Positions 1-64,000 of a DNA stretch of 64,000 nt are shown piece by piece. The stretch covers positions 13,640,001 through 13,704,000 of the forward strand of contig OZ281498.1 in assembly GCA_965637545.1 (NCBI GenBank). The letters run 5' to 3'. The stretch comes from Phallusia mammillata (taxonomy: Eukaryota). The notes under the pieces were generated by a model. The model was not told the origin of the DNA. It saw only the letters and a list, made by a program, of their open reading frames with translations, and did not search any database. Made by a program: the position numbers and the translations under genes. How positions within the stretch are numbered: the first letter of the stretch is position 1; each line of letters starts with the position of its first letter.

Positions 1-723
1 GTTCGCGTTCTGTATGGTTTATCTACTTAAAAGTGATCACATCAGACAGATTTAAGGCAAGCGCAGTCGGTTGAGTGTTTTGTTTAATAACAGCGCAATG
101 CAGCCGATGTTAATCGTGCCCTTGGGCAGTGAAAGGCAAAGGTCCCAGACTGGCTTGTTTAGGATTTAACACGCAATGTGGTTTAGCGAACTGCTTCTGG
201 GAGCGTGAATTTAAAAAAATAAGTCTCGCTGGAAAACGGATTAGGCGGCAGCTGCCACAGGTCGCAACTGTGTTACCATGTGGAACGGCAAGTTCAGCTA
301 AGCGGGTTTCGACACATTGCTTTGCGTTTTGAAGTTTTGGGCATTGTTATTTTTAGCCCAGAAAGGTGGCCAACATTGTTAAAGTGCAGTGAAAACGCCA
401 GTTCGGCTTCATCATTTGTGAAACCATGCACTTGACATGAAAAGAAAGGAAACGTGTTTGAAAATCGAATTGTGATGGATCGCTTTTATTGACGTGAAGC
501 TGTCCGCTTGTCGTCGGCACTTGCCCCTTGTCAATTGCTTGCTTATTTTAAAGGTTAAGTTACAACTAGGCACAAGAAATGATGTATGTGTTTTTCTGCT
601 TTAAACTTTAATCGTTGCCAAAAATCATTTGATTTTGACATTTATTTGACGTGAGGTGTTTGCTTGGGCCCAGGCACAAACCGATGTAGCTATAAATATC
701 ATGTGCACCTTTATGTTGTTCAC

Positions 724-2079
724 ATGTCAGAACTCCAACAACCGTCTTTGTTACAAGGTCATAACAGCTGTGTAGTTGCGGTAAGAAGTGGCCGGATAGC
801 TTTCAAGCAAGAGTATAGCTTAGTTGTAGCTGCCTCAAGTAGTGACAGCGTTTGTTTGTATTCCCACGACGATCAAGAGAGTAGCCATCGAGGAACATTT
901 AACGTTACATTTGCCTCTTGAAACAGAGTTGCCGCTGTAGTTGGTCGCCGCCTAGTCGTGATTTAACTTGCTATAGGGCTGTGTGGGTGAACCACCATCG
1001 ATCGACGACGGGTCAGCTTCGCACACGTGGCCATTGCTTTGGAATGACGTAAAACCGTTGGAGCAGCTATAAACCAATATCGCATGTGGTGACGACAACT
1101 ATCTGATTGGGGCACCCCGGCAAGCAGGCTGTGTATTGATCCCCGTCTGATTTCAGTCGTTCAAAAACGCATCTTGTCTTAACTTGAATCTCAACATAAG
1201 TTGCTGTTAAAGTAAACAACACCTCCAAGTGATATTGCAAGGACTCCATTAACTGCCACCAGGAACACCAAGTCGTTGCAGTGGCGTTTCTTGGCCTTGT
1301 GGGTGACTCTTGCGGTGAACCTTGGACCCCGTCACAACTTACTGTTGCCCAAGAACGTAAGCGTGCGCCAGTGGCTGCTTCGCAAACGTGCTAACCTGTC
1401 TTTTACCCCTCTTACACCTCGCCCTTGACACCTACACACACACATACCTGTACACACTGCCCTATTTCCAGAGACCCAAACATACACAAGCTTTTACCTT
1501 GGAACTTTTCATACTGCTCTTTACTCTGGTTTCTTCGCCTTGCTACTTCTTTATTCCAAAACAAGGCAACTTGAAACAAGTACATTTGTCATTGCCCCTG
1601 CAACCATTGATCACTTGGCCGTGTTCCCTGTGACTGCTGCTGCGTTTCAACCTTGCACTGCTGCGCTTTGCCTTCATAAATGGAGTGTATGTATTTGTCA
1701 TTGTACTTAATGTACAGTTTTTGTGCTTTTGTGCCAATTTTTTTGAGGTTTGTCAAGTGTGTTTAATGTCGTGTGTGTAGTAATACCTTGTTGTAATACC
1801 TATATGCCACTGTTACGACACCCTAATTCTATAAAGTCATAAGCATATTTAAACATCATATAGTTTTGGAGGCATTTGCACCTATAAAACAATATAGATT
1901 TGAAGCACATTCAGAAAAACATAAAAATGCAGAATAAGGTTACATAGAAAATGTGACTTATACACCTTCAGGTTGCTCTTGTTATATTTGCAGCTCACGG
2001 CGTCGGTTGCGTCACCCCGGTATCAGCCAATGTTCCCTCACTCTCATCTGCGCAATTGGCGGTTGGCCAGTTACCCAGC
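724..2079 (+). CDS. MBNL: Candidate in-frame N-terminal extension of MBNL (~79 aa, three exon segments)
   Basis: 724-780 (ATG...GCG|gtaaga, phase 0), 1263-1356 (ccaccag|...C|gtaagc, phase 0 to 1) and 1994-2079 (atttgcag|, phase 1) splice without stops into the MBNL frame: MSELQQPSLLQGHNSCVVA|EHQVVAVAFLGLVGDSCGEPWTPSQLTVAQEP|[29 protein letters not shown]. They could instead be 5'UTR exons. Confidence 0.55.
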
Positions 2080-5000
2080 ATGCAACAGTTGCCGCAGATT
2101 CGAGATCCCGAGTGGTTAAAAGTTGAGGTAAGTGCTGGATTGACATCACCATCCATCTTTGTCTTTTAACATCTGTAAAGAGCTTCAAGGTATGACAGCA
2201 ACGTGGTTTCTTGGTCCACGATTTGCTGCAAATTTCTGTAGTTTCCAAACTGTGTTACCCACATTTAGCTTTCTAACAGTCGCAGTGGGCTTATCAGTTT
2301 AACTTCGTCGAGGTTTGACATCAAAACCAACCCAGACAGATGAAAGCAACCAAAAAGTGCGATTTGCAACTTTGCACACCGCAATACACAGACTTGATTG
2401 CACAGACCTCCCGCGTAGTTGGTCGATAAGTTGAGTCTTACACACGTGGCAATCGGAAACACCTCGCTACTGTCGTGTGAATGCAATTCAGTGCGAGATT
2501 GAACTTACATAGCTTCTCTTACCCACTTGAGCATGACGCTAATCAACAGTTATTCGCGCCGATCCGGTAAGAAGGCAAAACGAAAATCGGGCCCTCGTGC
2601 GCTGAATGAAAGGCCGTGGGTAGTGTTTAATTCCTTTGTGTGGAATGCGGTGAGGCGGCAACCTGATGACTTGTGCGTTGAACTTGCATTGCGCCCGACT
2701 GTGGTTTATACCACTGTGAATATTTGACTCTTCCGAGAAAACGTTTTTTAACTTCGAAATTGCGTGTATTATACTTAAGTTATACTGAGAAAATAACGTA
2801 ATTGTTTGCGTACGTGAACTGTACTTGGTAAAATGCTGTCCTTGAAGTTTTTTTTGAAATTTCGAATCTCAAAACAGATTTTTTTGTTAATGGTTTTGGG
2901 TACCACTATCATTCATAAAAAACCTCACTTTTTAGCATTTTAGATTTTGACAGTAAACATGTGTGCTGTTTAACAGGTTTGTCGGGAGTTCCAAAGAGGC
3001 GCATGCAAGAGGTCAGCAGACGAATGCAGATATGCCCATCCAGGTAAAAACATCCAGATTGCTCCAGACGGGAAAGTTATCGCCTGCTTCGATGCACTTA
3101 AGGTATTTATAAAGTTAAGGAAAATAAAAAAAGTAAAGTTTCATATTTTCCACTACTTAATTCATGATTTGCTTAAACTACGTTGGATGTAAAGTATTAT
3201 GCTTTTTGTGACCCATATTCATCTTCGAGTTTATTTGAGAAACCGGTTTAAACAACACCAGGTGTTTTTTAATTAATCGTCTTAATACGTTTTTTTGCCA
3301 GTCACTATTAATAATTTATTGTTCGTTGCTGTAACCATGGTGACTTGTTCACGACGTGCATGCAGCAAATTTGTCGGCTACCAATTTGTAGTTTAATATC
3401 CGCGGCTTATCCGAATTTTAGACCATCAACCTAGCCATTATGTAAAGGTAAGTCGGCCAAATGAACGTCAAAAGGTACTTGATGACTAGATGCGCTGTAC
3501 ACACGTCAGCCGTATATTAAGGTTGGCTGATTTTCCTCGAACAGACACGCTTTACCTGAAAATATTCATCCAAAGAACTAGCGATAAAACTTAAACGGTT
3601 ACATTTGTTGGTAGTTTTGACAAATGTTTTACGGATCGGGTTACCACTAAGCTTTTATTATATTTCCCAACTAATACTTACAGTGAATGGAAATTTTCAC
3701 AAGCTGAAAATAACGTGCAATTTGTAACTACTTCGATACACATAGTTGTGGTTGCAACGCGTGACAAGTCAAGCGTGAAACAACGCTGCAGGCGCCACGT
3801 GACTGACCATGAAAGGTTGACGTCGGTACAGCGGACGAAAAGTTTCGAGCGATGGTTACCTGAACTCTACTCAGTGACGTACATGGCCTACCCGTGCCAC
3901 GTCGGTATAAAGCGACCTAGACTAAACAAAACTATTCAGGCGTGACCAGTCTGCTCGGCACAAAAGCGGCGTTGGCAAAAACCTGTCCCGTCTTTGTAAT
4001 TTTAATTCGACGGAACCTGAGCTCGTTAATCTCGCTAACTGATGACCTCGTGTTCAAATATTTGTCCGATTTGGCCGTAAGGCGGCGGACCTTGCTTGTT
4101 GGCGAAAAGAGTCTCGTGGGTTCCTCAGCCACCTCAACGTAAATCGCATGTATCAAGATACTTTAAGTTGTCTTGTTTTAAAACTCGCGACAAGTGTCCT
4201 GTATTTTTTTCTTGCCAGCATGGCATGTGTGTCTGAACAAGACCGTTTATGTGGAACTAAAACAACTATAGCAAGCTAGCAACCTTATGTGCAATAAAAC
4301 AAGCGATACGACTATTATGCGGTTGGTAATACGCTCGATTACCTACTTTGAAGTTTACTACTTGACCTAGTGAAACACGTGGTGTGATTTTAACCAATCG
4401 CTACTGACCGTTCGCGTGAGTCGAGGTCCATGGCTTTTCCCAGCATTTCTTATCGCGGTAGCTCTCTGTCAAGATTACTTTATCTGCGACAAAATTGCCT
4501 CGTCTAAAAGGCAACAACCCGCGTGATTTTTCCTCAGCAAATTTGTTTTCTTAAACTGTTTTTTGATTTCAAAAAGCGGCCTTTTCCATGTTCTACATCT
4601 AACAACTTTTTTGAAACTATTTTCCCTTTATTTATTTACACGTGTTGAACGACACCTATGTGATGTACGTTGCTATGTTCATACACCATTGCGAATTCAG
4701 CAGTGTGTTAGAAGAAATATTGTTCACCTTGCTGTTCACTCACGTGTACCCTCGTTCATTTTTCGTTTCTAATAATTAAATTACATGATCTAAAAACACA
4801 TGGCATTTGTTCACAAATATTTTCCATATCACATTGCGTTTTGTCACAGGAAGATTTCTTGTGTTATCTGTTGGTTGAAGATGGTTACGTGACGCTCACA
4901 AGCTCAAAATAGAAACTGTTAAGGCTACATCCGGATGCCGTTGTTTTATCAATCGCATATAAATTTTACGGCTCCTGTCCACATACGATAATCCCAAAAT

Positions 5001-8000
5001 AGAACGAGTGTAAAGGCTTTTGTGAAACACTTTAGTCTCAAATCTATTAACTTTAAACTCTTTTAAGCGAAATGTAGGTGACAATGTGCAAGAAACTTGT
5101 TGTCATGTCGAAATTTCCAAAACTCGTAGGTCTTTATGGTTTTCGAAAGTTTCGTGCTCCCCGGCCCCACGCAAACAACGTGTCGGAATTATGCTATGAC
5201 ACAAACCAACCAGAACTGTCCAAAAACTTAGACGGGAATTTCCGTGAAGTAAAAAAGAACTCGAGCACAATGACGTGTCTAGGTAAACTTAAGAGTTTTC
5301 AACTTTGTTCTCCGCTTGAGCACGTCTCGACCACACAGCTTTCGACTACTTGGGCTAAAGTTCCCTGTTAATATTTTAAAACTACTAACACATGTATGCC
5401 TCTATTTAATTATCCTTGACTATCGTTGAGGCTTTTTTGTGGCAGTATTCGAAGTTTGCTGTGTAGATCAATTCCGAGGAAGTCGTTTGCACTTAACTAT
5501 TACCTATTCAGGAAGTAATTTGGACAAAGTAATTTCCCTATTTGTTCGTTTGATGGCGTCTTTGACTGACGTCTTAAAAAACTTGCTTTCATTTTGTGGC
5601 TGTTGGTAAAACTATGCACAACACCCAATTTCGACAAAATCAACGATCTTGACTCAAATGTTCGCATTTTTTATTTCGTTAATCAGTTTTCAGTTTTACA
5701 AATTCAAAAAACTTTATTCAAATTTTCAAGAACAAACTTCCGTCATGTTTTCTCCGCAAACCCAACAGGTGTTTGTGAGTGAGAATGGATCCAGCTGTCC
5801 GTCATTAATCTCCAATTACATCTCACTGTGACACTTGGATGTCATGTACAAGCGGTTAGCCCATTTTGCCGTGTCCGTTCAGGTTAAACATAATGTTGGA
5901 GAAATTCTAAAAAGGGTGATATGTTTATGACTGCAGTGATATAAAAGTGTTGGTCATTAGATGCAAAGTTTTGTGTCAATAATCGCAATAGCAAATGACT
6001 TGATATGTTTGTTGAGTTGCTGGATTTTGCCTGGTTTTGCGGAATAACAAATCCTTTGGCTTGTTTACACTTTGTATTTCAACATATCAAATACATAAAG
6101 TGGAATGCATCACGTTTACAAGGGGCGCTTAATATGGACACATGCTTCTGATTTTGTTGAGTGGAGAATGTGGTCAAGCATCTGTCTTGTGACATTTCCG
6201 AAATATTGATTCCATTTGCACTTCCATTCAAATTTGAGAGGCAGCGTATAAGTTGCTGATGGGTCGAAGGGCGACATTGCCAATCGCCGAAGTTGGCACG
6301 ACATGATTCTCTTTGTGTCGCTTTTAACAAGCAATTTGCCGCGATCATAAGGGCACTCGGCGCCGACAGATGTTTTTGCAAGAGGACTCCAGTTAAAACT
6401 AGGTTTGGAGCTGCACCGTAGGATTGCGTAAGTCCGTGTATCGTCCGCCATATACGTAACACGAGTCTGCCATTCCCTGATCTGACTTCTGCCCGTTTAC
6501 TTTCTTCTGGGAACGAATTCCCCCATGGCCTGGTGAAGTTGGGATGTGCTTCGGTGCTTTGATATCCACTGTATGTTAACCTGGTGGCCTGGGCCTACGT
6601 CATGTCACGTAATTCGCCGTGTCGTCTGGTTGGAGCGAGCCAGGCTTATTTCAAGGACCTTTTGAGAACATTTAACTAGTCCTAAATCTCTTTTTGGGTT
6701 TTGCTCCAGGGTGACCTATCGCCAACTTTACATCAAACTTTCATTCTTAATATTACATAAAACTTGTTGAAAACGCACTGTTCCATATTGTAATCATTTT
6801 TTGATGAGACCTTATAGGTCGAAACAGTGTGCACTGTCTGCAGGTAATCATTTTAGATTTTGAATTTGCTTTTTTAAAAGGTTTTGAATTCTTTTTTTGT
6901 TCTTGATCAAGTTTTTTTGGTAATACATTAGAGGTTGCGAAACTAAGGCTGCCGTTCAGTAAGGGTAGTTTATTCGATTTCAACCACAATTTGAAAACAA
7001 CAACATATTAAAGAAATTTTTAAGAATTATTTAAAAATTTGACAATGCTGACATCAACATGTTCTCGGTTTGGTATTTTTTGGTTCGCCAATACAATGCG
7101 CAGAGAGCAGACCAGTTAATGCATAAGCAGGCTGGTTACAGGTAGAGTGTATTGAACTACCCTCGTATACCAGCTAAGAAAAAATATGTTTGTTGGATTT
7201 AATTGTTTGCAATAGCACTGTAATAAATCTTCGGCACACAATTGTAATTCCTCACAATTTTCTGCGTTTAGAAGAAACGGTTGGTGACCCTAGTATCGTA
7301 TATTACATACTGGTATCGACATTTGTTGCATAACCTCCCTAACACGGCATTTAAAGCAGTTTTTGGGCGGCGAATTCACAAACAGCCTAGGTTCATTTCA
7401 AAGGCCAAATTGCTATTCCCAGTAGATTTGAATTTAAAATCCGCAGCGATTGCCAGGCTTAACCGAAAAATTTGAATCCTGTTACGCGACTGGATTTCGT
7501 AAACAAAAGTCGCCTTTGTACATTTTAAGGTGAAGTGCAAGCTTAAAGTCGCTGTTTCAAAAAGCTGTCTGATATCTTACACATTATGTTAAATGAAAAG
7601 CGGTCTTGTGAAAAACAATAATTTACCAAACTGTCACTGCAAAATTTGAAACTATTTTCACAGCTTTTCCTTTAAAAATATGACTAAACATTGATTAAAA
7701 ACGAAAAGTTTCACATAGTTATATCTCTGTGGGTCGACAAAAATGGCTCAGTCAACCATCGTTGGCAGTTTTAAAACTGAAACCAGTTCATTGTAATTCG
7801 ACTTTTCATTTGAGGTTATTCAGTCATTGTTGTTTTGGAACAATTCAAATCAGAGTTGAGTGCTATTTTTTGTTTTTAAACTTGGCGTCTAGACACCCAG
7901 GGTAGGTTGTGTCACTCCGACTGAAATAACCCGCATTTTCAAACATTATCCGGTCATAACAAGGGCTTAAGTGTCCCCCCAGGCATTTGGCGTGCTTGGA

Positions 8001-11000
8001 CCCGCTCTTTATAGACGACAATAGACCATAGAACTTTGCTGCTGACCCAATCTATCTGTTGCCTATAGCAGGATTAGATTTTTCCCTGTTGTTGTATAAA
8101 ATATTAAACGTGTTTATCTTGGAGGTAATATTTAAATTAGCTGCACATTTTCCTTCGTCTTTGTTCGTGTTGCGCTGTTTACACCAAAGCTCGTAGATTT
8201 GCATGATAAGCTTCAAGTTGTTTAGACAGAAATGCAACATGTTCTTGTAAATAATTGAATTGTAGCATTTCACCTTCCAATTATGTCCAGCCTGCCTTTA
8301 TTCAAATGTAACTATCGTCATAGCAAGAATGCAAAATAATTTACCATAACCGGACTAAAAGAGATACATGTATGCATAAATATTGTAAAAAATGATACTA
8401 AATACCAGTTAATGTCGTTGGGGTTTTTCATTTCCGCTTTCCTCCTAATTGGCTTTTGTAGAAACTTTCTTTTTGTTTTCGGTATTACACGAAAAAAGGT
8501 TTACTTTTGTTCTATTTCGTGTGCCTACCAGGTCGTATCTTTCCATTATATTGTTGAAAGTCATTTCGTTGGTTGCAACCCACACAATCACGTGTTCGAA
8601 CTTGCCTGTTATTGGGTTTCACTCAATGTTTACCAGGCACGGAATTTACTGACACCTCGCATCCGGCCTTGTTTAACCGATGGAAAGATTAGAAGTTAAC
8701 TGCTTCTATTTTGACAGCTGCCACAATAACGTATTTGCTGCATGGTCACTCAAGTAATGCACATTCGCATTCTGAAACTGTGTTTGCCCAGACAGCATCA
8801 TCTTGCTGTTAATTTTTTTAGCAGTCTTAAGGTTTAATGGCACCTCCCTCCGGCTTGTATGAGCCAATAACACGTCAGTTGGCATTGTTAAGGACAATGT
8901 ACCGAGTCGAGGCAGTAGAACGGCGCGCCCAACAGCAAACTTTCGGCACGTACGACCTTCAAACAATTGTCGAAGCGAGATATACGCAGGCAGGTGGCAA
9001 CTGTGGATTACGCGCCATGTGCTCTGTTCTACCCCAAACCGGTCGTTATGTAGTTGTCATCGTGTGAGGGCCCGGCTGCGATTCTGTACTGAAGCTATTG
9101 TGGGGACTTAGTCGGTCGCTTTTCGTCATTCCTCTAATCTAGGATGAAACAGTGAACAAAGCTATTTTTCTCATGTTCGATTTTCGTTTGCATTTGTAAA
9201 GAATCAATGCCATCAAAATTTAGTGTCTAATCAACTACAAAAAAAAACTTAAAAAAGCACCCCATTAAATCAATTAGTGTCATCGTTGTATCCTACAATC
9301 TTTGCAATACTGATTGAAATTCAAAATGCATACAGCTTTTATCCACTCATCCGGTATTGACAACCAGGATTTCCCGTCTTCAAATATAGTTTTATTTAAA
9401 AAGTCGTTGCAAATGAAATAGAGTAATAGTATTACTGCAAGTTTTACTTATTTGTTGCATTGCTGTTTTTGACGCTAAACTTGTTCTTTTCTGCTTTCTG
9501 TCGAAAATGCACCGGGGAATTATTGTCCGTTAGGTGTCACTGAAGGGTAGTTTTACTGATTTATTGGCTGGCTTTGGTAGTTCCGAATTTGGTGATCAAT
9601 TTCTGTTCAAAAACTTTGGGTTTGGCGAAAAAATGCCTTATGGGAGAAGCAACCTTCTTTAATGAAGCAGTTAACCACCGGATTATATGACCTTTGCGCT
9701 TATCTCTTTGATAAAAAGATAAAATATCGTGTTTCAGGTGTGGCAAAACAACAACCTGGTATTGTTAAAATAATCGATTCTTGTATTTTCTCAAATGGCT
9801 GCGAACAGTCTGTTAATTGTCTCCCTCGATCGGCTTTCAGCAAACAGACGCAAACGATGAAATCATGATCTTGGCAATACATCCAAACAACCCTGTTATT
9901 TGTTTGCTTGGAGAGCTTTTATGAACCCCGCATACCGCAGAACGTCAAGACCGAACTTTTACCCGTTTTACAAAAGCACTTCTGTTAAAAAAATTCGTCT
10001 ATAATATGGAACCTAAATGCATCAAGTGGAGGCCATTGTGTCCATAAACAGGCTTTTGTGACGCAGTGTACCCACTGTGGTTTTAGCTAACCTTGAAGTT
10101 TGAGTTAATGTGTGTCGGGACTGGCGGATAAAAGCGCCGTGTCAGCCAGGATACAGAGAATTCCTTTGCCGGATACAACCCTACTGTTGTTCCTGAATTG
10201 AACTATTTGTGGTTTTATAAATACTTCATTGAATATTCGGGCGTGTCTGCATTCTACTGGTATTTTACCTTCAGGATTGCTTTTGAACATTCAAATATTT
10301 CTTTAGGTTGTATTTGACAAATTATTATCATTTTTTTTATCATTTTCATTTTATTTTTCTCGTATGGGACCAATTCTCGTATGCAGTCATGATATTGTGT
10401 AGCCCTTTGCGTTTGGTGGTCAATGGCGCAGCCCAACTACCAACAAACACGATTTAACCCTACGGCTATCTTTTCATACCGCAAATATCAAGACGTGATG
10501 GGCGAATATATTTTTAAATGCACCAACTAACGAATGTATTTCCAAAAAATATTTGTGTCACCTTTTATGGTTTAAGTCTATGGTATTTTCAACGCTGTAG
10601 TTATAAGTTGATACAATACAATCACCCATCGATAAATGGTGATGTAATGTTATAAACTATTTATGTAATGATGTCAAATTGGGTAGAAAAGAGCTCCGAT
10701 CTTTCAAATTTGTTCAAACAAAAGTTTTGTGTATATTCATTTTTTCATTGAGCCTATACTTGCGCAATCTGAAAGAATACAAAATTTGGCAAAAAACGGA
10801 ATATCTGAACGTTACCAAATTTGCATTCAACACCTGCTTTATTGGAATACACAGGTACAACTTGTTCGCGGTGCAGTACTCGGGGTCTATTTATTTGTAT
10901 GCGGTGTTGTCGCGCCGCTCAATGCGCAACAGACGCGTCATCGCAGGTTAAACAAGCTCTCGATGCCTGTTGGCCCGTGCTATGCCTGATCGTTCATCCG

Positions 11001-14000
11001 CCAATTCAGGCTAATGCGCTAAACGTAGGAATTACGTCTAATGGCTGCAGCTCACCGCAGCAGGAAACACCAATAACGGGAATTTATTCAATGGAGTCAG
11101 GCTCTTTGAATGTACACAGGCGCCTTCCCTATTGAATTGCGCTGCAACATCCGACATGTGAACAAGACATGTTGACGTGAATCGGTTGCTAAGTTTGTTG
11201 AAAGAAATGGAGTTCGGCTATTGAATTGCTTGTCGCGCAAATTCAATATAACAGTTGTAGCGACATTTCAAGAGAAAAGTTACAGAATAATTTGTGATTC
11301 AGCTGTGCTATCTAGTCGTCGTTAAGTCCGATAGTCCTGTACTTTTCACGCTTAAAAGTTTAGCAATGCGTGCTAAAAATTTTAAATAGGTCTTCTATGT
11401 TTTGCAAAGTGCAGTGTTTCAGTATTTTGACGTGTGTGTGTGTTTCCTGTTAGCTGGATATCAAATTCGTTTGTGCGAATATGCCAACTTAGCCAATATC
11501 ACTCGAATAGTTTCGCCTCCTTGTCGACAGCGAAACTTTCGTTCGGGACCAACACAGTGGGAGCGAGTCAGACAGGTCTTGACGTTAATCAGTAGAGGTC
11601 GAACCTTGCGAGTCGGTCACGTCTGACGAGAGAGGCCTTTCCTTCGTCTTTCGTTAAGCGATCGCTTTTAGCGGCGCTATAAACGTTTTTTGCTGCCCAG
11701 GATCGCGGCGCGAGTATCGTCATGCGCATATTTGGCAAAGCTTAGGCTCGGCACACGTCATGGTCGACTAGCTACCGACGTCGCTCTTCAACTGCAAACT
11801 ACCGCACTTTTTTGACTTGTTTTTTCGTTCAACCCTTGTTGCGGTCTTGGCTGTAGGTATAAGCTTGGAGGATTTTAAAGGTTGCGTTTTTTCGCCGCGG
11901 CTACCGTGTGTCATAATGGTTTGTCCGCCGACTGATGCGCTGGCAAAATTAATAAATAACAGTCCGACCACTTCGGCTGGCCAGCAGTATGTGTCAACGC
12001 TGACACAACTATTGTTCAGTGTATTGTAGCTTGAGAACCACATCCGGTTCATAGCGAATATTGGACGTTGACTCTGCGATTCGTTTTCCGCGTTGACCGC
12101 GGTTTTAGCGATTCGTAACCATTGTTGAACATGTGAACAGTTTTGTTGAGTTGCAAGCATATGGTGGTAGTCAGTAGTCACACAAACGTATGATTGATAA
12201 AAGATGTAGATTGAGTTAAGAAAGAGCAACCGACATATTTGCGTACAGACGATCTGCTTTCATTGCAATATGCAAACTGTAGGTTGTAGCAAGATGGATT
12301 AGTCAGGCCAATTTTGGTGGATTCTTCGAGTTATATTTCAATCAGTATACATTTAGGGTCAAAGCGCTATTATGTTATAGCTAAAAATAATTAACAAATT
12401 TGGGCGAATGAATTCTTCTAATTTAAACGCCTGGACTTGTTGTGCGTTACATGTTAATCGAGCTCGGTTTTATATTCACGTCTTAGTAAATCGAAAACGA
12501 ATATAAAACGTTTTTAAATTGTTCGTTTGCTATTTGGTGAATGTTTAAAAGTTGTGTGAGTGAAATCACGAAAACCTTGCGGTGACTTGCGGTTGCGGGA
12601 TTAGACATCGCGTCAGCAGTCCGCGCTTCGTTGTTTTACTGCGAGGTAACAATCTGCATTTTGTTTAGTCGACGTGAGGTGACCCCCATTCGCGCCACGT
12701 CATTTTATGTACCGACATCACGTCACCATCGTATATCTTGTCTAATGTCTGCACAAACACCATCACAACGTCACATCGTGTTTTCAAATTTTATCATTTT
12801 AGAAATTACACTAAATTTCATGCACGGTAAATTGGGCTTGCCAACATGTTTTGTGTAGCCCATCATAACAAAATGGGGTTACTACTGTTTGTAAGTCCTA
12901 AATCGCCTTTGAAGGTAAACTAAAAGATTTGCACCTGTTTTGTCGACAGTTACTATACCGTGATCCTGTCGATAATGTCTTACGGCTTGCAGTATGTTGC
13001 AACAACCCGGTTATTACCACAAGTCAACACTAAAGCTGGCACTTGAGTTACGTTGTTCATAAATTCAGCGCTAAGTTTGCAATTTCGCTGGGCCACGATG
13101 TTTGCTTTAAACTTCCAATTAAGGCAAGTTAGTTCGACATCCACGTTATGTGTACACGCTCGTTTATGGCTCCTCACACCGGTATCGCCCTATGTTTGCT
13201 GTCGGCCACTGTGGCAGTCTGTGCTCGCTTGTAAATCATTGTTTGATAAATGGTTGCAACCCTTCTGTATTGTCTGGAACTGCGTTTGGTGCACTTTATT
13301 TAAGCTGAACGCAAACCGTGTTTGTTGGGTCCGCAAGTAACCCCGATTTGCATTTACCACAGCAAAGCGTGCGTGACCAATTTAACAAGATGTAAAATGT
13401 TAATGGGGCATGTACTTTATTTTAATTCATAAAATAAATATATTCCACCCGTAAACATGTTTCAGTTATAGTTGCCAACATCGCCATCAAATGCCTTGTT
13501 TGGAGACGAGCCACATAAAAAGCCCTACTTGCAATTACGTGATCATTACGCCATTCATTTAGCTTCAAGGAAGTAATTATTGAATTTATAACCCTTAATG
13601 CTCTAAAGGTGTTCGCCCGTTTTGCGCCATCAACTTCCCCATCTGTCCTCGTGCTTTAACTCATCGCTCTATCAGTGCAACAATCGGTTCAGTCAGCACA
13701 TATCATGTGCGAGGCTTTACTCGTCGTTATATCTCATCCATTGATTGTTGTTCGGGAATTTATCATAGCGCAGGAGGTAGGACCCGGTAGTCGATAGAAG
13801 GTCGCCTGTCGTGGGTGGTCCTTCTGGTCATTTCCACATTCTCACACCGATCCCTGGTGCGATCGATCATCATTTCGACCCCTTCGTCTGGATTTTATGC
13901 CTTTGACCTATCGGGCCCAAAAAGCGCCACGGAGGCACGTCGCCTGTCTGCGCTTGTTTAAGCTCACGGTTTCGCATAATCGGCCAGACAACATAAAAGC

Positions 14001-17000
14001 TGGTGCAGCTTGTTCAACTAAGGCTAGCTCGATGCTGTTGGTCTATCCGGGCGAACTTTGCACCTCGGTATTACATCATTTTCAGACAGAAGTGTTTGTT
14101 CAACATAGTGCAGTACAGCCTAAAGCTGCATGCATACAGTTTCCCAGCAGTGTGATCGCCAAATTCGGTAGTTTGGTAATCTCTACCTCCTTCATTACTG
14201 GTTGCCTTTAGTAGATACTTGCCATGTTGATTTAGTTCAGTTTTGCAGTACGCAGTCCGACAAGGCGCAGTTGTACAGTATGATCTATTGTTCTAAGCAA
14301 GGGTAATTAGATAGCCAACCCACGTCACACGGATAAGCTGGGGTTTAACGTTTGTTGTGAGAAAAGGAACTTCTTCCTGCATGAACTACTGCGCTTTCTA
14401 TTTAAAGGAACTTATGTTTATAGCCTTTCTGCTGCTTTCGCGTAACTTAATACGTACTGGGCATTTAGGCAATACAGGTCTCTCCCTCAGTTTATTCAGC
14501 TGCCAGACTTTCGTGTTTGTTATAAGATTATAGTTAATTTAATAATTTATCAACCACTACGGCTTGATTATGTTGTTGCTACCAAACTTCGCGTTGTATA
14601 CTTCCACATTCAGATCCTTCTTCCGTAACTAGCTTCAGACTTTGACAAAGAAGCGAGCTGAGGAAGAAGCTACTGATTGCAGTTTCAATGCTTTTCCAAC
14701 ACTAAAAACTCACGAACTGTCTTATCGGTATACAGCGGTGCTTAAAGCTGTTTGGGGCCTAATGCCCTGCACAAAACCTGTGTTGTACATGTTGCTCTTT
14801 CTTGATTTGTCGCGACTTGTCGTTAATGAGCTAGTATTATTTTAACGTCTTACTTCAAGTGATTTATATCCATTGTTGTATTGCCATTGATTGAAAAATC
14901 TTTTAGCACCGACCTGCCACATTCTGGATTCGCCGCCTAAAAGTCCAAATGAGTTTTGTGAAACAAGTTGCCAAACTAGACCTTTGTAACATCTTGTTGA
15001 AAGGCCGTTATTCGTTGGAAGTTTGATTTAACGATACCGCGTTTTTATGTTTGCATATTTGATCTTACAAGGAACCTGAACCTAAAAGCTGTGGCCTCCC
15101 TGTCAAAGTCAATAGTAACTGCTTACGTGTCATCTTGACTTTCTTGGTTTGGTAACAGCACAGGTACTTAACCGTACACCGTACATTTTGGAAAACTGCA
15201 CCTAAACACCACACAAGAAAATGGCCTTAACTCTGTTTCTGGCTTCTCCTAATGCATCTCGCTAACAACTATTTTAAACTGGCGCTTAGAACTGTACAAG
15301 GCAATGTGAATATAAAAGCAACGGATCATTGAATTCGCTTCGTTCGTTGTTGGGTTAGGGAATCTCGCTGGGTTTTTGTTTGAACGGACAATTTGACTCT
15401 CACTGCGCAGTGAGGACTCTTGAACGCGCTTCTTCGACGCCACTTTCACTGGGAGTGCACTGAAACCCGAACTACTCCAAACGTGATGAGCTCACAAGCG
15501 ATCCACTGCTCATCGCTTTTCTATTAAGTTACCATGGTGACAAACTTGACAAATGCCATTTTACTGACAATTAATAAAAGGTGACATCTTTGGTCATTTC
15601 AAAGTTGGATGTTTGCTGAAATCTTGCTAGGTAATTTTATTGTAATCTTTCTGTTACTAAACGAACTCAGGTACCAATGGTTTTTAAACGTCGTGCTAAT
15701 TATAAATTCTTGACCAAGTAAAGCGGCATCGCAGACACAAGTGAAAATAAATGAACCTTGAAGGTTGGAAAAAAGTTATGTTTAAGTGATAATCCGTAGA
15801 CAACAACATTTTCCTATATTTTGAGATGCCAATCGAAAGTCGTTTTAGCCAGTTTAAACAAACGGTTCCGTTTGCACGCCCTCTTGGGGTTCACTGGTCT
15901 GAGGTATGGTAATTGCTTGGTCACACCTAACGCTAATGGTTTTTGCACAGACCCATTACAAGTCAACACCACAGTGCAAATTAGTTAAAGCACGCCTGCT
16001 CTAAAGCTCTTACATCGTGTTTCCACTCTATTTGGAACCAAATTTTATTGCATACCGAAATGTAGTTTGGTGGTCTCAAATTTATATCAGAGGTTGACAT
16101 GATTTTGTTTTTTGAGTACCACGTCTTTCAATCTGAGGTTATACTGTCACAGACAGGGTTGTTTATTGTTTTGTCATTTTGGTAAATGTGTTTAAGAGAT
16201 CAAAAGTTATTTGGTGTGATTGTTACTTGCGAAGGACAATGCTTGCTCTAGGAATTTGTGCAGAAAAGTGATTTGAAGTTAATCCGGAGTAAATTGATCG
16301 TTTAGCTATTTTTAGTCTGGCCATTTTGTATGCATCAAACTTGTTTCAATACGAACAGTACATGGCCTTTCTGCAAAATTTATTGGTATTTGAATATTTC
16401 TTAAAGCAGCAACATTTCATTTATTTGTTTTCAGTTGACACCCAACTGCTAGACATAGGCTTTCGCTCACATCGCGCAATAATATAATCTCGCTGATCGT
16501 ATCATTAATTGACCGCTCTCCAAAGCTCGATTTTGCGACTCAATCTTGGATTGGTGCTGTTCATACAGGGTCGCTGCAACCGCGAGTCCTGCAAGTATCT
16601 GCATCCCACCTATCAACTGAAACAACAGCTCGAGATCACCGGGCGTCAAACTCTTCTGCAGAACCGAGCCATGCTCCAGCAAATGTTGCCTTTACAACCC
16701 AGCGTTATGCCTGCTATTCCCCAAGGAGGACTTATCGGATACGAGGTAAGACTACTTTTTATAAATTTGATTATGCGTGGTTGATATTGTGCATAAAAGT
16801 GTAGTTCGGCTAAGTATCCATGAGCAATAAAATGGACTTGGTTGTATTGTAAGTCAACTATCTTCAAGAATATAACTTAGTTCGTTTTTTACATAACATG
16901 GTGCTTGATCTAATTTGTTTTGTATTTTATGTTTTCCCCGTACATATATGCAATTCAAATTGTAATTTTGATTAAGAAGCTGGCAAAAATCCACGTAAAA

Positions 17001-20000
17001 AAACGTTAGGATCCTTACGCTTAATCCAATGCTTTGTTGCACCCGGCAAATTAATAAGCTGTATACTGGTAATTGACATAATCATCAGTATTACGTGACT
17101 TTCGACTTTCCATGCGCTAGGCGATGACGTCAATAGCCGACCATAAATTTTACGTTCAAACATGGGCGTTTCTACAGTTCACTGTCAAGCCATTGTTTGC
17201 CGCTAATTTTGTTGACTTACAATCAACGGTTTTCGCTCCCAACTTACCCATTCTGTTTGCTACATTCCCTTGTGGCTCAGACTTAGTCATTAGTTAATTT
17301 TTAACCTGATATGTGAGTTTTGAGTAGGGTTCTACCACCTTTTAATGCGCTCATTATATGTGTTTCGTTAATTGCAAAAATTAAAATTTATGAGCGATAT
17401 ATAAAAGTTGGCTGCACGCAGTCGACCATGTTTTTTTTACAACAACCAAAAAAACTATAAATATTTTTCTTGGAGTTTTTGACCAAAAAGGTTAGTTTTT
17501 GGTACTTCTTTTGGTCTGTAAAAGTATCTGTTGTTTAAAATGATAAAAAATGTGTGCGCAGTTGTTTGTATGAAGCGGTATAAAACTAATTCGTAACATG
17601 TGATTTTTTATTTGCGAAGCAATATCGCATTTTAACCGCCACTGATATATTGCGCAGACAATATAATTACATCAGAAATACAATTTGCATCCCACGCTTG
17701 CTTAAAATCTTTGAAGTCGCTCCTAAAACAGCGGAGAAGTGATTTATCGAAGCTTCATGATTTCGCTGCTGTTGACATATGGTGCATATAAATACGTCAG
17801 ACCGTATCGCACTTAGCTGCCAACAAACGCATTTTCCATGCGCTGGAAAACCGCAGGCTTTATGTTCCATTATATAGGCCTCAGCCAACCAGCTCATACG
17901 CTTTGCTGTGTGCAGCTGCTCAACACCAACAGCGGGATACGAAATTAATTTGCTCCAGTTTCTTTCGTTTGTACTGATCTGCGCCTAACCGACATTTTGT
18001 TGATTTTGCTGTCGGAGAAATATGTGTGTGTTTGTGTGACAAAACATCATGTTTTTACGCACCATCCGAAATCCTAACCCACTCCTTGTGTCCGCTCGCT
18101 AACCTGCCTTGCTTAACGACTTTCACCCCTCAGCCCTAATTTGACCCCGTGTTTATTGATGTGCGCAGCAACTTACCGGCGGCAACGCTCAGCAAATGGT
18201 CAGCAGCCTGCATACGAATCCGTTGTATAGCCCTAACGTCGCTGCATCCGCTGGCACAGCTGCTTACAGTGTGTTGCCTTCAGGTATTGTGTTTATCATC
18301 TGCTGCAAACAGCTACACTTAATTTTGTTTGTTGTGCTTTAAACGGTAAATGTGTAAAAAATACTCTGATAAAGGTGCTAAATTTACACGTTCCTTTGTA
18401 AACGTTTCATGAGTTTCAGTAGTTTAGAAATTCCCCCGTTTTAAAGGCATATTTTGCACGTTCATCCAATAAGTTGTATTGCTTTATAATTGTTTTTTCC
18501 GACACTGATGCGTCGAAACTGTCTTCATCCAACTATAAAAACATTATTTACCAGACTTGGCGTCCATCAACCAGCATTACATGACGTATTATCCCATCGC
18601 AGCATCACCTGGCCACCAGTTGGCCCTCGCGCAGCACCCTGTATCGCCTCAAGTGGCCGCTATGATTCCAGCCTCTGGAGCTTTACGTGCTGACAAACTT
18701 GAGGTAAGAAACAGCGGAGTAATATTTGAGATTAGGTGATCTTATGTCTTGTTCATTGATAATAAAATTAAACACATTTATATACGGGTCAATCTTTGAA
18801 ATATACTATTTGCCAAAACAACAAATTATTTCCAGTTGTGGTAACTGTGTTTATGGCCTTAGAACTAAGATTTGCCCTAAATTTCTGATGGGGGTGAAGG
18901 GTGTATTGCTGTCTTTATTTGAGTTTTCGTTATGGTGGAAATGAGTCGAACGTGATAATAACCTTAGCGCATGACTCAACCAAAACAATTCAGTTTGAAT
19001 CCATCAGCTTGACAGTGCAAAGCGTGATTGGGTTTCCTGTTGTCTACCACTCTGTGAAGTACTCTCCCTAGTCGGTTAGTTTTGGCCGCGGCGATTTCGG
19101 GCGCAAACCCAACCTCAAGGTGATTTGCTTTCGCCAGCCGCCGCATTCCTAAACACCATGATGTTTTCGCTTCACCTCCCGTCGCCTTTTAAAGCGTCTC
19201 TAGTTTCCAGTTCCTCGGTAGTTTCTCGTTAAGGGCGGTGGTGGGTTTAGACCCGGTCTGTTGCGCTTACCTCGACTAACGTGCCAACATCGGTCATCAC
19301 GCTGCACGCCCTAATGCTTGTGACAAGCGAGATTCTTGCCCCGAGTTGGCGGCAACACCTGAACTATCTCACCCCGTCACGGCAAGTTTCCGTTGTACAG
19401 GCGACACCCAACTTGTTCCATTTTCGACGCACGTTTATCAATAAAAACTGTGCGCAATTTTTATTGATTTCACAGCGCTTACCGCCTCATTTTAATATTA
19501 CCTCAAAACATAACTTTTATTTTCAACGCAGGAGGTACGTAATCTTGGGGAACGCTTGTACACTGAAAAACACCATAGATTGCAGTTTTAGCAAAGTATA
19601 TCGCATGATATTTAAATACAACTGCTAATAAAAAAATACAATCAATCTAATTGACAAATAAGCCTTGTCCATATATTGCGTTGAGATCTATTGTCCTATA
19701 ATTCACAGACAAATGTGATGAGGTTGCTATCAGTTCTTATTCGTAGTTTAAAAAGTTAGGGGATGTAGTGTGTAATAAGTAGGACATTGAATTTTTTGCC
19801 CCACTTGATATTGTCGTGTATTTAATGCATCAAACAATTGCTTGCTTAAAAAGACAATGTTTATTATTTCTCAGGTTTGTCGCGACTTCCAGCGTGGTAA
19901 CTGCACTCGTGGCGAATTTGAGTGTCGCTACTGCCACCCACCGGACAGATCGATGATTGACGTCACAGACAATACAGTGACGGTTTGTATGGATTACATA

Positions 20001-23000
20001 AAGGGGCGTTGTACCAGAGAGAAGTGCAAGTACTTTCACCCACCAGCTCACTTACAGGTTTGTAGTGTAAAATCGTTTTGAAAAATGCGTTTGTTTTGGT
20101 TTGAAAAATAACCGGTTGTGGCACGTTTTCATGTTTGTTGAAACTGCTTTTAGCCAAAACACATAAAACGCTTTTGTTTGACTGTATTCTCACGAAAATT
20201 TTGCACCGAAAGGCAGTTGGTTTATTGGCACAATGTTGCCAAACAAAGGCAAATAAGAAAAAAACGGTAAACAGTATTACAGTCTTGATTTAATCGGTCA
20301 TGCATTTACGATTTGCCTTGATCCAGTTGTTTCATATTCTCAATACCTTTTCAGGCGCTAATTTCAAATATCTTTATCATCACTTTTGTATGTAATTTTT
20401 GCGACAATTTTAACACGGTGGACGTAAAATCATGTTTAGCGATCACCTACGATTTTTCTCAAAATCAACAATGAACTCGTAAGGTTAAGTTGTAAATCTG
20501 CAATCAATTTAACAATTACTTATATCACCTGGATTAATCAGTACACCCCTTGATTGGCCGACCAGTCGATTTATTCCTGCTCTAATTACTTGCAGGCCAA
20601 AATCCGGGCAGCACAGAATCCGGCAGCAGCGTTTCTGCCACCGCTTTCACACGGCACTCTCGCTACTTCTGCTCAACCCGCTGTCATGGTAGGTTTCGCC
20701 CACCCTGCCACACCTGCCACCATTACTGCACAATTGTATATTGCATGTTCTGTATCATGATATCGAAAAATGAGTCGTGTGAACTATTAATTTGAAGTTT
20801 TTGCATTCTACTACATTACTAACATAGACGTGTAAATCATTTAGTCTTTGCTTGAACATGTAAAATGTCATAATTTATACACCTGTAATTTGGTGAATGT
20901 CTAAGCAACGGTGGTAGGAGAATTTTTAACATGCATGGTGTTTTTAAAGTTGTGGGTTTGTGGCATGGTGTCCAGGTTGACATGAAGAAATAAGCTATGT
21001 CCAAATCGCCGTTTATTTAATTGTCCAATGATGTTTTTCAATTCCATGAAGTTTGAGAATCGGTATCAAAAACCATTTCTTTACTACCATGCCCAGTAAC
21101 GAGTGTTTGGTTAAAACGAACACATTAGATGTCACCTTGCATTTTTTGTAATTTCTTAACATGAAATTAGTTTCTGTTGGTTGCATTGCTTGAATGAATG
21201 GTGTTTTGCTTTCCAGCCTATACACGCTTTACTAGCTTCCCACCCTAGTGCAAGATTGTGTGAGCAATCGTAACCTGAACCCTATCTGTAATCTATTTTT
21301 GTGAAGTTTTATGTTTAGTTTTTCTGGCGATTAATTGCGATTTTTTGTGTTATTTCCCTTTCCCCTCTGTTTTGCCCCAATTCTTTGTACTTTCTCTTGC
21401 TCCCTTTGACCCTACACCCAACCCTGCTTGCTGATTGCCTGCCCCGCTATGCGATCCCCATCCGCAATGACCACAGGCCCCAAAAAGAGTTTTAACCTTG
21501 GAAGACGTGGTAATCTTCTTTTTTTCATCGAATAAAACGTTTTTTATTAATTAATAAACATATTGTTATAGGTCATAGACAAAATGTTAGTTATCGCCAT
21601 ATATATTAGGGCTTTTCTTTCGGCTTGATTTTTTGCTCGATTTCCCCCCATTTGCATGGCTCCTCGTACTTGTTCCTCTAACAATGCATGGCCAAATACT
21701 ATTCGGATGAATGATTTCATCACATCACGTGGTGATCGTGGTAGCATGCTCAGACATTAGAAAGTGACTAACTGCCCCGCGTCGCTGCCTGGTGGTTTAG
21801 CGAAATCTAAATATTGTGTATTGTCGATTGATCGTTGTTGGGAGGGTTGGTTCGTAAAACAAATGAAGTTTTCGGATGACCGGTAGGACGGGGCTTTGTA
21901 CAAGTCATCCACCCACCTTGTACCTTTTTTCCGAAATATCCCATTCCCGCTTGCAGATGACCAATGGATCAGCTCTGGGTCAGCCTCCGTTGAAGAGACA
22001 TGCGCTCGAGTCATCCATTATCACTTCGTCGGCATCGGGACTTGGCTCATCTCCTGGTTTGGCTCCGTCTCCGAGCGGTTCACAGAGTGCCGCAACTCTT
22101 GCCGCGCTTTACAGCTACAATAACGCTGCCTTGCAGGGTCTTGTCACTCTTCCACATCAAACCCTGCCCGCTGCGAACCCGACTGCATATTACCAACAGG
22201 GTACGTATATATTTGCTAAATAGCGTATAAATTTATGTATGTCAGTCTATGGGGCGTATATTTCATAACTAACTGTTTAAGCTAAATATGGGTCCCCTTC
22301 CGTGAAGGGGGCACATATTGTTTTTGTCCGTATTTCTTTTTTCTGTCCAACCCTGGTTTGTAACGCTCGTTTGGTCAAGAAAGAGTGCTTCAAATTTGGA
22401 CAGATGTTAGTTATTAATCGGAATTTGATCCTCCTGAAGTTTAACCCCGATTGACCCAGCGGTTCACCCACAGGCCCCCAAAACATATTTTTTTAAACAC
22501 TGGATTGTAACGCTCGTTTGGTCCAGAAAGAGTGCTATAAATTTACACAAATGTTAGCAATTGATCCAAATTTAATCCTCCTGAAGTTTGACTCCAAATG
22601 ACCCAGTGGTTCACCCACAGCCTCCCAAAACGTAAATTTTTAAATCGGCTTTACTGAGTAAAGTACATAATCTAGGGGTTTCATGCTGTGTTGGTTGGGG
22701 CAGTGTAAGGTATTCTAAAGAATTTTCCAACTTTTTATTGGATTCACCCCTAAAACCCCAAAATGATCGGTTTTAGTTTTAGGCCAGAAATACAAGCCCT
22801 AGTGTGCTGAAATGTTTAACATTGGGTTACTCGTTTGTTATTTAAAATATCAGCCAAATCTATCAAGTGGTTATCCGTAGGTCTACACCCCCAAATTTGT
22901 GTTAAAACGTTCACTAAATCTTCTGATGGAGTTTAACACTATATCACTCTGGTCCCAGTGGAGTTATTCACTGATTTGCGGGTAATACGCACAGCGATAG

Positions 23001-25292
23001 CTTCGCTTTTGTTTCGCCCCATGTTTACAATGGAGATAGTGATTACGCTGACGGAAACGAAACCGTGAAATTGCGGAATTTTTTTTGTGTGTTTTGCGCT
23101 TTGTTTTCACCCGATAAAGATTTTGTCGTTTATAACCTGCGATGGGATACGGTGTAGTCGATTGATACATTTTATACACAAGCTTGCTTGAGTAGTTGAT
23201 ATGCAATGGCAAAAAATAGCAAAAAGTGCAGATTTTCTTAGAATCTAAGCATAACCGGAACATTTGTTTACCGTTTGTGGGGACCCATTCGTTTTTGCTT
23301 GCACAAACAATCATATGTGTAGATCAAATTATGTGTATAGTAAATTGGTAAATATGATATACGTAAAATATATATTATGGAAGTATATTAGAAAGCCACT
23401 TTCTAGTTTTTTTCATAGCTTGCAATAAAGTTTTCGACAAAAAAAAGAAAAATTGTGACAGTGGGAATTACAGAGTGTAGTTGTGCCATACCACTACAAT
23501 CAGTTTTCTAATTTGCTAAGTTCGATTTTTAGCTGCCGGCGTTCCCATGCTTCAGCTTTATGGCAATACAGGAGGAACACTTGGTCCAGGAAGTGCAGCA
23601 GCCGCCGCGCAAAGCGCCCAGCTCGCCGCTTTTAACCTTCCTTCCACAAGTGCAAGCACCCCCAGCGCCTCCGCAACTTCTTATGCTTTCCTTAATGGAC
23701 AGAGCAGCCAGGTATATTAATTTTTATTTTTAATTAAAATAATGGTTTCTGTACTGTGTTTGTGTTGTTTTTTGTGGTTGTGTCTTGTTTTATCAATGCT
23801 TGTTTGTTTTTTTCGTTGTTGAATTAAATCATGTTTCTTGTTTGTACATGTTACTCAAACAGTGCAGTTTGTACAATCCGAAACATTTAAAACATTGTTT
23901 CTTTTCACCTTCAATGATAATATCTGCGCCCAACTTGACGTTTTTTCGTATGATAGACATGGTTTGTTTTTCTCTCCGTCTCGTTGAAATATCGTCATGT
24001 ATAAGGGATTGCAGTCTAAATCGTAAAAGCTGCACTGTTTGCTGTATTCTTGATTCCAACTTTTGCTTGCCGGCACTTGACCGACTAACCCAACACTCAC
24101 GCTTCAACGCTTTCCATGTTTTGCCCGCATCCGTATAGTTTTGCTCCGAATTCTCGGTGAAAACAGCCTCGTCGTCCCAGCAACCATCTCAACAACAGCA
24201 ACAACACCAGACTTCCAGTGGCCTCACCACGATGACTGTTTGCAGAGATTTTCAATCGGGGAAATGCGTGCGGCCGTACTGCCGCTTCGTGCATGTGCGG
24301 GAAGGTACAGCTGCCATCGAATGCAAGCGGCCAACTGTGTGCGACATAAACCACCGGCGGCATTGGCACATACAGTGTTTTCTAATTGCGCATTTCTTAA
24401 TTAGGCGAGTGGTTGTGGTGTGACGTACGCGTGTTGTGCGCATGATCAGCGCAATAAGCAATCTCAGCAGTGGCGTATGTTTTTTGACAATTCATGGTGC
24501 AGAATTGTCCACCAGGTGGCTACTATTTAACATAAAGCATCAAAAATCATAAAGCAAACATACCCTGCTGGTCTGTTTATGTATGTTATTGTGAAATTCA
24601 TGCACTCATAATTTGCGTCTGTCATTGCGATCATCTGTGTTAAAACATTTACTACATTCTATCATTGCAGGTTTTACTATCGTTCTTCAGTAATTCGTGT
24701 GCTCTTTGTAATTCTATGCACGGCGCGAATGCGAATTGCGTTTGCGAGCAATGTTTGAAATTGGTGATTTTAAAAAAACAATCACAAAACTTTCCTCCAC
24801 AGGTTGAAATACGACAACGCACATTTTGCTCCACATTTTTTATAGCGCTGATTTTTGGCTGAAACAAAGCCATTGACATACGAAACTGCCGATTGTTAAT
24901 TGTTTCCACGTTTTTCAGATTATGTTGAAATAAAAGACGACAAAGTAACGGTGTGCCGCAACGCTTTGCAAGGTGAGTTATATTGACAAAATGTTTTTCC
25001 TGTGAAACTATTACTTTGTATACAGCTGTGTTAAACGTGTAATATTCAATTATGCCCCGCAGGTCGCTGTGCACGACTCCAATGCAAGTTTTATCACTTG
25101 CCAGGCTCACCTTCTTCCCCGTCTGACGGTTCACTTCTCGACGCTCAACCCTTAGCTGCATTTGCCCCGCTTGACACCAGCGCGTCATCTATCAACGGTC
25201 TCGGGCATCCCGGTCTGATGCTTTCTGGTGGAATTCTTCCAACGATTCAACACTCCTATCCTTCAACACTCACCGACGCTCAAGGCGTCTGA
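2080..25292 (+). CDS. MBNL: Muscleblind-like RNA-binding protein with six CCCH zinc fingers (spliced; ~590 aa from ATG 2080)
   Basis: Exons 2080-2127, 2977-3102, 16569-16745, 18169-18283, 18555-18703, 19875-20057, 20596-20688, [21477-21509], 21957-22200, 23533-23711, 24139-24304, 24919-24972, 25063-25292; all GT-AG with matching phases. Translation: [16 protein letters not shown]|[42 protein letters not shown]|[13 protein letters not shown]... and RADKLE|[61 protein letters not shown]|AKIRAAQ. These are the MBNL ZF1/2 and ZF3/4 tandems; PLKRHALE resembles the MBNL NLS. Confidence 0.95.
21319..21476 (+). promoter_or_regulatory. AG-free ~157-nt zone with distant branchpoint candidate and YGCY cluster upstream of the MBNL micro-exon
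   Basis: No AG between 21319 and 21474; TTAAT at 21331-21335; long pyrimidine tract; tgct/tgct/tgcc/tgcc/cgct at ~21425-21448. Confidence 0.65.
21477..21509 (+). CDS. MBNL: 33-nt in-frame MBNL cassette micro-exon ([11 protein letters not shown])
   Basis: ccacag|GCC CCA AAA AGA GTT TTA ACC TTG GAA GAC GTG|gtaatc; phase 0/0; sits between the ...QPAVM exon and the PLKRHALE exon, the position of vertebrate MBNL1 NLS-containing alternative exon 5. Confidence 0.65.
22285..23408 (-). mobile_element. Second copy of the same modular element, inverted, in an MBNL intron
   Basis: ATGGGTCCCC 22288-22297 / GGGGACCCAT 23279-23288; hairpin CCCCTTC-CGT-GAAGGGG 22294-22310 next to the shared ggacaaaaacaatatgtg motif (reverse); ~147-bp tandem units (anchors 22364, 22511) followed by degraded copies; ctagtt end at 23403-23408. 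Confidence 0.7.
24139..25292 (+). CDS. MBNL: MBNL exons encoding a third tandem CCCH pair (ZF5/ZF6) and C-terminal tail
   Basis: 24139-24304, 24919-24972, 25063-25292 give [23 protein letters not shown]|[18 protein letters not shown]|[14 protein letters not shown]...AQGV*; both fingers are C-x7-C-x4-C-x3-H. Confidence 0.85.
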
Positions 25293-28044
25293 AATGACCG
25301 ACCTGATACGAGTTCCAAGTTGTTTTTGTTTGATTTTCCGCGCATGATTGAAGCCGTGTTTAAGTTCCTTTCTCATCTGGCGATTTAGCCACTGTTTGTT
25401 GCACTATGTAGCTGAATATATCAAACACAGGCCTTCTAAGTATCTTCTGTGTTGTGTGTTTTTGATTCATGTGAAAGCATTGGAAGTGCAAAGCGACCGC
25501 AAATTTTCTGACCTTCACCGGGTGCCCATTTTCGTGTCCAGTTTCTATTCCAAACAATCCAGTGTGCTATTTTTGGTTTTGTGATAACGACACTGTCTGC
25601 ATCAGATAAAGCGACGGTTAAGGTTACATTCATTCAGCCGCTCCTTGTGGCGAATTCAAACCTTTAGCCCCAGCGGGCATGTTTAGCATTTTGCTGTATC
25701 TGCATTTCTGAGGTCCATGAGGCCAAAAACGCACAGTTTGCTGCGTTTTTCTAGGTTACCTATACACATCGTGTTTTACCGAGTTTATGTCCACGCTATT
25801 TTAACGAAAAACATTTTATCGTGTTAGCGTTGAGGTATAACCACTTTCTTTATCTTCGCTTATACTCTTTGTACTGTGACCCCTATTCTGTTGTGTACAG
25901 CGGCCTTGTGTAGTTAGTATCGGCCTGTGTGCAGTTCCATAACTTGTATATATCCTGATTTGTTTCGTGTGACCGCTTATATGCGATCGTGATGTTCCAC
26001 CGCCTTACTGATACGTAATCCAACAGCTCTTCAATGGCGGCTCGGAAGACCGAACGTCAACTCGCAAAGTTCCATGATTTTAAAATGTTCATTGATCAAG
26101 TCCTTGTTTTTGGCGCTTTTGGTTCCATGACTTCATGTTTTCTTTTTTTTTTCTTTTCGGCAAGGCGTTACGACATCCTGAATTTGCATTGTGCCTGCAA
26201 GGTTATGTGCTCCTGTTTATTTGAACGTAGTGAACAACCTACGTTTAATCTGGTTAATATTTCAGACCTATATAATAATGTACAATCTTACGGCTCTAAT
26301 AGTACCTTGTGCGATGGTTTCTTTTATTATGGTGTATATGACAGTATCTTGTGTTTTCGTTACTTTTCGCATTGTTTGCAGGATTTTAAATTTTGCAGCC
26401 CTAGCGTTTGGGGCATGGACTTAGTGCATTATATCACAATAGTTGCGTTGACATTTTCCGCGTTCCCCGTGGCAACAAACAAACCAGTCTTGTCGAATAT
26501 TTGTTCGCCAGTGTTATATCGCCAGCACATAGCGCCCTAGGCAGCAGCTGCAGCAGCAATACTCGCGGAATCCTTATTTATTTTCGCTTGATTCCATTGT
26601 GGAAGTAACCATACCGTTTTTTTTCCACGCTAACAAATCCAGTAAAAGTGCAACACTAAATCTAATTTTCAACGTTTGGTGCGCCTACGACGTGCTGGTC
26701 CAACGTCTGTTGTCGCATGATACTGTAAAATATGAAAAAAACTTGTCCCAGTTTAGTGCCCGTTTCATGGTTTTTAGTCGGATGCCCCCGCATACGGTCA
26801 TTCGCTTTTCGCTCGAGATACCAAGTATCTCCGCACGCTGCTGCCCGAAAGCTTACCCCGTCGTGCCTTACATGTAGGCTCGTTTAATATCAAAAACAAC
26901 CAGCGTATATTCCTAATCACCGCCATGTTGCTCTCACGCCTTTGCCCGTTTTAACGGCTCGGCTCATTTGTACATAAATGCAGAATTGGTGTTTGTATTT
27001 TCCTAACCCGCGTACAATGTTTTGTCGCTACCGGCGAAGTTTCTTCTTTCCCCTGTTTGGATACCAGTAGCAAAATTCGTTTATTAGGTTTGTCCAACCC
27101 TACAGCAGGACCATCTTCAGCGACGAAATACCGAACCACTAAACGTATTTTTTCGGAAAAAATAAGTCTTGTTAATACCTTCGTCAAAGGTTTTTTCGTT
27201 TTTAATTAAACTTTAAGATGGTCCTGTAATTTACGCACCGAATCAATGTAGTTGAGTAACTCTGCACTCCCATCATTTCTGCGCGCTACAAAATCATGCT
27301 TAAACACGGCCTAGTCGTGTAGCACGATAACGTAGAGCTCCGCAAAACTTAGTTGAAGCACGTCCGTGTTTCCTATTGCTTCGCGCGATCCCCCACACTG
27401 AGGGTCTGAAAGACGACAAACTTAGCTAATTGTTGCAAACTTGTGATTGCACCCTTGTACAGTAGCAATATCTGGACATAAATCGTTCAACGATGTGAGT
27501 CTAGAATTTAAGTCATTTGTTCTTCTTCGATTTTAAGGGCTTTTAACGTTTTAAGGCAGGATTTTTAATCTTTACCCGGTTTTAACTTCCTGTTTCCATT
27601 GTGTACGTTACTGTTTAAAGTTTTACAAGTTTATCTCTGTCGGATGTTTTATGAGAAGACGTTTGGTTCTAATTTTTCCATGCTAGCTTGTAATTTCTAA
27701 TTTGTGAACAATTAACACTTTTAAAGTTAAACATTATTCTATTCTTTTTATTGGACACGTTTTGAATCATTGTAATTGTGTTGGGTAATTCTTGTTTTGT
27801 TTCGCACATACCAATACTGTTACCATTACATTACTATTACAAGAAATGATTAACTTCCGTGATTTGTACAGATAGCTAATACTAAAGTACCATGGCCATT
27901 TTGACAGTTCGTTTCATGAAACAGATCAATGTTTGATTATATGTAAACTTTTTAGCAGGAAAAGGAAACAAAAACACAAATGCCTATTATCAGTTTCTTA
28001 TTACTTTCTAAGACCGTTGTTAATATTCCATCACTTGACAGAAG

Positions 28045-28050
28045 TTTATT
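28045..28050 (-). terminator. Candidate AATAAA poly(A) signal for anosmin
   Basis: tttatt on the + strand 85 nt past the anosmin stop. Confidence 0.4.
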
Positions 28051-28103
28051 ATAATATCGAAAACAAAATAGTGACTGTGTGTCATGGTCATGCCAGGTTA
28101 CAA

Positions 28104-28121
28104 AATAAACAACACAATAAA
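28104..28121 (+). terminator. Candidate AATAAA signals (28104-28109, 28116-28121) ending a long MBNL 3'UTR
   Basis: Two AATAAA hexamers follow a long U-rich 3'UTR-like tract (27500-27900). Confidence 0.3.
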
Positions 28122-28134
28122 TATGCTGATGTTT

Positions 28135-31100
28135 CTAAGGAAATTGTATAATGGACTCTGATCCGTTTCTTCGATCTGCAAACACAGGAAGTATGTGCGC
28201 AAAGTAATTTGAACTTTCCTCAACATCTGATATTTTCCAGTACGGTACGGCCTAAAAAATCGTATAGGTGGTTGCTTTAGAACAATTTGGTTAGAACGGA
28301 TTTTGACAATAATTTATGTGGCCGAAGTTATTTGCAAAAACTTATCAAACTCTTCACCGTTCACTAAATTTAGTGATGCACCTGATATTTATTATCCCTG
28401 TTTAAAATACGTCTTACGGGTACGGGTAGTTTTTTTGGGGGGGAGGTTCTAACGCTTAAATCCTCATCAGTTTTGTTCTGATTGTCAAAACAAAAATGCC
28501 AGAGAAAAAAATTTCCTTGTTTAAATAACAGCAACACATTCTTACTTTGACGGGAATAGTTGTCCAAGTAATGTTTGTTTCCTTTTTTCCTACGGTGTAA
28601 TAAACAAAATACCCCAGTAGTTGTTGATTAGTAGCAATCTCGGCAAACTCGGGATTCTTCCAACTTAATAAAGTTGACGATGAGGACTTGAGTTGAGTTT
28701 GTCCAACTTTCCGAGGTTTGCTTGAAACTTTTCCTGGAGCAAAAGAATAGTATTAAGTTTTGCAACCACAAATATAGTATGTTATAAAACTGGCCATAAT
28801 TCATTTACTTCATTGTCCGGTTGAAAGTAACATGACGCACACGTTAAAAAGTACACTAGGCCTGTAAGAAGCGTGATACCAAATTAAGCTGGTCTCCCGA
28901 GCATCTTCATGCGGCATTACGTAAGTTAGAAAAAGCCGTATATTTAGCAAACCTTTGAGAGGTGTAGGTGGCGCAAACAGCACGAACTCCTATTTAAAAC
29001 GAAATATGTCTAAAATGCTGACGGGTAGGGCTATTTGGGTTGGAGTAAGGTAAAATTATTAAAAGTTAATAAAACTTGAAAACTTTGTTTCTAATGCACT
29101 TTTTTTAAAAACTTACTTTTCAACCTATTTTAGCTGCTCAAGTGATAATGATATTTAGCTCTTTGCGCCTTTGTCAAAATTTAGCTAAAGGTGCGGCTGA
29201 CAGTAGCTCTACCAAGAATTTTCTTTCAAACAAAAAGATTGCACACGACATATCATTTACCCACCTATTTGACACGAGTCATTTTGTGTTATAGCGAGTA
29301 TTGGCTCGAGTACGCCACAAGTTGGAGTAGCAAATGACACAACAGATCTTCCAGACCATTGGTTGCGCAGTGAACCATACCAGGCTTCCACCGATATTTT
29401 ATATCTACATCCCATTTGCAGATCACTTAACAAAAATCGAACATTCTGTGGACAAAAGGTGCGTTACGAAACAAATATAATACATATAGCGAACCTGTTT
29501 CACATAAGTTACGAAAACCATGAATACATTTTGCTCTGTGTGTTCTGTACAATCATAAGATATATTATATTGAAAAACGTTTGACCATGATATCACTGGT
29601 TTATGACTATTTGGAAAGAAAGTTTATCACACCAATCACTTAACAGCTCATCTTTTAACACATATAATAAGCTTGAATGCCATGGACAACGAAGGGTTGA
29701 ACTACATTGAGGTCAAGTCAGACTTATTGTGAGCATTACGCTTTCAGACGTTACCTGTCCATTTGAGACAAAAATTAAACAAACCTAACAAATACAAATT
29801 TGAAATGAAAAACAAACACGAGCGTAATGGGATTGTCGCTTGTAACTACGTTAAAAAGCTTGCGCGAGATTAATTGCTTTATACCGTGATATATTGGGTA
29901 TTTCAGTGGGTATTTCTAAGTAAATTCACTTACACTTGTGAGGTCTTGCTCTGTGGTCTTAGCAACTGAGCCATCCAGACACGACCGACGCTCCCACTCG
30001 ACCATAAATCGGACTATGCTCTCTGGCGCCTCTACACAAGTAAGTTGTATGACTTTCAGCGTTCAGTTGAGTTACAGGGGCAATTCCATAATATGGTTGC
30101 ACCTTTTTTCAAATATCACTGCTGAAATAAACCTTGTCAATATAAAAAGGTTACCTGTGAATCTGAAATGCCAGGAAACATTTACATCAACCACGTTTTC
30201 GCGAATAACAAACGGCGTTTCTATTTTCAAGTTGATAATTTCTTCACTTGGTCTTAAATGTGGAAATGTCACTAAAACAGATCATTTTTATTTTTGCTTT
30301 GTTCCCATACTTAATAAACGTTCGTACCTGTTATGACTGTTGCAGTGCTAAACAAGGTACCATTATTCCAGCCGCTAGATGCCACTACAGAGACGCTGTA
30401 ACGGGCAAAAAGTCGCAATTTCTTAATCCACAAAGTCCATTGAGTGCTCTTGTATATTCGCATTTTTGGAGCAATTTTGTAGAAACTTCTCTTTACTGAG
30501 TGACGAATGTGGTTTCCGTTTTTGCCAATCTGATGCCATGTCACATGAAATCCTGTAAAAATTTCACAACAGCTTGTTTATCTAAGCTTGTAGAATGATG
30601 GTATGCTTGGATTTCAATCCGTGACAAACGTCGAATAGCACGAACGCTCAACAAAATTTGCTGAACTGTTATTTCCCGCATATATTAAAATAAATCTCCA
30701 TTAGCTTAAAAAGCTCTGCTGGATTAGAAATTTCTCAGCTTAAAAACTTTTGCAACTTGAAAGAAGCCGAGTTTTTTAATGAATAATAAATGCATATCGA
30801 ATGTGTACGACTGTCATTTTTTTCTAACTTAAAGTTTAAATGATGCTGAGCAACCCCTGCTGTGTGGGCTGAATGAAGAAAATCACTCAGACAGGTAATC
30901 GTTAAGTGTTGGACATTGACTTCCTGCTTGGCGGCGATCACGGCGCATCTGCTGCCTTACAAGCAGCGAAAATGAATAGAATAACTTGCGTCGACGGATC
31001 ATGCAGGAATTTCTGAGCGTCACGGTTGACATTTACGAATGAATGAGGTTAGTGATAGATCGTTGTTGAAACTGGTGCAACGCCAATCAAGCAAATACTT

Positions 31101-33144
31101 CCACTGAAATATGTGTCCAAGGGCGAAGTTTAACCCACTTTTACGTCACCTGCGACTGACTTTTGAAAAAGTCTTCATGTAATGATATGAAAACACAAGC
31201 CTTGGCGAATGTATAATCGTCTATCACCGGAACTACATACATATAAAAGCTATAACTTTGCACATATTACCTCTGATAGGCAAATCGCTGTCCGCGTAAT
31301 TAGGTAGTTTCCATCGAAGTTGCAGATTATATTTTGCACCACTTAAAATCCGAATGCTTACTTGTTCAAGATCACTGGGCCCAGGAGGTCGACGAGGTGC
31401 TGGAAGGCACAATAAATTTTATTACATGCAGTTGTAATAAAGCATTTAAAAAGAGTGTCCAACTTATTTTTGTCAAACAAATGTTCTGCTATCTGTAATG
31501 ATCCAATGTTACCGTACAGCGTTACAAAGAAGGACGCCGTCAAAACTTTTGTAGCTAATTTTTCTTGACCCTCTTAGTTTTTAAATCAAACCGCGCTTTG
31601 ATTCCAACCGTTTGAAAGCAAAGTGCACGATTCGTCGGTGTAACTGTAATTGAATGCAGCACTTGCCCGCTGACAGTTTGAATGGTTGTTGGAGGACCGA
31701 AAAGCCTTTGGTGCCGTTAACGTTGACTGCTGCGACACGAAATTTGTACCAATACCCACGACGTAGATGGACAAGAGTCAACCTCTTGTCTGCAGTCTGC
31801 AAAATAGAAATAAAACTTCGGGCCACGAGTATTTTAGTTAGTGCATGAGTAGAAATTATCAGCATGTATACACAAGTTATATTAGTGCCAACAGTTGTAC
31901 CGACCGGATTGTACCTACCGGGTTTCTATTGCTAGAGGTGTTGTAATTTGTAATCAAAAACAAACACAAGAAAAACATGATTTTCTATATGTACCTGAAT
32001 AATTGTTTGCCATTTTCTAAACCGTTCAGGGATTCCTTTCGACAACTGCGATTGTTGTTGAACCAAAAACATTGTCCATGGTGGATAAATCTGTCATTAT
32101 TTTACAACTATTTTATTTTTATTTTTAGCGCATGTTAACACTGCAAACAGATCGTACGTGTGCATTTTTCTGATGCCAATACAAAACAGCTGTCTGCTGG
32201 TCGGGGCGTTCTCGTATTCGAACGCAGTCTCGTTCCAATCTCTTTGGGAGCCACGATTTTCTTACCATTGGTCGTTGACAGGTTTGCTGACAGTCCATCA
32301 CACAACACTTAAAAAACAAAAATACATATATTCGGACGACATATGGCAAATAACATAAGTTACTAACTTTTCTATTGCTTTTGCAATCGTAATCCCCTCC
32401 ACATGATGAAGTGCACGAGGATTGACCAATCGACGTATTTTCGTGTCCAAACGATTGTGACACCAAAGTATCTGCTGGCATTATCACAGCAGGAGCAGAA
32501 CAGTAACCCATTTTCATCCCGCTTATGTCATTAAAATATGCGCAACTGAAAGGGAAAAGTCTTATAATGTGGCAACTGAAAAATATTCAATTTTATCGAT
32601 GCGTTATATTTTTTTGTTCAGTACTTGACGATAAAACTATTTTAAAGCCAATTGCTGCCCAGAAAATCTTTTTTTAAATCGTATTGTTTGTCACCTGTAC
32701 ATACACTCTAAGTTCCCATCACAATACTGCATGCACATCGGTAGTGTTCCGAAATGGCGCGTACAGGGTTGTATACAGGAAGCACACTTAGACGAAGATG
32801 CAAAAACGCAAGATCTGTACGAGTTCAACTGCACACAAAAAATATGATTAGGATTGACACAAAAACAAACGTAGCCTATGTTCTTTTACCTTAGTTGAGT
32901 TGTTAGAATGCAAACTTACTGCAGATATTTCGTCAGCGTAGTTTTGCAGACAACTAGAGAAAAAACTAATTATTATTCTGTTCATTAAACTGAATCAATT
33001 TCAAATATATTTTTACAAATAAATTTACCGAGAAATACATCTGGTTCCTTGCAAAATGAGATGATCCGCGTTTTTCATACAGTTGGAAACTACAAGTGTT
33101 GCAAATCCAATTGCAATAAATAAGAACCATCTACCGATAAACAT
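28135..33144 (-). CDS. ANOS1: Anosmin-1 (KAL1) orthologue: signal peptide, Cys-rich box, WAP domain, four FnIII repeats (~660 aa)
   Basis: Exons (5' to 3') 33144-33029, 32953-32920 (or -32890), 32828-32695, 32545-32368, 32307-32158, 32090-31995, 31796-31667, 31399-31271, 30552-30328, 30271-30155, 30031-29934, 29445-29265, 28733-28546, 28477-28382 (or -28418), 28251-28135; phases consistent. Signal MFIGRWFLFIAIGFATLVVSNC; Cys box KCASCIQPC...CMQYC...ECMYSC; 8-Cys WAP (KMGYC...CTSSC..DYDCKSNRKCCVMDCQQTCQRP); FnIII-1 WQTIIQ|TADKRLTLVHLRRGYWYKFRVAAVNVNGTKGF, matching the anosmin FRVAAVNVHGTRGF motif. Confidence 0.9.
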
Positions 33145-34255
33145 ATTTCCAAAGTTTTTATTCGGCTCACAGGTTTTGAATTCACTAAAGACTACTGATT
33201 TTAAAGCTGCCAAGTGTGTTAGAAGCTTCGAAATAAAAACATGAAAGTTTTACGATCGAACGATCGATTGCCTTTATGGAATCCTCAAAGGAATAAGTTA
33301 ATCTCGTTATCCATGGCGCTTGTCTCTTATGGAGGGCAATTAGGCAGATCAATTAATGAAAGCGGGACCCAATAATCAAAAGAGTTGTAAATCAATGCCA
33401 CCCAGATAGAGGCAAGGAAAAGAAGTTCTGTACATAAATTTGTCTTCAGTATTAGTTGCTTTCATACACTTAACTTTCGTGAAAAACAGTTTGTGATTGT
33501 TTGTAAAATATATTATCCTAAATTTCCTCTTATTATCCTAAAAATATCGTAGCTCTTCTCTCAAATCACCACTTACTAGACATTGGAATCCATTACTCAA
33601 ACTGTAAAATTTATTTACGAAACTCCGATGCTGCATCGTGTAGTAGTGGTAGAGTTCAAGGCGACATTTAAACACACCAAACTGTTGGCCACAGACAAAA
33701 CAAAAGCAAGCAAGACTGATGCAAAGCGAAAAACACATATGCTGCAGAAGATATTTCATTAACTACAAAAAATCGCAACTACTACTTCAATGAAAAGCAG
33801 CCGGGCCGGGTTAGTAGGGGAATATACGTAGAATAATAATAATGTGGAATTTGTACAGAGGGCTACCACATAGAGGCTTTGATCGCTGCACTCGCGTGGC
33901 GTAATAATACTGCAAAGTCCGTAATGATGAAAACGGCTGGTCAGATGTGTTTACTGTATCATGACAACAGCCCCGAATGGTTGTTAGTCGCGTGAGGCGT
34001 TAGTGTGGTGAGAATACATGCATGCATGCGGATTGGTTATAGAGGGGGTGGACGATTGCATAAAAGGCAACACTGCTTCTTGAAAACAAAGGGACCAAGA
34101 ACTTTAAGTCTGCGCAAATGTTGGGACACGGAGTTAAGGAAGCTGAAGCAAGGTTATTGGTTAGTTCTATTTTCTACAAAAATGTTAGGGGGTAAAGCGG
34201 ATCGCACTATGGTGATGTGAAATTATAAACTGGTGTGAAAGGCAAAAATTATTCA

Positions 34256-34261
34256 TTTATT
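34256..34261 (-). terminator. Candidate AATAAA poly(A) signal for alpha1(IV)
   Basis: tttatt on the + strand ~750 nt past the stop codon. Confidence 0.35.
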
Positions 34262-35002
34262 GTTTGAAACGGTGTGACGTTAACAGAAACAAATGCTAAC
34301 ACCGTAACCCTGGTACTTCTGCATCAACCAACCAGTCTATTTTATCGAAATCGCAAACCTTACACGGGTTAATTTAGTGTTAGCAACAAAAAACGTAATT
34401 CTAAACAGAAAAGCGAAAGAGAGAAGAGGGTAACACACAAAGGAAGGTGCCAAAAGAGAAGCATGTAGATGTACCAACTAAATGCTTTAAAATACAAAAA
34501 GTGCGCCAGATGGTATAAGTTCTAGTGCGTAGCATAGAATTTTTCTCCTGTGCATTTAGCTCGTTACCCAAAAAAGTTTGCAGAAACGTTATTCGTTATG
34601 CTGATGCACAAAACAAAAGGCTTGGTGAGGGACGCAAGAAAGCAAATGACACAAACCACACATAACAAATATAATGCACTGCTAACAAACTGCAATTGGC
34701 ATTCATTATAGTAATACACGCGTAACGGATAAAGACCCTTAAAACGAACGAACAACATCAAAACAATGGTTAATGGCAGGTCATCTCGCTTCGCCACATA
34801 AAACACTTTAAATAACAAACAAACATAGACAAAAGGTAGCAACCCGATCCTGGGCAGGTTTCTAGGAGCCACTTAACGTTTAAAAGCACTGTAAGGGTAA
34901 AATGAAAGCGCAGTGTCGGCGAAATTTAATCGTCCTAAGCTTGTCACACATTGCTGTCAGTTGTGCGGCCCCACAGACGTGACTTTATGCTGGAAGATAA
35001 GT

Positions 35003-38000
35003 TCAACCCTGACTTGCGACGTCAGCCCGTGCGTGGTGCCGACGAGAAGAGCGACTGTGATGACGTGCATCCGCCGATCGGCGCCGGTTCAGTGAGTTTG
35101 TGTCAAAGCTCCCTGTTGCGTCATCATCGTTACGCATGCATACCTGGCATCTACTGATGCGTTGCCGTAAAGTTCCAGCCTTCAGTGTCTCTGAAAGTGG
35201 TTGGCTGCAACGAAAAAGTTGCCAGTTACAGAGAGAGATTTAAGTTTTATCAAATTAACTGTGCTTATTTAGCATTTACACATTTTTTTTATTTCATGTC
35301 GAATTTCTGCAATATATTCTAAACGAAATACTGCTATGTTAATTAGTGTTATTTCAACACTTTTTGCAATGTTGTTGTTTTTTCTGCCCCTTTACAGCCC
35401 ACATAATCGTACAAAATCATCAATTGAAAACTTACGCAAACTGATTGTCGACGCCAATAGTGGCGAGCCAGAAACTGTATCCATTGGCATACTGGTTGCA
35501 TGTTCCACGACCGTGACACTCAAGGAAGGGACCAGCACGGAAATCTTCCAAGCAAGAACCTGGCGACTGCAATGACTGTCCACTGCCCTCGGCACCGGCA
35601 CCAGTGTGCTGTAGAAAATGAAGACATTGTTAAAAGATGTCGTGACTGAGTGAAATAACCGTAATAGCTTTTCTATGGATTAGCAAACGACTTGAAGAAA
35701 AAAAACTCGAAAATGATGCCATGCTTGTGAATATTTAAGGGTTTAGGCACTTTGTAGGAAGCCAAATGACTGCAATCACATAAAAAGAAACACACCTTTT
35801 CATAATCCCATATTTTTCTACATTTACGTTAAGCGCAATTACTTGATGCTCTTTCACCCATCCAAATTTTGCGTTTTTTATTACCTATCTCTTATCAAGC
35901 GAAGCTATAAATTCAGAAGGTGGACAAACGTTTCTTACCATGACAAAACTGTATCCTATCCAAAGGCTGACCCAACTGTCAGGGCAGTTGGGAATGATGT
36001 CAGATTGTGAATGGACAGCGATTGTGAGGGAAGGAGTTTCACAAACAGAACAACGGCTGATGTATGGTTCAATGTCGCTACCTGCAGCAAACATAAACAT
36101 TGATTGTTGACATGGTCGCGTTGTCGAAGTTCATAAGTTCACACAGCTGCGTGGGTACGTTGCTCGTATTTACAGGTTCAAAGTGTTCAATCTATTTTAA
36201 ATCTTTACAGACTTGGTGTAAACGATATTCTACTAACTGGGTTACGTAAATTTGCCAGCCACTTCAGACAGATCAAGTACCCGCTGATTATTTTATCAAC
36301 CAGTAAGTTCTGTTGACAGCATCACAACTTACCAGTAACAGCTTCCATTGACATTGGGAAGGGCTTGGGAGTGGCAAGCCAGTAAGAATAATCGTTTCTC
36401 GATGCGACCCGACAGTTGTTGTTCACATTGCAGAAGAGGAAAGGCATTGTGCTGAAGCGTCGCAGACACGAACCAGCCGTTCCTGAGCCAAAGTGCGGTT
36501 TTATGGTTTCGAACAGGTCTCTTAAGTGCATATTTTACCTCCGGCTAAATTAAAGCTCATATTGGTTTGCTATAAGTTTTTTTTTGCTTTATAATCAATG
36601 CAACTTGCTATTTGTAAGTTTGCAGCAAACTGTTGGCTTACCACCAGCGTTTTTATAGACTAGATAGAAAACAAGTGAAAAGCCAGATACTGTTTTCTAT
36701 CATACTATTTAACAAAATAACACATAATTATTCCCATACCCAAATCCTGGCCGTGTCCCCGTTCGTTTCCTTGCATAAACAACAACGAGTAACCGTTCCA
36801 CAACCGTCTCATTCCGAAAGGACATTCAGGTACATCGGCCGTTTGACTGTGGCGGGTGACGAAATATCCGTGAAAGAGGGCAGACACGCCAGGTTCACCA
36901 GGTGAACCGTCACGTCCAGGGCGACCGTCATTACCAGCCGGACCACGGTTACCTGTATAGACACAGGTGAACAATCGAAGTCAGACACAATGGACAAGTT
37001 AGACACAAACTTTGCTTGGATTTTCAAAAGCTGTTACTCGTAACGTTGGATTTACTCCACAAAACGTTTGTGTGTTTTCAAACTTTAAAATAAAACCGAA
37101 CATATACTTCTTATTTTTTGTCAAATTACAACCGCTCATTTGAAAGAAATGTATTTACTAAACGTTTTACTAACGCTATTGTCCATCATCCCGTTTACAA
37201 TACGGTTGCCTACAGAGTTTTTTTTTTAAATAACAGTTACTTTTGTCACCAATAGGTGCTAAGTAACCAGTAATTGGTGCAATACACTCGTTAACAAACT
37301 ACCACCCACCCAAAGGTCCTTGTGGCCCAGGTGATCCAACATCGCCTGACAGACCGGGAAGTCCAGGAATACCGTTCTGTCCAGGCTCGCCAGATTCACC
37401 GACTTGTCCTACAAATCCTTGTGGTCCAGGTTGTCCGGGTCTGCCGCGGGGTCCCTGTGGTCCGGTGTCACCCCTTCCCCCCTTTTGTCCTTGGGTTACA
37501 ATCGGAAGTGCATCAGCACCAGCAATACCAGTAGCACCTATAAATAACGCAGGTTACACATGAAGAATATTGAGAAAATGCTTTGTTAGAAATTTGTCAA
37601 ACACGAATTCCTTAACAACACGATTTTCGTTGTTGTAATGGACAACAGAGGTGGCTTATCGAGAAAATGTAAATGAACCTTTTTGTCCTTTGGATCCAAC
37701 CAATCCATCTTCACCAGGTCTTCCAATATCTCCAGGTGGACCGATCGGGCCTGGTAAACCTGTCAAACCAGCTTCACCAACATCGCCAGGTTCGCCAGGA
37801 AGACCGTCAAACCCATCTCTTCCCTGCAATTATACAAAGTTGGGGATTACAGTGGACATTGCCTTCCAAGGTGACCAACAACTGTTAAAATGCATACCGC
37901 GTTGCCGGGATTTCCCTTCAGACCGTTAAATCCGTCACGACCCGGAGAACCTTGTTCGCCTTTTTCGCCATCCTCGCCCTGTATACCAGTCAGTCCAGGT

Positions 38001-41000
38001 GGGCCGGCAAGCCCGGGTAATCCAATAGAACCTAAATGTGACACAAATAGGTGAGGTTGTGCAAATAACCACTCTTGTCTGTTACGTAAACAGCTTATAA
38101 TGTACGTCCATCAACAATATGTTACCAATCGTCTGCTAAAAAGTAACATTCCTTGCTTTTACAAAGCAAACTTTCAAGGCGGTAAGCAAATGTTTGATGC
38201 CAAAAAAGCAACCGATTAAACAGCAATGTATTGTGAACACATACCTGTTTCGCCAGACAGACCCGGTAAACCACGTTCACCCTTCATTCCCTTCACTGAG
38301 AGTCCTCGCGGCCCGGGTGAGCCCTTTTGTCCAGGTTCGCCCTGTAAGCCTTGTGGACCAGTTTCTCCCGTTTCTCCGATTAGACCAGGAAGTCCCTGGT
38401 AATGCGTAAAAAAACAATTGGCGTTTGTATGAAGTGAAAAATTGTTTAAATTGAAAGACAAACCTCTTGTCCTGGTGGACCAGGTTCTCCAGGTTCGCCA
38501 GTAAATCCCAAACTTCCAGGACGACCTGGGGGTCCAGCAACAGACTCACCAGAAAATCCTCTAGGTCCTGGTTGACCAGGAAGACCATCAACACCAGCTT
38601 CACCCTGTCTGCCAGATGTCCCGGTTTCTCCAGGTAAACCATTCAGACCTAAAATAAATTCTGCCTGTTAGGGAAATTCAATGACTTTTACCCGACCCGC
38701 CAGGAATTAAAAAATCTTACCTGACTCGCCAGGAGGTCCGGCTGCTCCAGGCGATCCAGCGTCTCCGCGCTCACCGGTTGCACCTTTCATTCCACGAAGT
38801 CCGAAAGCACCTGTTGGCCCCGGGCTTCCTTTGTCACCTTTAACACCTGGCTCTCCGTTAAAACCCGGTTGCCCTGGAAGTCCGTCATCACCCTGTAAGC
38901 CTGGCTGACCATCTAAGCCATCTCGACCCTGTTGGAAAGAAACACGTATTTATTTATTTTTTGGCTTTAGAAAACCCAGCGCTTATGAGTTATGCGCATT
39001 TTTCGCACTGACCGCATCAAAATATAACCAAGTTTTTTGTGCATAAATGGTCACAGAAAAAAACATGTTTTAAAACTGAAAAGAAAAAAGCTAGTAAACT
39101 TACAGATAGTCCCGGTCGCCCAGGTTGACCTGGAACTTGACTTGCTTCTCCCTTTTCACCGATAGGACCAATTGGTCCAAGTCCACCAGGTCGACCGCTG
39201 GTTCCCCTCTCACCCCGTGCACCATCCCTTCCAGCAACACCAGGCATCCCAATTTCTCCTTTTACTCCCTTTTCACCTAAACAAATAAAGGATACATAAT
39301 GTGCAAGTACTTTATATGGAATTACTGCCAGACAGTTGTACTTCACTAACCTGAGAATCCATCATTGCCCTGCAATCCATCAAGTCCAGGTTGTCCAGGA
39401 ACACCTTGAACCCCTTTCTCTCCACTCAAACCCCTGGCTCCTTTTAATCCAGGAAGACCCTCCAAACCGTCGTCACCAGAAAAACCAGGCAATCCAGGCT
39501 CACCTTTAACAAGTTAAAGTTTAAGCTTATCAAATCACTTGAACATGTTTCCAAATCAACTGTACCTTTTTGTCCCTTTGTTCCGTTGGAAACCAAGTTA
39601 GCAGCAATCTCTGCCGGCTCACCCTTCTGTCCAAGCGCACCTGGGAACCCGATCAAACCTCTTGTACCTGGAAGCCCTTGAGGTCCCGGAAGTCCATCTT
39701 TACCATGATTACCTGGCGCCCCCGTTTCGCCATTCAACCCGGGAAGACCTTAAAAACAGAAACCGGATTTTAAGACTTCTTAGGAACAAAAATCTTCTAG
39801 GATGGTTTGCAATCGAACATACCATTTCGGCCGCGGATTCCAGGGGTTCCCTTGTCCCCTGTCATGCCCTTTTCACCAGGCAAACCATCGTTGCCGTCAA
39901 CCCCATCTACACCAGGAAATCCCGGAGCACCCATTTCACCCCTGATTCCGACAGGTCCTTCTCTACCAGTCTCACCTTGTTCACCTTTCATTCCCTGAAT
40001 GTCATCACCGGGAGGTCCAGGTTCGCCCTGGAAGCCAGGCTGACCAGGTTTACCTGAGAAAAAAGATATCTGAAAGCTTGATCTTGGCTAGCAGATAAAA
40101 CTACTCTATGTTGAAGGAAAGTAAAATAAATTAATACCGATCTCTCCAATGAAACCTCTTGGTCCTGGAGTTCCTTGTGGTCCAAGCAACGCATCGCCGG
40201 GTTCTCCCTTCTGTCCAGTTATACCAGTACGTCCGATGGGTCCATCGTCGCCTACATATTTTATATTATTTAAATAACTTTTTGTTTTTTTTTCAAAAAA
40301 AAACAATGAAATAGCTAACAAATAGACATACCGTCTTGTCCAGATTTGCCAGGTGGTCCAATGGGTCCTTGTGGTCCTTGTCGTCCGGTTCGGCCGCGTT
40401 CTCCTTGTTGCCCTACAGGGCCCGGTTCTCCATTTTCTCCGATGCGTCCGTTGGCCCCAGGATAACCAACTCCAGTGTCGCCCTAAAACATGCAATCAAA
40501 CATATTTTATGCAACAACATTGCAAACATATTTCAATCAAAGGTTACGAATATTGTACCTTTTCGCCCGGCAATCCATCCATACCATTTATACCATCCTG
40601 GCCAGGTGGTCCTTGATCACCCGGAAAACCAGGACTGCCTTGTGGACCCGGAAGTCCCTTAGCACCAGTCATGCCACGGACACTTCGGCCCATCGGACCA
40701 GGGAGACCGGGAACACCCTTTTCACCAGCAAAGCCAGATTCTCCAGGATAGCCAATAGCACCTGCAGCATTATCAGAAATATACCATTAACTTACGCAAA
40801 TAGAGCTACTGTTTTTGTTGAAAGTACATACCGTCGTCACCGCGCTCTCCAGGGGTCCCAGGGAGACCAATATTACCCTGAGCACCTTTTTCGCCCTTGT
40901 CCCCGGCGATCGTGATAGCCAAAGTGGGCTCTCCCTTTTGCCCTGCACAAAACCAAAACTTTTTAGACAAATTAGTTTGTGCGGCAATTGTTTTACAAGC

Positions 41001-44000
41001 CTTGCAGTGTAATACCAAAACCTAGTGAAAACAAAAGTTAAAACCAGACAAATTACCTCGCTGTCCAGGAAATCCAATATCACCGGCTTCTCCTGGTTCG
41101 CCACGAATTCCCGGCTCTCCCGTTTCGCCAGGTAAGTCTCGACCATTCAGACCGGGAGCTCCACTTGGACCAGTGTTACCAGTTTCACCAGGAGGACCTT
41201 GTAAACCGGGCCCACCGATTTCTCCTTTCTGTCCTTTCTGGCCAAATTCCCCATCAATTCCACTTCTAAAATCGAGGTTTAGAAAAGAAAATGTAAATAA
41301 GAACTTATCACAACAAGTGCAACATTAAGCAGCCAAAACACAGTCCAAAAAACGAATGTTATACCTTCCAGGAGGACCATTGAAACCGGGGCTCCCAGGT
41401 GGACCAGTAGGACCAGTTAGACCTCGTGCACCTTTGCTCCTAATGATTGTTAGTTCTCCCACTTCTCCTTTAGGTCCAGGAGCGCCAATCATGCCTTGCA
41501 GTCCAGGTCGTCCCTAAGCACAGTATTAAACAAAAATATTTACTTTTACCACCAAAGTTAACTTTTGTAGCATCATTGCCATCACTTCACCCAGTAATTT
41601 GTTACAGTATATTCGCCGTTACTTCTTTGTTCTGTTTACCTGTTCGCCAGTAAGTCCAGCAAAACCGGCAAATCCCTTTTGACCCTTTTCGCCTGGAGTT
41701 CCTTGTATACCCATTTCACCATGTCTTCCAGGCTCTCCTGTCTGCCCGATTTCGCCCCGTTCGCCCGGTGGTCCCTGTTCACAAAGTCCGCATTCTTCAC
41801 CTTTTATACCCTTTAGTCCTTGCTCGCCTAAAAAGTAGAAAAGGTTAACATTTTATTACTTCCTTTTTGTAATATTAACACAAAGCTAAGACGCCATGTG
41901 GCCAACTTAAACATACCGATCGTTCCAGGTTGCCCTGGTGAACCTGGCGTTCCTCGGGGTCCAGGTAAACCGGTATCTCCTGGAGTGACCATTTCCTTCA
42001 TGTCGTCACTTGTGATAAAGGCATCAAGTCCTGGTTCTCCTTTTGGTCCTTCTGGGCCTGGTTCACCAGGCCGTCCATTTTGTCCAGATCGGCCGTCTTC
42101 TCCTGGTGGACCTGTGACAGTTGCTCCTTGACTACCCTTTTCTCCGGCTGGTCCCGGTGGACCTTGAAAGCCATGACGACCAGGCAAGCCTAAAACGCGA
42201 ATATTTAGGTGTGGAAAATACAATTTCTTTCGTTTAATGTTTACCTGGCTTTCCAGATGGTCCAGGCTCCCCAGGCTGGCCGTCAAGCCCAAAGCCTGGC
42301 TGACCTGGTGGTCCTTGTTCACCCTGGGGACCTGGCAAACCAGCTTCACCCTTGATTCCATTGAGACCATTCATACCAGGAAAGCCCATCCCACCCTTAG
42401 GGCCAGGGCGGCCACGTTCACCAGGAGGACCTGTTTCACCAGAGCGCCCATTTTCACCCTGCAACAAAACAGATTTAAGTGGTTAAATCCTATTTTTGCA
42501 ATGGCATAGGATATAGTCAAACAACAAGCTACCGTCAACCCTGGTGGTCCAGGAGGTCCACTAATTCCTAACTCTCCTTTGGTTCCCTTTCCACCATTTG
42601 ATCCTGGATAGCCTTGAAAACCTCTGGAACCTTTTTCACCCTAAAAAGTATTGTAAAGTGGCATTACATTACAATCACAAATTTTTCTACAAAAAAAACA
42701 CAGACTAACAGGCAATCCATTGGTTCCTGGAGTACCCGGTTTTCCGACTTTTGTACTCTGCAAAAATTGACAGTTTTAACAAAATGATTGTGTGTTTTTC
42801 AGCTTTAGTTTTATATGGTAACAAACCTGAGGCCCAACAGGCCCACGCTCTCCTTTGCCACCTTTTTGCCCCTTAATGCCGGTTGCACCCTTTACAAAAG
42901 TAAGTGGTTACATACTTTCAGGTGGTAAATATTATTTCAAGAGAAACCAAAAATGTAGATTACTTACAGGGTCGCCAGTTTCTCCTCGGTAACCCTTTTC
43001 GCCAACTTCTCCCTTTTCACCCTTCAAAAGCATTAATTTAGATATCACCAAATTTAACTCCAAGTTATGGTTTAAGAATCACTTACGGGTCGGCCATCTG
43101 GACCTGGTGGACCCTGAAAATGAATCACATAAAGTTAGAGCAATTATAATTTCTGCTTTAAAACACAGCTCTTGTCTCTGTTTAATCTTAAAGAGTACTT
43201 TATTTTAGTTTTATGGATTTTTTTATTGATTTAATCTTTTATACTACAAACAAAATCAAAACATGATACAAACAAACCCCAAAGTTTGCCAAGAAAAATT
43301 AGAAAAAAAAGTTTTATTGTTCTTTTGAAACAACTAGTTGACTAGTTGTTCCCTTCCTCATATTTACCTGTCATGAAATTCATTTTTGCCCACTTACTTG
43401 TGGTTGGGTAATTTCACCCTGTGGAGGTCCACTACTTTCTTCAATACCTCCTGGGGGTCCAGGAATACCAGAATCTCCCTATTTGTTCGCACATAACATC
43501 AATGACCAAAGCAAATGTGCAAACAACAGAAACACAATTACTGACACTCTTGCCACAAAACATTTGTGGTACATTTTGCATGTAAATATTTGTAATTCAA
43601 AAATTTCTTTCAGACAGACAGAAAAAAATAATAATAATAATTTGTAAGAAAAAATTAGAGTGTCAGCATAGAAAGGTGTGTTTCTGTATGTTTTTACCCA
43701 CAGCAGAAACTGATCAATTTGGAATGAATAAGCCATCAAAATGAACCAATTACTGCTGTGGTTTAAAAAATACAAACCAGGTTGTCATTTCATCTTTTCC
43801 ATCTATTAGGTCTGTTTATAAGTTTGTCTTTGGGGTTTGTTTGCACATGCATATTAAGCTAGCATACAAAAGCCAGTTCACAGTTCACCCACAATGAAAT
43901 TTTCAATCCGGCCAGTTTGTGCATCTAGTTCTCCTGATCCTCCAGAGCTGCCTGCCAGACCTTGTTCGCCCTTCATTTTAAGCCATGCACAGAAGCAGCA

Positions 44001-47000
44001 GTATTTGCAGAAGCACAGGCAAACAAGGAAAGAAAACAACAACAAAGCCAATTAAACATGTTTTACTGTAAACTTACTGAATAATAAAAAGATATTTCAT
44101 TTAAATCATAAACAGTAATGGCGGAAAAGAACCAACAGACAAATTAAACAAAATGATTTTCATTTGCATAAAATTGTTTTGCAATACAAAGCAATAAATC
44201 AGATGAATTAAAGCATTGCTGTGAATGAAAGAATGTAGTGTATTATTGCCCATGATTAAGGAAAATATTTTTCACAGTATTGTTATTTATTAGGCACCAT
44301 TTAACACATGCAATAACATTCAATAAAATTTATTTAAGATGCATCTCTATACAATGAGGATAATGTGAAAATAGTTCAGCCAAAACAAACCCCAAATACC
44401 ATACATCTTAAGAAAAGTAATGACAATCTGTTTTGTTCACATCATATGTACAAAAATTAAAAAATGGGCTATTGGTAATAGATGTATATTATTAATAATA
44501 AAAAAAACATACCTTTTCTCCTTTTGCTCCTTGATATCCAACACCCATTTGACCCTGAAGGAACATATTTTATGAGGGATGTTCTCAATAAAATTAGGAA
44601 CATTAATAGTATATTTTCTATTTTATTTAAGATTAAAGCCAATAATTAGATTTCTATGGCATTAATGCCATATTTCTGCAGGCAGACAAACATACCCACT
44701 AAGAAATTTTGTTTTATTAAACATACCCAAAGCCAAAAAAATGTTATATTTCACAATAATTCTAGAACTTGACAACTTATATAGTGACATATAGTGAGCA
44801 ATCATTATGGCTGATGCATTTACTACTTTTATAAACAAACAATGTAATACTTTGGTCAAGTTGTGGAAAAAAATAAAAATAAAACAATCCCCCCAGAAAA
44901 TTGATCAAAACTAATAAAAAGAATGTTGTCAAAAATAAACTTACCTTTTCTCCAGACATGCCACGGGGACCAGGTTGACCCTAAAAACAAAGCATTTTTT
45001 AGCAAAAAATGTACAGAATTTAATCAAAAGTAATCAAGAATACATACAGGTGGTCCAGGTCTTCCATAGGGACCTTGTGGCCCAGGCAGCCCCATTTCAC
45101 CCTGCAGACCCTACCAAAAACAATAAAAAAACATGAAAGCTTCTCTGTCTACTAAAACGAAAAAAATAAAATACAGGAAAACTATACCTGTGGACCAGGC
45201 TTTCCGTCTTGGCCTGGTTCGCCTTTCTTGCCAGGCACGAGATTAATAACCTCACCAGGCTCACCCTGTCAACAAACAAGCCCAAAACATTTAACTCAAA
45301 AATACATATTAAAAAAATTACTTACCTTCATTCCTCGACCACCAGCTTTTCCAGGTCGACCACCAGCACCTTCGATTCCTGCAGGCCCAATTGGTCCCTT
45401 TTCACCCTGCAAACACAAAAGTTTAATTCACCCCTTTAGTTGTAAACATTATATGATAAAGTATTTTACCTTTGTACCGTTACATCCAGGGATACCTTGT
45501 TCTCCAGGTGGTCCCATTTGACCAGGTATACCCTAAAAGGTACAATAGATTATTTTACTGTCCAACAGATAATTATGTTGTTGCTTTTTATTTAACATAT
45601 TTACAAAAATATTTAACAAAAAAAAGAAAACAAATGCAAATTAACTTACTGGGATTCCAGGTGTTCCAGGATAGCCATGGGAGCCTTGAGAACCCTAAAG
45701 TAAAGTTATTTTAAGCAGGCTAAATGTGAAAAAAGTGTTTCTAATATCACTACTTACCCTTTCTCCTTTCATGCCTTGTTCCCCATCTTGACCAGTTTCA
45801 CCCTAAAAGAAACATAAATATAAAATGAAACAACACTGACAGTAATTGTTTATCATAAAACTGCTTACCACTGGCCCTCTGGGTCCAGGTGGACCCTCGG
45901 GTCCAGGAAATCCAGGAAGACCAGGTGGTCCATCCATTCCAGGATGTCCTCTAACTCCCTAAAATATACACTGGCTTTAGATAAGAGATTTTGTTTTCAG
46001 GCAAAAGGAACATACCCTATCTCCTTTGGAAGCATTGCAATATACTTTAGGTCCACCACAACCTCCATAACCTCCATACTTCGCAGACTAAAAAATAATA
46101 ATGTTAAAAATTAAACTAAAAAAATGAATCTTATCAAAAGCAATAAGTTGTTTCAAAAGACCTTTCAAACAGACTTCCGACACAGGGAAATACCCTAATG
46201 TGTAAAACAATCTGTAAACAAAGATTTATTTCTGAACAAGTCACCTGCTTAACATAAAAATCATTAAAATGTTTTATCTTCTTGAAAGTTTAACTGAATT
46301 AATTTGTCTTGAGTTTTGTTATCGATTACTTTACAATATAAAAAAAAACTTCGATGTTTTTTAATTGGTTTTAAATATATTTTTAGTGCCATTGCAATGA
46401 TAAGTGTGCCCACTTTTGCTAAACATATTCTAACAGGTGACGCAATTGCCATTTATACATCTTTGAATGGTTTGTGACTTTTACGGTGCAGGCATCCGCA
46501 TGTAACTACAAATTACCCTCAACTAGACCCAGATTTTACAAGCATCCTCAAACGTCACGACTAAAGTAGCCATTATTTATCGATAATCATGTTTAATTGA
46601 CCGGGTGTGGTGCTTATTCACACATGTAAATGTCAGCTAATCAACAACTTGTTTCCTGGCTATCTGTCGAACAGTCGCGTCTGGCGATTGCAACACAAAG
46701 GAGACATTGAACTTTCTCCTTCGGATTCGCACGAATCTATCTAACCGCCGACGTCTGGTTGGGCGTCCACCCAAATTAAACAAACGACAACCTACAATCA
46801 AAGTGTGGGTAAGGCCAACGTAGCTATTTCCTGATGATATGAGAAATACAATATGGCGATAACCAAGCTGTCGCCAAATGTAGCGCATAAAAATGGAAAA
46901 CTAATAACAGCATTGGTGAACTATAATTGTGGAACAATTTCCACCATTTAAAGTGTAATTAATGACATTAGTGTTGTCGCACAAATAGATGCGAATCCGA

Positions 47001-48515
47001 GTTTCCTGCAACAATCATGTCAACTCGTGGGAGGTCATCGGTGCAACGGTGGAAAAAAAGTAGACGAAGTGCCCTTCGGCGCAACACATTCTATGCGCCT
47101 ACCATGGAATAAATTGTACATAGGAATGTCATTAAAATCGGTCAACAAATCAGTTTGATAAGGAGAAGTCAGATTTTGAAAAAAGTTCAAACCAATGGCA
47201 CAGAAAACATAAAGCAGCAAAAATTACACCAAACTGCTACCGTTTAATTACCACCCTTTAAATTCGACACCCAACCGTTAGACGGGCGTAAGATAACAGC
47301 TAACAATTAAGTGACTTATAACTTTGTTATGGTTAAGAGGAGCCACGTTTTTGTAATCTTTGGTTAAGTGGCGAGTTAACAATTTTAAAAGAGCTTAACC
47401 GACAGGACATGTTTTATGTACACATATATATACACTTAGACAGGACTGTCTTTACCAACAAAAGCTTTTTTTCTTCAAAAGGCTAACGTTAAATCGTAAA
47501 CCAATTGTGTCCATTTGCTAAATCTATCCCCAGTAAAAGTCGGTGTGGGTCAATAACTTCTACTCGCTACTCGTTATTCACTAAGGCCATAAACCTATTA
47601 TTGGGTCGTTGACATTTCTATGATAACTTTACGATGGACCTTTCACAGGTCAATCCATACGAAAACGGCGATTAGTGACTGTCGTGGTCGCGAAGTGTTA
47701 ACTGCAACCTCGATTACATACCTGACACCAATGCAGATCGTATAAGCGCTCGTAACTCAGCTGTCCGAGGCACGCGCAACAACGTAGGGCCATAAATCGA
47801 GGGGATGCAATCGCACCACGACACATATAACGTCATAAATAAATAAATCGCATTCCGAGGAGCTGTAAAGTCGTGAAAAGATTGGGTGCGATGCTAATAA
47901 GGGGAAATTGACAATACAGGGGATTACGTGTTGACGACATGAGAACATTTGTTCCGCTTCCCACTGTGCGTAGCACCGTACTCGCGCATGTTAGAAGGCT
48001 GGTTAATACTTCGCGTACAGTGTGTCGACTCCTTCTGGTAGTAGGCAGACATGTGTGTTGGTGCGAAATTTCGATTCATTTTAAAAACATGCAATGTGGG
48101 TATGGCCCAAACAAGTCACTATTTGTCCCAATTTCGTCGCTGAAAATGAGGCTGTAAAGCTTACTGATATCAACACACTTTTCGCTCTGAGCAACGCTGT
48201 TTTTAGCACTAACACATACGTATTTTTGTAAACATGTCTATTGTGTTTATACTCAATCGCGCCATAAATGTGGAAGTTGTCGCATATGAACTGACATAGA
48301 TTTTACTGCCTATAAATTGCTCAAACACATATGTTATGTTAAAAACTGTACTGAATATTTATACTAGCATTAAACAAGTTCGTTAGGAGCATCTGCAACT
48401 TAAAAAATAACACAACCCAATTACTTACTTTTGCTGTTGTTGTACTTGACATGCAGATCAAAAGACATACCGTCACAACAGCCAAGGTTGCCAGACCGCC
48501 TTTTCCTGCCTCCAT
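35003..48515 (-). CDS. COL4A1: Collagen type IV alpha1-like chain, complete (~1788 aa with one of exons 12a/12b)
   Basis: Exons 48515-48429 (signal [29 protein letters not shown]), 46087-46016, 45958-45869, 45802-45758, 45694-45650, 45532-45470 (GCNGTK), 45406-45326, 45265-45188, 45110-45048, 44980-44945, 44554-44513, 43970-43893/43478-43398, 43113-43087, 43021-42968, 42889-42827, 42757-42710, 42640-42533, 42458-42245, 42189-41917, 41827-41640, 41513-41365, 41265-41057, 40942-40832, 40761-40559, 40482-40332, 40251-40138, 40053-39823, 39748-39566, 39503-39351, 39276-39104, 38928-38721, 38648-38464, 38395-38245, 38031-37898, 37823-37679, 37537-37310, 36952-36740, 36482-36333, 36081-35939, 35608-35436, 35204-35003. 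Interrupted Gly-X-Y throughout; NC1 is of alpha1 type ([20 protein letters not shown]). Confidence 0.97.
35132..36874 (-). other. COL4A1: NC1 domain of alpha1(IV): 12 Cys, sulfilimine Met/Lys pair and chloride-nest motif conserved
   Basis: [16 protein letters not shown]...[35 protein letters not shown]...[24 protein letters not shown](E) and TLK(A) align with the Met93 and Lys211 crosslink positions of vertebrate NC1; ASRND is retained. Start boundary is approximate. Confidence 0.9.
43269..43284 (-). promoter_or_regulatory. Putative downstream selector (pre-mRNA CUUUGGGGUUUGUUUG); pairing with the docking site loops out exon 12b
   Basis: Forward sequence caaacaaaccccaaag at 43269-43284; the helix extends further with G-U pairs and one bulge. 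Confidence 0.65.
43398..43478 (-). CDS. COL4A1: alpha1(IV) alternative exon 12b (81 nt, [27 protein letters not shown])
   Basis: caaatag|GGA GAT TCT GGT ATT CCT GGA CCC CCA GGA GGT...CCA CAA|gtaagt; phase 0/0; same layout as 12a. Confidence 0.85.
43828..43843 (-). promoter_or_regulatory. Putative RNA docking site (pre-mRNA 5'-CAAACAAACCCCAAAG-3') between exons 12a and 12b
   Basis: Perfect 16-nt complement of 43269-43284 and 14-nt complement of 44383-44396 on the same pre-mRNA. Confidence 0.7.
43893..43970 (-). CDS. COL4A1: alpha1(IV) alternative exon 12a (78 nt, [26 protein letters not shown])
   Basis: atgaag|GGC GAA CAA GGT CTG GCA GGC AGC TCT GGA GGA...TTC ATT|gtgggt; phase 0/0; Gly-X-Y triplets followed by an interruption; weak purine-rich acceptor. 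Confidence 0.7.
44383..44396 (-). promoter_or_regulatory. Putative upstream selector (pre-mRNA UUUGGGGUUUGUUU); pairing with the docking site loops out exon 12a
   Basis: Forward sequence aaacaaaccccaaa at 44383-44396. Confidence 0.6.

Positions 48516-64000: not shown

What the first reader, a model, noticed from the sequence alone, without database searches (positions are those of the whole stretch)
21319..21509. MBNL1 exon-5-like NLS micro-exon with distant branchpoint and YGCY cluster: conserved autoregulation
Seen: a 33-nt in-frame exon containing KR, preceded by a ~157-nt AG-free zone, a TTAAT branchpoint candidate ~142 nt upstream of the 3' splice site and five YGCY motifs. Known: vertebrate MBNL1 exon 5 lies at the same position, supplies half of a bipartite NLS with the downstream KRxxLE motif, and is repressed by MBNL through an AG-free intron end with a distant branchpoint. 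Inference: the whole nuclear-localisation feedback loop may predate vertebrates.
Basis: partly seen in the sequence, partly recalled or inferred. Interest (0 to 1): 0.75.

Follow-up and report, generated by a model that had tools for sequence, protein, structure and literature searches.

The report
Sea-squirt muscleblind nuclear-signal micro-exon
A real 33-base coding micro-exon in the muscleblind gene of the sea squirt Phallusia mammillata matches the self-regulated nuclear-localisation exon of vertebrate MBNL1, but that this switch predates vertebrates was already published in 2023, so this is a further example rather than a discovery.

Summary
Window 21477-21509 is a 33-nt, phase-0 exon ([11 protein letters not shown]). 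A 156-nt AG-free, 72% pyrimidine tract with seven YGCY motifs lies upstream of it. RNA-derived contigs from two studies splice it exactly at 20688|21477 and 21509|21957. The public Phallusia mammillata muscleblind protein (CAB3263669.1) contains it.

It sits where vertebrate MBNL1 exon 5 sits, and its KR lies 19 residues from the downstream KRHALE, as in vertebrates, lamprey, hagfish and amphioxus. RefSeq isoforms of Ciona, Styela and Clavelina exist with and without the equivalent 11-13-residue cassette. Amphioxus and anthozoans also have such a cassette.

In all six invertebrate loci examined, four sea squirts and two related corals, the cassette's acceptor has a very long AG-free zone (127-364 nt). 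In the five genes with mapped acceptors it is the longest; 39 other acceptors have median 43, maximum 126. Three sea squirts share a unique GCUUGCUG(A/U)UUG(G/C) block there.

Not shown: skipping in Phallusia (no skip junction in four runs), the branchpoint, MBNL dependence and NLS activity.

The main inference is not new. Verbeeren et al. 2023 demonstrated this autoregulated KR exon in C. elegans and reported it across bilaterian phyla. New here are the conserved intron architecture and its reach into corals.

The parts
19875..20057 (+). Exon encoding zinc fingers 3 and 4 of the muscleblind gene
   Evidence: CCCH motifs found. Contig junction 20057|20596 in all four runs. Exon mapping of P0006.
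20596..20688 (+). Linker exon ([31 protein letters not shown]); its donor is ATG|gtaggt
   Evidence: Sequence; junctions; mapping.
21319..21474 (+). AG-free, 72% pyrimidine tract at the end of the intron. It is the putative MBNL response element and an AG exclusion zone that implies distal branching.
   Evidence: P(no AG | composition)=0.033. It is the longest AG exclusion zone of the eight acceptors mapped in the gene. It is not structured: z=+1.1.
21331..21335 (+). TTAAT, the distal branchpoint candidate (A at 21334, 142 nt from the acceptor G)
   Evidence: Motif scan only; not mapped experimentally.
21431..21435 (+). CTGAT, a proximal branchpoint candidate at -42 and the rival to the distal site
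   Evidence: Motif scan.
21373..21448 (+). Cluster of seven YGCY motifs (three TGCT, three TGCC, one CGCT)
21423..21437 (+). CCTGCTTGCTGATTG, an intronic block conserved with Ciona (same offset, -55 to -41) and Clavelina. It contains overlapping UGCU and GCUU MBNL-type motifs.
   Evidence: Alignment A1. CTGCTTGCTG occurs once in the 64-kb window. GCTTGCTGWTTGS occurs once in each of the Ciona and Clavelina loci, inside their AG-free zones.
21477..21509 (+). 33-nt cassette micro-exon [11 protein letters not shown]; the KR codons are at 21483-21488
   Evidence: Junctions 20688|21477 and 21509|21957 in runs X1 and X5. In X3 the 20688-to-21957 joint carries 33 extra letters. An unbroken 1872-nt contig in X5 runs through it. 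It is present in P0006, CAB3263669.1.
21957..22200 (+). Downstream exon [18 protein letters not shown]...; the second KR motif (KRHALE) is at 21993-22010
   Evidence: KR-to-KR spacing of 19 residues.

Best explanation
This is the Phallusia mammillata (ascidian) orthologue of the KR cassette exon of muscleblind genes: vertebrate MBNL1 exon 5 and C. elegans mbl-1 exon 7. When included, its 11 residues place a KR pair 19 residues upstream of the conserved KRHALE motif. That completes a bipartite nuclear localisation signal and yields a more nuclear isoform.

The intron end upstream is a long, unstructured, pyrimidine-rich AG exclusion zone. It carries a UGCU/YGCY cluster that includes an ascidian-conserved GCUUGCUG(A/U)UUG block about 50 nt from the acceptor.

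The most likely mechanism is as follows. Branching occurs far upstream, so the whole tract lies between branchpoint and acceptor. Muscleblind protein binds the YGCY cluster and blocks 3' splice-site recognition. Rising nuclear muscleblind would therefore lower inclusion of its own NLS exon, giving negative feedback on localisation.

Shown: the exon, its splicing into mRNA, its orthology, alternative use in three other ascidians, and conservation of the intron architecture. Inferred: NLS activity, distal branching, repression by muscleblind, and alternative use in Phallusia itself.
For: Exon and splicing:
- Exact GT..AG junctions on both sides of the exon in RNA-derived contigs of two studies, and an unbroken contig through four exons.
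- The public Phallusia protein contains the cassette.

Orthology:
- Same position and phase. KR-to-KR spacing is 19 residues in Phallusia, Ciona, Clavelina, amphioxus, lamprey, hagfish and a vertebrate MBNL1 representative.
- Annotated isoforms exist with and without the cassette in Ciona (603 vs 592 aa), Styela (588 vs 575) and Clavelina (621 vs 609), and in amphioxus, lamprey, corals and Exaiptasia.

Intron architecture:
- The AG exclusion zone before the cassette is 156, 135, 364, 147 and 127 nt in Phallusia, Ciona, Styela, Clavelina and Stylophora. It is the longest in each gene, against a median of 43 and maximum of 126 for 39 other acceptors.
- Absence of AG is unlikely given composition (P from 0.0004 to 0.033).
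- YGCY counts are at or above the 99th percentile of their locus in Phallusia, Clavelina and Stylophora.
- The conserved GCUUGCUG block is unique in each locus.
- The tract is unstructured, as reported for the vertebrate response element.

Precedent for the mechanism:
- Vertebrate MBNL1 (PMC7901844).
- C. elegans mbl-1 (PMC10773944).
Against: - No skip junction (20688|21957 without the 33 letters) was reported in any of four Phallusia runs, and one run assembles straight through the exon. The exon may be constitutive, or nearly so, in the tissues sampled. Contigs also drop minor variants.
- YGCY enrichment is modest against shuffles of the zone's own composition (P=0.064), and is not significant in Ciona or Styela (three motifs in 130 nt).
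- Proximal branchpoint candidates exist: CTGAT at -42 in Phallusia and a consensus CTAAC at -24 in Ciona.
- The acceptor is CAG, not the weak AAG of vertebrates.
- Pyrimidine tracts of this kind also bind PTB-type proteins.
- No binding, localisation or perturbation data exist for any tunicate.
Confidence: 0.6

Rival explanations
1. In Phallusia the exon is constitutive, an ordinary small coding exon. The upstream tract is only an extended polypyrimidine tract that helps define a micro-exon, with no isoform switch.
For: Only inclusion junctions were seen in four RNA contig sets, and the X5 contig is continuous through the exon. The only public Phallusia protein has the cassette. Contig breaks at the exon borders can be explained by co-assembled unspliced pre-mRNA contigs (records 3, 4, 14, 15, 16).
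Against: Three other ascidians from three orders have annotated skip isoforms. An unidentified ascidian close to Phallusia has a skip-form transcript, P0167. The AG exclusion zone and the UGCU block are conserved well beyond what a constitutive acceptor needs. Contigs cannot show that a minor isoform is absent.
Confidence: 0.2
2. The exon is alternative but is controlled by other factors that bind the tract, such as PTB-type proteins on UCUU/CUCU runs, CELF or Rbfox, rather than by muscleblind itself. In that case there is no autoregulation.
For: The tract is rich in CU/UCU runs (for example ctttctcttgctccctttg). YGCY counts in Ciona and Styela are not above background. The YGCY excess in Phallusia largely reflects composition (P=0.064).
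Against: The only intronic block conserved among Phallusia, Ciona and Clavelina is made of UGCU/GCUU motifs. The coral tract has nine YGCY motifs, the maximum of its locus, and all nine are retained in Pocillopora. Self-repression of the orthologous exon is demonstrated in vertebrates and in C. elegans.
Confidence: 0.17
3. The arrangement is a chance coincidence: a short open frame with KR behind a pyrimidine-rich stretch, with no biological meaning.
For: AG-free stretches of 155 and 149 nt occur elsewhere in the window.
Against: Exact splice junctions in RNA contigs, an annotated protein, and conservation of the exon, the KR spacing and the intron architecture across phyla.
Confidence: 0.01

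Closest known systems
Vertebrate MBNL1/MBNL2 exon 5 (54 nt, TQSAVKSLKRPLEATFDL): the autoregulated NLS exon (Gates et al. 2011; PMC7901844; Kino et al. 2015)
   Same: - Position after the ZnF4 linker and before the KRxxLE exon, in phase 0.
- KR with 19-residue spacing to the second KR.
- Long AG-free intron end with YGCY motifs, and an unstructured tract.
- A distal branchpoint candidate at -142, against the mapped -141 in vertebrates.
   Different: - 33 nt against 54 nt.
- CAG rather than AAG acceptor.
- No ultraconserved element: only a 13-15-nt block is shared among ascidians.
- Regulation, branchpoint and NLS function are untested.
- Skipping has not yet been seen in Phallusia.
C. elegans mbl-1 exon 7 (Verbeeren, Teixeira & Garcia 2023, PLoS Genet, PMC10773944)
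   Same: A KR-bearing alternative exon next to the exon with the second KR. That paper shows that inclusion gives nuclear protein and that MBL-1 represses inclusion. It also states that the KR repeat with alternative splicing occurs in nearly all bilaterian phyla.
   Different: The nematode exon encodes 75 residues. The paper does not mention tunicates, cnidarians, AG-free zones or branchpoints. It lists Ambulacraria as lacking the KR repeat.
KR cassettes of other ascidians in RefSeq: Ciona APKR(I/L)LALEDM, Clavelina TAQKRVLAIEDV, Styela GQGVKRPALALDM
   Same: Direct orthologues of 11-13 residues, with the same flanking exons, AG-free zones of 135-364 nt and UGCU pairs upstream.
   Different: In those species both inclusion and skip isoforms are annotated. 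For Phallusia only the inclusion form is on record.
Drosophila Muscleblind KRPAAE nuclear localisation motif (Fernandez-Costa & Artero 2010, cited in PMC5786016 and PMC13044900)
   Same: It is the second half of the signal, and KRHALE at 21993-22010 is its counterpart.
   Different: That work concerns the constitutive downstream motif, not the cassette exon.

Membership tests
MBNL exon-5-type KR cassette (autoregulated NLS exon) | Lies between the exon after zinc finger 4 and the exon carrying KRxxLE, in frame | tested here: met
   20596-20688 | 21477-21509 | 21957-22200, all in phase 0. The order is the same in vertebrate, lamprey, amphioxus and ascidian proteins.
MBNL exon-5-type KR cassette (autoregulated NLS exon) | Carries a KR pair at bipartite-NLS distance from the downstream KR | tested here: met
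   19 residues between the KR pairs in Phallusia, the same as in the vertebrate representative, lamprey, hagfish, amphioxus, Ciona and Clavelina.
MBNL exon-5-type KR cassette (autoregulated NLS exon) | Is spliced into mature mRNA | tested here: met
   junctions in X1 and X5, 33 inserted letters in X3, and an unbroken contig in X5. P0006 contains the cassette.
MBNL exon-5-type KR cassette (autoregulated NLS exon) | Is alternatively skipped | tested here: inconclusive
   No skip junction in four Phallusia contig sets, but contigs cannot show absence. Skip isoforms are annotated in Ciona, Styela and Clavelina.
MBNL exon-5-type KR cassette (autoregulated NLS exon) | Long AG-free intron end | tested here: met
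   156 nt, the longest in the window and in the gene. P(no AG | composition)=0.033. Zones of 127-364 nt in the five other invertebrate loci examined and 1695 nt in lamprey.
MBNL exon-5-type KR cassette (autoregulated NLS exon) | Far-distal branchpoint (about -141) actually used | not testable with these tools
   Only motif candidates can be listed: TTAAT at -142, TTGAC at -67 and CTGAT at -42. Lariat reads are needed.
MBNL exon-5-type KR cassette (autoregulated NLS exon) | Cluster of YGCY motifs between branchpoint and acceptor | tested here: met
   Seven motifs in 80 nt, reached by the top 0.06% of gene windows. Caveat: P=0.064 against shuffles of the same composition.
MBNL exon-5-type KR cassette (autoregulated NLS exon) | Weak AAG acceptor | tested here: not met
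   The acceptor is CAG. The last 20 nt before it are purine-interrupted (ccgcaatgaccacag). Lamprey has AAG.
MBNL exon-5-type KR cassette (autoregulated NLS exon) | Inclusion repressed by muscleblind protein, and the cassette required for nuclear retention | not testable with these tools
   Experiments are needed. Precedents exist in vertebrates and C. elegans.
Vertebrate ultraconserved element spanning MBNL exon 5 | About 200 nt of near-identical sequence across exon and flanking introns between distant species | tested here: not met
   Phallusia, Ciona and Styela align poorly outside the exon and one 15-nt block. A comparable footprint exists only between two corals of the same family.

The most novel reading that the evidence does not exclude
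The cis-regulatory architecture of the muscleblind self-repression switch may predate the cnidarian-bilaterian split, not just the KR protein motif. That architecture is a small KR cassette directly preceded by an AG exclusion zone of 125 nt or more that carries a YGCY cluster.

Anthozoans have an alternative 15-residue cassette at the same position: LEGSRKRPHDTLTEL in corals and LDGSRKRAHEPISEL in Exaiptasia. In Stylophora it follows a 127-nt AG-free tract with nine YGCY motifs, the maximum of the locus. That tract is 96-98% identical to Pocillopora, against roughly 66% (by eye; range 0.32-0.98) for the rest of the intron, which is constraint of the ultraconserved-element kind.

The published account (Verbeeren et al. 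2023) stops at Bilateria and does not consider the intron.
Probability: 0.45. Interest if true: 0.6.

Novelty: new member of a known kind. Interest (0 to 1): 0.38.

Why it matters
MBNL exon 5 inclusion is a hallmark mis-splicing event of myotonic dystrophy, and it controls how much of this splicing factor is nuclear.

Showing that a tunicate has the same cassette with the same 19-residue KR spacing and the same unusual intron end adds a compact, tractable chordate system. Ciona and Phallusia embryos can be electroporated, which suits dissection of the distal-branchpoint and YGCY mechanism.

The wider comparison made here suggests that the intron architecture itself is conserved from corals to vertebrates. 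If so, the repression mechanism, and not only the protein motif, is constrained.

The general evolutionary claim is already in the literature, so the value here is incremental.

Tried and rejected
- One search used the wrong frame for the ZnF3/4 exon. It was corrected.
- The look-up of encoding contigs had no record for Glandiceps P0003, Exaiptasia P0206, Acanthaster P0019, Montipora P0371 and Actinia P0375. The Branchiostoma floridae gene was too long to return DNA. As a result no hemichordate, echinoderm, amphioxus, sea-anemone or protostome intron could be examined, and the only cnidarian loci are two corals of one family.
- I looked for a skip junction in Phallusia and found none. Contig depths around the exon can be accounted for by inclusion plus unspliced contigs, so I do not read them as evidence of skipping.
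- I considered that the AG-free zone merely reflects pyrimidine richness. This is rejected in part, because absence of AG remains unlikely after shuffling the composition in all five species.
- I considered a regulatory RNA hairpin in the tract and rejected it (z=+1.1).
- Oddo et al. 2016 (Ciona MBL, PMC5041496) and the planarian MBNL paper (PMC4978528) say nothing about this exon.
- No human DNA was fetched, compared or searched. The vertebrate reference locus was lamprey.
Full report
**1. What is at the coordinates**

The window carries a muscleblind (MBNL) gene on the + strand.
- CCCH zinc-finger exons lie near 2980, 16569 and 19875-20057.
- A linker exon lies at 20596-20688 and an exon encoding [18 protein letters not shown] lies at 21957-22200.

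Between the last two sits 21477-21509. It is 33 nt, in phase 0, and encodes [11 protein letters not shown], with a CAG|G acceptor and a GTG|gtaatc donor.
- The nearest upstream AG is at 21317-21318, which leaves an AG-free tract of 156 nt (21319-21474).
- The tract is 72% pyrimidine and is the longest AG-free stretch on this strand of the window. Stretches of 155 and 149 nt occur elsewhere.
Seven within 80 nt is the maximum for the 27-kb gene region and is reached by 0.06% of windows. Against shuffles of the tract's own composition the excess is weak (P=0.064).
- TTAAT lies at 21331-21335, which puts a candidate branch A 142 nt from the acceptor. CTGAT at -42 and TTGAC at -67 are also candidates.
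- The tract is no more structured than shuffled sequence (z=+1.1).

**2. Is the exon expressed?**

Yes. I laid Logan contigs of four runs from three studies on 19850-23750.
- GT..AG joints at 20688|21477 and 21509|21957 appear in X1 and X5.
- X3 has a 20688-to-21957 joint with 33 extra letters between the two sides.
- In X5 a single 1872-nt contig runs from the ZnF3/4 exon through the linker exon, 33 further letters and the KRHALE exon into the next exon.
- No joint that skips the 33 letters was listed in any run.
- Contig breaks at the exon borders in X1, X3 and X11 coincide with co-assembled unspliced contigs, so they do not indicate a skip isoform.
- These are contigs, which show presence and not absence. 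The runs are labelled RNA only by guess, but the spliced joints show that they contain RNA.

**3. Organism and annotation**

A profile-free search with the ZnF3/4 exon returned P0006. This is Phallusia mammillata muscleblind-like protein 1 (CAB3263669.1, 484 aa). Over the region printed it reads exactly as the window's exons, including [11 protein letters not shown], and all but a few of its 484 residues map exactly onto the window. The exon is therefore already in a public protein.

**4. Orthology**

In RefSeq isoforms of other ascidians the same position carries a cassette that is present in some isoforms and absent in others.

| Species | Cassette | Isoform with / without |
|---|---|---|
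| Ciona | APKRILALEDM | 603 / 592 aa |
| Styela | GQGVKRPALALDM | 588 / 575 aa |
| Clavelina | TAQKRVLAIEDV | 621 / 609 aa |

- A Ciona cDNA protein (NP_001071913) lacks the cassette.
- Amphioxus has an alternative TPDKVQSLKRLRDPSDDLL cassette.
- Lamprey has an alternative APTAVKSLKRPYNAAFDL, and hagfish a related one.
- A vertebrate MBNL1 representative has TQSAVKSLKRPLEATFDL.
- Spacing from the cassette KR to the downstream KR is 19 residues in Phallusia, Ciona, Clavelina, amphioxus, lamprey, hagfish and the vertebrate representative. It is 21 in Styela.

Position, phase, motif and spacing together make orthology with MBNL1 exon 5 secure.

**5. The intron architecture is conserved**

I fetched the genomic loci of Ciona (L001), Styela (L002), Clavelina (L005), the corals Stylophora (L003) and Pocillopora (L006), and a lamprey paralogue (L004).

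| Species | AG-free zone before cassette (nt) |
|---|---|
| Phallusia | 156 |
| Ciona | 135 |
| Styela | 364 |
| Clavelina | 147 |
| Stylophora | 127 |
| Pocillopora | 127 |
| Lamprey (AAG acceptor) | 1695 |

- I mapped each protein onto its locus for five invertebrate genes. The 39 other acceptors have AG-free zones with a median of 43 nt and a maximum of 126 nt. The cassette acceptor has the longest zone in every one of these genes.
- Absence of AG remains improbable after shuffling each tract's composition (P=0.033, 0.025, 0.0004, 0.017 and 0.009). It is therefore more than pyrimidine richness and argues for a true AG exclusion zone, which implies at least some distal branching.
- YGCY counts are at or above the 99th percentile of their locus in Phallusia (7), Clavelina (6) and Stylophora (9, the locus maximum). 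They are not above background in Ciona or Styela (3 each in 130 nt).
- Phallusia and Ciona share CCUGCUUGCUG(A/U)UUG at the same offset, -55 to -41.
- The pattern GCTTGCTGWTTGS occurs exactly once in the Ciona locus and once in the Clavelina locus, each time inside the tract. CTGCTTGCTG occurs once in the 64-kb window.
- This block consists of overlapping UGCU and GCUU motifs, the motifs reported for MBNL binding (PMC5041496).

**6. Corals**

Anthozoan isoforms with and without a 15-residue KR cassette are annotated. Corals carry LEGSRKRPHDTLTEL and Exaiptasia carries LDGSRKRAHEPISEL, in each case followed by FKKQTALE or LRKQ.

Between Stylophora and Pocillopora the 150 nt upstream of the cassette are 96-98% identical, as is the exon. 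The rest of the two flanking introns is far less conserved (0.32-0.98 per 50-column window, roughly 66% by eye). The 127-nt AG-free length and all nine YGCY motifs are retained. The two corals belong to one family, so this is a single lineage. It is nevertheless a clear footprint of constraint.

**7. Mechanism**

The vertebrate precedent is as follows. The 54-nt exon 5 supplies part of the NLS. Its intron has a far-distal branchpoint at -141, an AAG acceptor and a 90-nt YGCY-bearing element whose deletion abolishes repression by MBNL1 (PMC7901844; PMC13044900).

In C. elegans, inclusion of the KR exon 7 gives nuclear protein, and loss of MBL-1 raises inclusion (PMC10773944).

By homology, and from the anatomy above, the most likely reading for Phallusia is the same negative feedback on localisation. 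The steps not shown here are skipping in Phallusia, branchpoint position, muscleblind binding and NLS activity.

Three observations count against a strict copy of the vertebrate arrangement:
- The acceptor is CAG.
- Proximal branchpoint candidates exist (CTGAT at -42 here, a consensus CTAAC at -24 in Ciona).
- The tract is also rich in CU runs that could bind PTB-type proteins.

**8. Novelty**

Verbeeren, Teixeira and Garcia (2023) state that KR motifs on adjacent exons, the first of them alternatively spliced, occur in virtually all bilaterian phyla except Ambulacraria. They call this a remarkably early origin.

That paper does not mention tunicates, cnidarians, branchpoints or AG-free zones. 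I found no paper describing the ascidian exon.

The window's feature is therefore a new member of a known kind, and it is already present in a public protein record.
- the conserved AG exclusion zone;
- the ascidian GCUUGCUG block;
- the 19-residue KR spacing across chordates;
- the coral cassette with its constrained YGCY tract.

**9. Limits**

- Several loci could not be fetched: hemichordate, echinoderm, amphioxus, sea anemone and Montipora.
- No human DNA was used. Lamprey served as the vertebrate locus.

Noticed in passing
window 24139-25292: Three further exons encode a third CCCH zinc-finger pair ([19 protein letters not shown] ... [19 protein letters not shown]). Many invertebrate, lamprey and hagfish homologues in the search also showed three matched stretches. 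An earlier finding of this scan (s1-380848) already covers this.
   Followed up: partly
window 22208-22860 and 23256-23386: Intronic repeats have very high summed contig depth in all four runs (hundreds to thousands, against about 10-25 for the exons), with many variant letters and rearranged joints. Two similar units lie at about 22340-22480 and 22500-22640. This looks like an abundant, transcribed interspersed repeat of the SINE or MITE type.
   Followed up: no
L001 18324-18356 (Ciona, GCA_018327825.2): The 33-nt cassette is intact in this newer Ciona assembly (APKRLLALEDM, one residue different from the older RefSeq APKRILALEDM). The isoforms X1-X3 annotated on this assembly all lack it, so the exon appears to have been dropped from the newer annotation.
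   Followed up: partly
L004 19448-21142 (Lethenteron): The lamprey equivalent of exon 5 has an AAG acceptor, as in mammals, and a 1695-nt AG-free stretch upstream, much of it low-complexity CA- and CT-rich sequence. The next acceptor downstream has a 574-nt AG-free zone.
   Followed up: no
amphioxus proteins P0212, P0213, P0215, P0226 (no locus): Amphioxus isoforms carry a second small alternative segment, SPLGTLDM, immediately before the KR cassette. It is present or absent independently of the cassette.
   Followed up: no
echinoderm and hemichordate proteins P0003, P0019, P0216, P0223, P0236: Ambulacrarian muscleblind proteins do contain a first KR segment (for example ISKKRAREPADDIIL, SLKRQRDPADDILL), followed by a KK rather than a KR motif. 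All isoforms seen here include it. The 2023 paper lists Ambulacraria as lacking the KR repeat. A sponge (Sycon) protein has ARKRPSSTPADVL at the same place.
   Followed up: no
window 21610-21742: A second long AG-free stretch (133 nt) lies in the intron just downstream of the micro-exon. Its meaning is unknown.
   Followed up: no
window 28000-64000: Collagen-type Gly-X-Y coding exons lie on both strands downstream of the muscleblind gene. Earlier findings of this scan annotate these as collagen IV genes.
   Followed up: no

Follow-up and report, generated by a model that had tools for sequence, protein, structure and literature searches.

The window analysed here is a stretch of 64,000 nucleotides from the ascidian Phallusia mammillata (contig OZ281498.1, positions 13,640,001 to 13,704,000 of the forward strand). 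It contains, on its + strand, a muscleblind gene of 12-13 exons, the last three of which encode a third tandem pair of CCCH zinc fingers, ZF5 and ZF6 (Table 1). The gene model comprises 616 residues in an uninterrupted frame, with GT-AG borders at every intron; exon junctions were placed on the basis of splice signals, frame and orthology. The gene is orthologous to recognised muscleblind genes: by tblastn, the model is colinear across all exons with Ciona intestinalis “zinc finger protein X1” (66% identity), and it is likewise colinear with Styela “muscleblind-like protein 1” (58% identity). Family motifs as defined in the muscleblind literature (LEV box, RD/KWL..LEV ahead of ZF1) were found, namely two N-terminal tandem CCCH pairs, a LEV box ahead of each, and the finger spacings x7-x6-x3 and x7-x4-x3. 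The earliest poly(A)-signal-like hexamers downstream of the terminal coding exon lie at 27205 and 28104.

Table 1. Exons of the Phallusia mammillata muscleblind gene, by position in the window
Feature	Position	Strand	Evidence
First coding exon recognised; 5' limit and start codon provisional	1993..2127	+	tblastn, Ciona X1 residues 3-48, 63% identity; GT donor
ZF1 and first half of ZF2; ends CFDALK, then phase-0 intron	2977..3102	+	Pfam PF22628, 36.9 bits
Second half of ZF2 (12 residues) and start of linker region	16569..16745	+	Pfam PF22628, 45.6 bits; frame
Linker exon, pair 1 to pair 2	18169..18283	+	tblastn, Ciona X1 residues 147-187; AG/GT borders; frame
Linker exon; ends RADKLE, the LEV box ahead of ZF3	18555..18703	+	tblastn vs Ciona X1; frame
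ZF3 and ZF4 (pair 2)	19875..20057	+	94% identity to Ciona; Pfam PF22628, 85.8 bits
Exon AKIRAAQNP...	20596..20688	+	tblastn vs Ciona X1; frame
In-frame cassette micro-exon, 30 nt, 10 residues	21477..21506	+	AG/GT flanks; counterpart APKRILALED in Ciona X1
Exon with Ser/Pro/Ala-rich region	21957..22200	+	62% identity to Ciona residues 340-419; frame
Exon ending FLNGQSSQ; donor common to six-finger and four-finger isoforms	23533..23711	+	tblastn; frame
ZF5 cassette exon, 166 nt: Gln-rich stretch, ZF5 (24241-24294), VRE	24139..24304	+	AG before, GT after; frame
54-nt exon: inter-finger linker (12 residues) and first half of ZF6 from 24954	24919..24972	+	AG/GT borders
Last coding exon: rest of ZF6 after CRNALQ (to 25097), poorly conserved tail, stop TGA 25290-25292	25063..25292	+	AG acceptor; frame

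An earlier, sequence-only reading of this DNA had proposed that three exons code for two fingers, ZF5 and ZF6, joined by a 15-residue linker, and that they add an extra MBNL-type pair to a muscleblind gene. Both proposals hold. The coordinates, GT-AG borders, phases and peptides were all confirmed, and the three exons join in matching phases into 450 nt of a single frame (149 residues), which is continuous with the upstream exons. The Ciona and Styela proteins carry all six fingers in one polypeptide, colinear with the gene in the window. In Ciona, the X1 and X2 products (XP_018671400.1, 603 aa; XP_009862110.1, 592 aa; NP_001071913.1) have the same exon order and the same three pairs, and the locus ends in three exons (142 nt, 54 nt and the terminal one) whose phases are those seen here. 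The 54-nt exon is equal in length in the two species, with 88% DNA identity. Neither the Gln-rich stretch ahead of ZF5 nor the tail behind ZF6 is conserved. A blastn comparison with the Ciona locus returned just eight short islands of conservation over 28 kb. Exons of the gene account for six of them; the ZF5 exon (24235-24311) and the linker exon (24903-24961) are among the eight, and the micro-exon sits inside a conserved island at 21473-21514. The gene in the window has an annotated ascidian muscleblind as its orthologue, and ZF5/6 is a normal part of it. Two regular-expression matches were rejected: a CCCH-like one on the − strand (26477-26424) as a chance match, and one on the + strand (25038-25097) that is ZF6 read across its intron.

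Fold and sequence of the third finger pair

The third pair (ZF5/ZF6), for which we coined the name TZF3, was modelled with AlphaFold2 (pLDDT 87), a step that the sequence-only reading had suggested, and the model has the MBNL two-finger fold. Its nine best PDB matches are all tandem fingers of MBNL1/2. Superposition on the MBNL1 ZF3/4 structures 3d2q and 3d2s gave a TM score of 0.83 and an rmsd of 1.3-1.4 Å, and human MBNL1 ZF3/4 and ZF1/2 taken together (3d2q, 3d2s, 3d2n, 5u6h) gave TM 0.80-0.83, rmsd 1.3-1.6 Å and 40-43% identity, whereas non-MBNL CCCH pairs reached TM<=0.43. A phmmer search of the PDB likewise returned MBNL2 ZF3/4 (3e-12), MBNL1 ZF3/4 (9e-11) and MBNL1 ZF1/2 (7e-9), with CPSF4 as the next match after the MBNL pairs (E 0.012). 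The predicted fold is a compact two-finger unit with an inter-finger linker of 15 residues, within the 14-16 residues of MBNL-type units; the human MBNL1 pairs have 14 or 16. Both the human pairs and ZF5/6 display the CCCH ligands, a “VTVC” strand ahead of the second finger and the pattern GRC...CK[YF]xH. In an exhaustive representative search of 1.84 billion proteins, the 55-residue module matched 643 at E<=0.001 (best 5e-44), and it scored 42.1 bits on Pfam PF22628, in two stretches (cut-off 27). Chance resemblance is no plausible account of the module.

The first finger of the pair differs from its human counterparts. ZF1 and ZF3 of human MBNL1 are spaced x7-x6-x3 and follow LEV, whereas ZF5 is C-x7-C-x4-C-x3-H and follows T[LM][PT]V, with TMTV in the window, TLPV in the third-pair consensus and no LEV box. 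ZF5 hence departs from the x7-x6-x3 spacing expected for the first finger of an MBNL-type pair. This short spacing, which the sequence-only reading had singled out, is real and common to all 24 metazoan third pairs compared, every orthologue being alike. It is no bar to membership of the MBNL type, since ZF3 of coral and ZF3 of sea star are also x7-x4-x3. Given that ZF5 has neither the x6 spacing nor a LEV box, its surface may differ from that of ZF1 and ZF3.

The ZF5/6 pair is 81% identical to its Ciona orthologue, with a dN/dS of 0.088, and the module is, as judged from coding sequence, under purifying selection. All eight zinc ligands are invariant across 26 third-pair orthologues. The arginine two residues after the second cysteine (Cys2+2) is conserved in 24/26 and 25/26 orthologues for the two fingers, as is the aromatic residue at Cys3+2; in the window, ZF5 and ZF6 both have R and F at these positions. 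The position preceding Cys2 in ZF5 is poorly conserved among the orthologues. We take the Arg and aromatic positions to correspond to Arg195, Phe202, Arg231 and Tyr236 of human MBNL1, residues reported to contact the GC step (Teplova & Patel 2008).

TZF3 is predicted to fold as a compact two-finger MBNL unit that has kept its zinc ligands and its Arg and aromatic positions, and for these reasons it would most likely be a third RNA-binding unit. Such a unit could confer higher valency, or could widen the spacing or range of GC-containing sites that one protein bridges. We regard it as unlikely that the pair is instead a conserved part of muscleblind with a role other than primarily RNA binding (protein contacts, self-association or localisation), or that it has a non-YGCY target. 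The short x4 spacing and missing LEV box of ZF5, the variable residue ahead of its Cys2, and the replacement of its aromatic residue by N or Q in two molluscs would fit such a role, as would the absence near the ZF5 exon of a YGCY cluster hinting at autoregulation. The literature adds that two pairs suffice in jawed vertebrates, and one in the classic fly and worm isoforms. However, the predicted fold can be superimposed on the RNA-bound MBNL1 ZF3/4 structure 3d2s, every PDB match of significance is an MBNL pair that binds RNA, and the Arg and aromatic residues are kept in both fingers in nearly all orthologues, all of which favours the RNA-binding reading.

Probable alternative splicing of the ZF5 exon

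Inclusion of the ZF5 exon would yield the six-finger protein. Skipping of its 166 nt shifts the frame, so that GQSSQ is followed by IMLK and a stop at 24931-24933, within exon 24919..24972, and the predicted product is a four-finger protein. Annotated four-finger isoforms end in IMLK in Ciona (P0155, P0152) and in ILLK in Styela (P0161), and the Ciona counterpart of the ZF5 exon, at 142 nt, is likewise 1 mod 3. As the skip product has exactly the ending of the annotated four-finger isoforms of Ciona, the third pair is an alternatively spliced module, and both isoforms are presumably made in P. mammillata. Coral, fly and hagfish, too, include the third pair in some isoforms only. The switch operates through alternative terminal exons or in-frame skipping in coral and fly, whereas ascidians use a frameshifting skip.

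The four-finger isoforms of these relatives might also be taken to mean that the muscleblind mRNA ends upstream, and that the three exons form part of another transcript further downstream or are relics no longer in use. This is very improbable. The acceptor of exon 24139 is in phase with the upstream exon, and the four-finger isoform itself ends in exons 24919-24972 and 25063 onward. The Ciona and Styela models unite the fingers in one product, and so does the Ciona record NP_001071913/BAE93303, in which ZF3/4 is joined to ZF5/6. The low dN/dS, the confinement of Ciona DNA conservation in this region to exons, and an AT skew typical of a + strand unit that continues to ~28 kb all argue for exons in use within the muscleblind transcript.

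YGCY motifs are not enriched around the ZF5 exon, with 18.7/kb in the upstream intron and 9.8/kb in the downstream intron, compared with 15.4/kb in the gene. Clustering of YGCY as a sign of autoregulation at this exon was rejected for want of enrichment.

Age and distribution of the third pair

In a maximum-likelihood tree of 66 tandem zinc-finger pairs, the third pairs all fell into one clade (support 97/92) made up of 24 metazoan and 2 algal members. The clade includes sponge, coral, molluscs, arthropods, nematodes, echinoderms, hemichordates, tunicates and hagfish; the third pair of the window groups with those of Ciona and Styela at 100/97, and hagfish comes next. Classification with hidden Markov models, of which the TZF3 model was built without the window sequence, assigned the window protein the order TZF1-TZF2-TZF3, with TZF3 at the C-terminal end at 101 bits. 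By the same classification, all three pairs are present in 83/347 proteins, third pairs occur additionally in amphioxus, lamprey and flatworms, and the seven jawed-vertebrate MBNLs sampled have TZF1-TZF2 only, with TZF3 absent. The homology search that the sequence-only reading had suggested thus located third pairs across animals, including tunicates, amphioxus and echinoderms. Examples are Myxine glutinosa MBNL1 X5, Petromyzon marinus MBNL1 X6, and proteins of Branchiostoma, Glandiceps, Stylophora, Rhipicephalus, Eurosta, Drosophila simulans (mbl) and Sycon. A word-indexed query based on the third pair of Ciona gave 2 candidates, and the distribution was instead drawn from the exhaustive search and a search with the hagfish protein region. 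All names looked up among the best search matches and the significant PDB matches were muscleblind or muscleblind-like plant and algal proteins; none was ZC3H10.

Third pairs share a signature across species, which reads T-L-P-V-C-R-D-F-x-x-G-x-C-x-R-P-x-C-[RK]-[YF]-[VA]-H in the first finger and E-D-x-V-E-V-x-D-x-K-V-T-V-C-R-D-A-x-x-G-x-C-x-R-x-x-C-K-Y-Y-H in the linker and second finger. The window pair has the C-terminal position, the x7-x4-x3 spacing in both fingers and the clade placement that mark the group, and has TMTV in place of TLPV. Ciona and the coral Stylophora (AAA GAC A/gt..ag/AA, slashes marking the exon borders) share with the window (GAA G/gt..ag/AT) a phase-1 intron four codons past the ZF5 histidine, and the hagfish and fly isoforms diverge at this very point. 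The intron inside ZF2, after exon 2977..3102, has the identical position in coral. Both the window and Ciona have an intron inside ZF6, which coral lacks; it is of phase 1 within a Gly codon, and the ZF2 intron is of phase 0 before a Gly codon. A shared ZF6/ZF2 intron position was considered as a sign of duplication and rejected, the phases being one nucleotide apart and coral having no ZF6 intron.

On the evidence of tree, HMM classification and intron positions, TZF3 is an ancient orthologous module, C-terminal in muscleblinds from sponges to cyclostomes, and not a recent duplicate of pair 1 or 2. The pair had been suggested to be ancestral or lineage-specific; the first alternative stands and the second falls, since the third-pair clade extends from sponge to hagfish. 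A tunicate-specific duplication of ZF1/2 or ZF3/4, for which one might cite the 15-residue linker that ZF5/6 and ZF1/2 of this gene have in common and the ZF6 intron lying one nucleotide off the ZF2 position, retains a practically negligible probability, as it is contradicted by a single clade separate from pairs 1 and 2, by three-pair proteins across phyla, by the post-ZF5 intron common to coral, and by a ZF6 intron that coral lacks and whose phase is unlike that of the ZF2 intron. The sequence-only reading had also offered six fingers as a novel architecture unless already documented, and at database level this novelty is gone: public proteomes carry annotated six-finger muscleblinds for dozens of species, spanning sponge to lamprey.

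We consider it highly probable that an ascidian muscleblind gene ends, on its 3' side, in these three exons and that they encode an ancient, alternatively spliced third CCCH pair, most likely RNA-binding. The analysis itself establishes how the exons are built, their orthology and age, the predicted fold and purifying selection, along with the agreement of the skip product with isoforms of two other ascidians; RNA binding and its specificity, as well as the two isoforms in P. mammillata, we infer.

Proteins with a similar layout occur in streptophytes (Marchantia, Closterium, Mesostigma, Selaginella, Ginkgo and rice were compared), where “muscleblind” or “zinc finger CCCH domain-containing protein 28” has three tandem pairs in ~400 residues. 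Their overall identity is 30-35%, and their pairs 1 and 2 have no one-to-one assignment; their C-terminal pair is best matched by the animal TZF3 model, and both algal pairs in the tree lie inside the TZF3 clade. We tentatively hypothesize that muscleblind began as TZF1-TZF2-TZF3, a layout common to animals from sponges to lampreys and perhaps older than animals given the same layout in streptophyte plants, and that the third module, with a non-YGCY specificity or role, is switched by alternative splicing in many lineages and was lost in jawed vertebrates (a loss read from annotated isoforms and the literature). This seems to us a real possibility, though short of probable. If the three-module ancestry is true, all mechanistic studies of human MBNL1-3, fly MblA-D and worm MBL-1 have dealt with a truncated version of the ancestor.

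In reviews and papers, members of the muscleblind family are credited with one or two finger pairs, and a 959-residue fly isoform was reported to have no domains beyond two tandem motifs (Irion 2012). We found no paper describing a third pair or a six-finger muscleblind in the searchable literature, and no RNA-binding measurement on any third pair in the literature searched. Across most animal phyla, cyclostomes included, public proteomes hold a conserved, alternatively spliced third pair with its own signature and conserved intron. If this pair has its own RNA preference, the transfer of human MBNL results to invertebrate models would be affected, and so would the reading of the Ciona protein in cross-species splicing assays. 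The third pair also makes a natural three-module scaffold, comparable to engineered MBNL proteins. Ciona “Zinc-finger X1” has been employed as CiMBL in a study that leaves the number of fingers in the construct unstated (Oddo et al. 2016, PMC5041496); the protein currently named X1 (XP_018671400.1, 603 residues) has six.

Three terminal exons and the gene they belong to

The sequence-only reading had placed a third CCCH finger pair of a muscleblind gene on three exons at 24139-25292, and the exons, their borders and frame, and ZF5, linker and ZF6 were all recovered on re-checking the sequence, in which the N count is 0. Joined, the three exons make 450 nt in a single frame and translate into 149 residues, running from a Gln-rich stretch through ZF5 and a 15-residue linker to ZF6, which the second intron interrupts after CRNALQ. 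Every part of the Ciona intestinalis ‘zinc finger protein isoform X1’ (P0160, 603 aa) was matched colinearly along the window using tblastn. The gene model comprises 12 exons and a micro-exon, with GT-AG borders at all introns and an unbroken frame of 616 residues, its 5' end and start codon being provisional; identity is 66% to Ciona and 58% to Styela clava ‘muscleblind-like protein 1’. The window is accordingly that of an ascidian nearer to Ciona than to Styela, though of a species other than C. intestinalis. The ZF5 exon opens in phase 0, straight on from ...FLNGQSSQ of the preceding exon. This frame-continuous model and the six-finger proteins of Ciona and Styela uphold the claim that the exons belong to muscleblind.

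Features of the muscleblind gene and its surroundings (window coordinates)
Feature	Position	Strand	Detail
ZF1	2980-3039	+	CCCH scan
Intronic element	14651-14676	+	26 nt; 96% identical to a Ciona intron (L002 11041-11066)
ZF2, second half	16569-16604	+	same strand as ZF1 and ZF5/6
ZF3/ZF4	19878-20039	+	CCCH scan
Conserved island	21473-21514		Ciona-conserved DNA around the micro-exon
Micro-exon	21477-21506	+	30 nt; AG/GT flanks
Exon before ZF5 exon	23533-23711		ends ...FLNGQSSQ
ZF5 exon	24139-24304	+	AG before, GT after; ZF5 at 24241-24294
Second exon	24919-24972	+	54 nt; AG/GT borders
Terminal exon	25063-25292	+	AG before; TGA stop at 25290-25292
AATAAA hexamers	28104 and 28116

The micro-exon is an in-frame cassette matching APKRILALED in Ciona isoform X1. 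AT skew stays negative (-0.08 to -0.15) over the first ~28 kb, then rises to zero and turns positive (~28000-34000). Such a pattern is consistent with a + strand transcription unit that stops near the two AATAAA hexamers and with a - strand gene beyond, the collagen IV gene of the sequence-only reading.

Use of the exons and a predicted splicing switch

The genomic locus of the same gene in Ciona intestinalis (L002) has three matching terminal exons (142 nt, 54 nt and terminal) with identical phases and GT-AG borders. When positions 1-28000 were compared with this locus by blastn, just eight short islands were aligned, and six of these are exons of the muscleblind gene, among them 24235-24311 (81%) and 24903-24961 (88%). 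The remaining two were the micro-exon region and the intronic element, the sole further non-exonic island, which lies deep in the 13-kb intron separating the ZF2 halves. Over the 59 codons of the third pair, dN was 0.147 and dS 1.66, a ratio of 0.088 that indicates purifying selection. In public databases, Ciona and Styela have proteins with all six fingers in one product, and the Ciona protein NP_001071913.1/BAE93303.1 (474 aa), inferred from its accession types to rest on cDNA, carries ZF3/4 and ZF5/6 together. Because of the Ciona structure, the exon-limited conservation, the purifying selection and the joined products in relatives, the exons can be taken as real and, very probably, used.

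Four-finger isoforms are annotated as well: Ciona X5/X3 end in ...NGQSQ-IMLK and Styela X4 in ...NGQSQ-ILLK. If the 166-nt ZF5 exon is left out in silico by joining 23711 to 24919, the frame changes and the 54-nt exon reads ATT ATG TTG AAA TAA, i.e. IMLK and a stop at 24931-24933. The window thus predicts the exact four-finger C-terminus annotated in Ciona, one residue off that of Styela. By the usual rule, nonsense-mediated decay requires a stop more than 50-55 nt before the last exon junction; here the distance is 39 nt, and the predicted transcript should therefore escape decay. This putative frameshifting switch between six and four fingers is among the most useful additions of the analysis. 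The third pair is optional in further lineages, with alternative terminal exons in corals and flies, and one hagfish isoform departs immediately after ZF5. In a fly isoform (P0177, Eurosta solidaginis mbl X19), the ZF5 exon is skipped in frame and ZF6 kept alone (...PFVPVS-YDKVEVCDQRVAVCRDH...), which would leave an unpaired finger.

Fold and putative RNA contacts of the third pair

The 55-residue module scored 42.1 bits (cut-off 27) against PF22628, the Pfam model also matched by the other fingers of the gene. Significant PDB sequence matches were MBNL pairs only (MBNL2 ZF3/4, 3e-12; MBNL1 ZF3/4, 9e-11; MBNL1 ZF1/2, 7e-9), followed by CPSF4 at 0.012. An AlphaFold2 model built from 26 orthologues (mean pLDDT 87) had MBNL1/2 tandem fingers as all nine of its best Foldseek PDB matches, with TM 0.83 and rmsd 1.3-1.4 Å against human MBNL1 structures 3d2q and 3d2s, the latter an RNA complex, whereas other CCCH pairs reached TM<=0.43. 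All eight zinc ligands are invariant in the 26-sequence alignment; the Cys2+2 arginine is kept in 24/26 (ZF5) and 25/26 (ZF6) sequences, as is the Cys3+2 aromatic residue (24/26 and 25/26). We take these positions to correspond to Arg195, Phe202, Arg231 and Tyr236 of human MBNL1, which reportedly stack on the GC step. Given this correspondence, the likeliest function of the third pair is MBNL-like RNA binding.

Age, distribution and published record

The module was searched exhaustively against 1.84 billion representative proteins, giving 643 matches at E<=0.001, many with three matched stretches, the C-terminal one being the best. Named examples are the hagfish Myxine, Ciona and Styela; the hemichordate Glandiceps and all five echinoderm classes; the sponge Sycon and the corals Stylophora and Pocillopora; tick, shrimp, barnacle, the flies Eurosta, Drosophila simulans and Aedes, and Manduca; oyster and snail; and the nematodes Trichinella and Trichuris. 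Searching with the hagfish-pair region added lamprey (Petromyzon MBNL1 X6/X15), amphioxus, Ptychodera, Saccoglossus, spiders, damselfly and flatworms. When 66 tandem pairs were placed in a maximum-likelihood tree, all 24 third pairs of metazoans grouped together (97/92), apart from pairs 1 and 2; in this group the window's pair clusters with Ciona and Styela (100/97), with hagfish next. HMMs of the three pair types, trained without the window, class it as TZF1-TZF2-TZF3 (108, 118 and 101 bits), TZF3 being our label for the third pair, and recognise this arrangement in 83 of the 347 collected proteins. The coral gene shares with the window a phase-1 intron four codons past the ZF5 histidine and a phase-0 intron within ZF2, but lacks the ZF6-internal intron.

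Taken together, the tree, HMM classing, phylum spread and shared coral introns argue that the third pair is ancestral to animals and kept in cyclostomes. The evidence that it forms an orthologous module of its own, spanning sponges to lampreys, is likewise among the most useful additions made here. All seven jawed-vertebrate MBNLs in the collected set were classed as TZF1-TZF2 only, in agreement with the literature on four-fingered human MBNLs; judged from annotated proteins, the pair appears to have been lost in this group. The sequence-only reading, which had allowed for an ancestral or a lineage-specific architecture, was thus right about a genuine muscleblind module and its ancestral option; the single clade and the 83 proteins speak against lineage specificity.

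Its count of two or four fingers for characterised muscleblinds agrees with the publications consulted. A 2025 review gives human MBNL four fingers, Hale 2018 attributes a single pair to the proteins of fly and worm or to their major isoforms, Solana 2016 one or two pairs in planarian proteins, and Irion 2012 one and two tandem motifs, with a 959-residue fly isoform having ‘no other recognizable domains’. Full-text literature searches turned up no account of a third muscleblind pair. The architecture is nevertheless not new, since RefSeq and UniProt plainly contain six-finger proteins; the class is already annotated but under-described. In Oddo et al. 2016 (PMC5041496) the Ciona protein expressed as CiMBL is ‘Zinc-finger X1’, and homologues are said only to differ in ‘the number of ZnFs’. 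The 603-residue Ciona protein currently called X1 has six fingers; the text of that paper gives no finger number for the CiMBL construct.

Three tandem CCCH pairs also occur in ~400-residue proteins of streptophyte algae and land plants: P0010 (Closterium), P0009 (Mesostigma), P0269 (Marchantia ‘muscleblind’), P0025, P0030, P0270 and P0298 (rice C3H28). A literature search found no paper on such streptophyte proteins. Their C-terminal pair scores highest on the animal TZF3 model, and the two algal C-terminal pairs are nested among the animal third pairs in the 97/92 clade. When Closterium served as query, coverage was 92-94% by six-finger animal muscleblinds versus 49% by jawed-vertebrate MBNLs. 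A second muscleblind paralogue of lampreys has six fingers arranged TZF1-TZF1-TZF2 (P0045 in Lethenteron; P0194-P0199 in Lampetra and Petromyzon), a doubled first pair with no third-type pair; it coexists with the TZF3-keeping paralogue.

Follow-up and report, generated by a model that had tools for sequence, protein, structure and literature searches.

Gene structure and the duplicated exons

The window, by which we mean the whole 64-kb stretch of DNA analysed here, carries on its minus strand a collagen IV gene whose collagenous exons are spread across 41–46 kb, with 5' exons extending to 46.1 kb. A second collagen IV gene lies head-to-head with it, its collagenous open reading frames running on the plus strand from about 57.9 kb onwards. 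All basement membranes are built on a scaffold of collagen IV, whose flexibility and binding sites are set by the interruptions in the triple helix. In the minus-strand gene a long interrupted Gly-X-Y domain is followed by two tandem C4 (NC1) repeats, and Pfam C4 matches four NC1 exon pieces spanning both repeats at 54–59 bits against a cut-off of 27. One NC1 exon scored 89.3 bits with alpha1, 84.7 with alpha5, 80.4 with alpha2 and 74.2 with alpha4, and by this modest margin the gene appears nearer to the alpha1/3/5 than to the alpha2/4/6 chains. A preliminary description of the sequence had named it an alpha1 collagen IV gene, and the NC1 scores together with Pfam C4 support that identity as alpha1-like.

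This gene holds two alternative exons, 12a and 12b, between constitutive exons 11 and 13 (the junction positions of exon 11 carry a 1-nt cut ambiguity):

44513..44554, minus strand: constitutive exon 11, 42 nt; junctions 44512/43969 and 44553/44944 in all four RNA runs
43893..43970, minus strand: alternative exon 12a, 78 nt, phase 0/0; included in the dominant contig in each of the four runs
43398..43478, minus strand: alternative exon 12b, 81 nt, phase 0/0; skipped in the dominant contigs; type conserved in relative 1 (see below)
43087..43113, minus strand: constitutive exon 13, 27 nt, encoding GPPGPDGRP; junctions 43112/43892 and 43020/43086 in all four runs

The coordinates, sequences and phases first given for 12a and 12b all hold, as does their layout of Gly-X-Y triplets, GG and an interruption. 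Both encode three GXY triplets, GG, 8–9 non-collagenous residues and then G-x-I, and they would be tandem-duplicated exons offering two versions of one triple-helix interruption; no third exon copy was found in the introns around them. RNA contig junctions agree with the exons upstream (63, 36 and 42 nt) and downstream (27 and 54 nt). The introns flanking and separating the pair are unusually long, as had been remarked earlier: they measure 542, 414 and 284 nt, against 55–126 nt in 12 of the 13 other introns measured, the thirteenth being 390 nt. The donor of 12a (GTGGGT) is weak, and the nearest AG upstream of its acceptor lies about 100 nt away, which leaves a long AG-free zone; 12b combines a GTAAGT donor with an acceptor region that is weak and rich in purines.

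Exon use in RNA

Contigs from all four RNA runs join 11-12a-13 with 12b skipped, and because this is the dominant transcript in each of them, 12a and 12b are not both constitutive. Of the splice paths that the preliminary description had envisaged, 11-12a-13 was therefore borne out, with 12a included, and 11-12b-13 did not appear among the joints listed for these four runs; a joint between 12a and 12b was likewise absent among the 15 joints listed. Exon 12b went undetected in two of the four runs. Run X12 shows excess depth over it, with about 2530 depth-nt in its bin unaccounted for. In run X1 one contig, covered about three times as deeply as the remaining intron contigs, stops exactly at the 12b acceptor. 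Unspliced contigs are restricted to the three introns around the pair, and none covers the upstream 390-nt intron. From the excess depth in X12 and two joints outside those listed, we infer that some stage or tissue makes use of 12b.

The same data could be read to mean that 12b is nearly retired, 12a having taken over after the duplication so that 12b is skipped almost everywhere and no regulated switch exists. The skipping of 12b in every dominant contig and its absence from two runs would fit such a history. Looking up the exact 12b reading frame returned no record, and protein searches gave no match either for the peptide spliced from 11-12b-13-14 or for two exons nearby, a result of little weight, since full-length collagens fall outside the length window of these searches and they are blind to such proteins. 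The contig ending at the 12b acceptor and the excess depth over 12b argue the other way, and so does the state of the exon in other species.

Conservation in relatives

Long ENA contigs of three other species were reached through a search with the NC1 exon, which returned mostly exon-sized fragments. A fourth, closer relative is represented by a 2.9-kb Logan contig (L001) that ends short of the region, and one further candidate for comparison (L005) was dropped when it proved to be alpha2-like. Relative 1, a divergent species whose introns are beyond alignment with those of the window, has intact exons of both types. Orthologous exons of the two species have 13–17 residues in common, against 6–11 for cross-type pairs, and the 12a ortholog of relative 1 has the same GTGGGT donor. 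The pair is thus real and conserved, and 12a and 12b are homologous alternative exons.

Exon 12b is intact in frame, in length and at its two splice sites, in the window as well as in relative 1, despite the unalignable introns, its divergence (14 of 27 residues identical) is similar to that of constitutive exon 11 (7 of 14), and the sole exon at this position in species 3 is of the 12b type. With these observations beside the RNA signals over 12b, we regard the near-retirement of this exon as quite improbable. Since two further relatives, species 3 among them, have a single exon at the 12a/12b position, the duplication appears on sequence comparison to be confined to a subgroup of ascidians and to have arisen independently of the duplicated exons of the nematode collagen gene let-2.

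Three complementary intronic sites

The introns around the pair contain three short sites, here called U, M and D:

44376..44400, minus strand: U, upstream selector-like site; 14-bp perfect core pairing with M
43827..43850, minus strand: M, central docking-like site, A/C-rich; pairs with both U and D
43261..43285, minus strand: D, downstream selector-like site; core 43284-43269; 23-bp helix with M

In the pre-mRNA the U core (44396-44383) reads UUUGGGGUUUGUUU and lies 116 nt past the exon 11 donor and 413 nt ahead of exon 12a. The M core (43843-43828) reads CAAACAAACCCCAAAG and lies 50 nt past the 12a donor and 350 nt ahead of the 12b acceptor, and D is placed 114 nt past the 12b donor and about 150 nt ahead of exon 13. 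It had been proposed that M is complementary to a site upstream of 12a over 14 bp and to a site downstream of 12b over 16 bp, extendable with G-U pairs, and this proved correct. The M/D arms are 16 nt long and 100% complementary, and the M/U arms are 17 nt long and 94% complementary; with G-U pairs and one bulge, M and D form 23 bp (43850-43828 with 43261-43284). The same M core (43842-43829) serves both pairings, and the arms are spaced by 540 and 543 nt.

The complementarity of the three sites is far beyond chance. The word TTTGGGGTTTGTTT, allowing at most one mismatch, has three copies in 64 kb, at 44396-44383 (minus), 43829-43842 (plus) and 43283-43270 (minus), against a chance expectation of 0.18, and none of 100 shuffles reached three; these 14 nt are exact at all three sites, in sense at U and D and as the complement at M. 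A statistic for shared docking was matched by 0 of 60 shuffles by score and by 0 of 80 by energy. When the whole window was scanned for perfect inverted repeats of at least 14 nt within 1.5 kb, this was the only one to qualify.

Short, nearly perfect arms at a regular spacing of 540/543 nt are also what inverted-repeat elements look like, and the three sites could be remnants of a mobile element (terminal inverted repeats or copies of a MITE) or of a local inversion-duplication, with no role in RNA. We consider such an origin very improbable as the whole account. The inverted pairs enclose 12a and 12b, and because these exons are older than the divergence from relative 1, what lies between the arms is not an inserted transposon. 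No target-site duplications accompany the sites, there is no similarity beyond the cores in their flanks, and no other copy exists in the 64 kb even with one mismatch. As the flanks are unrelated, U, M and D are not parts of a larger repeat, and transposon origin was ruled out as a sufficient explanation on the flanks, the ancient enclosed exons and the lack of another copy together. A repeat origin of the sites would in any case not exclude a function.

The comparison of orthologous introns, which the preliminary description had put forward, gave a divided answer: both exon types are kept in relative 1, the sole relative with both, and the three elements are not detectably conserved there, the M region of this distant species being unalignable. 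One candidate triple in relative 1, in which U and D would share TGGTTGTGTAG and M would be its complement, lies at a distance from the 12a donor similar to that in the window. It was the best shared-docking triple of that species at -22.9 kcal/mol, and it was dropped, as 12 of 80 shuffles reached this value and the fold prefers a local hairpin for the candidate segment.

Predicted folding and the proposed switch

RNAduplex applied to whole introns produced meaningless kilobase "duplexes" and was replaced by windowed scans and shuffles. In these scans the M-D duplex reaches -34.3 to -35.6 kcal/mol, against -20.0 for the next best inter-intron duplex, and the M-U duplex comes to -24.2 to -25.1 kcal/mol, the next best match of M with the introns reaching -17.2. 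The fold of the region, also proposed earlier, came out in favour of the switch: within the roughness of fold predictions at kilobase scale, the M-U pair probability is 0.93 while D is untranscribed, the M-D pair probability is 0.955 in the full fold after D is made, and the two forced states lie 1.6 kcal/mol apart. The prediction for the three sites is therefore a two-state switch close to balance. U itself pairs with a local partner in the minimum-energy fold of the full-length region, and this predicted hairpin could mask it:

44416..44435, minus strand: predicted local partner of U, A/C-rich

No Rfam family was found at threshold in the region.

In the proposed mechanism, M would pair either with G/U-rich U, upstream of 12a, or with the identical D, downstream of 12b. 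Pairing of M with U would loop out 12a and bring the donor of exon 11 closer to the acceptor of 12b, whereas pairing with D would loop out 12b and bring the donor of 12a closer to the acceptor of exon 13. Because M can hold only one partner, at most one exon would be looped out at once. During transcription M-U could form first, and once D is transcribed the stronger M-D helix would take over, so that 12a is predicted as the default isoform, in agreement with the RNA. Whether this competition governs the choice between 12a and 12b seems to us evenly poised; the formation of the pairings in vivo and their driving of exon choice are conclusions that we draw from the model. Of the switch as originally claimed, the alternative exons and the complementarity stood, and the near-balanced fold and 12a as default agree with it; what fell short is the use of 12b, which is indirect, and the conservation of the elements in relative 1. 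The RNA switch is in this sense plausible, and the exon pair is well supported.

A different reading is suggested by a motif beside exon 12a, which we take to be the classic Rbfox-type motif:

43984..43989, minus strand: UGCAUG motif, 19 nt upstream of exon 12a

Further copies lie at 43851-43846, inside the extended M helix, and at 44312-44307, and three of the five sense-strand copies of the 11-kb gene fall in this 1.5-kb region; in relative 1 the 12a exon is preceded by copies at 24 and 54 nt. The choice might then depend on the strength of the splice sites and on RNA-binding proteins (e.g., Rbfox-type or muscleblind-type), and the complementary sites would be a lineage-specific accident with little or no effect on splicing. 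A conserved UGCAUG next to 12a suggests that protein factors could make the choice without RNA pairing, both exons are weak-sited and 12a has its long AG-free zone, and relative 1 has kept the exon pair and not, detectably, the RNA elements. In let-2 the exon choice is set by a protein factor. The let-2 pair is a collagen IV precedent for a switch of this kind (PMC2119826). Against such a reading stands a perfect 14-mer present three times, in the sole topology that allows competition and never reached by shuffles, and the unrelated flanks of the sites mean that no simple duplication accounts for the pattern. Proteins alone also leave the absence of double inclusion unexplained, since the frame tolerates both exons. 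Reading frame or NMD was ruled out as the enforcer of exclusivity because both exon lengths are multiples of three, steric hindrance because the intervening intron is 414 nt (190 nt in relative 1), and incompatible spliceosomes because both donors are GT-type. On balance we find it unlikely that proteins and site strength decide by themselves.

Comparison with known systems

Competing RNA pairing as proposed here has its closest established parallel in exons 7a and 7b of human and mouse ATE1, where the competition of R1 and R4 for R3 was demonstrated experimentally (PMC7797038). In both cases there are two homologous exons, mutually exclusive in ATE1 and predicted to be so here; the central element (R3, corresponding to M) lies in the intron between them and is complementary to two near-identical competitors, and one pairing loops out the upstream exon, or at the present locus would do so (PMC7797038). 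Sensitivity to co-transcriptional folding was shown for ATE1 and is predicted here (PMC7797038). The two differ in layout: R4 lies just upstream of 7b, and R3-R4 forms a local hairpin, whereas D lies downstream of 12b, so that each pairing would loop out one exon in a symmetric arrangement. ATE1 also has a 30-kb R2-R5 helix, and its elements are conserved across vertebrates and were tested by mutation, while the pairing at the present locus is predicted from sequence and folding (PMC7797038).

The docking/selector systems of insects (Dscam1 clusters, 14-3-3xi, Mhc and the srp bidirectional model; PMC4691838; PMC6071210) resemble the locus, where the pairings are predicted, in having exclusive pairings of one docking element with several selectors within the introns of tandem-duplicated exons, and weak splice sites on the variable exons. 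In those systems the docking site stands at one end of the cluster with a selector beside each variant, whereas at the present locus the common element stands in the middle with a selector on either side of the cluster, and the host is a tunicate, unlike the arthropods in which docking and selector sites are known. The nearest parallel in product is C. elegans let-2, an alpha2(IV) gene whose exons 9 and 10 are mutually exclusive and differ mainly in a 9–10-residue Gly-X-Y interruption (PMC2119826). Both are collagen IV exon pairs encoding similar products, with one isoform strongly dominant in each sample type. The let-2 gene is alpha2-like and the ascidian gene alpha1-like, and the ascidian pair is not of the same lineage and the same duplication as exons 9 and 10. 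The locus is probably a further case of the known class of mutually exclusive splicing by competing RNA structures, parallel to let-2. The mechanism class itself is well known; the novelty earlier claimed for collagen IV stands insofar as no such mechanism for a collagen IV gene was found in the literature searched.

Implications for collagen IV

If the pairing were irrelevant, the conserved exon pair would still be a useful addition to the annotation. A fuller picture, which we put forward tentatively and rate as somewhat doubtful, is that of a chordate basement-membrane collagen with a near-isoenergetic three-site switch, made of a central docking site and outer selectors, in which either helix would exclude one exon by looping it out. 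With M-U forming first and M-D later, the sequence of transcription would tie the isoform ratio to the kinetics of elongation and splicing, and the whole would be an independent reinvention of the let-2 switch by a different mechanism. If true, it would give splicing biology a competing-structure switch, symmetric and compact at 1.1 kb, from a chordate that is neither insect nor vertebrate, and with its perfect, easily mutated helices it would serve as a convenient model of the way in which RNA folding keeps exons mutually exclusive. In the literature searched, regulated isoforms at one collagen IV interruption were found only for nematode let-2, and a second case, of separate origin and in a tunicate, would point to the swapping of interruptions as a recurrent way of tuning basement membranes.

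The exon pair and its use

Two tandem C4 (NC1) repeats, scoring slightly higher as alpha1 and alpha5 chains than as alpha2 and alpha4, form the end of the minus-strand collagen IV gene. Its exons up to and including exon 11 measure 90, 45, 45, 63, 81, 78, 63, 36, and 42 nt, and the alternative small exons 12a and 12b follow before exon 13.

Exons around the alternative pair (window coordinates)
44554-44513, minus strand: exon 11, 42 nt, followed by a 542-nt intron
43970-43893, minus strand: exon 12a, 78 nt, phase 0/0, followed by a 414-nt intron
43478-43398, minus strand: exon 12b, 81 nt, phase 0/0, followed by a 284-nt intron
43113-43087, minus strand: exon 13, 27 nt, with a 54-nt exon next

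Both 12a and 12b encode three Gly-X-Y triplets, GG, 8–9 non-collagenous residues, G-x-I and a short tail. The other introns of the gene are 55–126 nt long in 12 of the 13 measured, and 390 nt in one. The 12a–12b intron also holds an imperfect hairpin (43685-43774; 39-nt arms, 77% complementary, 12-nt loop) that weakly resembles a microRNA precursor model, below threshold (28.7 bits, where the gathering score is 63). On the plus strand, at about 57850-64000, a second collagen IV gene is arranged head-to-head with the first, and no duplicated exon pair was seen among its first exons. Between both genes, at about 53200-53700, is an array of tandem repeats (period ~145–158 bp) with a repeated open reading frame, GSKFTWTIFRPI...

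RNA evidence came from the Logan contigs of four runs, which belong to three studies. In each run, a contig of high depth passes from exon 13 into 12a (junction 43112/43892) and on into exon 11 (43969/44512), leaving out 12b; constitutive inclusion of both exons is thus excluded, and 12a is the default. The alternative junction series 11-12b-13, which the preliminary description had also called for, was absent among the 15 of 22 joints listed; by the exon map five of the remainder are constitutive and two are unaccounted for, as many as a 12b isoform would need, so that their link to 12b is inferred. In run X12, the bin holding 12b has ~2530 depth-nt unexplained by the listed contigs, equivalent to ~31x if it came from the 81-nt exon 12b, against ~92x for 12a. 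Unexplained depth and unaccounted joints together point indirectly to use of 12b. No spliced contig over 12b was seen in X5 and X11. In X1, an unspliced contig (42992-43478, depth 20.8, ~3x that of other intron contigs) spans part of exon 14, an intron, exon 13, an intron, and exon 12b, and its end coincides exactly with the 12b acceptor. This contig may represent a transcript that contains 12b and retains an intron, with an in-frame stop five codons into the retained intron. Unspliced contigs (5–21x) occur in all three introns around the pair and none in the 390-nt intron just upstream, which fits slow, regulated splicing at the pair.

The exon pair in relatives

Long ENA contigs from three other species, reached by NC1 exon search, all fit a tunicate-like collagen IV. 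In relative 1 (L002-L004; NC1 pieces 74–89% identical), whose introns do not align with the window, the orthologs of exons 11 and 13 enclose two intact exons: one of the 12a type (78 nt), whose unusual GTGGGT donor is that of 12a in the window, and, 190 nt downstream, one of the 12b type (81 nt), whose donor is GTAAGT. Orthologous exons have 13–17 residues in common, and cross-type pairs 6–11. In species 3 (L006/L007) the only exon here is of the 12b type, and species 4 (L008-L010) has a single, very divergent one; the pair therefore arose when an exon was duplicated in some subgroup of these animals, and that both copies were long kept argues for use of both. The pair is genuine and conserved, and its exons are used alternatively, 12a by default and 12b on indirect evidence.

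In species 3, the intron after the 12b-type exon (L007 2502-3242) has several motif copies in both orientations, like GAGGAC within AAAGGAGGACA, which resemble a small inverted-repeat element. An alpha2-like collagen IV gene (L005; ENA ERZ25067582 ctg12245), with the NC1 signature RNDKSYWLST...PMMPV, adjoins a kinesin (MKLP1-type) gene; it is in the same assembly as the alpha1-like gene of species 4, at different coverage.

Three complementary intron elements

Allowing at most one mismatch, the word TTTGGGGTTTGTTT has three occurrences across the 64-kb window, all of them around the exon pair; 0.18 are expected by chance, and none of 100 shuffles reached three.

Complementary elements (window coordinates)
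44396-44383, minus strand: U, upstream of 12a, TTTGGGGTTTGTTT in pre-mRNA sense
43829-43842, plus strand: M, between 12a and 12b, complement of TTTGGGGTTTGTTT in the pre-mRNA
43283-43270, minus strand: D, downstream of 12b, TTTGGGGTTTGTTT in pre-mRNA sense

A repeat search gave perfect 16-nt arms for M/D (543 nt between) and 17-nt arms at 94% for M/U (540 nt between). As isolated duplexes, M-D has -35.6 kcal/mol and M-U -25.1 kcal/mol. When the middle intron was compared window by window with either outer intron, both stood far above the next best (-34.3 vs. -20.0 and -24.2 vs. -17.2, respectively). When single middle-intron segments were scored for pairing with both outer introns, the shared-docking score of 34 exceeded the highest value among the shuffles (31; 0/60), and the energy of -24.9 lay below every shuffle (mean -16.1, minimum -22.0; 0/80). 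Because the 120-nt surroundings of the three sites have no further similarity, and the region has no tandem repeats and no Rfam family above threshold, the complementarity is short, isolated and three-fold, outside any larger repeat. It is statistically solid, and the exon pair with its coordinates, phases, shared layout and three-fold word is as the preliminary description had observed.

Predicted folding

That description went further, proposing that M pairs with either U or D and loops out 12a or 12b. In RNA reaching just past M, or to the end of 12b, where D is not yet made, the predicted mean pair probability of M-U is 0.93; from exon 11 to exon 13 it falls to 0.04, with M-D at 0.955. The minimum-energy fold of this whole region contains an M-D helix of 23 bp (16 Watson-Crick, G-U, U-A, one bulge and five more pairs), and U is predicted to pair locally, as a hairpin, with A/C-rich sequence lying 20 nt upstream. 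Forced M-U and M-D folds differ by 1.6 kcal/mol (-366.7 vs. -368.3), although such 1.5-kb predictions are only indicative. The pattern is that expected of a two-state switch, and in silico the complementarity acts as one, its stable M-D state agreeing with the observed 12a isoform; a switch function in splicing is an unproven proposal.

Conservation of the elements, a check that the description suggested, was not detected in relative 1, where the M regions do not align. The best middle-intron segment pairing with both outer introns lies 31–48 nt after the 12a donor (M in the window, ~42–66 nt) and its partners have an 11-mer in common, but its energy of -22.9 kcal/mol was matched by 12/80 shuffles, its simple score equals the null mean, and it prefers a local hairpin in the fold. 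Since this relative is so distant, with outer introns of 2.7 and 1.0 kb, the comparison neither confirms nor refutes conservation. A closer relative (L001, 89% identity in the NC1 exon) offers only a 2.9-kb contig elsewhere in the gene.

Possible protein control and other routes to exclusivity

Choice of 12a or 12b by a protein is a serious rival of the RNA-pairing model, or a partner to it. The sense strand of the 11-kb gene has five copies of UGCAUG, which we take to be an Rbfox-type motif; three are clustered around 12a, and the motif recurs just upstream of 12a in relative 1.

UGCAUG copies
43984-43989, minus strand: 19 nt before 12a
43846-43851, minus strand: inside the extended M-D helix
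44307-44312, minus strand: upstream intron
L003 179-184 and 209-214: 24 and 54 nt before 12a of relative 1

Given the copy within the helix, pairing and protein binding could compete. Other routes to exclusivity are ruled out: frame-based, as both exons are multiples of three; steric, as the intervening intron is long (414 nt); and spliceosome-type, as both donors are GT-type.

Relation to known systems

Mutually exclusive splicing by competing intronic pairings is established in insect Dscam1, 14-3-3xi, Mhc, and srp (PMC4691838; PMC6071210). The closest known system is mammalian ATE1, where two similar elements, R1 and R4, compete for a central R3 (PMC7797038), as U and D would for M; unlike in ATE1, the second competitor of the ascidian gene, D, lies beyond the downstream exon, so that one exon would be looped out by each helix. 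In the account of Ivanov and Pervouchine (PMC6071210), such systems originate when one arm of a stem is duplicated together with the exon, whereas here the outer sites are direct copies, the central one is inverted and the distances from the exons are non-equivalent, a layout with no simple derivation from one tandem duplication. At the protein level there is a parallel in C. elegans let-2, in which the difference between exons 9 and 10 is chiefly an interruption of 9–10 residues and the two are developmentally switched (PMC2119826); let-2 is alpha2-like and its duplication unrelated to that of 12a/12b. For collagen IV of tunicates or vertebrates, no report of alternative exons or of RNA switches was found in the literature, of which coverage was incomplete, in line with the preliminary description; this is weak evidence of novelty. 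The competing-pairing mechanism belongs to a class already known, to which the collagen IV gene would probably be an addition.
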